A program made the position numbers and the translations under genes. Below are positions 1-64,000 of a stretch of 64,000 bases of DNA, one piece after another (within the stretch, counting starts at the first letter, position 1; every line of letters starts with the position of its first letter). The stretch is from an uncultured bacterium (GTDB lineage Bacteria > Oederibacteriota > Oederibacteriia > Oederibacteriales > Oederibacteriaceae). The DNA lies in NCBI GenBank assembly GCA_965112635.1, contig OZ218778.1, positions 1,600,001 through 1,664,000 of the forward strand. The letters run 5' to 3'. The notes below the pieces were generated by a model. The model was not told where the DNA came from and did not search any database. It saw nothing but the letters and a program-made list of their open reading frames with translations.

Positions 1-135
1 CCAAACGATATCTCAGGACAAACATATGCAGAATATTCTGAAGATGGGAAGACATGGGTTGATCCTGAACATGGAATAAAATTAGAAAAGATGATTGAAA
101 TGGTTATGAAAAGAAAGCCGGGTAAACAAAACTAA
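1..135 (+). CDS. 3' end of a CDS entering from the left (PNDISGQTYAEY...KQN*), possibly a TIR-like/nucleotide-binding domain tail
   Basis: Frame 1 is open from base 1 to TAA at 133-135; PxDIxG resembles the C-terminal motif of TIR-like domains (weak). Confidence 0.4.
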   Translation, partial: PNDISGQTYAEYSEDGKTWVDPEHGIKLEKMIEMVMKRKPGKQN

Positions 136-296
136 TTGGATAGGATTTAATAATTTGGCACAAACACTGATATTGCTTTTGCTAATATTATGGTCCTTTG
201 TTGTGTTCATTTTAGGATTTATAGTGGCTCGACGGAAAATATATTTAAAAATAGGTAGATGGCTTGTCGCCATTGAATTGAGTAGCAGGTGAAATC

Positions 297-2843
297 ATGA
301 CGATTTCGATCAGTGATCTTGAAAAATGGTTTGAAGATCGGCCTAAATGGTTACAAGACACAGCGCGGAGACTTATTCAGAATGGTCTTCTTACCGAGCA
401 AGATTTAACAGACTTGCTTAATATTTGTATAGCAGAGGCAAGTGGGCAATTGGTGGCCTTTTCAGGCATTCCCTCTGGTGCTCTTGCTGTACAAGAACAA
501 ACAAAGCCACTGCGTCTTGAATCTATTTCTGATATACAGGGTATTAATGCTCTTAATCCAGGTAAACCTATGGAATTTGGGAAAGATTCCCTTTGCATAG
601 TATATGGTCAAAATGGGACTGGAAAATCCGGTTATGTACGACTGTTGAAGAACGCATGTGGAGTACGACGCCCCGGAGAACTTTTCACTAATATATTCAA
701 TGCCAACCATCAAGCTCAGGATGCCAAATTTACATTTATCGAAGATACACAGACCAAGACTTCCATTTGGAGCGGCCAACCATTACAAGAACTTCGAGGT
801 GTTGACATCTACGACACAGTTTGTGGCCTCGAATACGTGAACGATGAAAACGAAGTCGCTTTTGAGCCGTGGCTGTTGCGCTTATTCAGTCAATTAACCC
901 GAGCTTGTGAAATCGTGAGTCAGAAAATACAGAATCTAATTGTATTGAATGTCTCGAAAAAACCTTCTATTCCAGCTGAGTATTCAATGACGTCATCAGC
1001 TATATGGTATGCGAATATCACAGCCAGCACACCACTTATGGAGTTGGATGATAAAACAAATTGGATGCCAGTTAATGAAACAAGTATGTCTGAAATTAAT
1101 AAGAGGCTTAACGAAACCAACCCTTCAATTAAAGCTGTCACGCTTCGCCGTCAGGGGACTGTGATTGTCAACCTTTTGAATGATTTGAAGCAATATTTTA
1201 AAGACATCTCCATCGAAAAATGCGATGTCTATTTACGAACAAAGGCCGAAGCAAAAGCCAAACGTAAAGCAGTAAATCAAGATGCAAGAAAAGTATTTGA
1301 ACAAGCGCCTCTTGCTGGTATCGGTTCTGAGTCATGGCAACTACTATGGGAGGCAGCACGGAAATACTCTACAGAACAAGCCTATAAGGAGAGACCTTTT
1401 CCGAATGTTGCCGATGATGCCCATTGCGTCTTGTGTCAGTGTGCGCTTGACCTCGAAAGCCGTGACAGATTCAAAGCCTTTGAAAAATTCGTAAAGGGTG
1501 AGTTGCAGAATCAAGCCATTCAAGCTGAGAAGACTCTTCAAGCTATTGAGGCAGCATTCCCTGATATACCAACTGCCGATGCACTTACGCTGAAAATGGA
1601 TGCAGCTGGAATCACAGATTCCAGCGTTAGGGTGATGGTTGCGGAATTTTCCACAACTCTTGCCAATCGGAAACAATCCTGCAGGCTAGCAGAAAATCTC
1701 AGCGAAGTGACAGCTCTCCCAGTCTGCGAAGTTTGGACCAGATTAAATGCGCTTTCTGTAGAAAATGATAAGCAAGCCGTTGCCTGTGATGAAGACGCCA
1801 AAGGTCAGAACCGCCCAGAATTAGAAAACAAAGCAAAAGAAATGTCAGCACGGAAATGGTTGCATCAACAGCGGAAGGCGATTGATGTTGAACAAATCCG
1901 TCTCGCTACTGTCCAACAATTAAATGCGGCAAAAAACCTTACAGATACGATTGCGCTCTCTCGTCGTAAATCGATCCTTACAGAGGAATTAATAACAAAC
2001 GCATATATTCAACGTTTCAAGGCCGAACTTAAAGCACTTAAAGCCGACCATCTGCCGGTGGAGTTAAATAAGACAAGGGCAGAGGTAGGACGTGTTTATC
2101 ACCAGATCGCTCTCCAAAACGCAGTAAAGGCAGTGAAGACATCGGATATCCTAAGCGAAGGGGAATTTCGTATAGTCTCTCTGGCAGCTTTTCTTGCTGA
2201 CACCGAAGGCCGGGGCGCTAAAACGCCATTTATTTTCGATGATCCTATTTCCTCGCTGGATCAAGGGTATGAAGAAGCTACGGCACAGCGCCTTATCGCG
2301 TTGAGTAAGATACGACAGGTTATTGTCTTTACACACCGTCTTTCGCTGGTTGGTCTTCTGGAGAAGTATGCAGAAAAGGAGAGTTTAGAAAAAACAATCA
2401 TCTGTTTAAGCCGACTCAGAATAGGGGATATTGCGGAATTGCCTATAACGCTAACAAAGACCAAACCTACCGCCAACCGTTTTTTAAACGATCGCTTAAG
2501 GGTAGCAAAAACTGCTTATCAGACTGGCGATACTGAGTATGAAAAGGAGGCAGGGTCGTTATGCCGGGATATCCGCATCCTGCTTGAGCAAATAGTGGAA
2601 ACGGATTTATTAGCTGGTGTTGTCAGAAGGTTTCATCCTGAAGTTCAAACCAAAAACAAGATTGGACATCTTGCCAAGATTACACCTGAAGACTGTAAAT
2701 TTATAGATGACATGATGACGGCATATTCGCGGTACGAGCATTCACAATCTGACGAAACTCCGATTGGACTCCCCAAACCAGATGACATAGAAAAGGACTT
2801 GAAGGCAATTATTAGTTTTATTAAAACCATTCAGGAGCGTTAA
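297..2843 (+). CDS. SMC/Rad50-like ABC ATPase with zinc hook (RloC-like putative defence protein)
   Basis: Walker A GQNGTGKS, central CVLC hook in coiled coil, signature LSEGE, Walker B/D-loop FIFDDPISSLD, H-loop VFTH, helical C-terminal extension. Confidence 0.75.
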   Translation: MTISISDLEKWFEDRPKWLQDTARRLIQNGLLTEQDLTDLLNICIAEASGQLVAFSGIPSGALAVQEQTKPLRLESISDIQGINALNPGKPMEFGKDSLCIVYGQNGTGKSGYVRLLKNACGVRRPGELFTNIFNANHQAQDAKFTFIEDTQTKTSIWSGQPLQELRGVDIYDTVCGLEYVNDENEVAFEPWLLRLFSQLTRACEIVSQKIQNLIVLNVSKKPSIPAEYSMTSSAIWYANITASTPLMELDDKTNWMPVNETSMSEINKRLNETNPSIKAVTLRRQGTVIVNLLNDLKQYFKDISIEKCDVYLRTKAEAKAKRKAVNQDARKVFEQAPLAGIGSESWQLLWEAARKYSTEQAYKERPFPNVADDAHCVLCQCALDLESRDRFKAFEKFVKGELQNQAIQAEKTLQAIEAAFPDIPTADALTLKMDAAGITDSSVRVMVAEFSTTLANRKQSCRLAENLSEVTALPVCEVWTRLNALSVENDKQAVACDEDAKGQNRPELENKAKEMSARKWLHQQRKAIDVEQIRLATVQQLNAAKNLTDTIALSRRKSILTEELITNAYIQRFKAELKALKADHLPVELNKTRAEVGRVYHQIALQNAVKAVKTSDILSEGEFRIVSLAAFLADTEGRGAKTPFIFDDPISSLDQGYEEATAQRLIALSKIRQVIVFTHRLSLVGLLEKYAEKESLEKTIICLSRLRIGDIAELPITLTKTKPTANRFLNDRLRVAKTAYQTGDTEYEKEAGSLCRDIRILLEQIVETDLLAGVVRRFHPEVQTKNKIGHLAKITPEDCKFIDDMMTAYSRYEHSQSDETPIGLPKPDDIEKDLKAIISFIKTIQER

Positions 2844-3034
2844 AAAAAATAAACGGGGAAAGGAGTCAAGCTGCCTTTGATGTTATGAAAGCGTTTTTTG
2901 CTAGTATATGTTTAAAATATATTAAAGAGCTACGACTCAGACTATTCTCACAAAAGGCGCTGAAGGCCCAAGCTAGAAAAATATGGGGTGATATCAAAAT
3001 AACTTCGACTCACTGAAAATGTCACTGAGGGAAA

Positions 3035-3721
3035 ATGATCACCATTTCAAGGAAAAAGAACCTGGTGTTAGCTATTCAAGCCTGCTTGAAAAATGCCGAA
3101 CGATTATTAAATGAAAGCGAAATGCTGGAGTTTGAAAATCCACTTGCCACAAAGTATTTTTATTCAGTTATAGCTCAGGAAGAATGTGCAAAAGCCTTTT
3201 TGCTTTATATGGTCTCAATAAATGTAATTCCTTGGAGTCGATATGTTTTTAGGGCCCTGGAAGATCATAAATGTAAACAACTAATATGTGTTGTTCTAGA
3301 TCATTTATGTCCCGATGATGATACCTGGTCTGAAATAATTAAATCTCAAAAATTACCCGGATATCCTAAAAAAGTATCGGATGCTTTACAAATATTGCGT
3401 TATGAGAAAATTGGTAGGTGGAAATCATCTAATTGGGTATGGGCTGAGGATCCGAAGTGGGACAGGGAAGCTAAGAAAATCGCAGAAGGGTTTCGAGATC
3501 GAATGAAGCAAGATGCGTTGTATGTGCGTTTGAATAAATTTGGAAAGGTTGTAACCACACCGGATTCAATAGCAAAATTAAAGGCAGAATATGAATATGA
3601 ACGTGCTCAAGACTTCAGAAGATTTACACAAGATATTTCGGAACAAAAACCTCGGGCGGGCCTTAATTATGAGATTATAGAAAATAGTTTCAAATTATTA
3701 TTTTCTGAAGTGCTGGATTAA
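3035..3721 (+). CDS. AbiV-family (HEPN) abortive infection protein
   Basis: NAERLL...AQEECAKAFLL...DHKCKQ pattern typical of AbiV-like HEPN proteins. Confidence 0.7.
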   Translation: MITISRKKNLVLAIQACLKNAERLLNESEMLEFENPLATKYFYSVIAQEECAKAFLLYMVSINVIPWSRYVFRALEDHKCKQLICVVLDHLCPDDDTWSEIIKSQKLPGYPKKVSDALQILRYEKIGRWKSSNWVWAEDPKWDREAKKIAEGFRDRMKQDALYVRLNKFGKVVTTPDSIAKLKAEYEYERAQDFRRFTQDISEQKPRAGLNYEIIENSFKLLFSEVLD

Positions 3722-3729
3722 TAAAGTAA

Positions 3730-4524
3730 ATGGGAAAGAATATTAATGATGGAAAATGCTTGAAAGGACTAATTGTGGAATGTGACAATTCGTTAAAAAT
3801 TAAGAAAGAAAGAATAATTAATGGTTTAGATGCTTTTTACAATAGCATGAAGAGAAACGACCCAAAATATCATCGTTACCATTCTTGGGAATATTGTTAT
3901 AAATATTTTTACAATCTTTTTAAACAGCTTAAAGATGGCAGGAAAAAGAATTTGGGGGTTAGCGAAATAGATGGAGCTTGTTTGAATCTGGCCTTTTATC
4001 TGGCAAGCTGGGGAATGTACAGGGGATCATCCTTCCTATTATGGAAAGATTATAAGGTTTTTGAAAGTTTGATTATGAAATTATTTAAAGAACAATATTG
4101 GATGAATCTTTGGAATTCAAAGGTCAGTAGCTGGTCTGAAAAAGAAATAATTATTTTAATGGAATTGAAGGATGCTATTAAAAACGACCTAATTACGAAA
4201 AGTGGCTATGTTAAAGATACTGATAAAAACCCCAAAAAAAAGGAAGGTGGAGTAACGGATACCCTTATTACTAAGATTTTAATGGGAACATTAGGATGCA
4301 TTCCTGCGTTTGATGCGGTATTTAAAAGAGGAGTTATAAAACAAAAAGTTATTGGAAATAAAAGGCAATTCGTTTTAAATGAAAAAAATATCAAGAAGAT
4401 ATTGTGTTTTTATAAAGTTAATCATAAATCATTTGATGAAAAAAGGATTTATATTGAAGGGACAAATATTTGTTATCCGCCAATGAAAAAGGTTGATATG
4501 TTTTTTTGGAATATGGGAAATTAA
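3730..4524 (+). CDS. Conserved hypothetical protein, possibly HhH-glycosylase-like
   Basis: 264-aa ORF with conserved-looking blocks LAFYLASWGMYRGSSFLL and TDTLITKILMGTLGCIPAFD. Confidence 0.55.
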   Translation: MGKNINDGKCLKGLIVECDNSLKIKKERIINGLDAFYNSMKRNDPKYHRYHSWEYCYKYFYNLFKQLKDGRKKNLGVSEIDGACLNLAFYLASWGMYRGSSFLLWKDYKVFESLIMKLFKEQYWMNLWNSKVSSWSEKEIIILMELKDAIKNDLITKSGYVKDTDKNPKKKEGGVTDTLITKILMGTLGCIPAFDAVFKRGVIKQKVIGNKRQFVLNEKNIKKILCFYKVNHKSFDEKRIYIEGTNICYPPMKKVDMFFWNMGN

Positions 4525-4674
4525 ACTGCTTTTGGCTTACAGTACATTGATAAAAAGGTAATAGCTAGTCCCTGGAAAATGCGTAGTGAAAAGTTGTCTT
4601 CGAGATATACGGCCCAGTGGAATGATCTGGTGAAAAGTATTACTTTTGATTATTTAATGAAAAAGGAGAAATCA

Positions 4675-5022
4675 ATGCCAAAGGTGTCAATTACTGTCCA
4701 TTTATTTGGCGCGGTGGATGATATTAAATTGGACAGTTTAATGCCTCAGACTGCTTTAATAGAAATATGGAAACTTTGTTTGGATAAGAAAACCACATTT
4801 CCAGAATGGATTCGTGGGATAGTTAAGCAGCATAATATTCCACCAAATGATCCAATTGCACTAGAACTAACAAGGATGTTAATCCCTGAAACCGATTTGC
4901 TGTGGACTTTAGCTGCTTTAGATGGTGGTGCGAAAAATAAGGATTTAACAAAAAAATGGTTGGGTTTATGGATTGATATTAAGAAAATTGAATGGGGCGA
5001 TGGGAAATCATCTGCATTCTAA
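4675..5022 (+). CDS. Hypothetical protein
   Basis: ORF 4579-5022; AGGAG RBS before ATG 4675. Confidence 0.5.
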   Translation: MPKVSITVHLFGAVDDIKLDSLMPQTALIEIWKLCLDKKTTFPEWIRGIVKQHNIPPNDPIALELTRMLIPETDLLWTLAALDGGAKNKDLTKKWLGLWIDIKKIEWGDGKSSAF

Positions 5023-5041
5023 TTAGCCGTAAGTAGCCCTT

Positions 5042-5103
5042 CCTGCCTCAAGTTTTTTCCCATTTTTGCACCCAATTCCGGTGGAATTAGCAGCTTTTTC
5101 CTG
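5042..5103 (-). pseudogene. Degenerate fragment of the XRE HTH gene at 6317-6532
   Basis: Colinear DNA match at constant offset 1357 (cctgcctcaag 5042/6399; tggaattagcagct 5082/6439); peptide TQEKAANSTGI..KLEAG vs TQESAANSSGI..KLEAG. Confidence 0.7.
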
Positions 5104-5421
5104 TGTCGCAAATTCCGCTGAAAGCGACCAGTGATACTGTCCAGTCTCGATGATTTGAGTGTTTATTTTAGTTTGTGGTAAAATTATAGTAATGAATTTG
5201 TAACTAACGAAAGGGCGACCCGTGACGAAAGTCCGGGGGCAGAGCTTCCGCCTAAAAAAAGGCACAGGAGCATACCGAATGGTTAAATGTGTTTCTTTAA
5301 TTACAAACTGTTTCCAGCCAATTAGAACATTCCCTCAATCCTTAAGCCTAAATTTTCACTTCAAAAGAAATCTCCGTCCTAAAACCGAGTATTTATCCGA
5401 CACAGTTGGAGGAGGTTTTTT

Positions 5422-5790
5422 ATGTTGACTGAAAAAAACCTATTGATTGAAACAAATTCTTTGGAGATAAGAAATGGCAGTAAATTGATCCTGCAGGGCT
5501 ACCTTGATGCCGATACCGTTGATATTTTAAAGGATAAATTAAACTGTTTAATTCAGGTGAATAAAATCAATATCATTATTGATTTAAAGGATTTAACTTT
5601 TATAGGCTGCAGTGGATGGGAAACTATACGTAAGTTTGGGCTGGGGGCCTTGGAGCGAGGAGGAAGAGTAGTGCTTGTTAATATGAGCGACAAAATTGAA
5701 AGAACATATAATATGCTTGGCCTATCCGCTTTTTTACCGTCATTTAAAGATGAGCCCGAGGCTGTGTGCTATTTGGAGCAGAAGAGTTAA
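5422..5790 (+). CDS. STAS-domain protein (anti-sigma factor antagonist-like)
   Basis: GYLDADT, IIIDLKDLTFIGCSG motifs; GGAGG RBS. Confidence 0.8.
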   Translation: MLTEKNLLIETNSLEIRNGSKLILQGYLDADTVDILKDKLNCLIQVNKINIIIDLKDLTFIGCSGWETIRKFGLGALERGGRVVLVNMSDKIERTYNMLGLSAFLPSFKDEPEAVCYLEQKS

Positions 5791-5814
5791 ACTTGTTTAG
5801 AAAGCAATCATTTA

Positions 5815-6261
5815 ATGACCACTGAAGAAGTTTTCAAAAGCATGAACGAATCAAAGAGGAAGTTGTTTTTGCAAGTTTTGTTTGATATGGAGGGTGAAGC
5901 TAGTCAGAAAAGATTGGATTATTTGAATAATTTGATACAGGCTATTGAATTTGAATTAACAAAAGCTAAAAAAAGAAGGATATCGATCCTCAGAGAGATT
6001 GAGAATATAGAAATACTTCTTCCTGAGTTTAAGAAGTATAAAAATGTTGAGGGGAAATTTACTGCGTTTAAAAATGAAGTTGAAAATAAATTGAATGATT
6101 TAAAACTCAAGATAGTAGAGACCGAACCTGATATTAAGTTAGAAAAATTAAAAAGATTGAGATTGAGGGGACAGACTCTAATTCGTAGGTGTGATTTTGC
6201 AAGCGTTTTAAGTTCTAGGTTAAAGCAGTACAGTGGAAATTCCGCTGAAAGCGACTGGTGA
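5815..6261 (+). CDS. Hypothetical coiled-coil protein
   Basis: 148-aa charged helical ORF. Confidence 0.5.
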   Translation: MTTEEVFKSMNESKRKLFLQVLFDMEGEASQKRLDYLNNLIQAIEFELTKAKKRRISILREIENIEILLPEFKKYKNVEGKFTAFKNEVENKLNDLKLKIVETEPDIKLEKLKRLRLRGQTLIRRCDFASVLSSRLKQYSGNSAESDW

Positions 6262-6301
6262 ATCCGTTTGAATGCGACCGCCTATTCCGGTGATGGCGAC
6301 C
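6237..6301. repeat. Three ~22-bp tandem repeats (attccg...gcgac), IS21-end-like; an extra 19-bp copy at 5110-5128
   Basis: gcgac at 6251, 6274, 6296; aaattccgctgaaagcgac identical at 5110 and 6237. Confidence 0.55.
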
Positions 6302-6316
6302 ATTAGCAAGTCTTGA

Positions 6317-6532
6317 TCAGGATTCTATCAATTTGTTAGGAGTTACCTTGAGGGTGCTTGCAATTCTGTTTAAAGTATAGATTGTAAAGTTTGCCCCGCC
6401 TGCCTCAAGCTTTTGCCACCTTTTGTATTCAATCCCGCTGGAATTAGCAGCTGACTCTTGAGTCAATCCCCTTTTCTCTCTGCTTTTCTTAATGTTTTTT
6501 CCGATACGCCTTAATAGCTCTTTGTCTCTCAT
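6317..6532 (-). CDS. XRE-family helix-turn-helix regulator
   Basis: IKKSREKRGLTQESAA...KLEAGGANFTIYTLNRIA. Confidence 0.85.
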   Translation of the reverse strand: MRDKELLRRIGKNIKKSREKRGLTQESAANSSGIEYKRWQKLEAGGANFTIYTLNRIASTLKVTPNKLIES

Positions 6533-6655
6533 AATCCAATGCTAACGGTTGAATAGTCATGATAAACACCTGTAATATATTACGGTGTATGGTATTTGGG
6601 ACATAAGGCTCTCAAAAAGGCATTAATAATCTATCCAAAAACAAAAGGGGGAGGA

Positions 6656-7555
6656 ATGAAAAAAGCATTTTTGGTTCTCAGTTTATTGATGTTTTTAGGT
6701 GGTTATAATCAGGCTGTTGGTCAGTCAGATAATCTTGTACAGGCACCTGATATTAAATGTCCATATCACGGCTGCCAAATGAGTAATCCGGATCTCGTTA
6801 CTGATTGGATGGGTGTTCCAGAACTATTGTTTATTTATACCTGCCCTGTGGGCCATGAGAGGTATTTGATGGGCGCACATCAAATAATTCGTTCACAAAA
6901 GCTGATGTATGTTGGAAGCACCAGTTTCCATGGTGAGAATGGCAGTATGTTTATGATTAACAGTGGTGGCGAAGCACAATGGGTTGGCGGACCAAAACCA
7001 CAAACACTTGCAGAGAAAAAAGCAGAGGAGAAGGAGGCTGAAGCAGAAAAGAAAGAAGAAGCTAAAGAGATTGAGAGAGAAAATGGACAAATAAAAGAAA
7101 ATGAAAAATATTATAGGGAACAAAAAAAGGAATTGGAGAAGAAGGAAAAAGATGGAGATATTTGGCGTGCAGAAAAAAATGCCGTTGATGCAATAGAAAA
7201 GCTGTACAACGATGAAAGAGAGGAAGAGCAACTTCTGAAGTTGTTGAAAAAAGCAGATGTTGAAAGAGGGAAGGGAGAGGATAGCAGTTCACAGGACTAC
7301 TATAAACCACAAATAGAAAAAGACAAGGAAGCTATTAAAGAACGTAAAGCGGATTTAGCAAAATTAAGAGGAAAACCGGAAGGTTCTATTGATATAGATA
7401 TAGAAGTTCAAGAAAAGTTGATTGAAGACACTAAAAGATTTATAGAGATTGTTCACGGTGATGATAGAAAGTCGGTGGAAAAATCTGTTGAGAAACTTGA
7501 AGCAGATTTAGAAAAGCTAAGGGCTTCAAAAAGTTCTTCTGATAAGCATGAGTGA
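6656..7555 (+). CDS. Secreted hypothetical protein with small Cys/His domain and coiled coil
   Basis: GGAGG RBS, signal peptide MKKAFLVLSLLMFLGG, CPYH..C and CPVGH. Confidence 0.65.
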   Translation: MKKAFLVLSLLMFLGGYNQAVGQSDNLVQAPDIKCPYHGCQMSNPDLVTDWMGVPELLFIYTCPVGHERYLMGAHQIIRSQKLMYVGSTSFHGENGSMFMINSGGEAQWVGGPKPQTLAEKKAEEKEAEAEKKEEAKEIERENGQIKENEKYYREQKKELEKKEKDGDIWRAEKNAVDAIEKLYNDEREEEQLLKLLKKADVERGKGEDSSSQDYYKPQIEKDKEAIKERKADLAKLRGKPEGSIDIDIEVQEKLIEDTKRFIEIVHGDDRKSVEKSVEKLEADLEKLRASKSSSDKHE

Positions 7556-7585
7556 GCTCATTAGAAAGTGCTGGAGAGGAGAATA

Positions 7586-7912
7586 ATGGCATTAATAAAG
7601 TGCCCAGAATGCGGAAACGAAACATCTGACCAAGCTCCCGCTTGTATGCAATGTAGGGCTCCAATAATTATCAAGAAAAACAAGTCAGAAGCCAATCAAG
7701 ATAAAAAGTCCTTTTTCCAGTTAACTCAATCGGAGAGAAAACACTATCCAATATTTGTTAGGGTGTTTGCTCTTATTGGTTTAATTATTTGCGTTATATT
7801 TTCTTTATTTGGGTGTGCGCTTTGTTTTACGGTTGTCGGTATTATTCCTGGTGGATTTATTTGGATTGTTGGAATGATAGCCGGGGGGGCGTGTCTTTAT
7901 TTTATGTTGTAA
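7586..7912 (+). CDS. Zinc-ribbon membrane protein
   Basis: MALIKCPECG...ACMQCRAP plus two TM segments. Confidence 0.7.
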   Translation: MALIKCPECGNETSDQAPACMQCRAPIIIKKNKSEANQDKKSFFQLTQSERKHYPIFVRVFALIGLIICVIFSLFGCALCFTVVGIIPGGFIWIVGMIAGGACLYFML

Positions 7913-8013
7913 AAAACCGCTGGTGGTTGATCCTTAATTCCTTAGTGTGTTGTTTTAATTATTCTTTTAGAACTTAACAGATAAGTAAGAGTTCCAAAAT
8001 ACTGAAAGGAGGT

Positions 8014-8271
8014 GTGGCGATGCTTATAATATTTATTATTGGAGTTATTCTTATTGTCCCTATTTCGCTTGGAATAGCATGGGCTATTGTTCTTCCGACT
8101 CCTGAAAAGGCAAAGCAGATGAGGAGTAGTATAGAAGAGCGCAAACAAGATCCAGCGTGGGCAACTGGTGAGAAAGCAAAGAAGCTAAAGGCAGAGGATA
8201 AATGGCTAACTTTTCTGGAGAATGCACCGTTCCAAAAAACCGATGGTCCTTGGGGGGTGAAATGGAAGTGA
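8014..8271 (+). CDS. Small membrane protein
   Basis: AGGAG RBS, N-terminal TM helix. Confidence 0.55.
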   Translation: MAMLIIFIIGVILIVPISLGIAWAIVLPTPEKAKQMRSSIEERKQDPAWATGEKAKKLKAEDKWLTFLENAPFQKTDGPWGVKWK

Positions 8272-8420
8272 AGGGATTCAAAATTCCGGAAGGAGGTAGA
8301 GAATACTGACAGTAAATATTAAATAGGAAACTTATTGCGAGTTGGATTGAAATATCCACATGGCCAAGTTTGTTTTAAGGCATCTTGATATTTAGAAGAT
8401 GCCTTTCTTATTTTTAGGGG

Positions 8421-8681
8421 GTGATTATCTTGAATAAAAGGTGTGAAGCGCTAAACAATACGGATATGGAAACTCTGTTATTAGAAATTGTGGATTCCTT
8501 GGAAAGGGATTGCCTGGCATTAAGAGGATTTATTAATGAGGCAGAAATTAGTGATGGGATTTGGGGGGTAGCCAACTCCATTGATTTATCGGCACAGTTG
8601 ATTCATGGCGTAAAACATCAGTTATGCAGTAAATGTAAGCTAGTCGAAGTAAACAGATCAATCAAGTTTATAAGAAAATAA
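8421..8681 (+). CDS. Hypothetical protein
   Basis: ORF only. Confidence 0.35.
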   Translation: MIILNKRCEALNNTDMETLLLEIVDSLERDCLALRGFINEAEISDGIWGVANSIDLSAQLIHGVKHQLCSKCKLVEVNRSIKFIRK

Positions 8682-8733
8682 AGGTATTGTTTTTAATTTA
8701 TTCAAGTTCTCTAAAAGATGGTAAATTAACATT

Positions 8734-9550
8734 ATGAAACTTTCAAAGGAATGGGCAATTCAAAAATTTAAAGAGCAGATTAAAAAGGGTAAATCCTTAA
8801 TCTTGTTAGTTTTAAATTTATCAGATGAAGTTGATAGGAATGAGTATTATGAAGGTGAATTTAGTCTAAAACGTCTAGGGGAAATTAGATTAGCAGGCGA
8901 AGATACCCTCGAAGATACCTTGAAACCCATGCCTAATGAAAAATTAAATAAAGATTCTTCTATTAGTTTAAGTAACAGGTATAAGAGATTTATTTCAGCA
9001 AAAGAAAAAATGGACAATGAGCAACATTAAATTGATAGAGAGGGTTATTGATGATCCAACAAAGGTTGTTCGCCAATATAAACAAGAATATATAATTTCG
9101 ACCTCTTTATTGGGGCATCCGATTGAGGAATGTCGTATTGATCATATAGATACTACGATAAATAATGAGGTCAAATTATTAGAGTCAATAATTGGATGGT
9201 TAGAAGAGGATTTGTTAGTGTTACGAAAAGATATAGATAAATCTAATAATAACGATGGGTTCAATTATAATTCAAATAGTTCAACTTTATATTGGGGCTC
9301 AAAATTTAAAAAATTTGTACTAGGAAGCTCCTACCAAATTGTTTTTGAATATCTTGTAGAAAAACAAGATCAACTCGTAAGGAAACAGGAAATTGAAAAA
9401 CTACTTAAGGTTAAAGGATGTGAGACAAAGTCCACCGTTCATAAAATTATCGTTGATATAAACAAAGGAATAAAAGAACGTCGTATTTCACTTGAAATAA
9501 TTCCAGGCAATTCCACTTTTAAATTAAGTGAATTTGTAGCTAAAAAATGA
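8734..9550 (+). pseudogene. Frameshifted regulator with C-terminal OmpR-type winged helix (split into ORFs 8734-9030 and 9017-9550)
   Basis: Removing one A from the A6 run at 9005-9010 fuses the ORFs (KEKWTMSNIKLI), matching WSEYNAYLL of homologous 29753-30739. Confidence 0.65.
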
Positions 9551-9559
9551 AAAGTAATT

Positions 9560-9671
9560 AGTCCCCAGTAAGTCCCCATTATTTATTTTAAGCGATTAAT
9601 AAACCCTCTGAAAAATAGGATTATGTATTCCTTATAGCTATAGTCTCCACACAGTCCCCATATAGTCCCTC
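9560..9671 (+). promoter_or_regulatory. Five AGTCCCCA-like direct repeats in 11-bp phase upstream of the recombinase operon
   Basis: Copies at 9560, 9571, 9642, 9653, 9664. Confidence 0.6.
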
Positions 9672-9696
9672 CCAAGAAAGCCCTAGAATTGGGCAT

Positions 9697-9963
9697 ATGA
9701 ATGAGAAAACTATGCCTTTAAATGGCACTCTTAAAAATATCACGAATGAGATAACGGGCGAACCGAATCGTCAAGTTATTGGAGATAAGATCTCAATAGA
9801 AGAATGTACTAAGAGGTTAAGTTTAGCGCAATGCCGAGAATTAATCGGAAATAAATCAATAACAGACTCAGAACTGGAAATGATGCGGGACCAACTTTAT
9901 GCTTTAGCTAATATTGCAATCGATGAGTTCTTGAAAATAAATAAGGAGAAGGTGACTCAATGA
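9697..9963 (+). CDS. Small protein coupled to the recombinase (candidate directionality factor)
   Basis: ATGA overlap with recombinase start. Confidence 0.55.
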   Translation: MNEKTMPLNGTLKNITNEITGEPNRQVIGDKISIEECTKRLSLAQCRELIGNKSITDSELEMMRDQLYALANIAIDEFLKINKEKVTQ

Positions 9964-11477
9964 ACGCTGTGATTTACTGTCGGGTTTCCACGAAAGAACA
10001 GGTTCAAAATTATAGTCTACCCACTCAAAAGAAAGCTTGCATTGAGTACTGTCAGAGAAATGGGTTTGAGGTTAATCAAATATTTGTTGATGAAGGAGAA
10101 TCTGCAAAGACAACAGACAGGACAGAGTTTCAGAAATTGTTGGCTTATTGCCGCCAAAATAAGGGTAAAGTTCAATATGTTGTAGTTTATGCTGTAAATC
10201 GATTTTCAAGGAATCAATATGACCATTATGCTATTAAAGCTTTACTTAGTGGATTAGGGGTGTCCCTTCGTTCAGTTACGGAGGCAATTGATGATTCGTC
10301 GACGGGTATATTGCTAGAAGGATTTATGGCTACTCTAGCCCATTGGGATAACAAACAGAAAGCAGAACGGACTATTGTTGGGATGAAATCAGCAATTCAG
10401 TCAGGGAATTGGCCTTTTAAAGCTCCTCTTGGTTATAAGCAGGTAAAAGGCCAGGACGGTCGTTCTGTTCCTATCATAGACCGGGAAAGAGGCCCCTTAG
10501 TTGCTAAGGCTTTCGATCTTTATTCCACGGGAATATATTCGGCCAGAAGTGTTTTAAAAATGGTTACAGATTTAGGTCTTTGTACCAATAAAGGGAATAA
10601 AGTTAGTCTTCAAACATTCACTTTTACGCTAAGGAATCCCTTTTATAGTGGGATGCTTTTTGTGAAAGGTTGGAGTCAGGAACAAAAAGGAAATTTTGAG
10701 GCTCTAGTGTCTCAAGAAACCTTTAATAAAGTTCAAGCGCTTTTGAGCGGTAAAAAAGTGTCTTTAGCGCCATATATGAGAAATAATCCAGATTTTCCGC
10801 TACGTCTTTTTACCTTATGTGGTAACTGTGGCAAACCCTTGACTGGAAGTTGGAATAAAGGCAGAACGAAGCGGTATCCTTATTACCATTGTCCAAACTT
10901 AGAGTGCAGAAAGGTGTATGTTCCAAAAGAGAAGTTTGAGAATCAGTTTTTAGAGTACATAAATAAATATAGGCCCAATACAACTTATTTAAAACTTTTT
11001 AAGAAAATTGTTTTAGATGTCTGGAAAGATAAGGCAAAACAATATCAAGAAACTAAAAAGACTTTTGAGGGTAAGTTGCAAAAACTGAGTGAAGATAAGC
11101 AAAAATTGATCAATACTTTTATTTATTTGCAGGCAATAGATAAAAAGACATATGATGAACAAGTAGATAAATTAAACGAGCAGATAGCCTCTGCTGAGCT
11201 TGACCTGAATGATAACTGGGTTCAGGAACTCAATGCAGAGGCGGCATTGAATTTTGCTGAATATGTTTTATTAAATCCTGGAAGACTATGGAAAGAATTC
11301 GATTTGTCTCAAAAACAAAGACTTCAGCGGGTTTTATTTCCAGAAAGAATCAGTTACCTGAATGGGACATTTGGAACCACTAAAGCGCCTATAATTTACA
11401 GTCTTTTTGAAACAAATCAAACCGAAAAATCAAGATTGGCGTCCCCAACGGGATTCGAACCCGTGTCGCTACCGTGA
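9960..11477 (+). CDS. Large serine recombinase (integrase)
   Basis: YCRVST catalytic motif, NRFSR, recombinase domain, zinc ribbon CGNC/CPNLEC, coiled coil; last codons overlap tRNA-Glu antisense. Confidence 0.93.
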   Translation: MNAVIYCRVSTKEQVQNYSLPTQKKACIEYCQRNGFEVNQIFVDEGESAKTTDRTEFQKLLAYCRQNKGKVQYVVVYAVNRFSRNQYDHYAIKALLSGLGVSLRSVTEAIDDSSTGILLEGFMATLAHWDNKQKAERTIVGMKSAIQSGNWPFKAPLGYKQVKGQDGRSVPIIDRERGPLVAKAFDLYSTGIYSARSVLKMVTDLGLCTNKGNKVSLQTFTFTLRNPFYSGMLFVKGWSQEQKGNFEALVSQETFNKVQALLSGKKVSLAPYMRNNPDFPLRLFTLCGNCGKPLTGSWNKGRTKRYPYYHCPNLECRKVYVPKEKFENQFLEYINKYRPNTTYLKLFKKIVLDVWKDKAKQYQETKKTFEGKLQKLSEDKQKLINTFIYLQAIDKKTYDEQVDKLNEQIASAELDLNDNWVQELNAEAALNFAEYVLLNPGRLWKEFDLSQKQRLQRVLFPERISYLNGTFGTTKAPIIYSLFETNQTEKSRLASPTGFEPVSLP

Positions 11478-11511
11478 AAGGGTAGTGACCTAACCACTAG
11501 TCGATGGGGAC
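11437..11511 (-). tRNA. tRNA-Glu (TTC)
   Basis: Minus strand GTCCCCA...CTACC-CTTTCAC-GGTAG...GGTTCGAATCC...TGGGGAC-G-CCA cloverleaf. Confidence 0.95.
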
Positions 11512-11729
11512 GCGGATTGACCAAAACAAGACATCATCTTAACATATCTTTCCTTTTAATTTCCGCAAAAACACACCTGTTCGACCCGCCAAAAAGGGAT
11601 TGGTATTTTAAACAAGAAGGCCTAGTCTATATTTAGAAAATTGAAATTCCGCGCATCCAGTTCTTAAAATGGGTTATAATATTTTTTGCTTTTCTAACGT
11701 CCAAAAACATACAGGGGAGAGCCGATAGG

Positions 11730-12554
11730 ATGCCTAGGATTTTTAAAGATATTGGAAAAAGTTTAATTGTTTTTTTTCTGCTTTTTATTGCTTTTTTTGC
11801 CATGTTTTATTCAATGCGCAAACCTCAAACTACCTCTCCTAATAGCTTGGAAACGACTCTGGAGGCAGAAAGCAAGCCTGCCCAGTTAACCTTGAGCACT
11901 TTAACCTCCGATGCCCTTTATTATATTAAGGATTTTTTTACATTCCGGAAAAAGGAAGAAAAAATGAGGCTGGAGAATATGGTCAAAGAATATGAACAGC
12001 AGGTCCGTGATTATGATGAGATAGTGGCCGAAAATGAAAGATTGAAAAAGATCCTTTCTTACCGAGAAAATATTTCATTCAAGGAAAGTTTTGCCAGGGT
12101 CGTCTACCGGGATCCGAGCAATTGGGTGCGCTCCTTGGTCGTGGACCAGGGCGGGGAAGAGGGCCTCATTAAAGGATTGGCTGTCTTTTCTCCAGAAGGT
12201 GTCGTGGGCAAGTTGGTTGAAATATACCCGAAAAGCGCCAGGGTGTTATTGATCACCGATCCGGGCTGCACGATCAGCGCTTATCTTAAACGCTCAAGGG
12301 TTGTGGGCACCGTGTCCGGCAGGGGGGACGGTCTTTTGGTCATGAACTATCTTTCCGGGGAGGATGACGTCCAGGTCGGCGATGTCGTGCTCACTGGAGG
12401 AGAAGGTCATGTTTTTCCGCGGGGATTATTGATCGGATATGTTGATCAAGTCAGTAAAAAGCAGGAGGGAATGTCGCTGGGGGTCGTCATCAAGCCCAGC
12501 GTGGAGTTCAATAAACTCGAGGAAGTGCTCATTTCACATCAAGTCAATGATTGA
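11730..12554 (+). CDS. mreC: Rod shape-determining protein MreC
   Basis: TM, coiled coil ENERLKKIL, GVVGK..ARVLLITD, FPRGLLIG; operon context. Confidence 0.93.
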   Translation: MPRIFKDIGKSLIVFFLLFIAFFAMFYSMRKPQTTSPNSLETTLEAESKPAQLTLSTLTSDALYYIKDFFTFRKKEEKMRLENMVKEYEQQVRDYDEIVAENERLKKILSYRENISFKESFARVVYRDPSNWVRSLVVDQGGEEGLIKGLAVFSPEGVVGKLVEIYPKSARVLLITDPGCTISAYLKRSRVVGTVSGRGDGLLVMNYLSGEDDVQVGDVVLTGGEGHVFPRGLLIGYVDQVSKKQEGMSLGVVIKPSVEFNKLEEVLISHQVND

Positions 12555-12587
12555 TGAGGCTGTTTTTAATGGGAGTATACTAAGTCT

Positions 12588-13175
12588 ATGCAAACGCTCC
12601 TTGTTCTTTTGTTTGGATGGTTATGCGTCTTAGCCCAAAGTACTTTTCTATACCCATTACGGATTAGTGGTTACGGGGTGGACCTTATCCTGGTCTGTCT
12701 GACCTATTACGGGGTTAGCGGAGGCGTGGTCAAGGGGACCTGGACGGGGTTTTGCCTGGGTTTAGTGGTCGACTCTTTTTCCGGATCTCCATTTGGTTTC
12801 CATACCGTTCTCTATAGCTGTACGGGTATGGCCGTTGGGATCATTTCCGGGTTTTTTTATTGGAAGAAATGGAGGATACAGCTGCTGGTCACCACCCTGG
12901 CCACTCTAATCCAAGCCGGTATCCTTTTGCTCTGGATCCTCGCGTTGGGATCTAAAATAAAATTGTTCCATCCGTCCTTTTCTTTCATTGGTATAGTTTG
13001 GGAGGCGATATTAAACTCGCTTGTGGCACCCATCTTTTTTGAGGTTTTCCAAAGTTCGGACAGGATCACCGAGGCTTTGTGGAGATTTATTGATGAGTTC
13101 ATAGCGAGGGTTATTCTGCATCGTTTACCACCAGTTACAAAGTATGAAAAGAAAAGAAAATCAGCGATATTTTGA
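12588..13175 (+). CDS. mreD: Rod shape-determining protein MreD
   Basis: Hydrophobic, GFCLGLVVDSFSG; between mreC and mrdA. Confidence 0.85.
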   Translation: MQTLLVLLFGWLCVLAQSTFLYPLRISGYGVDLILVCLTYYGVSGGVVKGTWTGFCLGLVVDSFSGSPFGFHTVLYSCTGMAVGIISGFFYWKKWRIQLLVTTLATLIQAGILLLWILALGSKIKLFHPSFSFIGIVWEAILNSLVAPIFFEVFQSSDRITEALWRFIDEFIARVILHRLPPVTKYEKKRKSAIF

Positions 13176-13271
13176 ATCCAAAATTCTGTAAATCAAAAGT
13201 TTAATCCAATTGCAGGCCGATAAGGAAATAAGCCGGGAGGCATGGAAAAATTATGATCAAGAAGTGTTCTG

Positions 13272-15152
13272 ATGGCCTATAAAAATGTTATTTTGCCACC
13301 GGAAAAATCTTCTTTTAGGGTCTATTTTTTTGCCGGTATAATCGGGCTTGGTTTTTTCATACTTATCCTACGGCTGGTTTATCTACAGATTGTCCAGGGT
13401 GAGAGGTACAAGTTATTAGCTAAAAATAACAGCGTGAGGCTGATCGCTTCCAGGCCTCCGCGAGGTTTGATCTTTGACCGCAATGGAAATGTACTCGTCA
13501 GCAATGTCCCCTCCTTTGACGTCTCCTTGATCCCGGTCAATATCAAAAATATGGACGAGAGTATCAACAGCCTTAGCAAACTGCTTGACCTTGACCCCGA
13601 AGAGATTTACGAAAAGGTGATCTACCAGAGCGGATGGGTCTATCTTCCGGTCGTGTTAAAGGAGAATGTAAACAGACGGATCATCGCAGGGATCGAGGAG
13701 AGGAAGGCTGAGCTGCCCGGAGTGCTGGTCCAAACGGAACCAAAACGATATTACCGTTACGGGGATATGGCAGCCCATGTTCTGGGCTATACTTCCAGGA
13801 TCACAGAATCCCAAATGGATGATCTGCGCTCAGAAGGCTATACCCCCCTGGATTATGTAGGACAAATGGGAATTGAAAAAGCCTATGAATCTTTTTTGAG
13901 AGGCGAGAGCGGGGGTTATGAAATTGAGGTAGACCATAAAGGCCGTCCCCAAAGCAAATCCCTGGTCAACCTGCCCACCCGGGAACCCCGACCGGGCAAT
14001 AATCTTATCCTGACCCTGGATGTTGACCTGCAAGAGCTCTCCGAGAATCTTTTACGCGGTTATAAGGGGTGCGTGGTGGTCATGAACCCCCAGAACGGCG
14101 AGATCCTCGTCATGGCCAGCCAACCCAGTTTTGACCTCAATCTCTTTTCCGAAGGTTTCTCTTATGCCGATTGGAAGAGGTTCAGTGAGGATCCCGCGGC
14201 CCCTCTCAATGACCGGGCCATCAACGGGCTTTACCCGCCTGGTTCCATTTTCAAGATCATCACGGCCTCCGCGGGACTGGAAGAGAAAGTGATCGACGAC
14301 AAGAGCGTATTCGACTGCAACGGCTCTTTCTGGATCAAAACCTGGTTATACCGCTGTTGGTACCGATTAGGACACCACACCTGTAATATTTACAAGGCCA
14401 TTGCCCAGTCTTGCGATATTTTCTTCTATAAATTAGGTCTTAAGTTAAAAGTGAAAAGGCTCAATCAATATGCCACGGCTTTCGGTTTAGGCCAGCCGAC
14501 CGATATTGATATCGGTGCGGAAAGCGTTGGTTTTGTGCCAAGCGCGGAATGGAAAGAACGCACGGAAAATATGCCCTGGTTCCCGGGAAACACCGTGTTG
14601 TTCTCCATCGGGCAAGGTTATGTTTTGGCCACTCCTCTCCAGGTGGCAGGAATCATCAACGCGGTCGCCATGGATGGGTTGGTCTACAAGCCCCACTTCC
14701 TCAAAGAAGTCCGCACTCCCGGAGGCCGTATCATTTACAGATCTAAACCCGAGGTTTTGAGGAAGTTAAATCTTTCGAAAACGACCCTTGATATCGTCAG
14801 GGAAGGTCTCTATGAGGTTATCAACGGTTATGGGGGAACAGGATGGAGAGCCAGGATCAGGGGATTCCCGATGTGTGGAAAAACCGGGACCTCTGAAAAT
14901 CCCCACGGAAGACCCCATGCCTGGTTCACCGCTTTTGGGCCTAGGGAAAACCCGGAGATATCTGTAACCATTTTGATCGAAAATGGGGAAGAGGGAGGTG
15001 TTACCGCCGCTCCCATGGCCAAACAGATCATCGAGCTTTATCTTCAGAAAAAGAAGGGCCTTTACAAGAAAGAGAATCCGGAAGCCGCAGCAGTGGCTAC
15101 CCCGGCGGTTGTTCCTGAGAAGCCGGTGCTCAGAAAGAAATATCACCCCTAG
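13272..15152 (+). CDS. mrdA: Penicillin-binding protein 2
   Basis: RGLIFDRNG, PGSIFK (SxxK), SCD (SxN-like), KTGT. Confidence 0.95.
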   Translation: MAYKNVILPPEKSSFRVYFFAGIIGLGFFILILRLVYLQIVQGERYKLLAKNNSVRLIASRPPRGLIFDRNGNVLVSNVPSFDVSLIPVNIKNMDESINSLSKLLDLDPEEIYEKVIYQSGWVYLPVVLKENVNRRIIAGIEERKAELPGVLVQTEPKRYYRYGDMAAHVLGYTSRITESQMDDLRSEGYTPLDYVGQMGIEKAYESFLRGESGGYEIEVDHKGRPQSKSLVNLPTREPRPGNNLILTLDVDLQELSENLLRGYKGCVVVMNPQNGEILVMASQPSFDLNLFSEGFSYADWKRFSEDPAAPLNDRAINGLYPPGSIFKIITASAGLEEKVIDDKSVFDCNGSFWIKTWLYRCWYRLGHHTCNIYKAIAQSCDIFFYKLGLKLKVKRLNQYATAFGLGQPTDIDIGAESVGFVPSAEWKERTENMPWFPGNTVLFSIGQGYVLATPLQVAGIINAVAMDGLVYKPHFLKEVRTPGGRIIYRSKPEVLRKLNLSKTTLDIVREGLYEVINGYGGTGWRARIRGFPMCGKTGTSENPHGRPHAWFTAFGPRENPEISVTILIENGEEGGVTAAPMAKQIIELYLQKKKGLYKKENPEAAAVATPAVVPEKPVLRKKYHP

Positions 15153-15213
15153 GATGGCGAGACCACTGAGGAGCGGTTGCGTTTGTAGGGGTTGAATAGG
15201 AGCGTTTACTTTA

Positions 15214-16362
15214 TTGGACCAAAGCTTGAGAAAAATTCATGCGAGCGGGTGGGAAACCCTGGTAAGAGGCCTGAGGGATCTGGATTGGATCGTTCTCGGG
15301 TGCACCTTGCTCATCCTGGTCTTTGGCCTTTTGACCCTCTACAGCGCGGCGCAATCCCCAAGCGTAAGCTACACTTACCATTCGCTTTTATGGATCAAAC
15401 AGCTGATTTGGATCCTTATAGGTTTCCTGTCAATGATATTTTTCTATTATCTGGATTTTTATTCCCTGGTGGAATACATTTACCCTCTTTATTTCATCGC
15501 GCTTGGCCTTTTGGTCCTGGTGCTGGTCTTAGGACGCACCACGATGGGGGCGCAGAGGTGGTTTAACCTGGGTTTTATGCTGTTCCAGCCTTCGGAATTG
15601 GCCAAACTAACAGTGATCCTGATGATAGGCCGATACGTGGTTGAACATCACGAACAAATGCATACTTTTAAGAATTTTGTTTTCCCATTGCTGTATGCTT
15701 TACCGCCTTTGGTTCTGATCTATTTCCAACCGGATCTAGGCACTGCTCTTCTCCTTTTGCCTTTGGCGCTGATCCTGCTTTACATCGGAGGAGCCAGGCT
15801 CAGGTATCTTGTTTCTCTGCTGATCTTGTTCTTCGCGGGCTTACCTTTTGTCTGGTTCCTCCTCAGGGATTATCAAAAAAGCAGATTGATGGCTTTTTTG
15901 CGTCCGGAAATGGACCCTCTTGGGGGCGGTTACAGCATCATCCAATCCATCATCGCGATCGGTTCCGGAGGGGTGTTTGGCAAAGGGTGGCTTATGGGCA
16001 CCCAGATCCACAGGGACTTTATTCCGCAACACCACACTGATTTTATTTTCGCTGTCATCGGAGAAGAGTTGGGGTTTGCGGGGTCTTTTGTTCTGCTCTT
16101 TCTGTTCCTTATGCTGCTCATGCAGGGGTTGAAGATCTGCAAACAGGCCAGGGAACCGCTGGGTAGAATTCTTGCCTGCGGAGTGGTGTGTTTGTTCGGC
16201 TTGCAAATCTTCATCAATATCGGGATGACGGTCGGGTTAATGCCCATCACGGGTCTACCTTTACCCTTTTTGAGCTATGGAGGTTCTTCGTTGTTGATCA
16301 ATATGAGCGCCTTAGGGATATTGCTCAATGTGAACCGAAGGACCATGCGCCGTAGAAGATAG
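15214..16362 (+). CDS. rodA: SEDS glycosyltransferase RodA
   Basis: GAQRW, FQPSELAK, QPDLGT, HTDFIF, LPFLSYGGSS. Confidence 0.95.
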   Translation: MDQSLRKIHASGWETLVRGLRDLDWIVLGCTLLILVFGLLTLYSAAQSPSVSYTYHSLLWIKQLIWILIGFLSMIFFYYLDFYSLVEYIYPLYFIALGLLVLVLVLGRTTMGAQRWFNLGFMLFQPSELAKLTVILMIGRYVVEHHEQMHTFKNFVFPLLYALPPLVLIYFQPDLGTALLLLPLALILLYIGGARLRYLVSLLILFFAGLPFVWFLLRDYQKSRLMAFLRPEMDPLGGGYSIIQSIIAIGSGGVFGKGWLMGTQIHRDFIPQHHTDFIFAVIGEELGFAGSFVLLFLFLMLLMQGLKICKQAREPLGRILACGVVCLFGLQIFINIGMTVGLMPITGLPLPFLSYGGSSLLINMSALGILLNVNRRTMRRRR

Positions 16363-16384
16363 GGCCGGGGCTAAAGAAGGGAAT

Positions 16385-18157
16385 TTATTTCTGTATGATC
16401 TGGGTGTCCCAGCGGGATTTTAAATAGTAGGCAGCCATCTTGGGCTGGCGATCCCGCGTGAAAACGCCTTTACGATTGCCGGAGATCCTGGTGATACCCT
16501 GGGGAGTGGCGAAGTCGGCTAGGTTCCAAACATGCTCGCCAATAACGAAGTCCAACTTGTCAAATGTCTCGCAGTAGGCGTATAAAAGATCCGTCTGGAA
16601 TTCCTCGGAGAACATTTGCGACGGTATGGAGTGTATCCCGGCGATAGTATCTGCGCCGAATTCCGTCATCATCAAGGGCTTGTTGTATTTATTCTTCCAG
16701 GCCAATAGGTCGCTTTGCAGGAGATCGCGCACGAGGTCTATCCTACCGGACTGGGAATACCACCCAAAATAGCGGTTCAGGCAGATTACGTCCGCGAAGC
16801 GCCCACACCCATCCTTTTCAACCTGGGTGCAAAAGGCCATGGTTACGGGACGGGTGGAATCCAGCTGGTGCATTGCGGCAAAGACCCGTTCAAAATAGGG
16901 GGCCGCGTTCGTTTCTGCGGTGTCCGGTTCGTTGGCCACGCTCCACATGACGACACAGGGATGATTCTTGTCCCTGTCATAAAATTCCCTCAACATTTTG
17001 CAGTGTTTGGTCAGGGTTGTTTCGTTGATCCGTTCCGGGCAGAAAACCGGATACTTACCCCAGCCGTTCATGCCCACCGCAGGAGCCTCATCGATGACCA
17101 GGAGCCCCAGTTTATCCGCCAACCTGAGGGTTTCTTCGGAGTAGGGGTAGTGGGATGTCCTGAATGAATTGGCACCCAGCCATTTTAAAAGATTCAGATC
17201 TTTCTGGATGCGGGGAAGACTTTGCCCGCGGCCGGATAGATGAAAATCCTCGTGGCAAGCGCAACCCTTGAGGTAGATCGATTTGTCGTTCAGCAGGAGT
17301 TTGCCGTCTTTGACCTGGACGGTCCTGATGCCAAAAGTTTCGATGTACTGGTCAACAAGATCTTCTTTTTCATCCAAAAGTTCAACTTTTAACTGGTAAA
17401 GGCAGGGGTTGTCCGGCTCCCAAAGAGTAAAAGTGTCCAAGGCAATATTGCCGTAATCATTGATCTCATCCTTAGTCGCCACCACCTCGTCTTTTTGATT
17501 AACCACGGTTATCCGACGAAGGGCCGGAGGCTTGCCGGAAATCGTCAAATTATAGGCGATGCTGGCTTTGTTGTTCTCCAAGGAAGTGCGGATGATAATA
17601 TCCATAAGAAATGTGTAGGGAGTAGTATAGAGGCATACGTCACGATGAATCCCTGAATAATTGAAAAAGTCAAAGTTGTATACCTGGGTTTGTTCGTTGG
17701 TACCCTGGATAGTCTCCATGCACCCCGGAGGGATGGAATTCCAATCCAGGACATTATCCACCCTGACCGCGACGGTGTTGGGAAACCCTGTTTTTAAATA
17801 AGGCATTATTTCGGTTTCAAAAGGCAGGCTGCCGCCTTCATGCTCAGTGACAGGATGATTATTTACCCATACTTTCGCCCGATAATGGACGGCACCGAAG
17901 CGGATCCATACTTTTTGGTCTTGCCAGTGCTGGGGGATGAAGAAGCTCCGGAAATACCATACGCTGCCGTTGTGGTCCCGTAATTGCGTATGCTGGGTCA
18001 GGTCATTAAAACTGGCGGGAACGGACATAGGCTCGGGCTCAGGCAAGCCTTTAAACCATTCTTTTTTTAACCCGATACCCTCCGTGTCAATCTGGAAATC
18101 CCAGAATCCGTTCAAAGAGTGAAGCTCGCGCTTGGCGTTTTCCTGGGGATAAAGCAT
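16385..18157 (-). CDS. uidA: Beta-glucuronidase (GH2)
   Basis: DFFNYSGIHR, FRTSHYPY, WSVANEP acid/base, TEFG nucleophile, GNRKG (NxKG) motif; ATG 18157. Confidence 0.9.
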   Translation of the reverse strand: MLYPQENAKRELHSLNGFWDFQIDTEGIGLKKEWFKGLPEPEPMSVPASFNDLTQHTQLRDHNGSVWYFRSFFIPQHWQDQKVWIRFGAVHYRAKVWVNNHPVTEHEGGSLPFETEIMPYLKTGFPNTVAVRVDNVLDWNSIPPGCMETIQGTNEQTQVYNFDFFNYSGIHRDVCLYTTPYTFLMDIIIRTSLENNKASIAYNLTISGKPPALRRITVVNQKDEVVATKDEINDYGNIALDTFTLWEPDNPCLYQLKVELLDEKEDLVDQYIETFGIRTVQVKDGKLLLNDKSIYLKGCACHEDFHLSGRGQSLPRIQKDLNLLKWLGANSFRTSHYPYSEETLRLADKLGLLVIDEAPAVGMNGWGKYPVFCPERINETTLTKHCKMLREFYDRDKNHPCVVMWSVANEPDTAETNAAPYFERVFAAMHQLDSTRPVTMAFCTQVEKDGCGRFADVICLNRYFGWYSQSGRIDLVRDLLQSDLLAWKNKYNKPLMMTEFGADTIAGIHSIPSQMFSEEFQTDLLYAYCETFDKLDFVIGEHVWNLADFATPQGITRISGNRKGVFTRDRQPKMAAYYLKSRWDTQIIQK

Positions 18158-18363
18158 GCTGGCCTCCTCAAGCCGACGGGCATTAAACAATACTCTATTT
18201 TTACCCCTTTATTTCATTAAATCAAGTGCGACCTTGATGGATGTCGAATAGGGCTGCGCGTTTCCCCTTGTAAAAATTTAAAAGGAGTGAAGTATCAAGC
18301 ACTATCTCTTAATGATGCGGCCGATATGCTACACTAAATTTTTAACCACTTATAGTGGGTCCC

Positions 18364-18541
18364 CTACGGGCGATGCCCGTAGCTCCCACAAAACATTCAG
18401 TCCGCCTCCGGCGGACTGACCAAAGGAGTATCCTCCTTTGGAATCCTCTCGGAGAGGAAGCTTTTTATTGTATTTGCGCTTATTCACCCACGGGCACATG
18501 CTAAAGCATGCGCGCTTTAGTGCGTAGCCCGTGGTTGAATA
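18364..18541. repeat. Cluster of palindromic REP-like hairpins
   Basis: ctacgggc-gat-gcccgtag; tcagtccgcc-tcc-ggcggactga; ccaaaggag-tatc-ctcctttgg; tcctctc-g-gagagga; long nested inverted repeat 18481-18541. Confidence 0.6.
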
Positions 18542-18567
18542 AGCGCTTTCCGATAAAAGGAAAAGGT

Positions 18568-21174
18568 ATGAACGTTAAACAGGGAAAACCGCTACGTCGT
18601 ATTTTGGAGCAGGATATTCTGCCCTTTGTAGAAAAACCAGCAAGGTATATAGGCGGAGAGTGGGGAGCAATCCATAAGGACTGGGATAAGGTCAAGGTCC
18701 GCTCTGTTTTACTGTTCCCTGAAATCTATGAAATCGGAATGTCATCCCTCGGTTTCCAGATCCTTTATCAAATCATCAATAGGGATACGGATTTTTTGGC
18801 GGAAAGGGCATATCTTCCCTGGACCGATATGATGGCCAAAATGGGGGAATATCAAATACCTTTGTACGCCCTGGAGTCCTTTACCCCTCTGAATGATTTC
18901 GATGTTGTCGCGACGACTTTGCAATATGAAACAGGCTTTACCAATGTTCTACAGTGCATCCATCTGGCTGGGCAGAGTGTTTTAGCCAAGGAGAGAGCAG
19001 AAACTTTTCCTTTGTGGATAGGCGGGGGGCCTTGCGCGGTCAATCCCGAGCCTATGGCGGATTTTCTGGACGCTTTTGTGCTCGGTGACGGGGAAGAGGT
19101 TTTTTTAGAACTCCTTGAGACCGTGCGAACAGCCAAAGAGAGCAGCCATAAAAATCTGGTCCGCAAGCAAGATTTGCTCAGGAGGCTGGCCGGTATCCCC
19201 GGGGTGTACGTGCCGAGCTTGTACGCCCCATCTTACCAAGCCGACCGCACTCTGGCCTCTTTGGACCCGGTGGATGACGATGTGCCAAAAACTGTCCGCA
19301 GGAGAGCCGTTAAAGATATCAGCAAGGACAGCCAGCCCCAGCGTATAGTTCCTCTCCTCAATATCATCCATGATCGGCTGGGCATCGAGCTTTTTAGGGG
19401 GTGCACCCGGGGCTGCCGGTTCTGCCAGCCCGGGATGGTCTCGCGTCCGGTCCGCGAATGTTCTCCGGCCAACGTGGAAGAACGGACCCTTCAAGCCTTA
19501 GGCCTGACCGGATACGAGGAAGTGACCTTTTCCTCCCTGAGCAGCGGCGATTATTCCGGACTCAAGCAGTTCATTCCCCGTATCATGATTGTTTTGTCCA
19601 AGTCCACGACCGCCGTTTCCCTGCCGTCGCTGCGGATGGACGGGTTTTCCGCGTCGGTCGCCAAGGAGATCAAAAGGGTAAGGAGCACGGGACTGACCTT
19701 TGCCCCGGAGGCGGGGACCGAGAGGCTGCGCAAATTCATCAATAAAGAAGCTCCGGAATCCTTGCTGCTGGAGAACAGCCGCCAGGTCTATTTGCAGGGG
19801 TGGCGCTCCATCAAGCTGTATTTCATGGTGGGACTACCTTCGGAAACGGACGCAGACCTGCAGGGGATCGTGGATTTAGCACAAAAGATCCGGGAGGTTG
19901 GCCGCCGCCTGGACAAGCAGAACACCGTGCACGTCAGCCTTTCCACTTTTGTTCCCAAGAGCCACACGCCTTTCCAGTGGGAAGCCCAAATAAACCTCGA
20001 GCAGATGCAGGCCAAGATACAGTTCATCCGCAACAGCCTGAGAGGGATCAAGGTCAGCTGGCAGGAACCCAAACTCAGTCTCCTGGAAGGCGTGTTCACC
20101 CGGGGTGACCGCAGGCTGGGAGAGGTGCTGTACCGGGCCTGGAAAAAAGGGTGCCTGTTTGATGCCTGGTCCGAGCGGCTCAACTGGGGAGCCTGGCAGG
20201 AGGCGTTCGCAGAAACCGGCTTGGACCAGGCTTTTTATGCCAGCCGGATGCGCGGAGAAAACGAGGTTTTTCCCTGGGACCGGATGGATTGCGGGACCAC
20301 CAAAGAGTTCCTTTGGGCCGAGCGCCAAAAAGCCTACGGGGAACAGACCCGGGAAGATTGCCGCTGGGCCGGTTGCTATTCCTGTGGGTCTTGTTCACCT
20401 GACCAAGTTCAACAGCAGGCCGTCAAGGGGCTAAAAAAGCCCCAGCCTGACCAGCCCGACGAGACCAAGTACCCAAAAACAGAAATAGATGAAAAGCCGG
20501 CTAGATTATTGCGCCAGCGCTTGAGGGTTAAGTTTTCCAAGCAGGGCGATTTACGGTTCGTTTCTCACCTGGACCTTCTAAATATCTGGCGGAGAATGTT
20601 CCGGCGGTCCGGGATAGATATCGCTTTTACCCAGGGGTTTCATCCCAAGCCCAAAATCAGTTTTTCGCCGGCTTTAGCCTTGGGTGTTTCCAGCCTTGCA
20701 GAGTATTTTGATGTACATCTGGTCACCTCCATGAGGGCGGAGGAGTTCCAGGAAAGATTGGGGTCCCAGTGCCCGCCGGGCCTGGAGATTTTAGGGGTCA
20801 GGGAAATGCCCCTGGTATGTCGGCCGCTTAACGAGATCATCCGTTATGGGGAATATCTGGTCAGAGGTCAATTCGACGGGGCTGTTCCTGCGGATTGGGC
20901 CAAACATTTGTTGCAGATGGACGGGCGCCCAGGTTTTGAGGGGACTTCGTTCGCGCTCCTAACCTGGGAACCGCCCCGGTTGGAGTTTAAAGTCACCCGT
21001 GAGGTCATCGACAGCCAGACCGCCCAAACCCAGGGGGTCAAAGCAAGGAAGCTGTCCGATCTTTTGCAGGAAGCTCTGGGGATAGACAGGCATACGGTCA
21101 AAAAATTGGAGATCACCAGAAAAGGTCTTTACGCCATACAGAACGGACAATTGATAGAGCCGTGGTTACCTTAG
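18568..21174 (+). CDS. TIGR03960-type radical SAM protein fused to TIGR03936/DUF2344 domain
   Basis: VEKPARYIGGE, CTRGCRFC, FAPEAG, C-terminal LRFVSHLD...GFHPKPKISF. Confidence 0.9.
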   Translation: MNVKQGKPLRRILEQDILPFVEKPARYIGGEWGAIHKDWDKVKVRSVLLFPEIYEIGMSSLGFQILYQIINRDTDFLAERAYLPWTDMMAKMGEYQIPLYALESFTPLNDFDVVATTLQYETGFTNVLQCIHLAGQSVLAKERAETFPLWIGGGPCAVNPEPMADFLDAFVLGDGEEVFLELLETVRTAKESSHKNLVRKQDLLRRLAGIPGVYVPSLYAPSYQADRTLASLDPVDDDVPKTVRRRAVKDISKDSQPQRIVPLLNIIHDRLGIELFRGCTRGCRFCQPGMVSRPVRECSPANVEERTLQALGLTGYEEVTFSSLSSGDYSGLKQFIPRIMIVLSKSTTAVSLPSLRMDGFSASVAKEIKRVRSTGLTFAPEAGTERLRKFINKEAPESLLLENSRQVYLQGWRSIKLYFMVGLPSETDADLQGIVDLAQKIREVGRRLDKQNTVHVSLSTFVPKSHTPFQWEAQINLEQMQAKIQFIRNSLRGIKVSWQEPKLSLLEGVFTRGDRRLGEVLYRAWKKGCLFDAWSERLNWGAWQEAFAETGLDQAFYASRMRGENEVFPWDRMDCGTTKEFLWAERQKAYGEQTREDCRWAGCYSCGSCSPDQVQQQAVKGLKKPQPDQPDETKYPKTEIDEKPARLLRQRLRVKFSKQGDLRFVSHLDLLNIWRRMFRRSGIDIAFTQGFHPKPKISFSPALALGVSSLAEYFDVHLVTSMRAEEFQERLGSQCPPGLEILGVREMPLVCRPLNEIIRYGEYLVRGQFDGAVPADWAKHLLQMDGRPGFEGTSFALLTWEPPRLEFKVTREVIDSQTAQTQGVKARKLSDLLQEALGIDRHTVKKLEITRKGLYAIQNGQLIEPWLP

Positions 21175-21191
21175 CCATAGGGAGAGCAAGC

Positions 21192-22400
21192 ATGCTGGGT
21201 CAAGTCATCTTAAAGAAGCACGAAGAGGCGAGGATCAAAAAAGGGCATCCCTGGATATTCGATAACGAAATCAGTAAAGTGGAAGGAAACCCAGATCCTG
21301 GAAGTTTTGTGGAGGTGATTGACCCAAAAGGCTTTTTTCTGGGTCAAGGGTATATCAACCCCCGTTCCAAAATCATGGTCAGGCTGATGACCCACCAGTA
21401 CCGCTTTACGGACGGCCAGCACCCTGAAGAGGATTTTGCAGGCCTGGTAAAAAAAAGGGTCCTGCAAGCCTTGGAACACCGCCAAAAATATATTGCCAAA
21501 CACAATCAAGCCTACCGAGTCCTGTTCAGCGAAGGTGACCGCTTGCCTGGACTTATCGTGGATAAATACGGCCCTTTGCTGGCCGTACAATTTTTGACCC
21601 TGGGCATGGAGCTACGAAGAGCCGCCATCCTGAAGATTTTGGACCAGTCCCTGAGGCCAGAGGTCATCCATGAACGCAGCGATACCAGGTCCAGGGAAAT
21701 GGAGGGGCTCAAAAGGCAATCAGGTTTCCTAAAAAAACCAAAGCATTTCGGGGAAAAAGATGTTGTCTGGTTCCAGGACGGGGAATTAAGTTTTTCTTAT
21801 GACCCTGCCGGACAAAAAACAGGTTACTTCCTGGACCAATCAGAGAATCGGCAGGCGTTAAAACCATATGTCAAAGGGGCCAAGGTGTTGGACTGCTTTT
21901 GTTACAGCGGAGCTTTTAGCCTTTATAGCGCCTTGTACGGCGCTCAGGAAGTGCTTGGCGTTGATTCCTCTCGGACAGCCATCGAGCAGGCGCGCCGAAA
22001 TGCGGTCAAGAATGGCCTGACTAAAGTGACTTTTGAAGAAAGGGATGTGCTGGAAAGTTTGCGGGCCTTTGGCAGCGCAGGACAAACCTTTGATGTCATC
22101 ATTATGGACCCTCCGGCGTTCGCCAAACAAAAAAAGGATGTGCCTGCCGCGAAAAAAGGATATTTGGAGATCAACAGGTTGGCCTTGGAGCTTTTAACAA
22201 AACACGGCACTTTGGTCAGCTGTTCCTGTTCCCACTACCTTGACCGCTCAGCATTCATGAAAATACTCGATCTGGCTGCGGTGCAGGCCAAGCGTTCTTG
22301 TAAGTTAGTGGAATTCCGAAAGCAGCCTAAGGACCATCCGGTGCTTGCCGCCGTGCCTGAGACAGATTACTTGAAATGCGCTATATTGAGAGCGCAATGA
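21192..22400 (+). CDS. rlmI: RlmI-like class I SAM-dependent rRNA methyltransferase
   Basis: GHPWIF PUA domain, SEGDRLPGLIVD, GQKTGYFLDQ, MDPPAF, YLKC. Confidence 0.85.
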   Translation: MLGQVILKKHEEARIKKGHPWIFDNEISKVEGNPDPGSFVEVIDPKGFFLGQGYINPRSKIMVRLMTHQYRFTDGQHPEEDFAGLVKKRVLQALEHRQKYIAKHNQAYRVLFSEGDRLPGLIVDKYGPLLAVQFLTLGMELRRAAILKILDQSLRPEVIHERSDTRSREMEGLKRQSGFLKKPKHFGEKDVVWFQDGELSFSYDPAGQKTGYFLDQSENRQALKPYVKGAKVLDCFCYSGAFSLYSALYGAQEVLGVDSSRTAIEQARRNAVKNGLTKVTFEERDVLESLRAFGSAGQTFDVIIMDPPAFAKQKKDVPAAKKGYLEINRLALELLTKHGTLVSCSCSHYLDRSAFMKILDLAAVQAKRSCKLVEFRKQPKDHPVLAAVPETDYLKCAILRAQ

Positions 22401-22461
22401 TTTGGATTGTTTGACCGCTTTTTCCCTTCCTGATAATATTTAATCAGTTCGACGGGAGGCA

Positions 22462-24135
22462 TTGATGAACAAATTGTTTTTTGGGGTTGTTATCTGCCTT
22501 TTAACAGGCACCGTGGTGTTGCGCGCAGATGTTGAGATTGACAAAAATTCCCCTGACAGCCAAGCCATCTATTATTACCTGGCCGGCCTGCTTGCCGAAC
22601 AGCAGGACCAAACTGATCAGGCCATCCAATTTTATCAAGCAGCTGCTGAGCATGATCCTGAATCATCTGCACCGAACTTAAAGCTGGCCCAAATCTATTT
22701 GGATAAAAATGATGAAAATAAAGCCACGGAAATTTGTCTGAAAATAACAGCGAAAAATCCCAACGAGATCAAAGCGCATGGTATCTTAGGGGCCATCTAT
22801 AATCATCAAGGAAAAGCCAAAGCGGCTATCGAGGAGTATGAGAAGGTCCTCAGCCTCGACCCCTTGAATCAGGACGCCTATTTTGCTTTGGGTTCTGTGT
22901 ATTTGAGCGAAAAGGAATATCAGAAATCGTTAGCGAATTTCAAAAAAGTAACCGCTTTAAACCCGGATTCAGCCTCGGCTTTCTTTAATATTGGGCTGGT
23001 TTATTCTGAGATGGACAAGTTTGATCTGGCTTTCGCCCAATACCAAAAAGCGGCTGAGCTGGACGGCCGTTATGTGGACGCCTACAACCGCCTGGGATTG
23101 GCCTACGAGATGAGGGGAGACCTTGATCATGCTGCCCAGATGTACCTGGCTTTGTTGGAGAAAGATCCTGAAAATACTAGCGCTAGGATTAAGCTCATCA
23201 ATGTTTATCGACAACAGAAAAATTGGGATAAAGCGCTTGAAGAGTACCGTAATCTAGTGAGCGTGGAGCCGGACAACCAAGAGGCTTACCAGTCCATGGG
23301 GCTCATAGCCTACAATATCAAGCATTACGAAGAAGCTGTGCCTTATCTTAAAAAAGCCTTGGAACTCAAGCCAGACAATTTACTTGGATATTTTTATTTG
23401 GGGGCATGTGAGTCAGCTTTAGCCCATTATACTGAAGCAGAAATTGATTTCAAAAAAGTCCTTGAACTAGACCCCAAGATGGCTGAAGGGTATGTGCAGC
23501 TGGGCTTGATCTATGACAAACAGCAAAAGCCCCAAAAAACCATCGAGATCTTTGAAAAAGGCGTATTTGGCTTGCCAAAAAACTCGGAGCTCAACCTGTT
23601 TTTGGGACTGGCCTATAGTTCAGCAAAAGAATATGAAAAGGCCGTGCCGAGCTATGAGAACTGTATTGAGCTGGCTCCTGACGAAGAAGTCGCCTATTTC
23701 CAGCTTGGAATCGCGCTGGATAAACTGGGGAAGAGCGATAAGGCCATTGAGCAGTTCTATAAAGTTATTAAAGTAAACCCTAAGAATGCTGAAGCCTATA
23801 ATTACATTGGCTATTCCTATGCCGACAAGGGAATTAAATTGGATGAAGCGGTCAATCTCATAAAACAGTCCTTGGAGCTTGACCCAATGAACGGTTTTTA
23901 TGAAGACAGCCTTGGCTGGACCTATTACAAACAAGGGCTTTACCAGCAGGCCCTGGAATTACTGGAACAAGCCGTGGAACATACAAAACAGAACGCCGAG
24001 CCCGTCATCCAGGAGCACCTTGGTGACGTTTACCTAAGACTGGGCGAACCAGGCAAGGCCAAACAGGCCTGGCAAAAATCCCTTAAACTTGATCCAACCA
24101 ATGAGGTCCTCAAGCGGAAGATCAAGGATAACTAA
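22462..24135 (+). CDS. Exported tetratricopeptide-repeat protein
   Basis: Signal peptide, many TPRs, NYIGYSYA...DSLGW...EHLGD; usual neighbour of ispE. Confidence 0.9.
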   Translation: MMNKLFFGVVICLLTGTVVLRADVEIDKNSPDSQAIYYYLAGLLAEQQDQTDQAIQFYQAAAEHDPESSAPNLKLAQIYLDKNDENKATEICLKITAKNPNEIKAHGILGAIYNHQGKAKAAIEEYEKVLSLDPLNQDAYFALGSVYLSEKEYQKSLANFKKVTALNPDSASAFFNIGLVYSEMDKFDLAFAQYQKAAELDGRYVDAYNRLGLAYEMRGDLDHAAQMYLALLEKDPENTSARIKLINVYRQQKNWDKALEEYRNLVSVEPDNQEAYQSMGLIAYNIKHYEEAVPYLKKALELKPDNLLGYFYLGACESALAHYTEAEIDFKKVLELDPKMAEGYVQLGLIYDKQQKPQKTIEIFEKGVFGLPKNSELNLFLGLAYSSAKEYEKAVPSYENCIELAPDEEVAYFQLGIALDKLGKSDKAIEQFYKVIKVNPKNAEAYNYIGYSYADKGIKLDEAVNLIKQSLELDPMNGFYEDSLGWTYYKQGLYQQALELLEQAVEHTKQNAEPVIQEHLGDVYLRLGEPGKAKQAWQKSLKLDPTNEVLKRKIKDN

Positions 24136-24179
24136 GCGAGAAAGATCTGATCAATCATCCCTGACTGGGAGGAAATTCC

Positions 24180-25034
24180 GTGAAGAAACTCCAGATCAAT
24201 GCTTTTGCCAAAATCAATTTGATTCTATTGGTCAAAGGCAAAAGATCCGATGGATACCATGAATTAAAAACCGTTTTCCAGGAGATTAACCTTAAAGATG
24301 TGATCAGGCTCGAGTCGCAGAGCGCGAAGATCAGTCTGTTTGCTCGCGGTCTTAGCGTCCCAAAAGGAAAAGAAAACCTTGCCGTCAAAGCCGCCTTATT
24401 GCTGAAACAAGAGGCTGATATCCCTGGAGCAGGCGTAAAGATAATTCTTGATAAGAGAATACCCGCCGGGGCTGGTTTGGGCGGGGGGAGCAGTGATGCC
24501 GCTGCTGTGCTCAAGGGTTTAAATCAGTTGTGGGGATTGAGGTGGCCGGTAAGGAGATTACTAGGTCTCGCGGCTAAACTAGGTTCTGATGTGCCCTTTT
24601 TCTTAAAAGGAGGGACCGTGTTAGCGAGAGGAAGAGGGGAGAAGTTCTCTGTTTTTCCACATTTGCCTCGAAAATGGGTTGTCTTAGCCTGGCCTGGTTT
24701 TAGTGTTTCTACTAAATGGGTTTTCAGCCAATATAGGGCTCGGTTGTTTAAAGGTAAGCCCCGTGTTAAACTTCTTGCTCAAGCTATCCAAAGGAACAGG
24801 ATGGACCAAGCTTTTCCCTTGCTGGCCAATGACCTGGAAAATGTAGTTTTGAAAAAATATCCGGTCCTCCAAGCCATTAAAGACAAGATGGCCCAGTTCG
24901 GTGCATGCGCCAGCCTGATGACAGGAAGCGGAAGCATGGTTTTTGGCATGGTCAGGAGCAGAAAACAGGGCGAATGGCTGGCCAAACAGATGAAACCTTA
25001 TTGTAAAAAGACCTGGGTCGTCAGCACCAGATAG
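24180..25034 (+). CDS. ispE: 4-diphosphocytidyl-2-C-methyl-D-erythritol kinase
   Basis: AKINL, DGYHEL, IPAGAGLGGGSSDAA, GSDVPFF, MTGSGS. Confidence 0.95.
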   Translation: MKKLQINAFAKINLILLVKGKRSDGYHELKTVFQEINLKDVIRLESQSAKISLFARGLSVPKGKENLAVKAALLLKQEADIPGAGVKIILDKRIPAGAGLGGGSSDAAAVLKGLNQLWGLRWPVRRLLGLAAKLGSDVPFFLKGGTVLARGRGEKFSVFPHLPRKWVVLAWPGFSVSTKWVFSQYRARLFKGKPRVKLLAQAIQRNRMDQAFPLLANDLENVVLKKYPVLQAIKDKMAQFGACASLMTGSGSMVFGMVRSRKQGEWLAKQMKPYCKKTWVVSTR

Positions 25035-25052
25035 CTTTTTTCCCGCCAACGA

Positions 25053-26702
25053 TCAGGTTGGGGAGTCGACAAGTGGTAAGTCAACGGGCTTTGAATCCGT
25101 CATTCGAAGGTTCGAATCCTTCCTCCCCAGCCATTCCTTACTCTGGCAATGTCGCAAGGGTTCCCTATAGGTCGTGGGCATGTTGGGAAGAGCCCTAAGA
25201 TGTATCTCAACCCAATGGTTCTTTCCGTCATAGATCACTTCTTTGACAAGCAACCGCACGATCTGCAACTTTTCAGATAGTTCCAGACTTTCATAAACAT
25301 CCCCGAATTGAGCCAAAACCTTCTGGACTTCATCCACATTTATTACCGTGGACTTAATTTTATCAATTTGAAGCTGTATGCAGTTTAATTCTGCCTCAAT
25401 CTCATGCTTCTGGGAGTCCAGTTCATTAAGTTTATCCATAAACATGCTGTTATTTTTGCCTGCACCAAAGGCAGTCATAAGTTCATCTCCTTGTTTTTTT
25501 ATTTTTCTTTCTTCCAATTGTTTTTCCAAAAGTTGTTTCTTTAGAGAAGGGAGTTCTTTTGCTGTGGTGTCTTGGGCATTCTGGATCACTTTTTCCATCA
25601 TGGTTGGTTGGCCAGCCAGGAAAGCAATCCGTTGGATGATGATCTCCTCAATCTCTCGTGCTGGGACTTGTCTTACAGGGCAAGCTGAAGGATCTGTTTT
25701 GATGACCCTCGAGCATTTGTAATAGAGATACTCCTGATGATTGCGTCCGAAGGCATGATAAGGGGTCATGATAGAACCGCAATGAGCGCATCGGATAAGG
25801 CCCCTGAGCAAAAAACCATAACGGTTCTGAGTTGGTGACTTTTTCCTCTGGTTGTTCTGTCCCAGTAATTTTTGAACGTGATCAAAGATATTGAGGTCTA
25901 CGATTGCCTTATGTTCAGCTTTGACCCATTCATTCCCGTATCTGATTCTGCCGGTATATATTGGGTTTTTAAGGATGAGGGAAAAGGTGGTTTTAGTGAA
26001 CTTGCCGCCATTTATGGCTTTTCCCGCTTTGGTCACCCTTCTTTTGGAGTGGTATTTTTGGTTAATTTTAGGTAAAGCCTTATCCAGTGATTGTTCCTGA
26101 AGATAGAGCTGAAACATATTACGAACCTGTTCCGCTTCTTGGGTATTAGGGACCAGCTTTTTTTGGATGTTGTCGTAACCCAAAGGAGGCACACCACCCG
26201 TCCATCTGCCTATCTTTCTGGAAGCCTGAATCTTATGCCTGGTACGTTCAACACCCATCTCCCGCTCAAATTGGGCAAATTCTATCAGGATAGATTGCAA
26301 CAACCTCCCTGCGGGTGTGCTGGTGTCAATGGATTGGGTGACAGAGACGAAGGTCACATCGTGCTCCTTGAAAAACTCCATGAGATTGATGAAGTCCTTT
26401 ACGTTCCTGCTCAGACGGTCAAGTTTGTAAACAACCACTGCCTGCACCTTACCTTGCAAGATGGCTTGAATTAGTTGTCCGAGGGCAGGGCGGTCCATTG
26501 TGGCTCCGCTTATGCCAGGGTCTTGATAAACGTCAGGGAATAATCGCCACCCCTCGCCCTCATGGGATTTGATGAACGCCTCACAATATTGTTTTTGGGA
26601 ATCCAGGGAGTTAAATTCGGAATCTAGATTCTCGTCAGTGGATTTCCGAGTATATATAGCGCAGTTTTTTATAGCTTGTGTCCGTACTAGTTCTTTAATC
26701 AT
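25053..26702 (-). CDS. Large serine recombinase (integrase); its C-terminus reads through the whole tRNA-Gln antisense
   Basis: YTRKST, KLDRLSR, CAHC/YKC zinc ribbon, coiled coil; tail WLGRKDSNLRMTDSKPVDLPLVDSPT. Confidence 0.93.
   Translation of the reverse strand: MIKELVRTQAIKNCAIYTRKSTDENLDSEFNSLDSQKQYCEAFIKSHEGEGWRLFPDVYQDPGISGATMDRPALGQLIQAILQGKVQAVVVYKLDRLSRNVKDFINLMEFFKEHDVTFVSVTQSIDTSTPAGRLLQSILIEFAQFEREMGVERTRHKIQASRKIGRWTGGVPPLGYDNIQKKLVPNTQEAEQVRNMFQLYLQEQSLDKALPKINQKYHSKRRVTKAGKAINGGKFTKTTFSLILKNPIYTGRIRYGNEWVKAEHKAIVDLNIFDHVQKLLGQNNQRKKSPTQNRYGFLLRGLIRCAHCGSIMTPYHAFGRNHQEYLYYKCSRVIKTDPSACPVRQVPAREIEEIIIQRIAFLAGQPTMMEKVIQNAQDTTAKELPSLKKQLLEKQLEERKIKKQGDELMTAFGAGKNNSMFMDKLNELDSQKHEIEAELNCIQLQIDKIKSTVINVDEVQKVLAQFGDVYESLELSEKLQIVRLLVKEVIYDGKNHWVEIHLRALPNMPTTYREPLRHCQSKEWLGRKDSNLRMTDSKPVDLPLVDSPT
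25059..25133 (+). tRNA. tRNA-Gln (TTG)
   Basis: TGGGGAG...ACGGG-CTTTGAA-TCCGT...GGTTCGAATCC...CTCCCCA-G-CCA; typical position after ispE. Confidence 0.95.
25128..25155. other. attL (tRNA 3' end plus P' arm)
   Basis: cagcca-ttcctt-actctggcaatgtcgc. Confidence 0.75.
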
Positions 26703-26935
26703 AACGACTCCTTTCTTGACAGTGACATGAGGGCATTGGTTCGCCTCAATATCAAGGTCTTTGTTTGGTCACTTATGCTAGAAATGTCTACAATATTTTG
26801 CGTACTAGATTTGTCTTTGGCCATCACCCGCAAAGCTCCTTTTGCCAGGATTGATGCAATCTCATCAAGGCGGTCTTCAGGAATCAGCATTTCCTCCCAA
26901 GCCGATTCAGAACCTAGAGTAAGAGGATTATTCAT
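26699..26935 (-). CDS. Small protein coupled to the integrase
   Basis: Overlaps integrase start; RLDEIASILAKGALR. Confidence 0.55.
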   Translation of the reverse strand: MNNPLTLGSESAWEEMLIPEDRLDEIASILAKGALRVMAKDKSSTQNIVDISSISDQTKTLILRRTNALMSLSRKESL

Positions 26936-27191
26936 TGGCTATTCCCTCCAAGGCTTCACATAACCAATGGAATCCCCTTTTCTTGCATTGTTTTAAAAGG
27001 TTTTTAAGAAGAAAAATATCATTGGGATTATAAAGATTGCCCGGTGTTTTGGAATTGATGCTAAGTTTTTGATGAGAGCAAGGGAGAAGACCTAAAGATA
27101 TCTTTAGTATTATGAATTTATTTCTCGTTAGCCCCAGTGATCGGGCGGCCTGCCTAGTAGTCATGGGGGTCTTTTGAATGTGTCTATGCAT
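26928..27191 (-). CDS. Small putative DNA-binding (excisionase-like) protein
   Basis: MTTRQAARSLGLTR HTH-like; overlaps both neighbours. Confidence 0.45.
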   Translation of the reverse strand: MHRHIQKTPMTTRQAARSLGLTRNKFIILKISLGLLPCSHQKLSINSKTPGNLYNPNDIFLLKNLLKQCKKRGFHWLCEALEGIANE

Positions 27192-29259
27192 CGTTAATCC
27201 CCCCAGTTTCCACTGCAACAGTGCAACAGTCTAGTTTTTCAGGGGAAGGGAGAATTTCTACGTCCTCTGGAAGGGAGTCACCTAAAACGAGCTTATGGGG
27301 TTTACCTTTTTGGGTTTCTAAGTTTTTTAAATAGCCTTTTTCTAATGCCACTCGTATTCTACGAGACGTTGAAGATCGGTCTAGTTTAAGATGATTTTTT
27401 GTCTCAGATTGACTGACGTATTTATCTTCACTATCTTTACCATCCAGCAATGCTTTAACAGCATCAACAGTTTCTTTTAAGCTATCGCTAACTCCAGCAT
27501 CTATCTGATCCTTCAATATATCTTTAACCAGTTCATAAATTGCCTTGTAGTCATCCAATGAAGCAATAATGCTGCCTTTTTGATCTTTGTCTCGGTTAGC
27601 CTGGTGCAGTATAGCGTGAGTTTTTATGAAATTAATTACCTGAGGTATATCCCGACGCAGTCTCACCGCTTTAGGAGGGATTTTATCAATAAGGAGAGGG
27701 AGGTAGGGGATAACGACATGGTTTGGTTGGCAGGAAAGCCATTCTTGGAGAGCATGCCAGAGCTCAATGTTTGAACTACTTTTCCGTTCTTCCGTTAAAC
27801 TCAGTAGGATTTCTTGCGTTTGTTTTGGGGTATCTTTTAGGGTTATAGAAAATAGTCTGGTTTCATTCTCGGGGTGAAGACTTACTGCTGTGGTAGTAAC
27901 AATAAGACCCGTTGGGCCTTGTTTTTCAATCCGTCTAGATACAAGACCTAGGGGAGTTTTTTCCACAGTTTCATAGCTGATTTTACCTTCGCTTAATAAC
28001 GAGCGGATTAAATAGCTAGTCATTTCATTATTTAAACCGACAGCTTCAATGATGATTAGCATGCGGTGTTCTAGGGGTTCCTGTGTATAGGCAAGAACCT
28101 TTTCTGACATGCCTGTAAGCTCGTAATATGCTTCTTCTGGAAAAAATTTTAAGACATTTTCCACGAGATACGATTTTCCCGTGGATGAGGGACCTTTTAT
28201 GACTATAGAGATCGGTTTATTTAATATATGGCTGGTTAAAGTGAGATATAGAATTTTGGCTTCGCTTTGAACCCCTACGACACCGGATTTTTCAAGTTCC
28301 TGATCAAAAATTTCAAGAATATTTGGATGTGTTGCCAAATCACGACAAGTTTTCCAGGTTTTTTCTGTTTGTTTTCTATTGTTTTCTTCTTCTATCTTAG
28401 TCCAGGGGATAGAACGCTCAAGAAAGGTTTGGAATTTGATTTTGAATTCGTCTGGTTTCGCAACGTGTAGATCAGAAGGATCCTTATGGGGAGTTAAATC
28501 CAATATGCGAATTTTGATTTTTAATTTAGATTTTGCAATCCATTTTAAGACTGCTTCGCCACCTCTATCATTTTCATGGACAACATAGATAATTTCAAAG
28601 TTTTCTAAAAATCCAAACCACTCCTCTTTCCAAATGGCTGCTCCAGGGATACCAATAGCTGGGAATCCGTGAAGCCAGAGGGTATGACAATCAGATTCAC
28701 CCTCGACTAGAATGACAAACTTTTGTGATTTGAATTCCTTAAGTTTCCAGAGTCCATACAAACTTGCTTTATCGTTAGTTCTCCATTTAAAGCGTTGATT
28801 AATACCGTCGGATTTGGCAAGGGCGCAACGGTACCTTATAGCAACGAGCTCCTGGTCTATATTCAAATAGGGAATAACAACTCTTTTGCTACCTTTATGG
28901 GTTTCGTCCGATAAACCAAGTTTTATAAGGAAATCTACAGGAATCTTTTTGATTTGCGCATACTGCTCCAAGGTGCATCCTAGGGACTGTTGCACTGTTG
29001 CAGTTGTTTTGGAGGTTGATAAGGCATCCCTTTGGATGGGGGAATCGGGGAAGAGGTCACTCATTTTTAGACCCAGGGATTGGACGATCTGCTCGGCTGA
29101 ACAACCAGCAAAGCACTTCAAGAGCACTTTTCCATCTCCAGCTTCAGATATAGAGAGGCTGTTTTGATGGTCTTCATGCGCTGGGCAAAGGGCAGTCCAC
29201 CCTTGGTTGGTTTTACGAATTCCTTTAAGTTTTTGGAGGACGAGGTCAATTTTACTCAT
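27184..29259 (-). CDS. DNA primase-helicase (Zn finger + TOPRIM + P-loop ATPase)
   Basis: CPAHED...KCFAGC, VEGESD, Walker A GPSSTGKS, C-terminal HTH-like segment. Confidence 0.8.
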   Translation of the reverse strand: MSKIDLVLQKLKGIRKTNQGWTALCPAHEDHQNSLSISEAGDGKVLLKCFAGCSAEQIVQSLGLKMSDLFPDSPIQRDALSTSKTTATVQQSLGCTLEQYAQIKKIPVDFLIKLGLSDETHKGSKRVVIPYLNIDQELVAIRYRCALAKSDGINQRFKWRTNDKASLYGLWKLKEFKSQKFVILVEGESDCHTLWLHGFPAIGIPGAAIWKEEWFGFLENFEIIYVVHENDRGGEAVLKWIAKSKLKIKIRILDLTPHKDPSDLHVAKPDEFKIKFQTFLERSIPWTKIEEENNRKQTEKTWKTCRDLATHPNILEIFDQELEKSGVVGVQSEAKILYLTLTSHILNKPISIVIKGPSSTGKSYLVENVLKFFPEEAYYELTGMSEKVLAYTQEPLEHRMLIIIEAVGLNNEMTSYLIRSLLSEGKISYETVEKTPLGLVSRRIEKQGPTGLIVTTTAVSLHPENETRLFSITLKDTPKQTQEILLSLTEERKSSSNIELWHALQEWLSCQPNHVVIPYLPLLIDKIPPKAVRLRRDIPQVINFIKTHAILHQANRDKDQKGSIIASLDDYKAIYELVKDILKDQIDAGVSDSLKETVDAVKALLDGKDSEDKYVSQSETKNHLKLDRSSTSRRIRVALEKGYLKNLETQKGKPHKLVLGDSLPEDVEILPSPEKLDCCTVAVETGGINDA

Positions 29260-29262
29260 TAG

Positions 29263-29535
29263 CTATTGCCCCCCCCTGTCTTCATAAATCCTGGCTTTAA
29301 GTGATTTTAGGTTTTGGTAAAAGGATTGTGGTTCAACCAGAAGAGAACGATTCCAGAAGGCGTCCACAGTGTTTTGAAACTCTAAGGATACTTTGAAAAG
29401 AAAAACAACATGTTTGGGGTTTTGGCGGTCTAACTCTACAGGAAAGATTGATTTGCAGGCTAAGCTGGCATTGCAGGCGATATCAGAAATTGGTACTAGT
29501 TTCCCATTTTCATGCGTTTTATTTGTATTCATCAA
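29263..29535 (-). CDS. Small phage-type protein (DUF5659-like)
   Basis: SDIACNASL...VVFLF...FWNRSLLVEPQSFYQNLKSLKARIY. Confidence 0.6.
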   Translation of the reverse strand: MMNTNKTHENGKLVPISDIACNASLACKSIFPVELDRQNPKHVVFLFKVSLEFQNTVDAFWNRSLLVEPQSFYQNLKSLKARIYEDRGGQ

Positions 29536-29575
29536 TATTCACCCTTGTGTTTTATTTGAAGCCTTCAACCTTAAT

Positions 29576-29707
29576 GGTAAATATTTACCGAAATGACTTA
29601 AATGATGGGAGAGTGTTGTAGCGGGGACAAAAAAAGGGTTGAAAATCAAAGAGAAATATATTGATAAAAATATTGATTCTTATTTCAAGGGTTGGTAAAT
29701 ATTTACC
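29576..29707. promoter_or_regulatory. Two perfect 14-bp palindromes GGTAAATATTTACC (operators)
   Basis: At 29576-29589 and 29694-29707, within 19-bp direct repeats. Confidence 0.7.
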
Positions 29708-29752
29708 GAAAGGGGGGAAAGAGGGGCATTAGAAAAGAATTTCTAATATGGA

Positions 29753-30739
29753 CTAAGATTCATCGTCAGTGTTTTTTTCTGGATTCTCTTGCGAATTTGA
29801 TTCACAAGGTTCAATGGTATCATTCCTCTTCATTAGGCTCTCAAAGTGCTTCCTAAGGTTCTCTGATAAAATTACATGGAATATTGTCTTGTATGAATGA
29901 TTTTTTTTGTATGGCTCAAAGGGATCGTCTTTGATATCAAAGATGCTTTGGAGAAGCTGCCTTAAATCGCTTACGTTTATTTTATCTATTTTGTCTTCTT
30001 CGCTGTCTTTTATGCCAATCTCTTCAAAATTCTTTGCAAATTTTGCCAGGGTTACCCATAATCGGTTGCCTTTCTGCGTTCTCTTGTCCAGCAAACCAAG
30101 TTCGGCTAAGGTATAATTCTTTTTTATTTCTTTCCCATTTATTTTTATATTCTCCAAGGACATTAGTTCAATAGTAATCTCATTCCATTGCAATCCTGGG
30201 GGAGAAGGGAAGCGGGTCACTTCTATGTGGTTCTTTACTAAGTCTCCATCCTGCGTATCAGATTCCTCAGATAATTTTAAGAGGGTTTCCCTAATCTCAT
30301 CCAGCTTTTCACCATTATCCTTACTTGATGAATTCATTTTTAATTGGATAATTTGTTCATTTACTTTGGTCGGAAATTTAAAAAAGTCGCTTTGCATTAT
30401 ATTTAGTATTGATTCTAATCCGATTACTTCCACTTTCAGAGATTGGTGAAAATACGGGATTTCTTCTTCCCAACTATAGTTTCGTAGATTTACTTGATAG
30501 GCTTTGTTGATAGCATTATTATAAATTTCTAACAAATGAAGATCCTGAAGCGACTTTAGTAAATACGCATTATATTCTGACCAGCTATTTTTTATTTCGC
30601 AGAGTTTCCAAAAGCAACTCTTTGCTTCAAGATAACCTTGGAGTTTGTAGGTATCAAGTGGAAGTGAATCGCTTAAAGCTTTACCCACCTCTATCTGTTT
30701 GATAATTGCATTAATGTAGGTTTTCTTTTTCATAGTCAT
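29753..30739 (-). CDS. Putative transcriptional regulator (helical N-domain + winged-helix-like C-domain)
   Basis: Homologous blocks with 8734-9550; lies just upstream of operators and the replication operon. Confidence 0.55.
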   Translation of the reverse strand: MTMKKKTYINAIIKQIEVGKALSDSLPLDTYKLQGYLEAKSCFWKLCEIKNSWSEYNAYLLKSLQDLHLLEIYNNAINKAYQVNLRNYSWEEEIPYFHQSLKVEVIGLESILNIMQSDFFKFPTKVNEQIIQLKMNSSSKDNGEKLDEIRETLLKLSEESDTQDGDLVKNHIEVTRFPSPPGLQWNEITIELMSLENIKINGKEIKKNYTLAELGLLDKRTQKGNRLWVTLAKFAKNFEEIGIKDSEEDKIDKINVSDLRQLLQSIFDIKDDPFEPYKKNHSYKTIFHVILSENLRKHFESLMKRNDTIEPCESNSQENPEKNTDDES

Positions 30740-30844
30740 AATACATTAAAATAACACCTTCGCATTGCTACTGCAATGAATGGCTTCTGGAAACAAAAAG
30801 ACAAGACACCCCATAAAAGGCAGCCTGCGTTTTGTTTCCGATTT

Positions 30845-31216
30845 CTATTTAATCATTGAATTATCACTAACAGAGGCGAGTTTGTTTGCAGAATCAAAAT
30901 TCCAGACCATAGAACAAACGAAACATGCGCCCGCTCCAAATAAAAAGATTTTATTATCAGGCTGATTGACTGAGGCAATAACAAACCCATAGGAAATAAT
31001 ACTGCTCCAAAGCGCATATTGCTGTAACTGGCCAGCCTCCCTTATGAGTTTGAAATTATTATTAACTACTTCTGGTTTTAAATCCGCTATTACTGATTGG
31101 CTGGCATCTTCAAGTAGAATATCTCCGTTCTTTAAACGAATCTGTCCTGCGAAGGCAAGGATGACCGTGGAGAAAACACAAAGGGAATAGAGTAGGAAGG
31201 TGATAAAAATTTTCAC
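30845..31216 (-). CDS. Membrane protein
   Basis: Signal peptide and TM segments. Confidence 0.55.
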   Translation of the reverse strand: MKIFITFLLYSLCVFSTVILAFAGQIRLKNGDILLEDASQSVIADLKPEVVNNNFKLIREAGQLQQYALWSSIISYGFVIASVNQPDNKIFLFGAGACFVCSMVWNFDSANKLASVSDNSMIK

Positions 31217-31665
31217 CAGTTTTTATTTTCTGTTTGGGAAAGATAGAAAATTAATTTGTCACCAAGCTTTTGAAATTCGATCAAACATTTATCCATTACT
31301 AATTTAGTGGTAATTGGACCAATATCCTTTGCCTGTAAGTTTTTAAACGTCATTCTAATTTTATTGTTTTTAATATCAATGATTAAGGTATAGCTGACAT
31401 CAAAAGTTATAAGACCATTAAAAATAGAAGTAACGCCATTACCAATAATTTTCCCATTTTCTTTATCTTTTAATTCAATGACAGCTTTTGAGGAAACAAA
31501 TGTTTCCGCCATCCACGCTAAGGTTTTATCGAATAATTGGTCCTTATTTAATCCAGGAACATCGTAGGTTTGTTCATGGGATCTTTGCGCCTCTGGTATG
31601 GTTTCCATTCCAGCGCAACCAAATATTGAAATGATGACAAAAATGCCCAGGATAAGTTTCTTCAT
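31213..31665 (-). CDS. Lipoprotein (DUF4468-like)
   Basis: Lipobox IFGC; KDQLFDKTLAW...VIELKDKENGKIIGNG. Confidence 0.7.
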   Translation of the reverse strand: MKKLILGIFVIISIFGCAGMETIPEAQRSHEQTYDVPGLNKDQLFDKTLAWMAETFVSSKAVIELKDKENGKIIGNGVTSIFNGLITFDVSYTLIIDIKNNKIRMTFKNLQAKDIGPITTKLVMDKCLIEFQKLGDKLIFYLSQTENKNW

Positions 31666-31674
31666 TGAACCTCC

Positions 31675-31911
31675 TTATTTGGATAGATCCTTGATGAGCT
31701 TCTGCCCCATAGGAGAGTCAGCCGGTATCATTGAGTCGCCCTTACAATTAGGGCAGGCATTGTACTTGCTGATCATGCGCCATACGGAATAACAGAAGCC
31801 GGGGACAAATAGACAGCACCATAAAACAATTTCAACCAAAATACTTCCCTTAGCTACCTTTTTTGGTTTGCCAGAATAGCCACATTTTGTGCATACAAAC
31901 TCTTTAACCAT
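31675..31911 (-). CDS. Zinc-ribbon membrane protein
   Basis: CTKCG...TM...CPNC; GGAGG RBS. Confidence 0.7.
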   Translation of the reverse strand: MVKEFVCTKCGYSGKPKKVAKGSILVEIVLWCCLFVPGFCYSVWRMISKYNACPNCKGDSMIPADSPMGQKLIKDLSK

Positions 31912-31986
31912 GTTTGACCTCCTTTTGTATGTGGTTTGTGCTCCATAGAGCACTACATTACCATTTATGTTTGCTAGCCTCAAGTC

Positions 31987-32187
31987 ATGAAAATAGAAAA
32001 GAGATTGAGCGATAAGATCAAGATTTTAATTAAAAAACAGGGAATAACAGCCGAAAAGGTTGCATTTATCGCAGGAATTAGTAAAAGCTATCTATCCGCG
32101 GTTCTACGCTGCAAGAAATCACCCACTGTAAGAACCCTGGCAAAGATCGCAGAAGCCCTGGAAGTAGATATCAAGGAACTGTTTTAG
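31987..32187 (+). CDS. XRE HTH regulator (R-M controller-protein-like)
   Basis: GITAEKVAFIAGISKSYLS...SPTVRTLAKIAEAL. Confidence 0.85.
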   Translation: MKIEKRLSDKIKILIKKQGITAEKVAFIAGISKSYLSAVLRCKKSPTVRTLAKIAEALEVDIKELF

Positions 32188-32475
32188 TCTGTCGTAGTAG
32201 ATAATCCCACCCGATGGAGTCAAATTTCTAGATTTTGTCCATTATTAACCAGTTAGAAACCTTATTTTTATCCATTATTTTTCCTGCTAATTAGACATTC
32301 AAGTTAGCGGACAAATTGGCCCGTTGGCTTGACCTCAAATCTGAGCCGAAAATAGCGGGATCATGAAGGTAATTTGATCCAATGCTTTCAGAAGGGGCGC
32401 TGGTGGGATAGAATGACAATATAGTTTTAGGTGAGCAGTGAATTAGGGCGCAAACGAAAAAGACAGGGAGAAAAA

Positions 32476-33231
32476 ATGAGTAAAGAGGGAATAATAGAAG
32501 AATTAATAAAATTCAATAAAGACGTTTATAAGTATTTTGATGACAGGGATGATGATGGTTCTATGCAAGACCCCAATATTAAACCCCTTGAATTTGTATT
32601 TGGTGTAATTTTAGATCAGGGGATCAAATATGAGAGAGCCTGGAATGCACCCTATATTTTAAAAAAGAGGATGGGTCATTTAGATATTAATAAAATTGCA
32701 AAAATGAACCCAAAAGATTTGGAAAAGTATATGTTTGATATAAAGCCGGCACTGCATAGGTATCGGTTTATGGCAGATAGACTAATCAGGGCATGTGAAT
32801 TGATAAGTGAAAGGTATGATGGAGATGCTAGAAAAATATGGAATTGTAAGAATCTCTCTGCAAAAGACATTGAAAATAGATTTAGTGAGTTTGCGCAAAT
32901 TGGTCAGAAAAAAGCTTCTATGGCGGTGAACATTCTTGTAAGAGATTGGGACATCAAAATAGCTGGTCCCAAAAAGTTTATTGATATTTCATATGATATT
33001 CATGTGCGTAGAGTATTTCTGCGAACCGGTTTAATTCAAAAAGATAAGGAAAGTATCCTTATTGATGCTGCAATAAAACTTAATCCTGATTATCCAGGCG
33101 AACTTGATATGCCGTCGTGGACAATTGGCAAGAATTGGTGCCGACCCAAAAAACCTGATTGTATTAAATGTCCAATAAAGAATGTTTGTCCTAAAAAGAC
33201 CAATGTCGCTGTGCCAAAGGGAAATGAATAA
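32476..33231 (+). CDS. HhH-GPD DNA glycosylase / endonuclease III-like protein with 4Fe-4S cluster
   Basis: QIGQKKA hairpin, DIHVRRVFLRTG, CRPKKPDCIKCPIKNVC. Confidence 0.85.
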   Translation: MSKEGIIEELIKFNKDVYKYFDDRDDDGSMQDPNIKPLEFVFGVILDQGIKYERAWNAPYILKKRMGHLDINKIAKMNPKDLEKYMFDIKPALHRYRFMADRLIRACELISERYDGDARKIWNCKNLSAKDIENRFSEFAQIGQKKASMAVNILVRDWDIKIAGPKKFIDISYDIHVRRVFLRTGLIQKDKESILIDAAIKLNPDYPGELDMPSWTIGKNWCRPKKPDCIKCPIKNVCPKKTNVAVPKGNE

Positions 33232-33314
33232 TGAAAGGGGCGGGTAAAGGGGTAAAATCAAGGAATGCTTTTAGGTTAGGCGCAGTTAAAGTTTCATTAT
33301 GAAGGAGTAGTTAT

Positions 33315-36300
33315 TTGAAAGAACCAATTATTGAAAATCCGGTAATTAATTCGCCCTACGAAGAGCCCAAAAGACATTTCAAGTTCTCCGATGAGGGGAT
33401 CACCGATCAGAAAACCGAATCCCGCCGTGTTAGTGCCTATTTTGTCCCAATTGCTAAACCTAAATCCAAAGGTAAACAGCTAAATTTTGAGACTGGATGG
33501 ACACAGGACAGAGTCCAGGAAAATATATTCATCAACCGTGTCCGAGGCTGCATATCCAAATGGCGTCAGGGTGGTTATCCGGGGGTTACCAAAACTACTG
33601 CCAGACTTCTTGAACATTGGAAGAATCCAGAGAGAGACAAACGATTATTCTTCTGCCAGATCGAGGCTATGGAAACCGCGATCTATATCACTGAGGTGGC
33701 CTCCAAATACGGTGACGCTTGGATCGAGAGCGAACTCCAGACAGCCAATGAACAGGGAAATTCTGACCTCAATCGTATGGCCTTTAAAATGGCAACGGGC
33801 AGCGGTAAGACCGTGGTCATGGCCATGCTGATAGCCTGGAATGCGCTCAATAAACAAGCTAATCCTCAGGACGCCCGATACTCGGATACTTTTCTCATCG
33901 TTACGCCGGGCATCACTATCAGAGACCGTTTGCGTGTTTTGCTTCCACATGACCCGGAAAATTATTATCGCAAATGGGACATCCTGCCCGAAGACGATGC
34001 TTTGGCCTTGGGAAACGCGAAAGTATTGGTAACCAATTTTCACACCTTCCTTTATAGAGAGACTATGGATGCGTCCAAACTGGCCAAGCAGATCCTTTCA
34101 CGACATGGCCGTCCCGGAGCGTTGACCGAAACACCCGATCAGATGGTTCGCAGGGCCTGCCGTGAGTTGGGCAATAAGAAAAATATCGTGGTTATCAATG
34201 ACGAGGCGCATCACTGTTATCGCCATAAGGAAATTGAGAACCAAGAGGCGTTGGTAGGTGATGACCGTAAGGAGATGGAAAAGCGTGAGGAGGAGGCCAG
34301 GATATGGATCAATGGCCTGGAGGCAGTGAAAAATAAAATCGGTTTAAAGAGTGTTTACGACCTTTCAGCCACACCATTTTTCCTCAAAGGTTCTGGCTTT
34401 GAGGAGGGGACGCTTTTTCCCTGGGTGGTATCAGACTTCTCGCTGATTGATGCCATAGAGAGCGGCATTGTCAAAGTTCCCCGCGTTCCCGTGGCAGACG
34501 ACAGCATGACCGGGGAGATGCCGACCTATCGCAGTATTTGGTATCGGATACGGGACCATCTACCTAAAAAGGGTAGAAGGACCGAAAAAACCACAGGCGA
34601 CCCCAATCCTCCCAAAGAACTTGAGGGCGCTTTGCAGAGTTTATATGGCAACTACGAAAAGTATTATCGGGAGTGGGAGAAAAATAAAGAGGCTATCAGC
34701 CGGGGCATAACCCCGCCTGTTTTTATAGTGGTATGCAATAACACAAATGTCTCAAAGCTCGTTTACGACTATATTTCCGGCTGGGAAAAAGAGCTGAAAG
34801 ACGGCACGGTCAAGGTTGTGCCGGGCAAACTTCCTATATTTAATAACGAGGACCATGGGCAGTGGCGCGACCGACCCTACACCATCCTTATTGACAGCGA
34901 ACAATTGGAGTCAGGCGAAGCTCTTAGCTCTGAGTTCAAAAAGATAGCTGGGGCTGAAATAGATAAGTTCAAGGATGAGTACCGACAGCGGTTCCCGGGC
35001 CGGGATGTGGACCAGATAGAGGATTCGGAGATATTGCGCGAGGTTATGAACACCGTGGGCAAGGCCGGTAAATTGGGTGAGCATGTCCGTTGTGTGGTCT
35101 CAGTATCCATGTTGACTGAGGGCTGGGATGCCAATACCGTGACCCATATTTTAGGAGTCAGGGCTTTTGGGACACAGCTTCTTTGCGAGCAAGTCATCGG
35201 CCGGGGTTTGAGGCGCAGGAGTTATGCCGTAAATGGTAAGGGTATGTTTGAACCTGAATACGCCGAGGTCTATGGTGTGCCGTTCTCCTTTATTCCGTGT
35301 TCTGGTTCCAGTACGCAGATCAAATTGGGAGTTCAGCCCACGCATGTCCGCGCCTTGGAAGAGCGTATTGCTCTTGAGATCACTTTTCCCAGGGTTATGG
35401 GATATCGCTGGGATATGCCTAGCGAGAAGCTTACGGCAAAGTTTAACGAATCATCCAACCTTGCTCTTTCAACCCAGGATGTTCCTTCCTGGACCAAGAA
35501 CGAGCCTATTATTGGGGAATCATCGGTTCATAAGCTGGATGAGCTTAAAAATAGGCGTATGCAAGAGGTAGCGTTCCTTCTCGCTAAGCTGACCCTGGAA
35601 AAATACTACCGGCTGGAAAGTGATAAAAGGGATGAGAAGACCAAAGAACATAAATTTAGTTCTGATGTTAAATCATGGCTTTTCCCTCAACTGTTGGAAA
35701 TATCGCGGCAATGGCTGGATAAGTGTGTAGTCTGCAAGGACAATACCTTTCCGCAGATGCTTCTCCTGATGGAGCTGGCCCATGATGCCTCGGACAGGAT
35801 ATATCATTCCATCGTGGAGGGTATAACGGGCGAAAAAAATCTGCGGCCCATTCTCCGTCCCTATGACACCGTTGGTTCCACCCGCTATGTTGATTTTGAC
35901 ACGATAAAACCGGTTTATCCTACCAATGAAAAATACTGCCATGTCTCCCATGTGGTAACTGATACCGGGTCTTGGGAGCAAAAAATGGCTCAGGGCATAG
36001 AGGAATTGGCTGATGAGGGAATCGTAAAATGTTATGTGAAAAACCAAGGGTTTGGATTCAGGATACCCTATACACTTAGTGGGGAAGAGCATAATTACGA
36101 GCCTGATTTTATCCTTCGCATCAATGACGGACGAGGCGTGGACGATCTATTGAACCTTATCGTAGAGGTAACAGGGGAGAAAAAGAAAGACAAGGCAGCC
36201 AAGACCGCCACAGCCAGGGATTTCTGGGTCCCAGCCATTAACAATCAAGGCGGTTTTGGCCGCTGGGCATTCCTAGAGGTCACAGATCCCTGGGATGGGA

Positions 36301-36347
36301 AAAATTCTATAAAGTCAGCGATTAAGAGGACTAAATCAAATGTGTAA
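33315..36347 (+). CDS. res: Type III restriction enzyme Res subunit
   Basis: MATGSGKT, DEAHH, SAT, LTEGWD, QVIGRGLR, C-terminal PDF...IVEV nuclease. Confidence 0.9.
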   Translation: MKEPIIENPVINSPYEEPKRHFKFSDEGITDQKTESRRVSAYFVPIAKPKSKGKQLNFETGWTQDRVQENIFINRVRGCISKWRQGGYPGVTKTTARLLEHWKNPERDKRLFFCQIEAMETAIYITEVASKYGDAWIESELQTANEQGNSDLNRMAFKMATGSGKTVVMAMLIAWNALNKQANPQDARYSDTFLIVTPGITIRDRLRVLLPHDPENYYRKWDILPEDDALALGNAKVLVTNFHTFLYRETMDASKLAKQILSRHGRPGALTETPDQMVRRACRELGNKKNIVVINDEAHHCYRHKEIENQEALVGDDRKEMEKREEEARIWINGLEAVKNKIGLKSVYDLSATPFFLKGSGFEEGTLFPWVVSDFSLIDAIESGIVKVPRVPVADDSMTGEMPTYRSIWYRIRDHLPKKGRRTEKTTGDPNPPKELEGALQSLYGNYEKYYREWEKNKEAISRGITPPVFIVVCNNTNVSKLVYDYISGWEKELKDGTVKVVPGKLPIFNNEDHGQWRDRPYTILIDSEQLESGEALSSEFKKIAGAEIDKFKDEYRQRFPGRDVDQIEDSEILREVMNTVGKAGKLGEHVRCVVSVSMLTEGWDANTVTHILGVRAFGTQLLCEQVIGRGLRRRSYAVNGKGMFEPEYAEVYGVPFSFIPCSGSSTQIKLGVQPTHVRALEERIALEITFPRVMGYRWDMPSEKLTAKFNESSNLALSTQDVPSWTKNEPIIGESSVHKLDELKNRRMQEVAFLLAKLTLEKYYRLESDKRDEKTKEHKFSSDVKSWLFPQLLEISRQWLDKCVVCKDNTFPQMLLLMELAHDASDRIYHSIVEGITGEKNLRPILRPYDTVGSTRYVDFDTIKPVYPTNEKYCHVSHVVTDTGSWEQKMAQGIEELADEGIVKCYVKNQGFGFRIPYTLSGEEHNYEPDFILRINDGRGVDDLLNLIVEVTGEKKKDKAAKTATARDFWVPAINNQGGFGRWAFLEVTDPWDGKNSIKSAIKRTKSNV

Positions 36348-36987
36348 TGTGATTAAAAGTGAATCAATCACTGCTATAGCAACAGTATCTTTAGCCATAA
36401 TAGCCTATTGGCAGTTGCACAAAGCCAACCTTATTTCCAGTGTGGATTTTGTAAACAGATTGAATAAGGAATTTTTTACAGAAAAAGCATATGACATATG
36501 TAACTGCTTGGCTGATGATTTAATTGAATTTCGTTATAAATCTGAGGATTTCATTATTAAAACGAATAAAAAAAGATTGAAAGAAATGGGATTCAAAACC
36601 AATATTCTTTCCACGGAGGATGTAGACGAGGTTCTCCTGGATCACTTCGAGGATGTTGGTTATTACGAGAAGCGTGGAATTATAAAAATAGATTTTGTTT
36701 ATGAATCTTTTAGTTGGTATATAGACGAATGTGGAAAAAGTTTAGGCATCCGAAAATATATTATAAATCAGCGCAAGGAAGAAGGCTGCGAAGACCTCTA
36801 TGATAATTTTGAATATATTTATAGAAAGTGTGAAAATTATGGTTTCACAAAAAATAATCACAAATCCTTTTATTATGGATGGTTTTCTTCTTGGAAAATT
36901 TTATGGAAATTTAAATGGTGGTTTCGATACTCAATTTGCCAGAATATTTTTGGAATAAGATGGTTTCCAAAGTGGGAGGAGGAATAA
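36340..36987 (+). CDS. Membrane-anchored hypothetical protein (DUF4760-like) between res and mod
   Basis: N-terminal TM; LDHFEDVGYYEKRGII. Confidence 0.6.
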   Translation: MCNVIKSESITAIATVSLAIIAYWQLHKANLISSVDFVNRLNKEFFTEKAYDICNCLADDLIEFRYKSEDFIIKTNKKRLKEMGFKTNILSTEDVDEVLLDHFEDVGYYEKRGIIKIDFVYESFSWYIDECGKSLGIRKYIINQRKEEGCEDLYDNFEYIYRKCENYGFTKNNHKSFYYGWFSSWKILWKFKWWFRYSICQNIFGIRWFPKWEEE

Positions 36988-39654
36988 ATGCCACGGGGAA
37001 GAAAGAAAAAAATATCTATACCAATAGAGAATGTTAAACATAAAGACAAAAGGACTAATATCCCCACAAGGGAATTACAGAGTTTTGTGAAAGAGGACGA
37101 GGCTAAACCCAAAGTTATTCTCTATCCCCGTGATACTTCTCTCGATCCCCAGCTTGTTTGGAAAGGTAAAGACGAACAAGACTCCAAAGACCTGGCTGTT
37201 CCAGCGGTCCCTGTCTATATCCAGGAGAAAATCCATCCCCGCGTCATCATTGAGGACCTCAAAAAACATCAGCCCAAAGACAGCGGCCCTGTGCCACAAC
37301 TTGGCCTTTTTGGGGATTTCAACGGCCTGCCTTTTGAGGAACAGATTGATTTTTATCATCATCAAAATCACTGGACTAATCGCATGATTCTCGGTGATTC
37401 TCTTCTGGTTATGAATTCATTAGCGGAGAAGGAGGGGCTCAAAGGTAAGGTTCAAATGATTTATATTGATCCACCATATGGGATTAAATTTAACTCTAAT
37501 TGGCAGGTATCAACTCGAAAACATGATTTAAAAGATGGAAAAGTGGAAGATGCTACTCGTCAACCTGAACAGGTTAAAGCATACCGTGACTCATGGGAAC
37601 TTGGTATTCATTCATATCTTTCATATTTACGTGACAGATTTATTGTTGCTCGTGAGCATCTCACAGAATCTGGTTCGCTATTTGTTCAGATAAATTCCGA
37701 GAATAGCCACCTCGTGGCTATGGTGTTGGATGAGGTTTTTGGGAGTGATAATTTTGTTGCAAATATCATTTTCCGTAAGAAAAGTCTTCCACTGGGTGCA
37801 AAATTGCTAGAAACAATGCATGACCATATTCTATTTTATGCTAAGGATCGGAATGTGGTGAAGTATCGAGAGCTTTATGAATATATGGAAAATGTTACGG
37901 CCCATTGGCGTTTTGCTGAATTGCCTGATGGTCAGATTTTGAATATAAAGTCATCTGATTTCATGAGCAAAGAACATCCTAATGGAACACGTTATTTTAG
38001 ATCGTTTTCATTAATTGCTCCGTCGTATTCTGAAAATACTAATTTTAAATATAAATACGAGGGCCATGTTTATTCACCACCTAGTGGTGGGTCATGGGTA
38101 GTTAGCAAGGAAAAGCTAGATAGCCTTGTTAGAGCTGGAAGAATCCAAGTCGAGGGAGAAAGTTTAAGTTATAAACTTTATCACGACGATTTTCCGTTTC
38201 GTAAAATTACAAATCTTTGGTCGGATGTAGGAGTCTCATATGAAAAAATATATGCCGTTCAAACAACTCCTCAAATAATTGAGAGATGTCTTTTAATGTC
38301 TACTGATCCTGGTGATTTAGTTTTAGATCCTACTTGTGGTAGTGGTACAACGGCATATGTAGCGGAAGAGTGGGGAAGACGATGGATTACTATAGATACT
38401 TCCCGTGTTGCTGTGGCTTTAGCGAGAACACGTCTCATGGCAGCAAGATATCCATACTACATACTGACAGATTCACCAGAGGGAATTAGTAAAGAGGCAG
38501 AGGTAACTGGCAAAGTTCCCTTAGGCAGTATTAAAACAGAGAGCGATGTAAAGAAGGGTTTTGTTTATGAGCGTGTGGCTCATGTTACCCTTAAATCTAT
38601 AGCTAATAATTCCGATATTAAGGAGGGGATGAGCCGGGCTGAGGTAGATGTGGCTATTGCCAAACATGCGGATACCGAGCTTTTATACGATAAACCCTAT
38701 GAGGATAACAAACGAGTGAGGGTCAGCGGACCGTTTACTGTAGAGAGCTTATCGCCTCACCGCGTTCTTTCCTCGGATGAAGAACGGCCGGCATCTGAAA
38801 AGGGCGCAGGCGATACCAGCGGAGCTGGGCAGTTTGAGACTATGATTACGGATAACCTCAAAAAAGCCGGTGTGCAAAACACTGTCCGCAATGAACGTCT
38901 TACCTTTGACCGGCTGGAACCTTTTGCCGGTATTTATATCCATGCCGCGGGGGAATATACTGAAAACAAGATTTCCAAACGGGTTGCGGTGTGTATTGGC
39001 CCTGAACATAGCACAGTGGGGCCGGAACTCATCAAAGACGCAGCCAAGGAGGCGATGCAGGGAGTTGGATTTGACCTTTTGCTAGTCTGTGGGTTTGCCT
39101 TTGACGCCCATGCCAGCGAGACGGTAAAACAGCTTCAGCCCACAGCCGAGGTGAAGAAAGGGGTAGTGGCTGAATCCAGCAAGCAGTATGGGAAGCTGAC
39201 CGTATTGTTAGCCCGGATGAATCCTGACCTTGCTATGGGTGATGACTTGCTCAAAAAGACCGGCGCAGGGAATCTCTTTATGGTCTTTGGCGAGCCGGAT
39301 GTTGAGATTAAAAAGCAAAAGGACGGCCGTTTCATAGCGACCATCAAGGGTGTTGATGTTTACGACCCCACGACCGGACAGGTCAGAAACCATACGACTG
39401 ATGACATCGCCTGCTGGTTCATTGATACCAGTTACAACGAAGAATCCTTTTTCGTCCGTCATGCCTATTTCTGCGGAGCCGATGAGCCCTACGATAAACT
39501 CAAACGCGCCCTGCGTGCCGAGATCAACGAATCAGCCTGGTCCACGCTTTACTCTACCGAGAGCCGCCCCTTTGACCCTCCTCAAACCGGCAAAATTGCA
39601 GTAAAGGTTATCAATCATTATGGGGATGAGGTGCTAAAGGTATATAAAATTTAA
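36988..39654 (+). CDS. mod: Type III R-M Mod adenine methyltransferase
   Basis: YIDPPYG, LDPTCGSGTT, C-terminal KIAVKVINHYGDE. Confidence 0.9.
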   Translation: MPRGRKKKISIPIENVKHKDKRTNIPTRELQSFVKEDEAKPKVILYPRDTSLDPQLVWKGKDEQDSKDLAVPAVPVYIQEKIHPRVIIEDLKKHQPKDSGPVPQLGLFGDFNGLPFEEQIDFYHHQNHWTNRMILGDSLLVMNSLAEKEGLKGKVQMIYIDPPYGIKFNSNWQVSTRKHDLKDGKVEDATRQPEQVKAYRDSWELGIHSYLSYLRDRFIVAREHLTESGSLFVQINSENSHLVAMVLDEVFGSDNFVANIIFRKKSLPLGAKLLETMHDHILFYAKDRNVVKYRELYEYMENVTAHWRFAELPDGQILNIKSSDFMSKEHPNGTRYFRSFSLIAPSYSENTNFKYKYEGHVYSPPSGGSWVVSKEKLDSLVRAGRIQVEGESLSYKLYHDDFPFRKITNLWSDVGVSYEKIYAVQTTPQIIERCLLMSTDPGDLVLDPTCGSGTTAYVAEEWGRRWITIDTSRVAVALARTRLMAARYPYYILTDSPEGISKEAEVTGKVPLGSIKTESDVKKGFVYERVAHVTLKSIANNSDIKEGMSRAEVDVAIAKHADTELLYDKPYEDNKRVRVSGPFTVESLSPHRVLSSDEERPASEKGAGDTSGAGQFETMITDNLKKAGVQNTVRNERLTFDRLEPFAGIYIHAAGEYTENKISKRVAVCIGPEHSTVGPELIKDAAKEAMQGVGFDLLLVCGFAFDAHASETVKQLQPTAEVKKGVVAESSKQYGKLTVLLARMNPDLAMGDDLLKKTGAGNLFMVFGEPDVEIKKQKDGRFIATIKGVDVYDPTTGQVRNHTTDDIACWFIDTSYNEESFFVRHAYFCGADEPYDKLKRALRAEINESAWSTLYSTESRPFDPPQTGKIAVKVINHYGDEVLKVYKI

Positions 39655-39688
39655 GTTTAAATAATTAGGCATTAAAGGATATAAATTC

Positions 39689-41323
39689 ATGGCAATAGAT
39701 AAATTAAAAATTGATTACATGATCGGTTTGATTCGGAAGAATTTTCCAAATTGGAATGATTTCAACGATAAGGATTTTATTCGTGCGGAAAGGGAATATA
39801 AAGTAAAAGCTATTGAGATAGCGCAGGAATTATTTAGTGAACAAAAATTAAGAATATTGGTAAAAAAAGGTAAATATGATGAAATTTTTAAGGATATTAG
39901 AAAAATTGCCGTAGTCATGAAAAATTTACTTTTTCTGAAGATACCAAGGGCTGGGGATTTGAATATCCTTGAAAATAGAAAACTTAATAAACCAGAATTT
40001 TGTGATAAATTCTACGACTTGCTTTATGGCAATGGCTTTACTCAAGAAAGGCTTAATAGATTCATTCTTTATCTTCGTAATAATGAACTTCCACACAAAT
40101 TAAATTTTGCAACTTTTTATCTTTTCGTAACAAATCCCAGAGATGAAATTTTTTTGAAAACTAATGCGCAAAAATGGTTTCTAAGGCTAATAGGTGACGA
40201 GGATGCCCTTGAGAAAAGAATAAATGATCCAGTTCTAACTTTTATTAGGTTTAAGGAGCACTGCAAAAAACTATTTAATGAGCTTAGAGATAGAAAGCCT
40301 CAGGATATGACCGATATTCAGTCCTTTATATGGGTCAGTTATGAAACAGATAAGGGTAAATATAAAGTTGGAATTAAAAAGGACAAAAAGGGCAGCAATG
40401 AAAAGCGGGTTTCTTATACTGGATATTGGACCTTTATTAATCAACCTAAGACATGGCCATTTGATAAATATATGGATGGGAAAAAGGTAGATTCAGATAT
40501 TTATCCAAAGAGTATGTGGTATGTGGGCCGTTATTTAAAAGATTTTAAGATAGGTGATTGGGTTTTATTAAGGATTTGTCCTGACAAAAGAAATAAAGAT
40601 GAACTAGGGGGAAAAGAACGGCTAGAACCAGGTGTATATGCAATTGCAAAAATAACGAAAAGTATTTCCCCAAGAGATATGGCCAGCAAATCAAAGAGCA
40701 AAAAACCACTGGAAATAGAGTTTGTTAACTGCTTTTTAAATACCCCCATTTTAATTGACCAAATTAAGAGCAATCCAGTTCTTAAACAAGATAAATACTT
40801 AGTAAGCCCACACCAGATATCGGCCATTCCACTCAGGGAGGATGCTTTTAGGGAAATATGTAGTTTGGTGGGTTTTGAGTATGACGAAGAGCCTGATATT
40901 GAACCAACAGAGAAAGAACAATCTGATTTTGATAGCAAGATTCTTAAAGATGCAAAAATAAATTCACCAGAAGAGGCAAAGAAACTTATTGTCCAGATAT
41001 CTAAGGAACTTAAAAATAAACCGGTTGAGGTCCGGACTAAAATTGCAAAGATGTTATCTAGAAATCCAAAGTTAGCCAAACTAGTAAAAGAAAGTGCTGG
41101 ATATGTTTGTCAGGTATGCAAAGCAGACCCCTTTATCAAAAAAAATGGTGGTCTTTATGCCGAGGCTCATCACATCAACGAATTAGCAAAGACAAAAATT
41201 GATAATCCTGAATCCATGTTATGTGTATGTCCTACTTGCCATAGGGTAATGCATTATGGGAATGAAGATGCTAAGAAGAAAAGAGAAAGTCTAAAAAACC
41301 TTAGAATTGATGACGCGTCTTGA
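39689..41323 (+). CDS. EVE/PUA-like + HNH endonuclease (type IV restriction candidate)
   Basis: YWTFINQPKTW...KIGDWVLL...GVYAIAKI; CQVC...EAHH...CPTCHRVMH. Confidence 0.75.
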   Translation: MAIDKLKIDYMIGLIRKNFPNWNDFNDKDFIRAEREYKVKAIEIAQELFSEQKLRILVKKGKYDEIFKDIRKIAVVMKNLLFLKIPRAGDLNILENRKLNKPEFCDKFYDLLYGNGFTQERLNRFILYLRNNELPHKLNFATFYLFVTNPRDEIFLKTNAQKWFLRLIGDEDALEKRINDPVLTFIRFKEHCKKLFNELRDRKPQDMTDIQSFIWVSYETDKGKYKVGIKKDKKGSNEKRVSYTGYWTFINQPKTWPFDKYMDGKKVDSDIYPKSMWYVGRYLKDFKIGDWVLLRICPDKRNKDELGGKERLEPGVYAIAKITKSISPRDMASKSKSKKPLEIEFVNCFLNTPILIDQIKSNPVLKQDKYLVSPHQISAIPLREDAFREICSLVGFEYDEEPDIEPTEKEQSDFDSKILKDAKINSPEEAKKLIVQISKELKNKPVEVRTKIAKMLSRNPKLAKLVKESAGYVCQVCKADPFIKKNGGLYAEAHHINELAKTKIDNPESMLCVCPTCHRVMHYGNEDAKKKRESLKNLRIDDAS

Positions 41324-41421
41324 TGTTATGAAAGGCGGGTTCTTGGTCTCAAATGTACAATATTATTAGCGATAAAATTATTAATGAAGATATTCAGAAA
41401 TAAATAAATTAGGAGAAAAAA

Positions 41422-42051
41422 ATGGAAACAGAAAATGAAAAAGTTCTCACACTAATAAAGGCGTTAAGCAACGAAAAAGATGATGTCAGCCTTGATGCCC
41501 TTTATGAACTTGGGGAAATGGGACCGTTAGCCAAGACGGCAGTTCCTGCCCTAGTAAATGCTCTTGGAAATAAAAATGCGGATATAAGGATTAATGCTGT
41601 CTTTGCGCTCATTGAAATTGGACCTGATGCCAAAGAGGCAATTCCTGCCCTGATAAAGGCATTTGATGATAATGACGGAGAGGTTGCATTAACTGCATCA
41701 GAGGCACTAGTGAGGATAGGTAAGGAGGCTGTCCCTGCCTTAATAGATGCTCTCAAGACTGGGAGTCCAGATGCAAGAGTATTTGCAGCCAATACACTTG
41801 GTGTAATCGGTTCTGAGGCCATAGATGCAGTTCCTACTCTTGTAGAGGTTTTCAAGGGAAAATATGCGGTTGAGGAGCTCAAGAAAAAAGGCATAACAGA
41901 ATTTGCAGCTATCATTATAAATGCCGCCGATGCGATTAGAAAAATAGATCCGACTTCCAAGGAGGTGATTCCAGCTTCCGAAATTGAAGCACTTAAAGAA
42001 AGGTATGCAGGGGAAGTCTTATATTTGAGAGAGAGGAATAATGGAGAATAG
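41422..42051 (+). CDS. HEAT-repeat (PBS lyase-like) protein
   Basis: Repeated ALxxIG...AVPALxxAL units. Confidence 0.85.
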   Translation: METENEKVLTLIKALSNEKDDVSLDALYELGEMGPLAKTAVPALVNALGNKNADIRINAVFALIEIGPDAKEAIPALIKAFDDNDGEVALTASEALVRIGKEAVPALIDALKTGSPDARVFAANTLGVIGSEAIDAVPTLVEVFKGKYAVEELKKKGITEFAAIIINAADAIRKIDPTSKEVIPASEIEALKERYAGEVLYLRERNNGE

Positions 42052-42330
42052 TGAATTGGATCAGGAGATTAAGATAAGGAAAAGATTTGTTTTACGCTGG
42101 ACTGGATATGGGTCAGCTTTTCCATGTTTTCAAGAAGATACAAATCAAGAATTATATTATGTGCAAATTGAAGAATCCCATAAATTGATTGAGCATTGGG
42201 GTGCTAAGGCGATAAGACGGGTCAAGGATGCATCTTCCCTCATGTTAGTTGATAACGAACTCGCAGAAAGAGCTGATAAATTGTCTAGGCACCAATATTA
42301 TTATGCGGCTTTGGAGGGTGCTTATTGTTA

Positions 42331-43765
42331 GATTATGTCAAGTTTTCGGGTGTAAGTTGTTAAGTCCACGGGTAGTAGGTTAAGCAACATTTAGCAAGCC
42401 TTCCTGAACCAGATCACCTCCTTGAGATTTCCAGAGTTTTCTTTTAGACCAATTATCTTCCTGAGTGGTAGAAACAGACCAGACGATCTTAGCGACCTCC
42501 AATTCGGAGTGCATGGTGCCGGCAGCACGGGTGCGCCGTTTGATCTCGGCGATAAAGCGTTCGATGAGATTGCTGGAGCGGAGAGTGCGCCAGACATGCT
42601 GGGGTTCGTTCATGAAGGTGGTGAGGTTGTCGAACCTATCGAGAGCCATAGCCGTAGCTCTAGGATAGAGTTTCATCCAGCGAGCTTGGAGGCGGCCAAA
42701 GGCCTGGAGAGCCAGTTTGCGGGAATCGGCCCAATAGATAGCTTTGAAATCGTTAAGGAAGGCACCCCAGTCACGGCGAGGCATAATGGCTCTGAGGTTT
42801 CGGATCTTGTGGACCAGGCAGAGCTGGTGAGGGACAGCCAGGAGGTTTTTGACGGCCTGCTCAATGGCCTTGTGTTCATCGGAGATGACGAGCCTGAGGG
42901 TGTTGCGGTTAAGGCCTCTTTTGAGGAGGTCATTGATAAAAGCCTGCCAGGAGTCCAAGGACTCTCTATCGCCGAGAAGGAAACCCAGGACATGGCGATT
43001 GCCAAAGGAATCCATGCCTAGGGCGAGCAATAGAGCTTGTTTGGAGGTAAAACCAGGTCTTCTGACAGGCAGGTAGGCGGCGTCCAGGAGCAGGTAGGTG
43101 ATGTTGGGAGGAATGGGACGATTCATCCACTGACGGATGGCTGGCTCCAAGGCGTTGGTGAGAGTGGAGACGGTGGAGTGAGAGAGCTTTGTGCCCAAAG
43201 CGGCATTTATCTCAGCGGCGGTAGAGCGAGTGGCAGCGCCTTTGAGCCAGAAGCGGATGGCGAGGAAGGAAGCCAGGCCTTTTCCAGCTTGTTTGAGGGC
43301 GGTAAGCAAGGGCGAGTGAAGGGACCCCTGGCGTAGAGCTGGTTTGTGCAGAAAAAGTCTGCCAAAAAAGCCGGGGACAGAGGTGGATTTAAAACCGTTT
43401 CTTTTAGGGCTGTTTTCAAGGCGTTCATAAGGCTGACGGCCCAAAAACTCGTCCCTTTCAGCCTCCAGTTGAATATCTAAAGCCTGGGCAATGATGGCAT
43501 TGACCTCCTGGCCAATTACTTCCAGAGCGACACCGGGCTGTGCGATCTTTCTGACTTTTTCTCTGATTTTCTGATTCGTATAAATCTCAATTCTTTGGGA
43601 TAATGACTTCACGGGTGTAGACCTCCTTTTATTTTGGGTTTGGTGACCTAAGCAATCACCTAGTCTACGCCCGTGGACTTATTTTTGGGGCCGCAAGGTT
43701 AGATTGCTGCAATCTAACCTTGCCTTTCCCCTCGTTGAAGTTACACCCAGGAATGGTACACAACC
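42331..43765 (-). mobile_element. IS256-family insertion sequence (1435 bp) with 9-bp TSD TTATTGTTA
   Basis: Imperfect 25-bp IRs ending gggtgtaa; TSD at 42322-42330 and 43766-43774. Confidence 0.9.
42380..43612 (-). CDS. IS256 transposase
   Basis: RNGF, LLDA, VISDEH, QLCLVHKIRN, SSNLIERFIAEIKRR. Confidence 0.93.
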   Translation of the reverse strand: MKSLSQRIEIYTNQKIREKVRKIAQPGVALEVIGQEVNAIIAQALDIQLEAERDEFLGRQPYERLENSPKRNGFKSTSVPGFFGRLFLHKPALRQGSLHSPLLTALKQAGKGLASFLAIRFWLKGAATRSTAAEINAALGTKLSHSTVSTLTNALEPAIRQWMNRPIPPNITYLLLDAAYLPVRRPGFTSKQALLLALGMDSFGNRHVLGFLLGDRESLDSWQAFINDLLKRGLNRNTLRLVISDEHKAIEQAVKNLLAVPHQLCLVHKIRNLRAIMPRRDWGAFLNDFKAIYWADSRKLALQAFGRLQARWMKLYPRATAMALDRFDNLTTFMNEPQHVWRTLRSSNLIERFIAEIKRRTRAAGTMHSELEVAKIVWSVSTTQEDNWSKRKLWKSQGGDLVQEGLLNVA

Positions 43766-44362
43766 TTATTGTTATGTTGCTGCATATTTTAGATACTCTC
43801 ATGACAATGGGGGACAGCCCCCATTGGAGTTTGCGGGCGAGTCAACTTATGTGGAGAATTTAAGAAAAGAATGGACAAACTATTTCATGGAGCAAACCGA
43901 TCACTTCTGTGCTTCTCACGCGATTACAAAGGAAATGTTTGATATGGCACTAAATTTTCAAGACTATTGGGATAGTGAATCTATCAATAGGGCAGGCCGT
44001 CTCATAACCTATATTAAGAAATCTTTTTGGGATGAAATACCTGGAACTTTGAAAGAATTTGTTGGGAAACCCTTTGAATTAGATTTGAAGGATCAAAACC
44101 CATAAAATTGCTGAGTAGCACCCCGTGGTCGCAGCCAACATTCTCCCTACCCACCCATTTTCTAGCCCTTAGGACAACCGCTATTCCATCCTTCGGCGGT
44201 TGGACATTTGCCGTAACGCCAAAATAGAAGAAAAGTGTGAAAGTTTGACAGAGGCAGGGAAGGGAATAAAATTTAAGCACAGCACCAGATTGACGCAACC
44301 GATAAAGTGAGCTGCCGGCTGGTTTATGAAACATATGATTTTACAGAGGACAAAGTAAAAAA

Positions 44363-45571
44363 ATGGGGATGAAAAGAGATGATATGGCAAAACTTTTTGA
44401 TGAAATGCCGAGGCTGGATTTAAGCGACTTCCAATACGGCGAAAGTACTTTCGGATATTTGAACAAATCTGCAAAACCTGTGATAGAAAAAGCACGAAAC
44501 ACCATTTTGGAGTGGTTTAAATATTACCCGGAGGAAAGAAAAGAAGAATTTGTTTCTCGTTTTAGGGATGAGAATCATCATCTTTCTGCCTTCTATGAGC
44601 TTTTTACCCATGAGCTATTAAGAAATTTAGGTAGTAAAATAAAATTTCCCCAAGCAGGAAAATTCAAAAAGAATAACGTCCCTGATTTTCTAGTCGACGA
44701 TCCTTATGGGAAAGAATTCGTTCTTGAGGCCTGTTTGGTAGCTAGAGAATCAGATAAAAAGAAAGCTGGTGGCAAGATCCGAAATCAGGTCTTGAGGTTG
44801 ATTGATAATTATGATTCCCCGAATTTTTCTTTTAGACTATCCGAAATAGGATATCCTGAGAAAGCAGTGTCATTGGCTAAAATTGAAGCCAGTCTGAAAG
44901 AATTTGTAGATAAATTAGATTACCAGGAAATTATGAAAGCGTGTAAGGAGAAAAGAGATAGGGTTATTCCTAGGTTAGATATTTGTGAGGGAAAATGGAC
45001 ATTGCGTGTGTACCCCATCCCTAGAGGGAGAGTTAAATTAGATAGAAAACAACGCAAGGGTGTCGGAATACTCTCCCAGGGCGTAAGTTGGGCCGGTGAT
45101 ATTCGGATGAAAATATTAGATAAATTGAAAAAAAAGTCGTCAAAATACGGTGATATTAAAAAGCCCTATGTCATTGCTATCAATCTATTTTGTGACGGTG
45201 TAGACCAAATTGAGGAGGCTTTATTTGGGGAAGAAGCCACGGCCCCGAGAATAAATTATCGAACGAAAGATACTGAATTACTCAATTTTAGAAAAAATAA
45301 CGGTTTTTGGGGGCCGGATAGAAAAAAGAATAAAAGAGTGAGCGCAGTTCTAGTAACCTCTTATTTAGGCCCTGGATATGTTTCAAATGTCTATGCCTAT
45401 TTATACCACTGCCCGTATGCTGCGTACCCCTTAGACACGACTTTAATAAAACTGCCTCAAGAAAAATGGCATATTGAGAAAAATGGACAAATAATATTTG
45501 AACATGTAGAGGGAGCGGAATTAAGTCAGTTTGTAAAATATCCGCTTTGGGAATATTCCCAATTTCATTGA
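44363..45571 (+). CDS. PD-(D/E)XK nuclease-like hypothetical protein
   Basis: FYEL...PDFLV...VLEA; KKKSSKY...PYVIAIN. Confidence 0.55.
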   Translation: MGMKRDDMAKLFDEMPRLDLSDFQYGESTFGYLNKSAKPVIEKARNTILEWFKYYPEERKEEFVSRFRDENHHLSAFYELFTHELLRNLGSKIKFPQAGKFKKNNVPDFLVDDPYGKEFVLEACLVARESDKKKAGGKIRNQVLRLIDNYDSPNFSFRLSEIGYPEKAVSLAKIEASLKEFVDKLDYQEIMKACKEKRDRVIPRLDICEGKWTLRVYPIPRGRVKLDRKQRKGVGILSQGVSWAGDIRMKILDKLKKKSSKYGDIKKPYVIAINLFCDGVDQIEEALFGEEATAPRINYRTKDTELLNFRKNNGFWGPDRKKNKRVSAVLVTSYLGPGYVSNVYAYLYHCPYAAYPLDTTLIKLPQEKWHIEKNGQIIFEHVEGAELSQFVKYPLWEYSQFH

Positions 45572-45586
45572 AATAAGGAGGGCAAA

Positions 45587-46462
45587 ATGAATAATTTAAA
45601 ATTTAATGCAACATTAATGACTTCCCATCGGAATAAATTGGGTTATAAGCCAAAGGTTGAGGACATGTTAGCTCACCTTGAATATTTTCAAAATAAACCT
45701 CTTATTAACAAGGACCATGATATGACTAAAGAACCGATTGGAAGAGTAATAGAGGCTCAACTAACATCAATTGAAGATGGAAAAGAAGCAAAAATTGAGG
45801 GCGTTGTTGAGATTTTTGCAAATGGGTGTGACCCTAAACAAATAGAAAAAGAAATACTGGGAAAGGGATTCAGTCCGTCATTTCAAGACGGAGATTTCAC
45901 ACTTTATCCACAAGGTAATCAGGAATTTACCAATCCCATACAAATTGAATTTGACGCCTATGCAGCAAGCGATATTCAACTTTATTTTCAAGGGAAAAAG
46001 TGGGCAGAAAAGCTTAAATGCCCCATCACGTTTATTCGGGTCCGTCGTCATGCTGCTGAGGGTGTGGGTGTATGGATTGCATTTCAGGTCGGGGCCTATT
46101 TCTTTAAGAAAATATTGGATGACATCGGTTTGTATGAATGGTTAAGAGATGAATTCGTAAAATTAGGACAAGCTAATAAAGATGGTAAGGAAATTAGAAT
46201 CCGTATTGAAGGAGCAAGTGGGCCCCAAGAAACTCCTAATAAAGTAGATGTTTACTTTAGGGGAACAGAGGGTGACCTACAAAAATATTTTGTTGATCCT
46301 CAAACAATAAATTGGCTGAAAGAAAGATGTAATGAGACTGTGCAAAAGACTGAACAAAAAGCACACAAGATTTATTCATTTAACCCCCAATTAAATAATT
46401 TTATTGAAGTGAAATTAACCGAAATAGAGAATCCTAGCCATATTATTGATCAGTATAGGTAA
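45587..46462 (+). CDS. Hypothetical protein with prohead-protease-like N-terminus
   Basis: PLINKDHD...PIGRV...GFSPSF; hydrophobic helix in C-terminal half. Confidence 0.5.
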   Translation: MNNLKFNATLMTSHRNKLGYKPKVEDMLAHLEYFQNKPLINKDHDMTKEPIGRVIEAQLTSIEDGKEAKIEGVVEIFANGCDPKQIEKEILGKGFSPSFQDGDFTLYPQGNQEFTNPIQIEFDAYAASDIQLYFQGKKWAEKLKCPITFIRVRRHAAEGVGVWIAFQVGAYFFKKILDDIGLYEWLRDEFVKLGQANKDGKEIRIRIEGASGPQETPNKVDVYFRGTEGDLQKYFVDPQTINWLKERCNETVQKTEQKAHKIYSFNPQLNNFIEVKLTEIENPSHIIDQYR

Positions 46463-46571
46463 AAACTAAACCAAAAGGCAAAAATGTAATTGCTTTATTT
46501 AGCACATTTATAGATAATCAGCCTAACTTAAATAAAGGGATTTGTTACTAAACTCTAGGGATTTCAACTAT

Positions 46572-47057
46572 ATGCCAACGCAACCAATAGAAGAGCAGAA
46601 AACAGAAGATCTTTTGGGAAAAATTAAAACTAAATATTACGAGAAGGCTCTAGAAAATTATCTTTGCTATCTGTCAGAAAATGAAAATAGACGATATAAT
46701 ACAAAAATATCCCGCTTATATTATGCTTTATACCTTGCATGTAAGGGAAATTTATTCATCAATAGACAATATGGGCCGAATGAAAATATAGACGAAAAAA
46801 ATGGACGGCCTGACGAATGGATAAATCACCATGAAATACATGTAAAGATTAATCAAAAATATCCTAGTGACAAAGAACTTCAAACAAGGTTAGTCTATTA
46901 CCCTACAGTTGTTGATTTGCGGCATAGAGCCGATTATTACCGCAGACATGTTTCAATGGATAGAAGCGATATTCAAACAGTGTTAAAGGCCGAAGAATTA
47001 ATAAAACTAATTTCAGAAAGATCATACAAGGAAAAATATGAACAACCTCAAAGTTGA
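46572..47057 (+). CDS. HEPN-domain protein (putative toxin)
   Basis: SRLYYALY...H...LRHRADY, COG1895/UPF0332-type HEPN pattern. Confidence 0.75.
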   Translation: MPTQPIEEQKTEDLLGKIKTKYYEKALENYLCYLSENENRRYNTKISRLYYALYLACKGNLFINRQYGPNENIDEKNGRPDEWINHHEIHVKINQKYPSDKELQTRLVYYPTVVDLRHRADYYRRHVSMDRSDIQTVLKAEELIKLISERSYKEKYEQPQS

Positions 47058-47655
47058 TAACGAAATTTCCGAGAAGCTGACCAATATTTGTGAACTTATC
47101 CAAGCAGAATTTCCCAATGGGGTTGTGTTGGCTGATGAGGGAAAATATCTAGATTTTTACAGAATATTGGTAAGAAATATTAGCGAATCCGAAGAATCTA
47201 AATATTGGAAATTGTATGAAAAACTTATGATTGAATTTGGACTTAAACAGAATTTACCATTACTCATATCATTAGCCGAAGGATTTCAACCGGTTTCTAA
47301 GGAAGAGGTAATTTGGGAAAACATTATTGCTGATAAATCACACATTCAAGTAAACTATGACGCTTTTTCACCTTCTTTCGTTATGGATTCTTTTATAAAA
47401 GAATCCATAATAATTAACAAAAGTCTCTATGAATTGAGTATTGACGATTTACCAGCATCATATTTTGATTTATTGCATAAGCCAAAAATATTTTATGTCA
47501 GTAATCCAGTTCTCGGTATAACAAGCGGTGCGGTAATAGAGTTAAAATCGAATTCGTTTTATACCGAACCAAGTTATCCTATGCCAATTAACTGTAATGA
47601 TATTACTTCTAATCAAGGGCTCGCATCAAATCAAGAGCTCGCACTGGCGGCTTAA
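47038..47655 (+). CDS. Putative antitoxin with long ChAD-like tail ending in ssrA-like ASNQELALAA
   Basis: Overlaps HEPN and SecB genes; tail sequence seen directly. Confidence 0.6.
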   Translation: MNNLKVDNEISEKLTNICELIQAEFPNGVVLADEGKYLDFYRILVRNISESEESKYWKLYEKLMIEFGLKQNLPLLISLAEGFQPVSKEEVIWENIIADKSHIQVNYDAFSPSFVMDSFIKESIIINKSLYELSIDDLPASYFDLLHKPKIFYVSNPVLGITSGAVIELKSNSFYTEPSYPMPINCNDITSNQGLASNQELALAA

Positions 47656-48125
47656 TGGATAAAACAAAACAACCGGGGATAAAATTCTCGTCAATTTATT
47701 TAAAATCCGTTCAATTTGAAGTCTTGACTGAGACTTTCAAAAATGAAAAGGGATTGCAAGCATCCTTTGGTTTCCAAGGTTCTGAAAAGATATCAGAAGA
47801 TAAAAAGCATTTAATGGTTGAACTAGGAATAAAAATTAACGAAGAAAAAAAGGAGGGAGCACCATTCTTTCTCTTTGCTAATTTTGTTGGGCATTTCCAA
47901 ACAATGGACAATGAATCAAACCTTCCTCTTGAAGACTTCGCTAAAAAAAATGCTTTTGCAATCATGCTGCCTTATATTAGAGAATTTGTTTCAAATATTA
48001 CTACTCGTACTCCGTATCCCCCTCTTATGATTGACCCAATAAACATTATGGCTCTTTTAGAAGATCAAATAAAGAAACAGAATATTGATAATAATAACCA
48101 ATCTGAAAATCAAAACAAAATATGA
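47655..48125 (+). CDS. secB: SecB-like chaperone
   Basis: NAFAIMLPYIREFVSNITTRTPYPPLMIDPINI SecB signature. Confidence 0.85.
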   Translation: MDKTKQPGIKFSSIYLKSVQFEVLTETFKNEKGLQASFGFQGSEKISEDKKHLMVELGIKINEEKKEGAPFFLFANFVGHFQTMDNESNLPLEDFAKKNAFAIMLPYIREFVSNITTRTPYPPLMIDPINIMALLEDQIKKQNIDNNNQSENQNKI

Positions 48126-48137
48126 ACATTTAAAATC

Positions 48138-48159
48138 GGCACCGAATAATATTTCGGTG
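48138..48159. terminator. Perfect inverted repeat GCACCGAA-N6-TTCGGTGC between convergent genes (terminator or recombinase site)
   Basis: 8-bp stem, 6-nt spacer. Confidence 0.45.
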
Positions 48160-48187
48160 CATAATTTAAGTTTCTAGCAAATCTAAC

Positions 48188-48754
48188 CTACAATTCATTT
48201 ACTGCTCTCTTTAATTGTTGAAAACCCACGCCAATATATTTCCTCGTGGTTGATATATCTGTATGGCCAAGGAGCTCCTGAATGACGGGAAGGTGTACTC
48301 CTTTTTCTGCGAGTCTGGTACCAAAGGTTTTACGAAGAGTATGGCTGGAGAGCTTTCCCATTAGACCTGCCTTGCCGAAGATCCGATACAACAGACGGTT
48401 CACGTGGCGTGGATCAAGGTGCCCGTGGTTCCGTCCAGGGAACAGGTGATCTTCAGGGGTAACGGTTTTATTTTTATTCCGACCATTTCTACGCATCATC
48501 AGAATAGCCTTCTTAGCATTCATGTTTATGGGAATAGCCCTTGCCTTGTTGTTTTTCGTCTCACTTCGTCTCAGATAGAGCAGGGGAGGAACTTGGTTGT
48601 TCTGCCACACGTCCTGCCAGCGAAGGGAGAGTAGCTCACCGACGCGTAGTCCAAGATTGATTCCCAAGAGAACCATTGATCGTTCCCTAGTATCACTGCA
48701 TGCCCGTAATGTCTTTCTGATCTCGCCCTTAGTAAGTGGCCTGGCTCCTTTCAT
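48188..48754 (-). CDS. Small tyrosine recombinase (catalytic domain only)
   Basis: GLRVGEL, TK, HTLRKT, LGH...TRKY. Confidence 0.9.
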   Translation of the reverse strand: MKGARPLTKGEIRKTLRACSDTRERSMVLLGINLGLRVGELLSLRWQDVWQNNQVPPLLYLRRSETKNNKARAIPINMNAKKAILMMRRNGRNKNKTVTPEDHLFPGRNHGHLDPRHVNRLLYRIFGKAGLMGKLSSHTLRKTFGTRLAEKGVHLPVIQELLGHTDISTTRKYIGVGFQQLKRAVNEL

Positions 48755-48800
48755 AGTTTTAGCCTCCTTTTAGTTGAATTGTCCGATAACACGCCTTTTC

Positions 48801-48824
48801 GGACATCCTCATAAGGCCATTTAT
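48801..48824. repeat. dif-like site copy 1 (ATAA-ggccat-TTAT)
   Basis: 23/24 identical to 51097-51120. Confidence 0.65.
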
Positions 48825-48944
48825 GGTCCAATTGCTCAAGCCTTAAAAGACTAAATAATGGCAAGGCGTTCTTTGAGCTGGCATCCTATTCATTAAGGAA
48901 TGAGGGGATATAATTGAGTTAATCATTTTTAGAAAAAGGAAAAC

Positions 48945-50180
48945 ATGGACGAACCATTTATATTTTTTGAGCAGCAAGCATATAAATTTAGGGAAAAGTT
49001 GGATTTACCCACTGAATTTATTGGTGAAGCCATAGATATATTAAGAAATGCATTTGGTGAGGAATGGATAAGAACAAGAGCAAATTCAAAAGATAAATCA
49101 ATCGCATTGCCCTTAAGGGATCATCCAATAGGTGAGTATTTTTCAACCCCTTCCGAATCACAAATTGTTGGAGCTTTAGAGCTTGCTGTTTATTTAAAAC
49201 GATTGATGAATGTAAAGAAAATAGAAAAAGTTATAACCCAAATGAAAGATAAGTTTTATCCACATCACCTTCAATTGGCATTTGGGTATAGATTTCTTCG
49301 TTGTGGTGCAACTGAATTAGAGTTTGAGCCGGAGGCTCTCAGCGGACGCTTTGGCGATATATTTTTTAAGATTGATGGCAAACCAATTATGGTTGAGTGC
49401 TATGTCCCACATATTCAAACAGTAGATACATCTAGAGAATTTCATTATTCAACAGGACCAATATTTAAATCTATTAAAGATGGTAAGAAAAGGATTTGTA
49501 TTCATTTAGTTAAATCAATTACCCCAGAGGATAGAAAACGGATACAAACTTTAATTATTAATGCCATTAGCAGTTCAAGTAACGATCAAATTATTGAATT
49601 AAAAGATGAAGCAGCAACTATTTCTATAGAAGATATTTCCTTTCTGAAGGAAGATAGCGATTTTTCCGAACCTGGAAGCCCCCCAATGAAGCTGTATGGA
49701 GATGCAGATTGGGGGGTGAATGAACAGAGAATTGCAAAAGAGCAAATACCCGATGTCCGATTGGGTACCGCCCCGAGAAATATATTGAGCCGAATATTTG
49801 TTTGGAAAGCACCGCAAGAAAAAAACAATGTTGAGATCGAAGAAAGGATTAAGGAATTAGAAAAAAAGATAAAGGACAAATTAGCTCAAACAAAACATAA
49901 TGACGGCGCGGGAAGGTTTTTAATTATAAATATTCCTGAGGCCCTCGACCTAAATAGTAAAACATTCAAGATAGTTAAGTGTTTAAATGAGGAAATTATT
50001 CGTAAATGCAAGAATATGGCAGGAATGATATTGACTCGACGAATATGGACAGATAAAAATAGATATATTCATGGCGGTATGTTGATGGAAGGGCATCCCC
50101 AGTATCGTTTTATAAATACATTCTATGATAAGTTGAATTTATTTGAACGGGGAAATGACATTATTAAAGATTATAAATAA
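48945..50180 (+). CDS. PD-(D/E)XK nuclease-like hypothetical protein
   Basis: GDIFFKIDGKPIMVEC; KDKLAQ...FLIINI. Confidence 0.5.
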   Translation: MDEPFIFFEQQAYKFREKLDLPTEFIGEAIDILRNAFGEEWIRTRANSKDKSIALPLRDHPIGEYFSTPSESQIVGALELAVYLKRLMNVKKIEKVITQMKDKFYPHHLQLAFGYRFLRCGATELEFEPEALSGRFGDIFFKIDGKPIMVECYVPHIQTVDTSREFHYSTGPIFKSIKDGKKRICIHLVKSITPEDRKRIQTLIINAISSSSNDQIIELKDEAATISIEDISFLKEDSDFSEPGSPPMKLYGDADWGVNEQRIAKEQIPDVRLGTAPRNILSRIFVWKAPQEKNNVEIEERIKELEKKIKDKLAQTKHNDGAGRFLIINIPEALDLNSKTFKIVKCLNEEIIRKCKNMAGMILTRRIWTDKNRYIHGGMLMEGHPQYRFINTFYDKLNLFERGNDIIKDYK

Positions 50181-50202
50181 AAAAAATTAAAGGTGGTAAC
50201 GC

Positions 50203-50529
50203 ATGGCTACCAAAAAATCATATCCCAATGATTTTACTAAGAGGAAGATTGAAGCTTATTTTCTAACACCAATACCAGACAAAGTTCGTAACGAAGTGTT
50301 GGAATGCCCTGGGGGATACATCCTCCAGGAAGTCAGACCTCATTGGAGGGAGCAAAGTCGGGTTACCCGGCATCCCTTTGCCAAGATGATTTATGTGGAT
50401 AAGACAGATGAGTGGAAAGTTTGTTGGCAACGGGCTAATGGAGATTGGAATCTACTTCATACGCTCAAGACCTTGGATGAAGTTCTGGTATTTATCAATT
50501 CCAATCCCAATGGTTGCTTTTTTGGATGA
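50203..50529 (+). CDS. DUF3024-like protein
   Basis: EVRPHW...PFAKMIY...WKVCWQRANGDW...NPNGCFFG. Confidence 0.75.
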   Translation: MATKKSYPNDFTKRKIEAYFLTPIPDKVRNEVLECPGGYILQEVRPHWREQSRVTRHPFAKMIYVDKTDEWKVCWQRANGDWNLLHTLKTLDEVLVFINSNPNGCFFG

Positions 50530-50702
50530 ATAGGTGAGGGTTGCCAGTTTTAGGGGGTTAGGTCACTATTGCTACCCTTACGTTCCGGGCCTTATATAGA
50601 TAGGCTCTGCCTGGGGGAGTATAATTAAATTTAACAGATACATTCATCTATCAACCGACTTGCATACGTACTTATCACCCAAAACAGAAGGAGGGTGAAC
50701 AA

Positions 50703-51068
50703 GTGGATGCAGCTAAAGGCATTGATATTTCTATAGAGCAAGTACCCTCCCAGACAACCAACTGCTGGAAAATAATCATCAAGGGATATCTTGATGCGGA
50801 TACCGCAGGTCAATTAATGAGCGAGTCAATGGTTTTAACCCGCCGAAAATCAGTCAAAGTAATAGTGGATTTAGAAGAGGTTACTTTCATGGATGGAGCT
50901 GGATGGGATGCTTTGCTACAGATAGCGGAAGAACTCATTAAGACAAAGGGGAAAATCGTTATTTTTAATATGACACCCACTGTGGAACGCATTTATAAGT
51001 TACTAAATTTGGAATCTGATCTGCTGTCTTTTCCTACTGAAGCTGATGCATTGCACCACTTGGGCTAA
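50703..51068 (+). CDS. STAS-domain protein
   Basis: GYLDADT, VIVDLEEVTFMDGAG. Confidence 0.8.
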   Translation: MDAAKGIDISIEQVPSQTTNCWKIIIKGYLDADTAGQLMSESMVLTRRKSVKVIVDLEEVTFMDGAGWDALLQIAEELIKTKGKIVIFNMTPTVERIYKLLNLESDLLSFPTEADALHHLG

Positions 51069-51096
51069 ATCAGTTTCCTGGGAATGCCCCCCCCTT

Positions 51097-51120
51097 GGAC
51101 ATCCACATAAGGCCATTTAT
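51097..51120. repeat. dif-like site copy 2
   Basis: ggacatccacATAAggccatTTAT. Confidence 0.65.
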
Positions 51121-51230
51121 TGCCAAACCTCGCAGGGAATTAAAAATCCAATAACACCAAAGCCGGGTGGGCTTGTTAAAATATTCTTTGGGTTTCATCG
51201 GTGATTAATCTTAAGAAAAAGAGGTGAATA

Positions 51231-52082
51231 ATGAAGAAAATAAAGTTGGAAAGCAAAATTATAGTTTCTGGCTCGTTGCGGGGTGCGCATCCTTTGGTTC
51301 AACGAACGCAGAAAGCATTTGAATCAGCGTCACTAGATAAGTATGGGCGGTTTATCCGAAGAATGATAACGATGAATGGCGGTTTAGATGTTTACGTGTC
51401 AAAGGCTAGCGTTAACCGAGCGCTTAGAATAATGGATGCGCTTATCAATGCTGCAGATAAAAGGGGTTATGTGATTGAGGTCGTGGAAGAAAAGTTTGAT
51501 TGCGGTGGGCAAGTGAACGGGCGTACTCAGTTTACGGCCAATGGAGAACACGTTCAGTTTAAGATGCTGGAACCTACGACTCGTCGGCTGAATGATGCTC
51601 CTCCAGCAAAGAGTGAAATGGACTTTCGGCATAAGTATCTCCACGATCCCTCAGGCAAACTCCAGTTAATTATTGAGACCTATCTGGGTGCTGGTTATCA
51701 AAGGATTTGGGAGGACGGGAAAAGGAATCGGTTAGAAAGTTTACTTGACTCATTTTTTGGTGAACTGATGAGAGGGATTGATAAACTTAAGCAAAATAAA
51801 ATTGAAGATGAACAACGCAGAAAAGTTGAGGCAGAGAATAAATTGCGTACTCAGGAACTATTGGCGCAACAGCAGCTTGAACTTGCTCGGGGAAAAGATT
51901 TGGAAACGAAGGCTATGAGTTGGGAAAAGTCCCTGAAGATTCGGCAGTTTCTTGAAGCTGTTGAGAATACGGCCCAAAACAATATGGACCCTGAACTCCA
52001 AGGCTGGATTGTTTGGGGGCGAAAGTATGCAGATATGATTAATCCCTTGAATGACCAGAACTCCCTGAAGAATTGGAGTTAA
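51231..52082 (+). CDS. Hypothetical protein
   Basis: 283-aa ORF with GAGG RBS; RALRIMDAL, WEDGKRNRLE blocks. Confidence 0.65.
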   Translation: MKKIKLESKIIVSGSLRGAHPLVQRTQKAFESASLDKYGRFIRRMITMNGGLDVYVSKASVNRALRIMDALINAADKRGYVIEVVEEKFDCGGQVNGRTQFTANGEHVQFKMLEPTTRRLNDAPPAKSEMDFRHKYLHDPSGKLQLIIETYLGAGYQRIWEDGKRNRLESLLDSFFGELMRGIDKLKQNKIEDEQRRKVEAENKLRTQELLAQQQLELARGKDLETKAMSWEKSLKIRQFLEAVENTAQNNMDPELQGWIVWGRKYADMINPLNDQNSLKNWS

Positions 52083-52099
52083 AAGGATTTGGCGAATTG

Positions 52100-52417
52100 C
52101 TAGGCATGTTTCTGCGGGGGGAAAGCAATCTCAAAATGGCGACCGCATGCCGCTGCTATGCGGGACAGTAATGGCATGGAAGTGGTTCTTGCATCCCGAC
52201 CACTTTCTAATCTTGCAATCACGACTTGTGTCGTTCCTGCTTTCTTCGCGAGCTCTGACTGTGTTAAGTGCTTAATCTCTCTTAGTTTTTTAATTGTTGC
52301 AGCTAATTTCTCTTTGGTCTTGCGGTCTTCGTAGAACATTCTCACTTCGGGATCTCTGAGTAACTCGTCTACTAAAGGGTCGATAGAAGTATATGGTTTA
52401 AATCTTCCTTTATTCAT
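52100..52417 (-). CDS. HigA-like HTH antitoxin
   Basis: LTQSELAKKAGTTQVVIARLESG; ATGA overlap with toxin. Confidence 0.85.
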   Translation of the reverse strand: MNKGRFKPYTSIDPLVDELLRDPEVRMFYEDRKTKEKLAATIKKLREIKHLTQSELAKKAGTTQVVIARLESGRDARTTSMPLLSRIAAACGRHFEIAFPPQKHA

Positions 52418-52743
52418 GAAACCTCCTTCATCCTTTTCTCTGCAAGGTCTAAATCTCTTTTTGACGTTTTTTGTGTTGTCTTTTTGAAAGCATGCAACCA
52501 AATCATACGGTCGTGTTCAATGATTACGTAAGCTATTCTGTAACCTCCACCTGGAGCCATGAACTTAATTTCCCAAAGCTTTCCTTTTAACTGTTTGAAT
52601 ATTACTTCTGAATAGTTAAGCCCATGCTTTTTAATACCTTCTATAACATCAATGAAGCAAGCCTGGTCTTCCTTTGAGAGACCTTTAATAAAATCAGCTA
52701 TGGGTTTGCGCCCAGACGATGTTTGATATTGGTCTATTTTCAT
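52414..52743 (-). CDS. RelE/HigB (Gp49-like) toxin
   Basis: KLWEIKF...YRIAY...LHAFKKTTQKT. Confidence 0.88.
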   Translation of the reverse strand: MKIDQYQTSSGRKPIADFIKGLSKEDQACFIDVIEGIKKHGLNYSEVIFKQLKGKLWEIKFMAPGGGYRIAYVIIEHDRMIWLHAFKKTTQKTSKRDLDLAEKRMKEVS

Positions 52744-52745
52744 TT

Positions 52746-52763
52746 TATATCCTGTTGGATATA
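52746..52763. promoter_or_regulatory. Palindromic operator TATATCC-TGTT-GGATATA directly upstream of the TA operon
   Basis: Perfect 7-bp arms next to TTGACA (minus strand, 52766-52771). Confidence 0.5.
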
Positions 52764-53004
52764 TTTGTCAAGTGCATAACAAAAAGACAATGATAGGCTA
52801 TTTTCCCTGACTAATTTGGTCGGCATTTAGTGCGGATGCCCTTTCTGCAATTTTATGAGTGAATTACACTATGACAAGCAAGTTCTGTCAAGGGATGTCT
52901 CCCCTTAAATTGTTATTGGGGCTTGATGTATAAGCCTGCAATGTCTCTAACATACCCGAATTCAAGGTGTATGCAGCTTGGATTTAGTAATTTATGAGAC
53001 GGTA

Positions 53005-54277
53005 CTAGAAAGGCTCCTCAAGGTCTATAAATTCTATGCTGGGCCGGCAATCTCGCTGTCCTACGGCCAACATAAGAGCGCTTACGCAGTCATCGTGCAT
53101 TCCCTCAGGTGCACTATAGGTATATGAGAGACCTGAGCCCGAACGCCGTCTTTCATATGATGCCAACTCGTCAATAAGTGTGTTGTAGGGTTCTTTATAT
53201 TCCAGACTTGGAAGAACTAAATCGCCTTGCTCTAATTTAAGCGCCAATTTATTTACCATGTCTTCTTTGGACTGGTTCGTAAAGGTAACGGCTTGAACCG
53301 TAAGCCCACGCTTCTTGAAGGATCTCGTAGATTGGTTGACCCGGCCCGCCAGCATCAACATAAACCATAGCATCGTTGTAATGTTTAGCTAACGCAACGA
53401 TCCGGTCTGCCTGTACAAGATAGTCCATTTCTTCCCAACGCTTGACCTGAACAATGCGGTTATCACAGCGGACAACTGCAACAGCAAAATCTCGAAGTTT
53501 AGCAGGGTCATAGCCAATGACATATGTGCAACCAGATTGGGGTTCTTCAGGAGTGCCTGTGGCCGCTTCCCTGATCTTACGAAATACCATGCCTGTTCCT
53601 TCAAGTATGCGTGCCATAATTTCCTGTTGGAACATCTCCTCTGGTAAATCTCTTCTTAGGGCTTCAATCTCCTTTACTGGAACCAAACCCGCCTCATAAG
53701 TTGAGCATTCAACAAGTCCCCAACGATTATCCCTGCCTTGTCGGCTCCAACGTACTATTTCACGCCAAAAGTTAGGTCTTGGTGTGGATAGGAATAGCCC
53801 CCGGCCAACTCCCTGATTGAGTAAACGTATGCGGACAAGACTCCATGCCTTCTCCCGCCACTTAGCGACCTCATCCCCGTAGATAGCTATAGGATGATGG
53901 GCAGAGATGATTTCAACGTTTTCTGCAGAGACTCCATATACCCTGGCACCATTGGGGAGCTGGGCAAAGAGGTAGGGGTGGGTTCTGATGCGAGCGCCCA
54001 TGCTTCTTGCGTGGGAAGCAAAAGTCTCCCACATGGCGTCCAGCTGGAATTTAAGACCAGCTACCCACCAGAAAGTCTGGCCTGGGTTGTGGAGCATATC
54101 ATCTAGGAGTTCGCAAGCACCCCACACTGTCTTGCCAGTATGAACCCCGGCATTAATTACCACCAGAGAACGCTTCGCACGTAGTTTCCGTGCTTTCTCC
54201 TGCCAAGGCAGTAATTGAAATTTGATTCTTACTTTCTGGTCTTGCGGCTGCGTTTTGTCTTGGAAGCTGGTATCCAT
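53005..54277 (-). pseudogene. Phage terminase large subunit with a +1 frameshift near 53318
   Basis: AGVHTGKT, GDEVA, LSTP, GYDPA, VDAGGPG in ORF 53249-54277; HDDCVSALMLA in ORF 53005-53373. Confidence 0.8.
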
Positions 54278-54735
54278 TCAATTGCTCCTTGTACTTGCTG
54301 TGGTGGTATTAAGGGCTGTCCGCCCGTTAAAATCTTTGTAATGTCCCTCATGCTTTCGGCCCCCATCTTCATCAGGGCTAGGGATTCTATAAAGTTGGTA
54401 GGTTGTTGCGGAGCAGGGATTTCGCTTCCATCCTCGGCGATCCTGGGCAGAATTTGTCTAGCACCGACGGCAAAGGCGGTTTTAGCGGCTTTAAACTGAC
54501 GTTCTAACTCATCAGCAAGGTTTATGCCCGCTTTTTCCACCACGATTTGCAGGGCTTGTTTCTGGGATTCCTCCCAAGCCAATGTCATTTTCTTGCCGAT
54601 TTTCCTATTTCCATATTCAAGGTTGATTTCTTTGCGTCTGAAAAATTCATTCTGGGTAAGGAGAGGTTCATTGGACTTCATAAGCACCCATTCTTGAATG
54701 AGGCCGGACCAGTCGTGTTTTTTTGTTCCGCTCAT
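54229..54735 (-). CDS. Putative terminase small subunit / hypothetical
   Basis: Position between methylase and terL; helical protein. Confidence 0.45.
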   Translation of the reverse strand: MSGTKKHDWSGLIQEWVLMKSNEPLLTQNEFFRRKEINLEYGNRKIGKKMTLAWEESQKQALQIVVEKAGINLADELERQFKAAKTAFAVGARQILPRIAEDGSEIPAPQQPTNFIESLALMKMGAESMRDITKILTGGQPLIPPQQVQGAIEWIPASKTKRSRKTRK

Positions 54736-54737
54736 GA

Positions 54738-56081
54738 TTATTTCCTCGGTATATCTAGGATGGGTTTTTTGCCGGTTAGGTTTAAAAACCTCTGGCAGAT
54801 TACGTCACAGTAGGCTGGGTCTAGTTCCATTAAAAAGGCTTTTCTGTCCATCTGCTCGGCAGCAATAAGGGTTGATCCGCTACCCCCGAACAGGTCCAAT
54901 ACGTTTTCGCCAGGTCTGCTGGAATAGGTCATGGCTCTGGCAGCCAATTCCACAGGTTTCTCCGTTAAATGGACCATTTTGTTGGGATTGATCTTTTTGA
55001 CTGACCAGACATCGGTGGCGTTATGAATATCGTGAGTAAAATAATGAGCTTTTCCTTCCCGCCAGCCATAAAAGCACCACTCGTGGTTGCCCATAAAGTC
55101 TTTACGGGTTAAGACAGGATGTTCTTTAACCCAGATAATGGCTTGGGAGAAATATAGTTCTGATTCTTCAAGTGCTGACGGGTAGTTTTTGCAGTTGGCG
55201 TAACCTCCCCAAATATAGAATGCACGGCCAGGTATAAGAGCGTGGGCTATGTTTCCAAACCAAAGCCTAAGCATTTTTTCAAATTCCTCAGGCTTTAAGA
55301 AGTCATTGATTAAGGGTCTATCCTTTGCCCGCATCTGGCCTGTGGATTTAATGACTTCACCATTCTTAGCCCTATTGGCCATGTCCATCTTTTGATGATG
55401 CATCCAATTCTTCTTTCCCGCTGCGAGGAGGGAGTTGTTAGACCTGGATTCCACGTTGACGTTATATGGGGGGTCTGTATTAACTATGTGGATTGGTTGG
55501 CCGTTGAGAAGCCTGTCTACGTCTTCTCTTTTGGAACTATCACCGCACAATAGTCGATGGTTACCCAAAAGCCATAAATCGCCAGGTTTGGTTGTTGGAT
55601 TGACTGGAGGCAGGGGAGTTTCTTGATCGTCTAAGTTAACGGGATTTTGGTGTTCAAACTCTAATAGAAGGTCTTTGAGTTCATCGTCTTTGAATTGCAG
55701 TGTGCGATCTATGTCCAGACCAGCGGCTGCTAGCTCTTGCAAGGTTTGGTTGAGAATAGGAATATCCCATTCTGCCAGCTCGGCAGAACGATTATCGGCG
55801 ATGGCGTAGGCTTTGGCTTTGGCAATGTCCTTAGAGTCGAAAAATGCCACAGCCAGCTTGTCCCAACCAAGGGATAGGGCAGCTCTTAAAGTTCCATTAC
55901 CTGCGATAACAGTGCCGTCCTTTATGGCCACAATAGGTTTTTGTTGGCCGAATGCCTCAAGGGATGCGGCAATGGCTTTTATGTTCCGATCATCATGTTT
56001 TCTGGCATTTTTGGGATCTTCATGCAGGATTGTTGTGGATACCACGAGTTTTGAAAGAGAAGGATTAATCTTAGGCTGCAT
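54738..56081 (-). CDS. ParB-like domain + DNA methyltransferase (phage type)
   Basis: NARKH...FGQQKPI...IAGNG...ADNR; TDPPY; HLTEKPV; DLFGGSGST. Confidence 0.88.
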   Translation of the reverse strand: MQPKINPSLSKLVVSTTILHEDPKNARKHDDRNIKAIAASLEAFGQQKPIVAIKDGTVIAGNGTLRAALSLGWDKLAVAFFDSKDIAKAKAYAIADNRSAELAEWDIPILNQTLQELAAAGLDIDRTLQFKDDELKDLLLEFEHQNPVNLDDQETPLPPVNPTTKPGDLWLLGNHRLLCGDSSKREDVDRLLNGQPIHIVNTDPPYNVNVESRSNNSLLAAGKKNWMHHQKMDMANRAKNGEVIKSTGQMRAKDRPLINDFLKPEEFEKMLRLWFGNIAHALIPGRAFYIWGGYANCKNYPSALEESELYFSQAIIWVKEHPVLTRKDFMGNHEWCFYGWREGKAHYFTHDIHNATDVWSVKKINPNKMVHLTEKPVELAARAMTYSSRPGENVLDLFGGSGSTLIAAEQMDRKAFLMELDPAYCDVICQRFLNLTGKKPILDIPRK

Positions 56082-56212
56082 GGAGGGCCACCATTTCTGG
56101 GACCAATCGGATGCCTTTGGGCCCTCCATAGATGAGTTTGAAGGAAAATTTATCCCGAATGACCGGGACAGCAGGTTCTAGGCTTGCAATATATGGTAGT
56201 CTTATAAAGGAA

Positions 56213-56244
56213 GTGACATTACCAGAGTCAGCTCTCGGCAGCCA
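56213..56244. other. attR (P arm plus displaced tRNA 3' CAGCCA)
   Basis: gtgacattaccagagt-cagctctcgg-cagcca. Confidence 0.75.
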
Positions 56245-56498
56245 AAGAATAATTATTATTTTTCTCCATGCCTTATAGGATCTAACTTTTTGACCACCAC
56301 GGACGTTTTGACAATCCTCGAAATGAAAGACAGTTCGCTAGTTCACCTGATCTGGGAATAAAGATATCTGGCAAGAGCGATCTTGAGATTGCACCTATGA
56401 GAGATTTAGTCTACCCTCGAACAGTCCACTAGAATTGCCCTAGCGCAGATTTCGTCTGGAATTCAAAAAGTTGGGATGGTAAAATAAAATTTATCAGG

Positions 56499-57191
56499 AT
56501 GGAAGAAAAAGTTATGGCATCTGGTAAAAGGAGCAGGATGAGTAAGGTAAAACCCATGGAGGTCCTACTGTGCGGCGAACATGCCTTATTGCGGGTATTC
56601 TTACGGGCCTGGCTGAGCCGGTTCGATAAACTGCGCGTGGTGGCCGAGGCTAATAACGCGAAGCAGACCATGGACCTGGTACAAAAACACAAACCATCCC
56701 TGGTTTTGATGGATTTCGACACACTTCAGGCCTCCAGCTTGGAGGTGCTGACCAAGATACGGCTGAGTTTCCCCATGGTAAAAGTGATCATTTATTTTGC
56801 CCATACCAACGACAACTTCGCGATAAAGTTGATCCGGGCCGGGGCCGCCGGATTTGTGCTGAAGGACGCTGGATCCGAAGATATGGAGATCGCGATAAAG
56901 ACAGTGCTGAGCGGAGGCGTTTATTTAAGTTCGGAATTCCTCAAATCTCTTGGCACCGCGGCGTTACGGGAAGGGGTTCCCGACAAGGAGGGGAAATCGC
57001 TCAGCGTCAGGCAAGCGGAGATCCTCAAGCTCATTGCTCTGGGTCTTTCCACCAAAGCCATCGCTTTTCAGCTTAAGATCAGTGCTAAGACCGTGGATGT
57101 GCACAAGCAGATTCTGATGAACCGGCTTGGCGTCCAAAGCACCACAGAACTCGTCAAATACGCAATCAGATCCGGTTTGGTCCCGGCCTGA
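56499..57191 (+). CDS. NarL/LuxR-family response regulator (atypical receiver)
   Basis: LVLMD, GFVLK, LSVRQAEIL...IAFQLKISAKTVDVH. Confidence 0.88.
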   Translation: MEEKVMASGKRSRMSKVKPMEVLLCGEHALLRVFLRAWLSRFDKLRVVAEANNAKQTMDLVQKHKPSLVLMDFDTLQASSLEVLTKIRLSFPMVKVIIYFAHTNDNFAIKLIRAGAAGFVLKDAGSEDMEIAIKTVLSGGVYLSSEFLKSLGTAALREGVPDKEGKSLSVRQAEILKLIALGLSTKAIAFQLKISAKTVDVHKQILMNRLGVQSTTELVKYAIRSGLVPA

Positions 57192-57342
57192 ACCTTCCCA
57201 CTGTCCCATCTAGGCAAATTCCTCGATTTACTAGGCAACTATTACCTGTCCTTTAAGGATTTCCCCAGGATGTTACCTTGATGCTTTTCCATTAAGGTTA
57301 ACAGTAGTTGAAGTTTTTGCGGAGCGATCCAGGGGGAAAAAA

Positions 57343-57798
57343 GTGAAAATCAGTAAAGTTTTACTTTCCAGTGAGTACGCATTATTAAGGGTATTTTTAC
57401 GGGCCTGGCTGAGCCGGTTCGATAAACTTCGTGTGGTAGCCGAGGCCAGTAACGCGAAGCAGACCATGGACCTGGTACAAAAACACAAACCATCCCTGGT
57501 TTTGATGGATTTCGACACGCTCCAGGTCGCAAGCCTGGAGGTGTTGAACAGGATACGGCTGGGTTTCCCCAAGGTAAAAGTGATCATTTATTTTGCCCAT
57601 ATCAATGACAACTTCGCAATAAAGCTGATCCGGGCCGGGGCCGCCGGATTTGTGCTGAAGGACGCGGGATCCGAAGATATGGAGATCGCGATAAAGACAG
57701 TACTGAGCGGAGGTTTTTATTTAAGCCCTGGATTTCTCAAGTCTCTCGGCACGGCAGGGCTACGCAAAGGGTTTCCCCGACGAGGAGGGGGAAAATGA
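57343..57798 (+). CDS. Receiver-only duplicate of the upstream regulator
   Basis: Near-identical receiver sequence; stops before the HTH. Confidence 0.75.
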   Translation: MKISKVLLSSEYALLRVFLRAWLSRFDKLRVVAEASNAKQTMDLVQKHKPSLVLMDFDTLQVASLEVLNRIRLGFPKVKVIIYFAHINDNFAIKLIRAGAAGFVLKDAGSEDMEIAIKTVLSGGFYLSPGFLKSLGTAGLRKGFPRRGGGK

Positions 57799-57947
57799 TT
57801 GACCTTTGGCCAGTGAAAACGGGCCTAGGCAAATACCTCGTTTTTCTAAGGAATTATTACTGGTTATCTAAAGGTTTTCCCAGGCTGTATGTTTTGTGGT
57901 TTTGATCTAAAGTTAAGTTGAACGGAAGTTCAGAAAGAGGAGGCAAT

Positions 57948-59819
57948 ATGAAGCGATTACTTTTGATTAACCCGAAATTTCCAGAAAGTTTTTGGAGCTT
58001 TAAATGGACGCTTCAAAATATTTTGCCCCATTTCAAGGCCGTGAATCCGCCTTTGGGGCTGGCCACCCTGGCCGCGCTTTGCCCTCCGGACTGGGAGGTG
58101 GAGATTGTAGATGAGAACATTGAAAGCATTCCCCTCAACCCCCAAGCAGATGTCGTTGGAATTTGCGGAATGGAAGTGCAATATGGCCGCCAGAAAGAAC
58201 TGCTCCGTTATTACCGCGACCTGGGGCGTTATGTCGTGGCTGGAGGCAGCTTTGCCTCCCTTTGCCCGGAAAAATATACCAACCTGGCCGACACGGTCGT
58301 GGCTGGCGAGGCGGAATATATCTGGAAACAGTTCTGCCGGGATTACGAAGCCACCCATCCCCAGCCTTTATATAAGGAAATCGGCACCGTGGACATGAAA
58401 GATTCGCCCGCCCCGCGTTTTGACCTGCTCAAAATAGACCAATATATGACCGTGAACATGCAGTTTTCCAGGGGTTGCCCTTTTCAGTGCGAATTTTGCG
58501 ACATTATTGTGATGTTCGGCCGAAATCCCAGGGTAAAAACCGTGGAGCAAATAGGGAAAGAACTGGACCTGCTCCGGGCCCGGGAAGTCCATAATTTGTT
58601 TTTTGTGGATGACAATCTAATCGGGAACAAGCCCGCGGCCAAGGCCCTACTGACTTTCCTTATCCAATACCAGAAAAATCACGACTATAAGTTCCGTTTC
58701 GGTACTGAAGCTTCCCTGAACCTGGCCCAAGACACAGAACTGTTAGAACTGTTCAGTCAGGCCGGCTTTGAGTGGGTGTTTATGGGCATTGAATCCTCGG
58801 ATAAAGAAAGCCTTAAAGAGACAAAAAAACTTCAGAACACTCATGAAGACCTCCTTGTGTCCATCCGTAGGATCTACAGCTACGGTATCGACGTGTTCTC
58901 CGGTTTTATCATCGGGTTTGACCACGATAAAAAAAGCACTTTTGAGACCCAGTATCGGTTCATCGTGGAGTCTGGTATCCAGGTTGCCATGGCCGGCCTG
59001 CTCATCGCCCTACCCAAGACGCCCCTCTATCTACGGCTGGAAAAAGAAGGGCGTCTGAGTTCTGTGGGCCACGAGGGAGAGAACACCAAGCTGGGGACCA
59101 ATATTATCCCTAAAAACATGACTTACGATGAGATGGTTCTGGGCTACAGAGAACTATACCGGAATTTGCTAGAACCAAAGAACATAGCCCAGCGCATCCG
59201 GAACAAATTAACATATATGAAAAGGCCCTGTTACACGGCGGATTTTCCCCTGGGCACCAAGGTCAGGCTGCCCTGGAGGATATTACGCCAGGGCTTTAAG
59301 GCCGGCGGCTGGGCCGCGGTATTCTATATGATCGAAGGGATGATGACCATTCCTGTCCGGCAAATCCCAGCGCTGTTCCAGGACTGGGTCGTGGGACTGG
59401 GAATGCGGGACTATGCTTGGAGGCACCTACAGGAATTTCCCGAGGATAAGCATCACAAGATTCAGGAAGCCTTGGCCAGCTTGAGCAAGGTTTTTTCCAG
59501 GGAGGTTGCAGAACACCGTCTGTATTTTGCCCGCAAAGGGGATGTTCCAAAAGTCAGTGGTTTGTCGGTGCATCTGACCAACCTGCTGGACAATAAAAAT
59601 TTCAAGCAAATGGGCAAGTGTCTGGGCAAACTCCTGCGGAGGAGTCCAGTGAACCTCACTCTGCATATCGAGTCCTATAAAGAGGAACAGTCTTCCTACT
59701 TCAAGGCCCTGCTCAAACGGCTGTCTGTCTACGGGGATAGGGTTCATATCGCTTTCAACAAAAATCTCCTCTGTAAGATCCCGGTGGACTCTTCGGTCTT
59801 TCATGTAGTATTGTCTTAA
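57948..59819 (+). CDS. B12-binding radical SAM protein (DUF4070 type)
   Basis: PPLGLATLA, CPFQCEFC, FVDDN, GFIIGFDHD. Confidence 0.88.
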   Translation: MKRLLLINPKFPESFWSFKWTLQNILPHFKAVNPPLGLATLAALCPPDWEVEIVDENIESIPLNPQADVVGICGMEVQYGRQKELLRYYRDLGRYVVAGGSFASLCPEKYTNLADTVVAGEAEYIWKQFCRDYEATHPQPLYKEIGTVDMKDSPAPRFDLLKIDQYMTVNMQFSRGCPFQCEFCDIIVMFGRNPRVKTVEQIGKELDLLRAREVHNLFFVDDNLIGNKPAAKALLTFLIQYQKNHDYKFRFGTEASLNLAQDTELLELFSQAGFEWVFMGIESSDKESLKETKKLQNTHEDLLVSIRRIYSYGIDVFSGFIIGFDHDKKSTFETQYRFIVESGIQVAMAGLLIALPKTPLYLRLEKEGRLSSVGHEGENTKLGTNIIPKNMTYDEMVLGYRELYRNLLEPKNIAQRIRNKLTYMKRPCYTADFPLGTKVRLPWRILRQGFKAGGWAAVFYMIEGMMTIPVRQIPALFQDWVVGLGMRDYAWRHLQEFPEDKHHKIQEALASLSKVFSREVAEHRLYFARKGDVPKVSGLSVHLTNLLDNKNFKQMGKCLGKLLRRSPVNLTLHIESYKEEQSSYFKALLKRLSVYGDRVHIAFNKNLLCKIPVDSSVFHVVLS

Positions 59820-59876
59820 ACAAGACAGATTCCTGCCATCCCATGAATTCTCTCTAGCCTTTGGAGGGAGGCCGGT

Positions 59877-60581
59877 GTGATTCTGCAGTCAAAAAAGTTC
59901 TGCTTGGAATTGGAAAATATGCCCAACCCTGAATTGACCCGAAAAGAGTTCATCAAAAAAGAGGCGGTCAGCAGTAGCATTCACGGGATTGCCACGCTTT
60001 TCAGCATTGCCGGGTTGGTTGTGCTTGTGGAAATGGCCCGGCGTTACGGCACGATCTGGCATTTGGTCAGCTTCAGCATTTATGGGGCCACCCTGGTGCT
60101 GCTCTATCTTACTTCCACCCTGTACCACGGCCTCAAGCTCACCCGGGCCAGGAGCCTTTTCCGGATCCTGGACCATTCCGCCATCTTCCTTTTGATTGCC
60201 GGAACTTATACGCCGTTTTTGCTGGTCAATCTGCGCGGGCCCTGGGGCTGGAGCATGTTCGGGGTGGAGTGGGGCCTGGCAGTCCTGGGAGTGGTGTTTA
60301 AGGTTTTTTTTGCAGGACGCCTGAGGATCATCTCGACCGGCATCTATCTGCTGATGGGATGGCTGATCGTGGTGACGATCAAACCGCTAGTTCTGAGCCT
60401 GCCCTGGACGGGAAGCCTCCTCATCCTAGTGGGAGGGTTGCTGTACACCGGAGGAGTGGTTTTTTACCACCGCCGGGATTTTTTTTATCACCATGCTGTT
60501 TGGCATCTTTGCGTGATATTGGGTAGTTTGTGCTGTTTTCTGGCCATTCTCTGGTATGTGCTGCCCGCAGGCCCCAAGTGA
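59877..60581 (+). CDS. Hemolysin III / PAQR membrane protein
   Basis: STLYH, DHSAIFLLIAGTYTP, HAVWHL. Confidence 0.9.
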   Translation: MILQSKKFCLELENMPNPELTRKEFIKKEAVSSSIHGIATLFSIAGLVVLVEMARRYGTIWHLVSFSIYGATLVLLYLTSTLYHGLKLTRARSLFRILDHSAIFLLIAGTYTPFLLVNLRGPWGWSMFGVEWGLAVLGVVFKVFFAGRLRIISTGIYLLMGWLIVVTIKPLVLSLPWTGSLLILVGGLLYTGGVVFYHRRDFFYHHAVWHLCVILGSLCCFLAILWYVLPAGPK

Positions 60582-60820
60582 GGGGAATCCGGAATTTCCT
60601 GCGGAATGGCAGGTAAAAGGCTGTTTCAGGGCCCTTTTTGTGGACTTTTAACTTCCTGTTAAATAAAATGCTTGCAATCGGTCCAGGCGTGATACACTAC
60701 ATTAAACTCTACGTGGCATTGAGTCAAGACAGCTAATGGAAAGGCTGCAAGACCTGCAAGTGGGTAGCAGCCTTTTTTTGTTTATGGCGCAAGGCTTACT
60801 AAGAAAGGAGATATGCTTCT

Positions 60821-61021
60821 ATGCCAAAAGGAACAGTAAAATGGTTCAACGAAGGCAAAGGCTACGGTTTTATCACACCGGAAGAGGGAAAAGACTTATT
60901 TGTTCATTTCTCAGGCATCAAAGGGGACGGTTTTAAGACTCTTCCCGAAGGTGCTGCGGTGGAATTTGAAATGACCGAAGGCCAAAAAGGCCCTCAGGCC
61001 ATCAACGTCGTAAAGCTCTAA
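60821..61021 (+). CDS. cspA: Cold-shock protein
   Basis: GTVKWFN, KGYGFI, FVHFS. Confidence 0.93.
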
Positions 61022-61036
61022 GCTTAGACTAGAAAC

Positions 61037-61071
61037 AAAAAGCCCCTGGATACTTGCCCAGGGGCTTTTTT
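61037..61071 (+). terminator. Rho-independent (bidirectional) terminator
   Basis: aaaaagcccctgg...ccaggggcttttt. Confidence 0.85.
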
Positions 61072-61137
61072 ATTTTCCAGGTAGGGCATACTCTCTACCC
61101 AATAGTCGCTAGCTATTTATTACATTGGAAAAAGGGT

Positions 61138-61464
61138 TTAATGTGTTTGGCATGTACAGGATACCGAATAACTCCAGCCATCTTCGCCGCTGCTTGCACA
61201 ACAAACCCAACCCGCGTAAGCGCTACCTCCCGGATCAAGGGTGAAACTACCCAGTGACCATTGGGCATTACTGTTGGAGTACATATAGCACATGATGTCC
61301 AAGGTTTGGTTGGTTATATTTGTCACGTAAATGTAATCCTCGTAATTCCAATTATCAGCATTATAAAGGTGTTCCATTCGAAAAGATACACAATCCGACC
61401 AGCCTGTATGGGATAACAACAGCAAACTCGAAAGCAATACAACAATCCATAGAATTCGCTTCAT
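61138..61464 (-). CDS. Small secreted Cys-containing protein
   Basis: AGGAGG RBS, signal peptide. Confidence 0.6.
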   Translation of the reverse strand: MKRILWIVVLLSSLLLLSHTGWSDCVSFRMEHLYNADNWNYEDYIYVTNITNQTLDIMCYMYSNSNAQWSLGSFTLDPGGSAYAGWVCCASSGEDGWSYSVSCTCQTH

Positions 61465-61491
61465 ATTAACCTCCTTCATTCTTGTAATGAG

Positions 61492-62013
61492 TTATTTGCC
61501 GTTCTGAGTTTGATTGCCTTCTAATTTCCCTTTTATTTTCGCCAAGGCGTTTTTGATGGCGTTTTCCATAGTCTCTAGTTTGCTTTTGGAACGTGCAATC
61601 ATTAATTGCGCGTGTTGAGTTGGACTTAAAATCTTGCTGAGCAACGTTTCCCTATCTTTTGTCGCGGCATCAGACTTCTCCTTATTTTTCGCCAGGGCAT
61701 CCATTACCTCGGTCAATTCTTTGTCTGTTGCTTTTTTACTTACCAAGTCTTCCAGCTTTTTCATGAGGGTTTGTTCTTCCGTATGTAACGCCTTCATTTT
61801 TCCATCAAACTCTTCATAAAAGCCTTTTAGTTTTCCTTTCTGGTCTGGTGTTAGTCCTATCTTATTAGATATTTTGTCAAGCCAGTGGCTACTGGGTTGT
61901 CCTCCAGAAACGCTTGCGCTCGTTTGGACCATTGTGTTATCAGCAAACGATTGCAGGGGCAAAGATAGGAAACAAGCAAACAAAAAACAAAATATGTATT
62001 TGTTTAATTTCAT
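61492..62013 (-). CDS. Spy/CpxP-family periplasmic protein
   Basis: Signal peptide; LTPDQ and LSPTQ motifs. Confidence 0.7.
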   Translation of the reverse strand: MKLNKYIFCFLFACFLSLPLQSFADNTMVQTSASVSGGQPSSHWLDKISNKIGLTPDQKGKLKGFYEEFDGKMKALHTEEQTLMKKLEDLVSKKATDKELTEVMDALAKNKEKSDAATKDRETLLSKILSPTQHAQLMIARSKSKLETMENAIKNALAKIKGKLEGNQTQNGK

Positions 62014-62175
62014 TTTTCCTCCTTATCCTTTAGAATGTTTTGCAGAAATGATTATACCCCTAAAAAATATTATGAGGTATATTTAAAAGGTAGGCTAAAT
62101 ATCCTTATTAAGCTTTTTGTGTGTTAGTAGGAATACTCTCAATAAAACAATGGGATTTAAGGAGAGGTTGTTAAG

Positions 62176-63207
62176 ATGTTTAAGAAAATAATTTTTGGAA
62201 AAACTAACTTAGAAGTAAGCAGAGTCGCTTTTGGGGGGATACCCATCCAGCGTCTCTCTATGACCGATGCCGTAGAAGTGGTGCGCGAAGCTTTAGGCCT
62301 GGGGGTCAATTTTATTGATACGGCAACGGCTTACACTGACAGCCAAGAAAAGATCGGCTTGGCTATAAAAGATATTCCCAGGCATAGGTTAGTTTTAGCG
62401 TCTAAGTCAGGAGTTAATGATAAGGCCACCATCCTAAAGGATATAGATAACTCCCTGAAGATGCTGAGAACCGATTACGTGGATATTTATCAGCTGCATA
62501 ATGTAGCCTCTGAGGAAAAGTTTAACGCAGTAATGGGAGAGGGCGGGGCTTACGCAGGTATTATGGAAGCCGTCAAGCAGGGCAAGGTGAGATTCCCGGG
62601 ATTTAGTTCCCATGCAATGAATTATGCAAAAAAGATGATAATGACTGACAAGTTCTTTTCTGTCCAAGTTCCTTATAATTTTATTGACCGCCAAGCTGAG
62701 GATGAGGTCATTACACTTGCGAAACAGAGGAATATGGGCATCATTGCGATGAAGCCGTTAGGCGGAGGCCTTTTAGACAATGCCGTTCTTTGTTTTAAAT
62801 ATTTATTGCAGATGGATGGAGTTGTTCCTGATCCAGGTATAGAAAAGCTCGGTCAAATGAGAGAGATAGTCGAGATCGTAAAAAAGGGCACTGTTTTGAG
62901 CCCTTCAGAAATGGCAGAAATGGATAGGATCCGCAGGGAAGTGGGGGATAGCTGGTGCCATCGCTGCGATTATTGCCAGCCCTGCCCTCAGCTAATAGCC
63001 ATAAGTACCATTCTTTGGGTTAGATCATTTGTAAAAAGAATGGCCTATAGGGCATCCTCCTGGGTTGATAAGGAAATGGCGCGTGTTGACCAATGCACCG
63101 AATGCAGGACCTGCGTGGATCGGTGTCCTTATCATTTAGATATTCCAAAATTACTTAAACAGAACTTGTCTGTATGGCAAGAGTATATCAGCCAACAACA
63201 GCGCTAA
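62176..63207 (+). CDS. Aldo/keto reductase with C-terminal Fe-S domain
   Basis: FIDTATAY, IYQLH, AMKPLGGG, CHRCDYCQPCP, CTECRTCVDRCP. Confidence 0.9.
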   Translation: MFKKIIFGKTNLEVSRVAFGGIPIQRLSMTDAVEVVREALGLGVNFIDTATAYTDSQEKIGLAIKDIPRHRLVLASKSGVNDKATILKDIDNSLKMLRTDYVDIYQLHNVASEEKFNAVMGEGGAYAGIMEAVKQGKVRFPGFSSHAMNYAKKMIMTDKFFSVQVPYNFIDRQAEDEVITLAKQRNMGIIAMKPLGGGLLDNAVLCFKYLLQMDGVVPDPGIEKLGQMREIVEIVKKGTVLSPSEMAEMDRIRREVGDSWCHRCDYCQPCPQLIAISTILWVRSFVKRMAYRASSWVDKEMARVDQCTECRTCVDRCPYHLDIPKLLKQNLSVWQEYISQQQR

Positions 63208-63275
63208 AATAATGGGTGAGATTAAGACGCGGTTGGGTTAATTGCATTAACTAACTTAAAATTGCTTAAAATGTC

Positions 63276-63314
63276 AAAAAACGGGGACGCGATTATCGCT
63301 TTCCCGTTTTTTTT
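63276..63314 (+). terminator. Rho-independent terminator
   Basis: aaaaaacggg...cccgttttttt. Confidence 0.7.
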
Positions 63315-63421
63315 TAAGGCTTTTAATTGTTTCCATGTCCTTGAAAGAACAACGAGGGGTTATCACTCGTTAATGGTAAAATACCATTATATGTGGCTAT
63401 TTTTCTAACCAGGATAGAATT

Positions 63422-64000
63422 ATGACCCTAAAAAATTCTGTGGCAAAAATTATAGAAGCACTTGCACTGCTTTTACTTATTATTCCGACGTTATTTCCTC
63501 AATCCTGCTTTAGCCAGGCCACTAGCTATGGTCAAAATAAAGCACAGTGGAGGAATTTTCAGTGGTATATCTTTGAAACCCCTCATTTCACTATTTACTA
63601 TTACCCAGAAGAAGAAAAGGTCGCTCAAGAGGTCTGTCAAATAGCAGAGCAGGCTTTCCAGCATGATACTAAAGTAATGGGTTTCGTCCCTACAAAACGC
63701 ATTCCGATATTTTTGTACTTGACGCCTGGAGATTTTGAGCAAACGAATGTTGTGGCCGAAGACCTTGGAGATGGAGTGGGTGGTGTGACTGAGATGTTGA
63801 AAAACCGCATCACCATTCCAGCGGGGACATCCGAGCATGATCTCACCAAGGTCATCACACACGAGATGGTTCATGCGCTCCAATTTGACGTCATGTATGG
63901 TGAGGGTCTTCCTCGGACGTATCAAGTGTATCGCGCGGCTTTTGTTCCGCAGTGGCTTATGGAAGGCACTGCAGAATACGGCGCCCAGGATTGGGACAAT
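63422..64000 (+). CDS. Exported zinc-metallopeptidase-like protein (peptidase MA-like), truncated by the window end
   Basis: Not in the ORF track; translates as signal peptide, YGQNKAQW, HEMVH (HExxH), PQWLMEGTAEY. Confidence 0.8.
   Translation, partial: MTLKNSVAKIIEALALLLLIIPTLFPQSCFSQATSYGQNKAQWRNFQWYIFETPHFTIYYYPEEEKVAQEVCQIAEQAFQHDTKVMGFVPTKRIPIFLYLTPGDFEQTNVVAEDLGDGVGGVTEMLKNRITIPAGTSEHDLTKVITHEMVHALQFDVMYGEGLPRTYQVYRAAFVPQWLMEGTAEYGAQDWDN

Follow-up and report, generated by a model that had tools for sequence, protein, structure and literature searches.

A candidate toxin-antitoxin-chaperone operon with an AF0298-like HEPN protein, an antitoxin of a new family ending in a copy of the host tmRNA tag, and a SecB-like chaperone

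In CmdTAC (PD-T4-9) of E. coli, the toxin gene is followed by that of the antitoxin and then by that of a SecB-like chaperone. In published accounts of this toxin-antitoxin-chaperone (TAC) system, the antitoxin CmdA joins a small N-terminal part to a long tail whose terminal Ala-Ala is a ClpXP degron, and the toxicity of CmdTA is abolished by an AA-to-DD substitution as well as by clpX/clpP deletion. The terminal Ala-Ala-COOH is also described as the key ClpX determinant of the ssrA tag. In M. tuberculosis HigBA1-SecB(TA) and in the HigBA, MqsRA and HicAB TACs, as they are presented in the literature, the antitoxin carries a chaperone-addiction (ChAD) extension that is missing in two-gene homologues, and the SecB is a dedicated one; in HigA1, a hydrophobic C-terminal ClpX degron (Val-Ala) is reported to lie inside the chaperone-bound region. 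The antitoxin communities listed in the published survey of TACs (HigA, MqsA, HicB, MqsA-like and HTH-like) are all given there as DNA-binding, none being HEPN-associated. HEPN proteins are known from another kind of pair, in which the partner is an MNT nucleotidyltransferase (HepT-MntA, type VII, and AF0298/UPF0332 HEPN with MNT).

The locus described here lies in a stretch of 64,000 nucleotides of contig OZ218778.1 from an uncultured bacterium, called the window below, and shows the gene order of CmdTAC. Three overlapping genes had been seen by the sequence-only reading, and the called ORFs agree with it: T, the putative toxin (46572..47057, forward strand, 161 aa), A (47038..47655, forward strand, 205 aa) and C, the SecB-like chaperone (47655..48125, forward strand, 156 aa). 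T and A overlap by 20 nt, and the A stop and the C start share TAATG (1-nt overlap). Of 17 loci examined, 14 have a called SecB ORF, and in 10 of these A and C overlap by 1 or 4 nt. The T gene is read from the ATG at 46572, from which its relatives align; an upstream TTG at 46542 would give a protein of 171 aa. The strings SRLYYA and RHRADY are present in T, as reported earlier, and the C-terminus of A is GLASNQELALAA. Within A, an N-terminal domain (residues 1-84, 47038..47289), the putative toxin-neutralising module, is followed by a C-terminal extension (residues 85-197, 47290..47628), presumed to be a ChAD region, and by eight last codons (47629..47652) that encode NQELALAA.

The operon is probably a tripartite TAC module of a hitherto undescribed family, made of a HEPN toxin (T), an antitoxin whose tail copies the tmRNA tag (A) and a SecB chaperone (C). 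In the proposed mechanism, T would act as an RNase, with R117 and H86 replacing the canonical Rx4-6H motif, and the N-domain of A would neutralise T by binding it directly. The extension of A would depend on co-translated C, which would hold this extension and shield its end. When C is unavailable, for instance because phage proteins titrate it, as happens in CmdTAC and HigBAC, ClpXP would recognise the tag copy and degrade A; T would then be freed and growth would stop, a response that may serve in phage defence. HEPN nucleases, which are among the commonest toxin domains of prokaryotic conflict systems, would in this way join the short list of toxins under SecB-chaperone control, where CmdT is an ADP-ribosyltransferase and the HigBA, MqsRA and HicAB systems use other toxin and antitoxin families. 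No characterised HEPN TAC had been known to the sequence-only reading, and none is described in the papers searched.

The third gene had been read as SecB-like, and profile searches bear this out. C matches Pfam PF02556 (1.8e-14, 54.3 bits, cut-off 26), and its closest PADLOC model is PD-T4-9_C, the CmdC model (2.9e-17). It remains below all NCBIfam cut-offs for housekeeping SecB (best 47.4 bits vs 180). C is the sole SecB match in the host genome and, across the phylum, 93 of 99 genomes are without any SecB, 6 having one. By these comparisons, and by its position in a putative TA operon, C is to be classed as a dedicated chaperone and not as a housekeeping SecB. It is also the only protein of the operon that fits the PADLOC PD-T4-9 model, T and A matching none. 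Defence annotation therefore probably misses the family, since no model fits it in PADLOC-DB v2.0.0 (2023), the one catalogue searched. In a SecB tree, C of the window groups with the chaperones of locus L004 and of a non-HEPN TAC in genome G036 (96/98), that of L008 being on a long branch. Joint transfer of the tail together with SecB was considered and rejected, as A tails trimmed of the final 9 residues are not significantly similar to one another: eight of the nine pairs fall inside the shuffles, and the pair from L005 and L057 reaches 7/300.

Whether triplets of a HEPN gene, a middle gene with an LAA-type end and secB recur had been listed as a check. The T-A-SecB triplet is found at 19 loci, in two phyla and a metagenome, with the T-A-C order kept throughout, which goes beyond chance. 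The architecture is that of a TAC, as first proposed for the operon. Its distribution is sporadic (3/99 and 16/232 genomes). Eighteen T-family matches were obtained in the 232 genomes: A and SecB follow in 15 cases, a tail-less A with no SecB in two, and the remaining match belongs to an MNT-HEPN pair. In the two-gene loci, the protein that follows T is the N-domain of A alone (83 and 98 aa), and the A extension is found only where SecB follows. Judged from this comparison of loci, the A tail plus SecB is an add-on to a two-gene T-A pair, as in the published TACs, and the tail-less and tailed versions offer a natural experiment on the gain of chaperone addiction. SecB is disrupted in 3 of the 19 triplets (L075, L079 and L081); loss of C can therefore be survived, at least once the system has decayed. 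A metagenome scan with the T profile gave one locus, L004. No relative of T or SecB was found in viral contigs, and tblastn of T and A against plasmid and phage collections gave no match.

T was assigned by profile-profile comparison and at the level of its family. Pfam gives no match to the T protein of the window at E values up to 10. Queried singly against an index of 5.8 billion proteins, T and A each returned self-matches only, and four relatives of T were found among 1.84 billion representatives. Nevertheless, PF05168 is detected in 14 of the 20 T-family members, the window's own T not being among them. When the window T branch alone is compared with the PF05168 member L043, which adjoins an MNT gene, hhalign gives 92.9% (E 3.8e-7) with the motifs in register, vs at most 2.6% in 20 of 20 shuffles; the 17-member T alignment reaches 95.0% against the same protein. 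Moreover, the 20-member T profile matches PDB 9xbd, a 'HEPN domain-containing protein', at 1.9e-7. Matches of the T profile to P0010 and P0011, which bear the name 'UPF0332 family', were discarded as support: being close relatives of a row (L001) of the query alignment, they say nothing independent about the window branch. T can thus be assigned to the AF0298/UPF0332-type HEPN proteins. The earlier view that it is a HEPN of a class usually paired with MNT agrees with the match to L043 and with the finding that MNT is adjacent in 26 of 31 PF05168 loci.

Candidate active-site residues of T are R48, Y50, Y51, H86, R117, D121 and Y122. The motif reads R-x-x-[AS]-D-Y (R-x4-Y); the canonical Rx4-6H is missing, and the canonical HepT R-polar-x3-H RNase motif was sought in T and not found. 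R117 and H86 are invariant across the 20 members, as is a Tyr at position R+5. In the account of AF0298-like HEPN proteins given by Anantharaman et al. (2013, PMC3710099), the Arg is kept, the motif His is lost and a second conserved His is located upstream, a pattern proposed as an alternative active site. T conforms to this pattern, with its motif Arg retained, its motif His replaced and a conserved His N-terminal to the Arg. RNase activity of T may be presumed by analogy with this pattern, the literature searched giving predictions alone for the AF0298-like clade.

The host tmRNA tag is ANQELALAA, and A ends in eight residues, NQELALAA, that are identical to it (8/8). Among the 25,590 host frames of at least 50 aa, A is the one frame with an 8-residue suffix match to the host tag; the next-best suffix is of 4 residues, in 2 frames. 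The A codons differ from the tag-coding stretch of the tmRNA at 5 of 24 bases. All five differences are synonymous, and selection therefore acts on the peptide. The last 12 codons of A have a host-like GC3, and the rest of the operon is AT-rich. The tail had been taken for a tmRNA-tag mimic on the E. coli pattern; the result goes beyond this, as the tag copied is that of the host itself. Compared with the tag proper, the copy in A is encoded in a gene and not added by trans-translation, uses other codons and presumably stays covered by SecB until it is required. A C-terminal -AA is present in 16 of 17 aligned A proteins vs 170 of the 25,590 host frames, and the host carries clpP-clpX. We presume that the NQELALAA end is a ClpXP degron. 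The degron principle in a TAC antitoxin is not new, since it has been published for CmdA. However, CmdA has only -AA where A copies the whole host tag, which makes A an especially clean natural case of an encoded copy of the host's ssrA tag as a presumed conditional degron.

Upstream of the degron, the tail is variable. Its length is 54-121 aa in 17 triplets, its sequence is not conserved between systems, and a conserved ChAD motif was sought in it and not found. The tail, read earlier as aromatic and hydrophobic, is not enriched in aromatic residues over the N-domain: in the window, the aromatic fraction of A is 0.11 in the tail and 0.11 in the N-domain and, for the family means, it is lower in the tail (0.10) than in the N-domain (0.165). 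By analogy with known TACs, the tail of A may bind SecB.

It is possible, though somewhat doubtful, that the tag identity beyond the terminal -LAA is functionless, the end of A being a generic ClpX degron and the six additional matching residues a product of ancestry or drift. Most members indeed share just -AA or -LAA with the host tag, the exact suffix being of at most 2 residues in 9 of 21 antitoxin/host-tag pairs. In addition, SspB, by which E. coli recognises the upstream tag residues as an adaptor, is absent from the host. These observations are to be set against the uniqueness of the 8-residue suffix in the host frames and against the synonymous character of all base differences. Moreover, in genome G036, an unrelated zinc-ribbon antitoxin does likewise with a different tag, copying 8/9 residues of that of its own host, and in G242, A matches 6/9 tag residues. 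A permutation test for own-tag matching over the antitoxin/host-tag pairs, from which G100 was left out because its ARAGORN tag call looked wrong, showed an own-tag excess overall (3/5000 permutations). Without G000 and G036, however, the excess is weak (151/5000 by identity, 500/5000 by BLOSUM).

A bolder reading, which we put forward tentatively, is that TAC antitoxins are tuned to their hosts by copying the complete tmRNA tag. Release of the toxin would then be tied to trans-translation and ssrA proteolysis and not merely to the reading of -LAA by ClpX, the tail would be re-tuned after transfer, and the N-domain of A would be a new fold neutralising two HEPN classes. Under these assumptions, A would compete with ssrA-tagged proteins and be handled like them, including by tag-specific adaptors of the host. 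The role of upstream tag residues in hosts without SspB and the re-tuning of the tail after transfer can now be tested.

The surroundings of the operon bear on its role. The defence island around it is of low GC; besides a transposase and an integrase fragment, it holds a type III restriction-modification pair, an EVE/type IV enzyme and a PD-T7-5-like gene. The adjoining transposase and integrase fragment, together with the low GC content, the sporadic distribution and the first description of TACs outside phage defence, would suit a module that is mainly an addiction or stabilisation element of the genomic island and not anti-phage. This seems rather unlikely in view of the restriction-modification and other defence-type neighbours and of the fact that both TACs tested with phages, CmdTAC and HigBAC, defend; the two roles are, moreover, not exclusive.

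The N-domain of A, on which neutralisation of T would depend in the TAC module proposed here, has no match in Pfam, NCBIfam, PADLOC, PHROGs or PDB. It is about 80 aa long, looks alpha/beta and forms a coherent family (95%, E 3.8e-8, one phylum group against the other). On these grounds, A can be classed as a member of a new antitoxin family that combines an N-domain of this size with a variable tail; a new, uncharacterised antitoxin domain is thereby brought in, distinct from that of CmdA. Whereas the published TAC antitoxins are DNA-binding, no DNA-binding domain is recognisable in A. The GS...DxD nucleotidyltransferase motif, already noted as missing from the window's protein, is absent in 17/17 A proteins.

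Derivation of A from MNT had nonetheless been suggested. In such a scenario, the T-A pair would descend directly from an MNT-HEPN (type VII) pair, and the N-domain of A would be a degenerate, dead MNT neutralising by binding and not by AMPylation. The usual partnership of the T clade with MNT, exemplified by L043, is in line with it. So is the invariant Tyr at R+5, a conserved Tyr beside the Arg motif as at the HepT AMPylation site; PDB 9xbc and 9xbd differ by a Tyr-to-Phe at this very position. Furthermore, an alignment of five A N-domains was collinear with an MNT profile (77%, E 2.1e-5, controls at most 1.1%), interrupted at the GS...DxD loop by a gap of 8 residues. However, this similarity was not reproduced, as it falls to 5.7% with four rows and to 0.4% with 17 sequences, and a search of PDB and Pfam with the A profile gave no nucleotidyltransferase. 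In locus L060, an A-family protein and SecB adjoin a canonical HepT (R-N-x3-H HEPN) and a genuine MNT, and A and MNT therefore coexist. The order of the genes, toxin first, is also reversed with respect to MNT-HEPN pairs, which have no added chaperone and degron. An MNT origin of A is thus left unsupported, and we hold such descent to be unlikely; neutralisation in the proposed TAC module would presumably proceed by binding instead of AMPylation.

That T might be a non-catalytic binding or regulatory HEPN, and the operon a chaperone-dependent regulatory or decaying module instead of a toxin system, is very improbable: the canonical motif is missing, HEPN domains without it can be non-catalytic according to Anantharaman et al. 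(2013, PMC3710099), and the literature searched gave no experimental evidence of toxicity for the clade, but eight polar or aromatic positions are (nearly) invariant over 20 very divergent T members, R117 and H86 of the proposed alternative active site included, and the strict T-A-(C) coupling, translational overlaps, tail-less two-gene versions and degron-ended partner are hallmarks of toxin-antitoxin systems.

A promoter scan of the locus was uninformative (7 sites vs 9.0 expected). Downstream of C, an inverted repeat with perfectly matched 8-bp arms and a loop of 6 nt (48139..48160), read from the sequence, is a possible terminator; it was not called by a terminator scan because its T-run is weak. 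The SecB and integrase genes converge on this repeat from either side.

Three overlapping genes on the forward strand encode a putative toxin T (46572-47057, 161 aa counted from the ATG), a putative antitoxin A (47038-47655, 205 aa, C-terminus ...GLASNQELALAA) and a SecB-like chaperone C (47655-48125, 156 aa). A TTG at 46542 is a possible upstream start of T; the alignment of its relatives begins at the ATG. As read from the window sequence, T and A overlap by 20 nt, and the stop codon of A and the start codon of C share TAATG, in agreement with the arrangement described in the sequence-only reading. The stretch around the three genes has a GC content of 33-40%, against 51% for the genome. The proposed nature of C as a SecB-like chaperone was recovered with Pfam PF02556 (SecB; 1.8e-14) and with PD-T4-9_C (2.9e-17), its top PADLOC model. 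We take PD-T4-9_C to be the CmdC chaperone and PD-T4-9 to be the toxin-antitoxin-chaperone (TAC) system CmdTAC, a name equivalence that also follows from published papers. C best fits the chaperone model of CmdTAC, whereas T and A have no model in PADLOC-DB v2. C stays below all NCBIfam cut-offs for housekeeping SecB (best 47.4 bits vs 180). Within the host's phylum (Oederibacteriota), 6 of 99 genomes have a match to the SecB profile, and C is the sole one in the host. In a SecB tree, C groups (96/98) with the SecB of locus L008 (genome G036), which lies on a long branch.

Neither T nor A was matched in Pfam, NCBIfam, PADLOC or PHROGs, and a word-indexed search of 5.8 billion proteins returned self-matches only. 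Using HMMER over 1.84 billion representatives, four relatives of T were found (34-41% identity); aligned with T, they display SRLYY, a central His and L-R-x-[KR]-[AS]-D-Y. Early profile tests were sub-threshold (PDB 9xbd, E 0.15; PF05168 in one of five members, 0.032). For comparison, 31 PF05168 genes were collected from the host's phylum. An MNT (minimal nucleotidyltransferase) gene adjoins 26 of them (27 regular-expression matches, one false), as expected from the earlier statement that this HEPN class is usually MNT-paired. The HEPN gene L043 (80.9 bits to PF05168), located directly after a classic MNT, has the same three motifs as T, and its nearest solved relatives are AF0298/2hsb, 9xbd and 9xbc. 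In profile-profile comparison, the window branch alone (five sequences) matches L043 at 92.9% (E 3.8e-7) with the motifs in register, against at most 2.6% in 20 of 20 column-shuffle controls. With 17 members of the T family, the match reaches 95.0% to L043 and 89.7% to the whole PF05168 set. A 20-member profile retrieves 9xbd from the PDB over its full length (1.9e-7), then 9xbc (4e-6), a retron HEPN (0.005) and 2hsb (0.05). Moreover, PF05168 is found at E <=1 in 14 of the 20 members (best 1e-6), the window's own T not being among them. These matches support the proposal that T is a HEPN and place it in the AF0298/UPF0332 kind.

Residues Y51, H86, R117 and Y122 (numbering of the window's T) are invariant in the 20 members, and K25, R48, Y50 and D121 nearly so. 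In the accessible part of their HEPN survey, Anantharaman et al. (2013, PMC3710099) describe an AF0298-like HEPN-T family that misses the motif His and retains the Arg; a second conserved His, N-terminal to the Arg, could supply an alternative active site. The T family shows exactly that residue pattern. PDB entries 9xbc and 9xbd are of one HEPN protein, with a Tyr-to-Phe change at the position of Y122 (R-x-x-S-D-Y, invariant in the T family). Evidently, the depositors of these recent entries regard that Tyr as important; a literature search returned no publication on them. It also returned no paper joining UPF0332, HEPN and toxin, and catalysis by this HEPN clade is, as far as the literature was searched, a prediction.

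The A family is coherent, the groups from the host's phylum and from a second phylum, Cloacimonadota, matching each other at 95% (E 3.8e-8, profile-profile). Its profile has a best PDB E of 0.5 and no recurring Pfam family. The idea that A derives from an MNT had an initial match in its favor (77%, E 2.1e-5), collinear and with a deletion at the catalytic loop. This match fell to 5.7% with four rows and to 0.4% with 17, which leaves the idea unsupported. Locus L060 (49-1929, genome G227) has four genes: a true MNT (95.2%) and a canonical R-N-x3-H HEPN are followed, after a gap of 300 nt, by an A-family protein that ends in -AS (95.5%, E 1.6e-8) and then by SecB. With A and SecB located downstream of a true MNT and a canonical HEPN, this one locus argues that A would be a separate invention, able to accompany HEPN toxins of two classes. 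L060 may hold an A-SecB module that serves a HepT-type toxin, or two systems that lie side by side.

T-A-SecB triplets occur at L006 and L007, in two of the 6 SecB-bearing genomes of the host's phylum. The other three SecB loci of this phylum hold an MqsR/MqsA TAC (L009, Pfam-confirmed), a HicAB TAC (L010) and a TAC whose antitoxin has a zinc ribbon (L008). Further triplets were found on a metagenome contig (L004) and in a Cloacimonadota MAG (L001, the same place as L057). Of 232 genomes of this second phylum, 23 have SecB-profile matches, at 25 loci in all, and a T-family gene lies upstream of SecB in 14 of the 25. The middle gene was recognized by the first five-sequence A model in 10 of these 14; the remaining four align with the A family. 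The T profile gave 18 matches, in 17 of these 232 genomes. Fifteen are followed by A then SecB (disrupted or truncated in L075, L079 and L081), one is an ordinary MNT-HEPN pair, and two, L111 and L113 of genome G200, precede a short, tail-less A (98 or 83 aa) without SecB, T being only a 68-aa fragment at L113. The proposed search for recurrent HEPN-X-SecB triplets thus yields 19: the host (G000), G091, G098, L004 and 15 second-phylum loci. Of 17 loci examined, 14 have a called SecB ORF, and in 10 of these A and C overlap at their junction by 1 or 4 nt. Because tail-less two-gene versions exist, the N-domain of A would be the antitoxin proper, to which tail and SecB were added. In the accessible text of Bordes et al. 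(2016), the same relation of two-gene to tailed versions is described for HigA, MqsA and HicB. A second recurrent TAC type was observed in the second phylum (L062, L064, L066, L067, L069, L071, L074, L076, L077). It comprises, where the contig reaches that far, a first gene of 107-143 aa, often starting with MAIYCI and lacking a Pfam family (L062 and L066 tested), an antitoxin of 134-323 aa with two HTH_3 domains (two tested) and an -AA end in six of nine loci, then SecB.

In the host genome, which is one contig of 2.876 Mb at 51.3% GC, ARAGORN calls a single tmRNA, and this tmRNA encodes the tag ANQELALAA. A matches this host tag exactly over its final eight residues, so that the tmRNA-mimic end suspected from the window is borne out. 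Among 25,590 stop-to-stop frames of at least 50 aa in the host genome, the exact suffix shared with the tag is 0-4 residues in every frame except A (8); an -AA end is present in 170 frames and a -LAA end in 17. At the DNA level, five of the 24 shared bases differ from the tmRNA gene, all synonymously; therefore, conservation is of the peptide, and the gene end was not copied from the tmRNA gene as DNA. GC3 is 0.50 in the last 12 codons of A, 0.26 in the remainder of the operon and 0.63 in the host, only a hint, from 12 codons, that the end may have taken its form in a genome of higher GC content, like that of the host. A clpP-clpX operon is present in the host (283 and 661 bits); SspB was not found in its genome.

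Across the 17 aligned A proteins, 16 end in -AA (nine of them -LAA) and one in -VA; the penultimate Ala alone is invariant and the last Ala nearly so. In this alignment, a C-terminal -AA is the rule of the family. Tails and tags were compared in 21 pairs from 19 TAC-bearing genomes with tmRNA tags, leaving out G100 (implausible ARAGORN tag), G091, G155, G227, G178, G156 and G320 (no tag then) and L004 (no genome). For L085 (G100), ARAGORN calls a 16-residue tag whose start lies much further downstream than the usual resume site, probably a miscall. At positions 3-8 from the end, all pairs share 37 identities against 25.9 (sd 2.9) after permutation (reached in 3/5000 permutations), and pairs without G000 and G036 share 26 against 21.1 (151/5000; BLOSUM, 500/5000), the second phylum only giving 72/5000 (BLOSUM, 630/5000) and the 13 HEPN-type pairs 203/5000 (BLOSUM, 1029/5000), figures that overstate independence because kin share tags as well as systems. 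The strong cases are the host (8/8), G036 (8/9) and G113 (exact YSLAA suffix). In G036, an unrelated antitoxin with a zinc-ribbon N-terminus, unclassified by Pfam (L008, 893-1480), ends in ADEELALAA, the host tag being ADEQLALAA; this end is a second and independent case of a host tag copied almost in full. For four tags outside the permutation test, A matches 6/9 (G242), 3/9 (G178), 2/9 (G156) and 2/9 (G227). Judged from sequence comparison, a few systems do copy the full tag, and a general tracking of host tags by tails is suggestive only.

For the T-A-C operon, whose anatomy and family relations are described here, all biochemical steps are proposed by analogy with published TACs. C would bind the extension of A and mask its end, and the N-domain of A would keep T inactive. 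Upon loss or titration of C, the tag copy would be open to ClpXP and A would be degraded. T would then act, presumably on RNA.

Neither the TAC principle nor the -AA degron is new, CmdA carrying an Ala-Ala degron (Mets et al., 2024, preprint). As far as the literature was searched, the HEPN toxin, the A antitoxin family and the full host-tag copy are new. The accessible text of Sala (2013) lists five antitoxin communities (HigA, MqsA, HicB, MqsA-like, HTH-like) and some toxins of "unknown function", without the word HEPN; that of Bordes (2016) covers the HigBA, HicAB and MqsRA TACs. HigBAC and CmdTAC are treated in Mets et al. (2024), with a survey restricted to Enterobacteriaceae and no mention of HEPN in the portion available. 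Within the available portions, HEPN and ssrA are absent from Vassallo et al. (2024), and SecB from the HEPN survey (Anantharaman, 2013, PMC3710099). A search of accessible full texts retrieved no HEPN TAC, the terms co-occurring in unrelated places; supplementary data may hold unnamed members.

Near the operon, a type III-like restriction-modification block (33315-41323) comprises a ResIII helicase of 1010 aa, then a 215-aa ORF, then a type III methyltransferase of 888 aa (PADLOC 868.9 bits). After it comes a 544-aa protein that has an EVE domain and whose C-terminus is of the type IV methyl-directed restriction kind; a HEAT-repeat protein is also among the neighbors of the operon. Just upstream of the operon (44363-46462), two genes of 402 and 291 aa lie 15 nt apart. 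The N-terminus of the first is PD-T7-5-like (PADLOC 6.6e-13; phrog_8571, 1.2e-09) and the second has no database match; together they are possibly another two-gene defense system. Elsewhere in the window, a 691-aa ORF without a Pfam family (27184-29259, minus strand) weakly matches the PADLOC DRT RT-associated DnaG-like protein (6.4e-10). At 48945-50529, a 411-aa ORF without a family in Pfam, NCBIfam, PADLOC or PHROGs precedes a DUF3024 protein (108 aa). No tRNA is nearer than 25133 in the window. A Mutator-family transposase (42380-43612, minus strand, 238.5 bits) and a 188-aa integrase fragment restricted to the catalytic domain (48188-48754, minus strand, opposite to the operon; PF00589, 117 bits) flank the region, which suggests a decayed mobile island.
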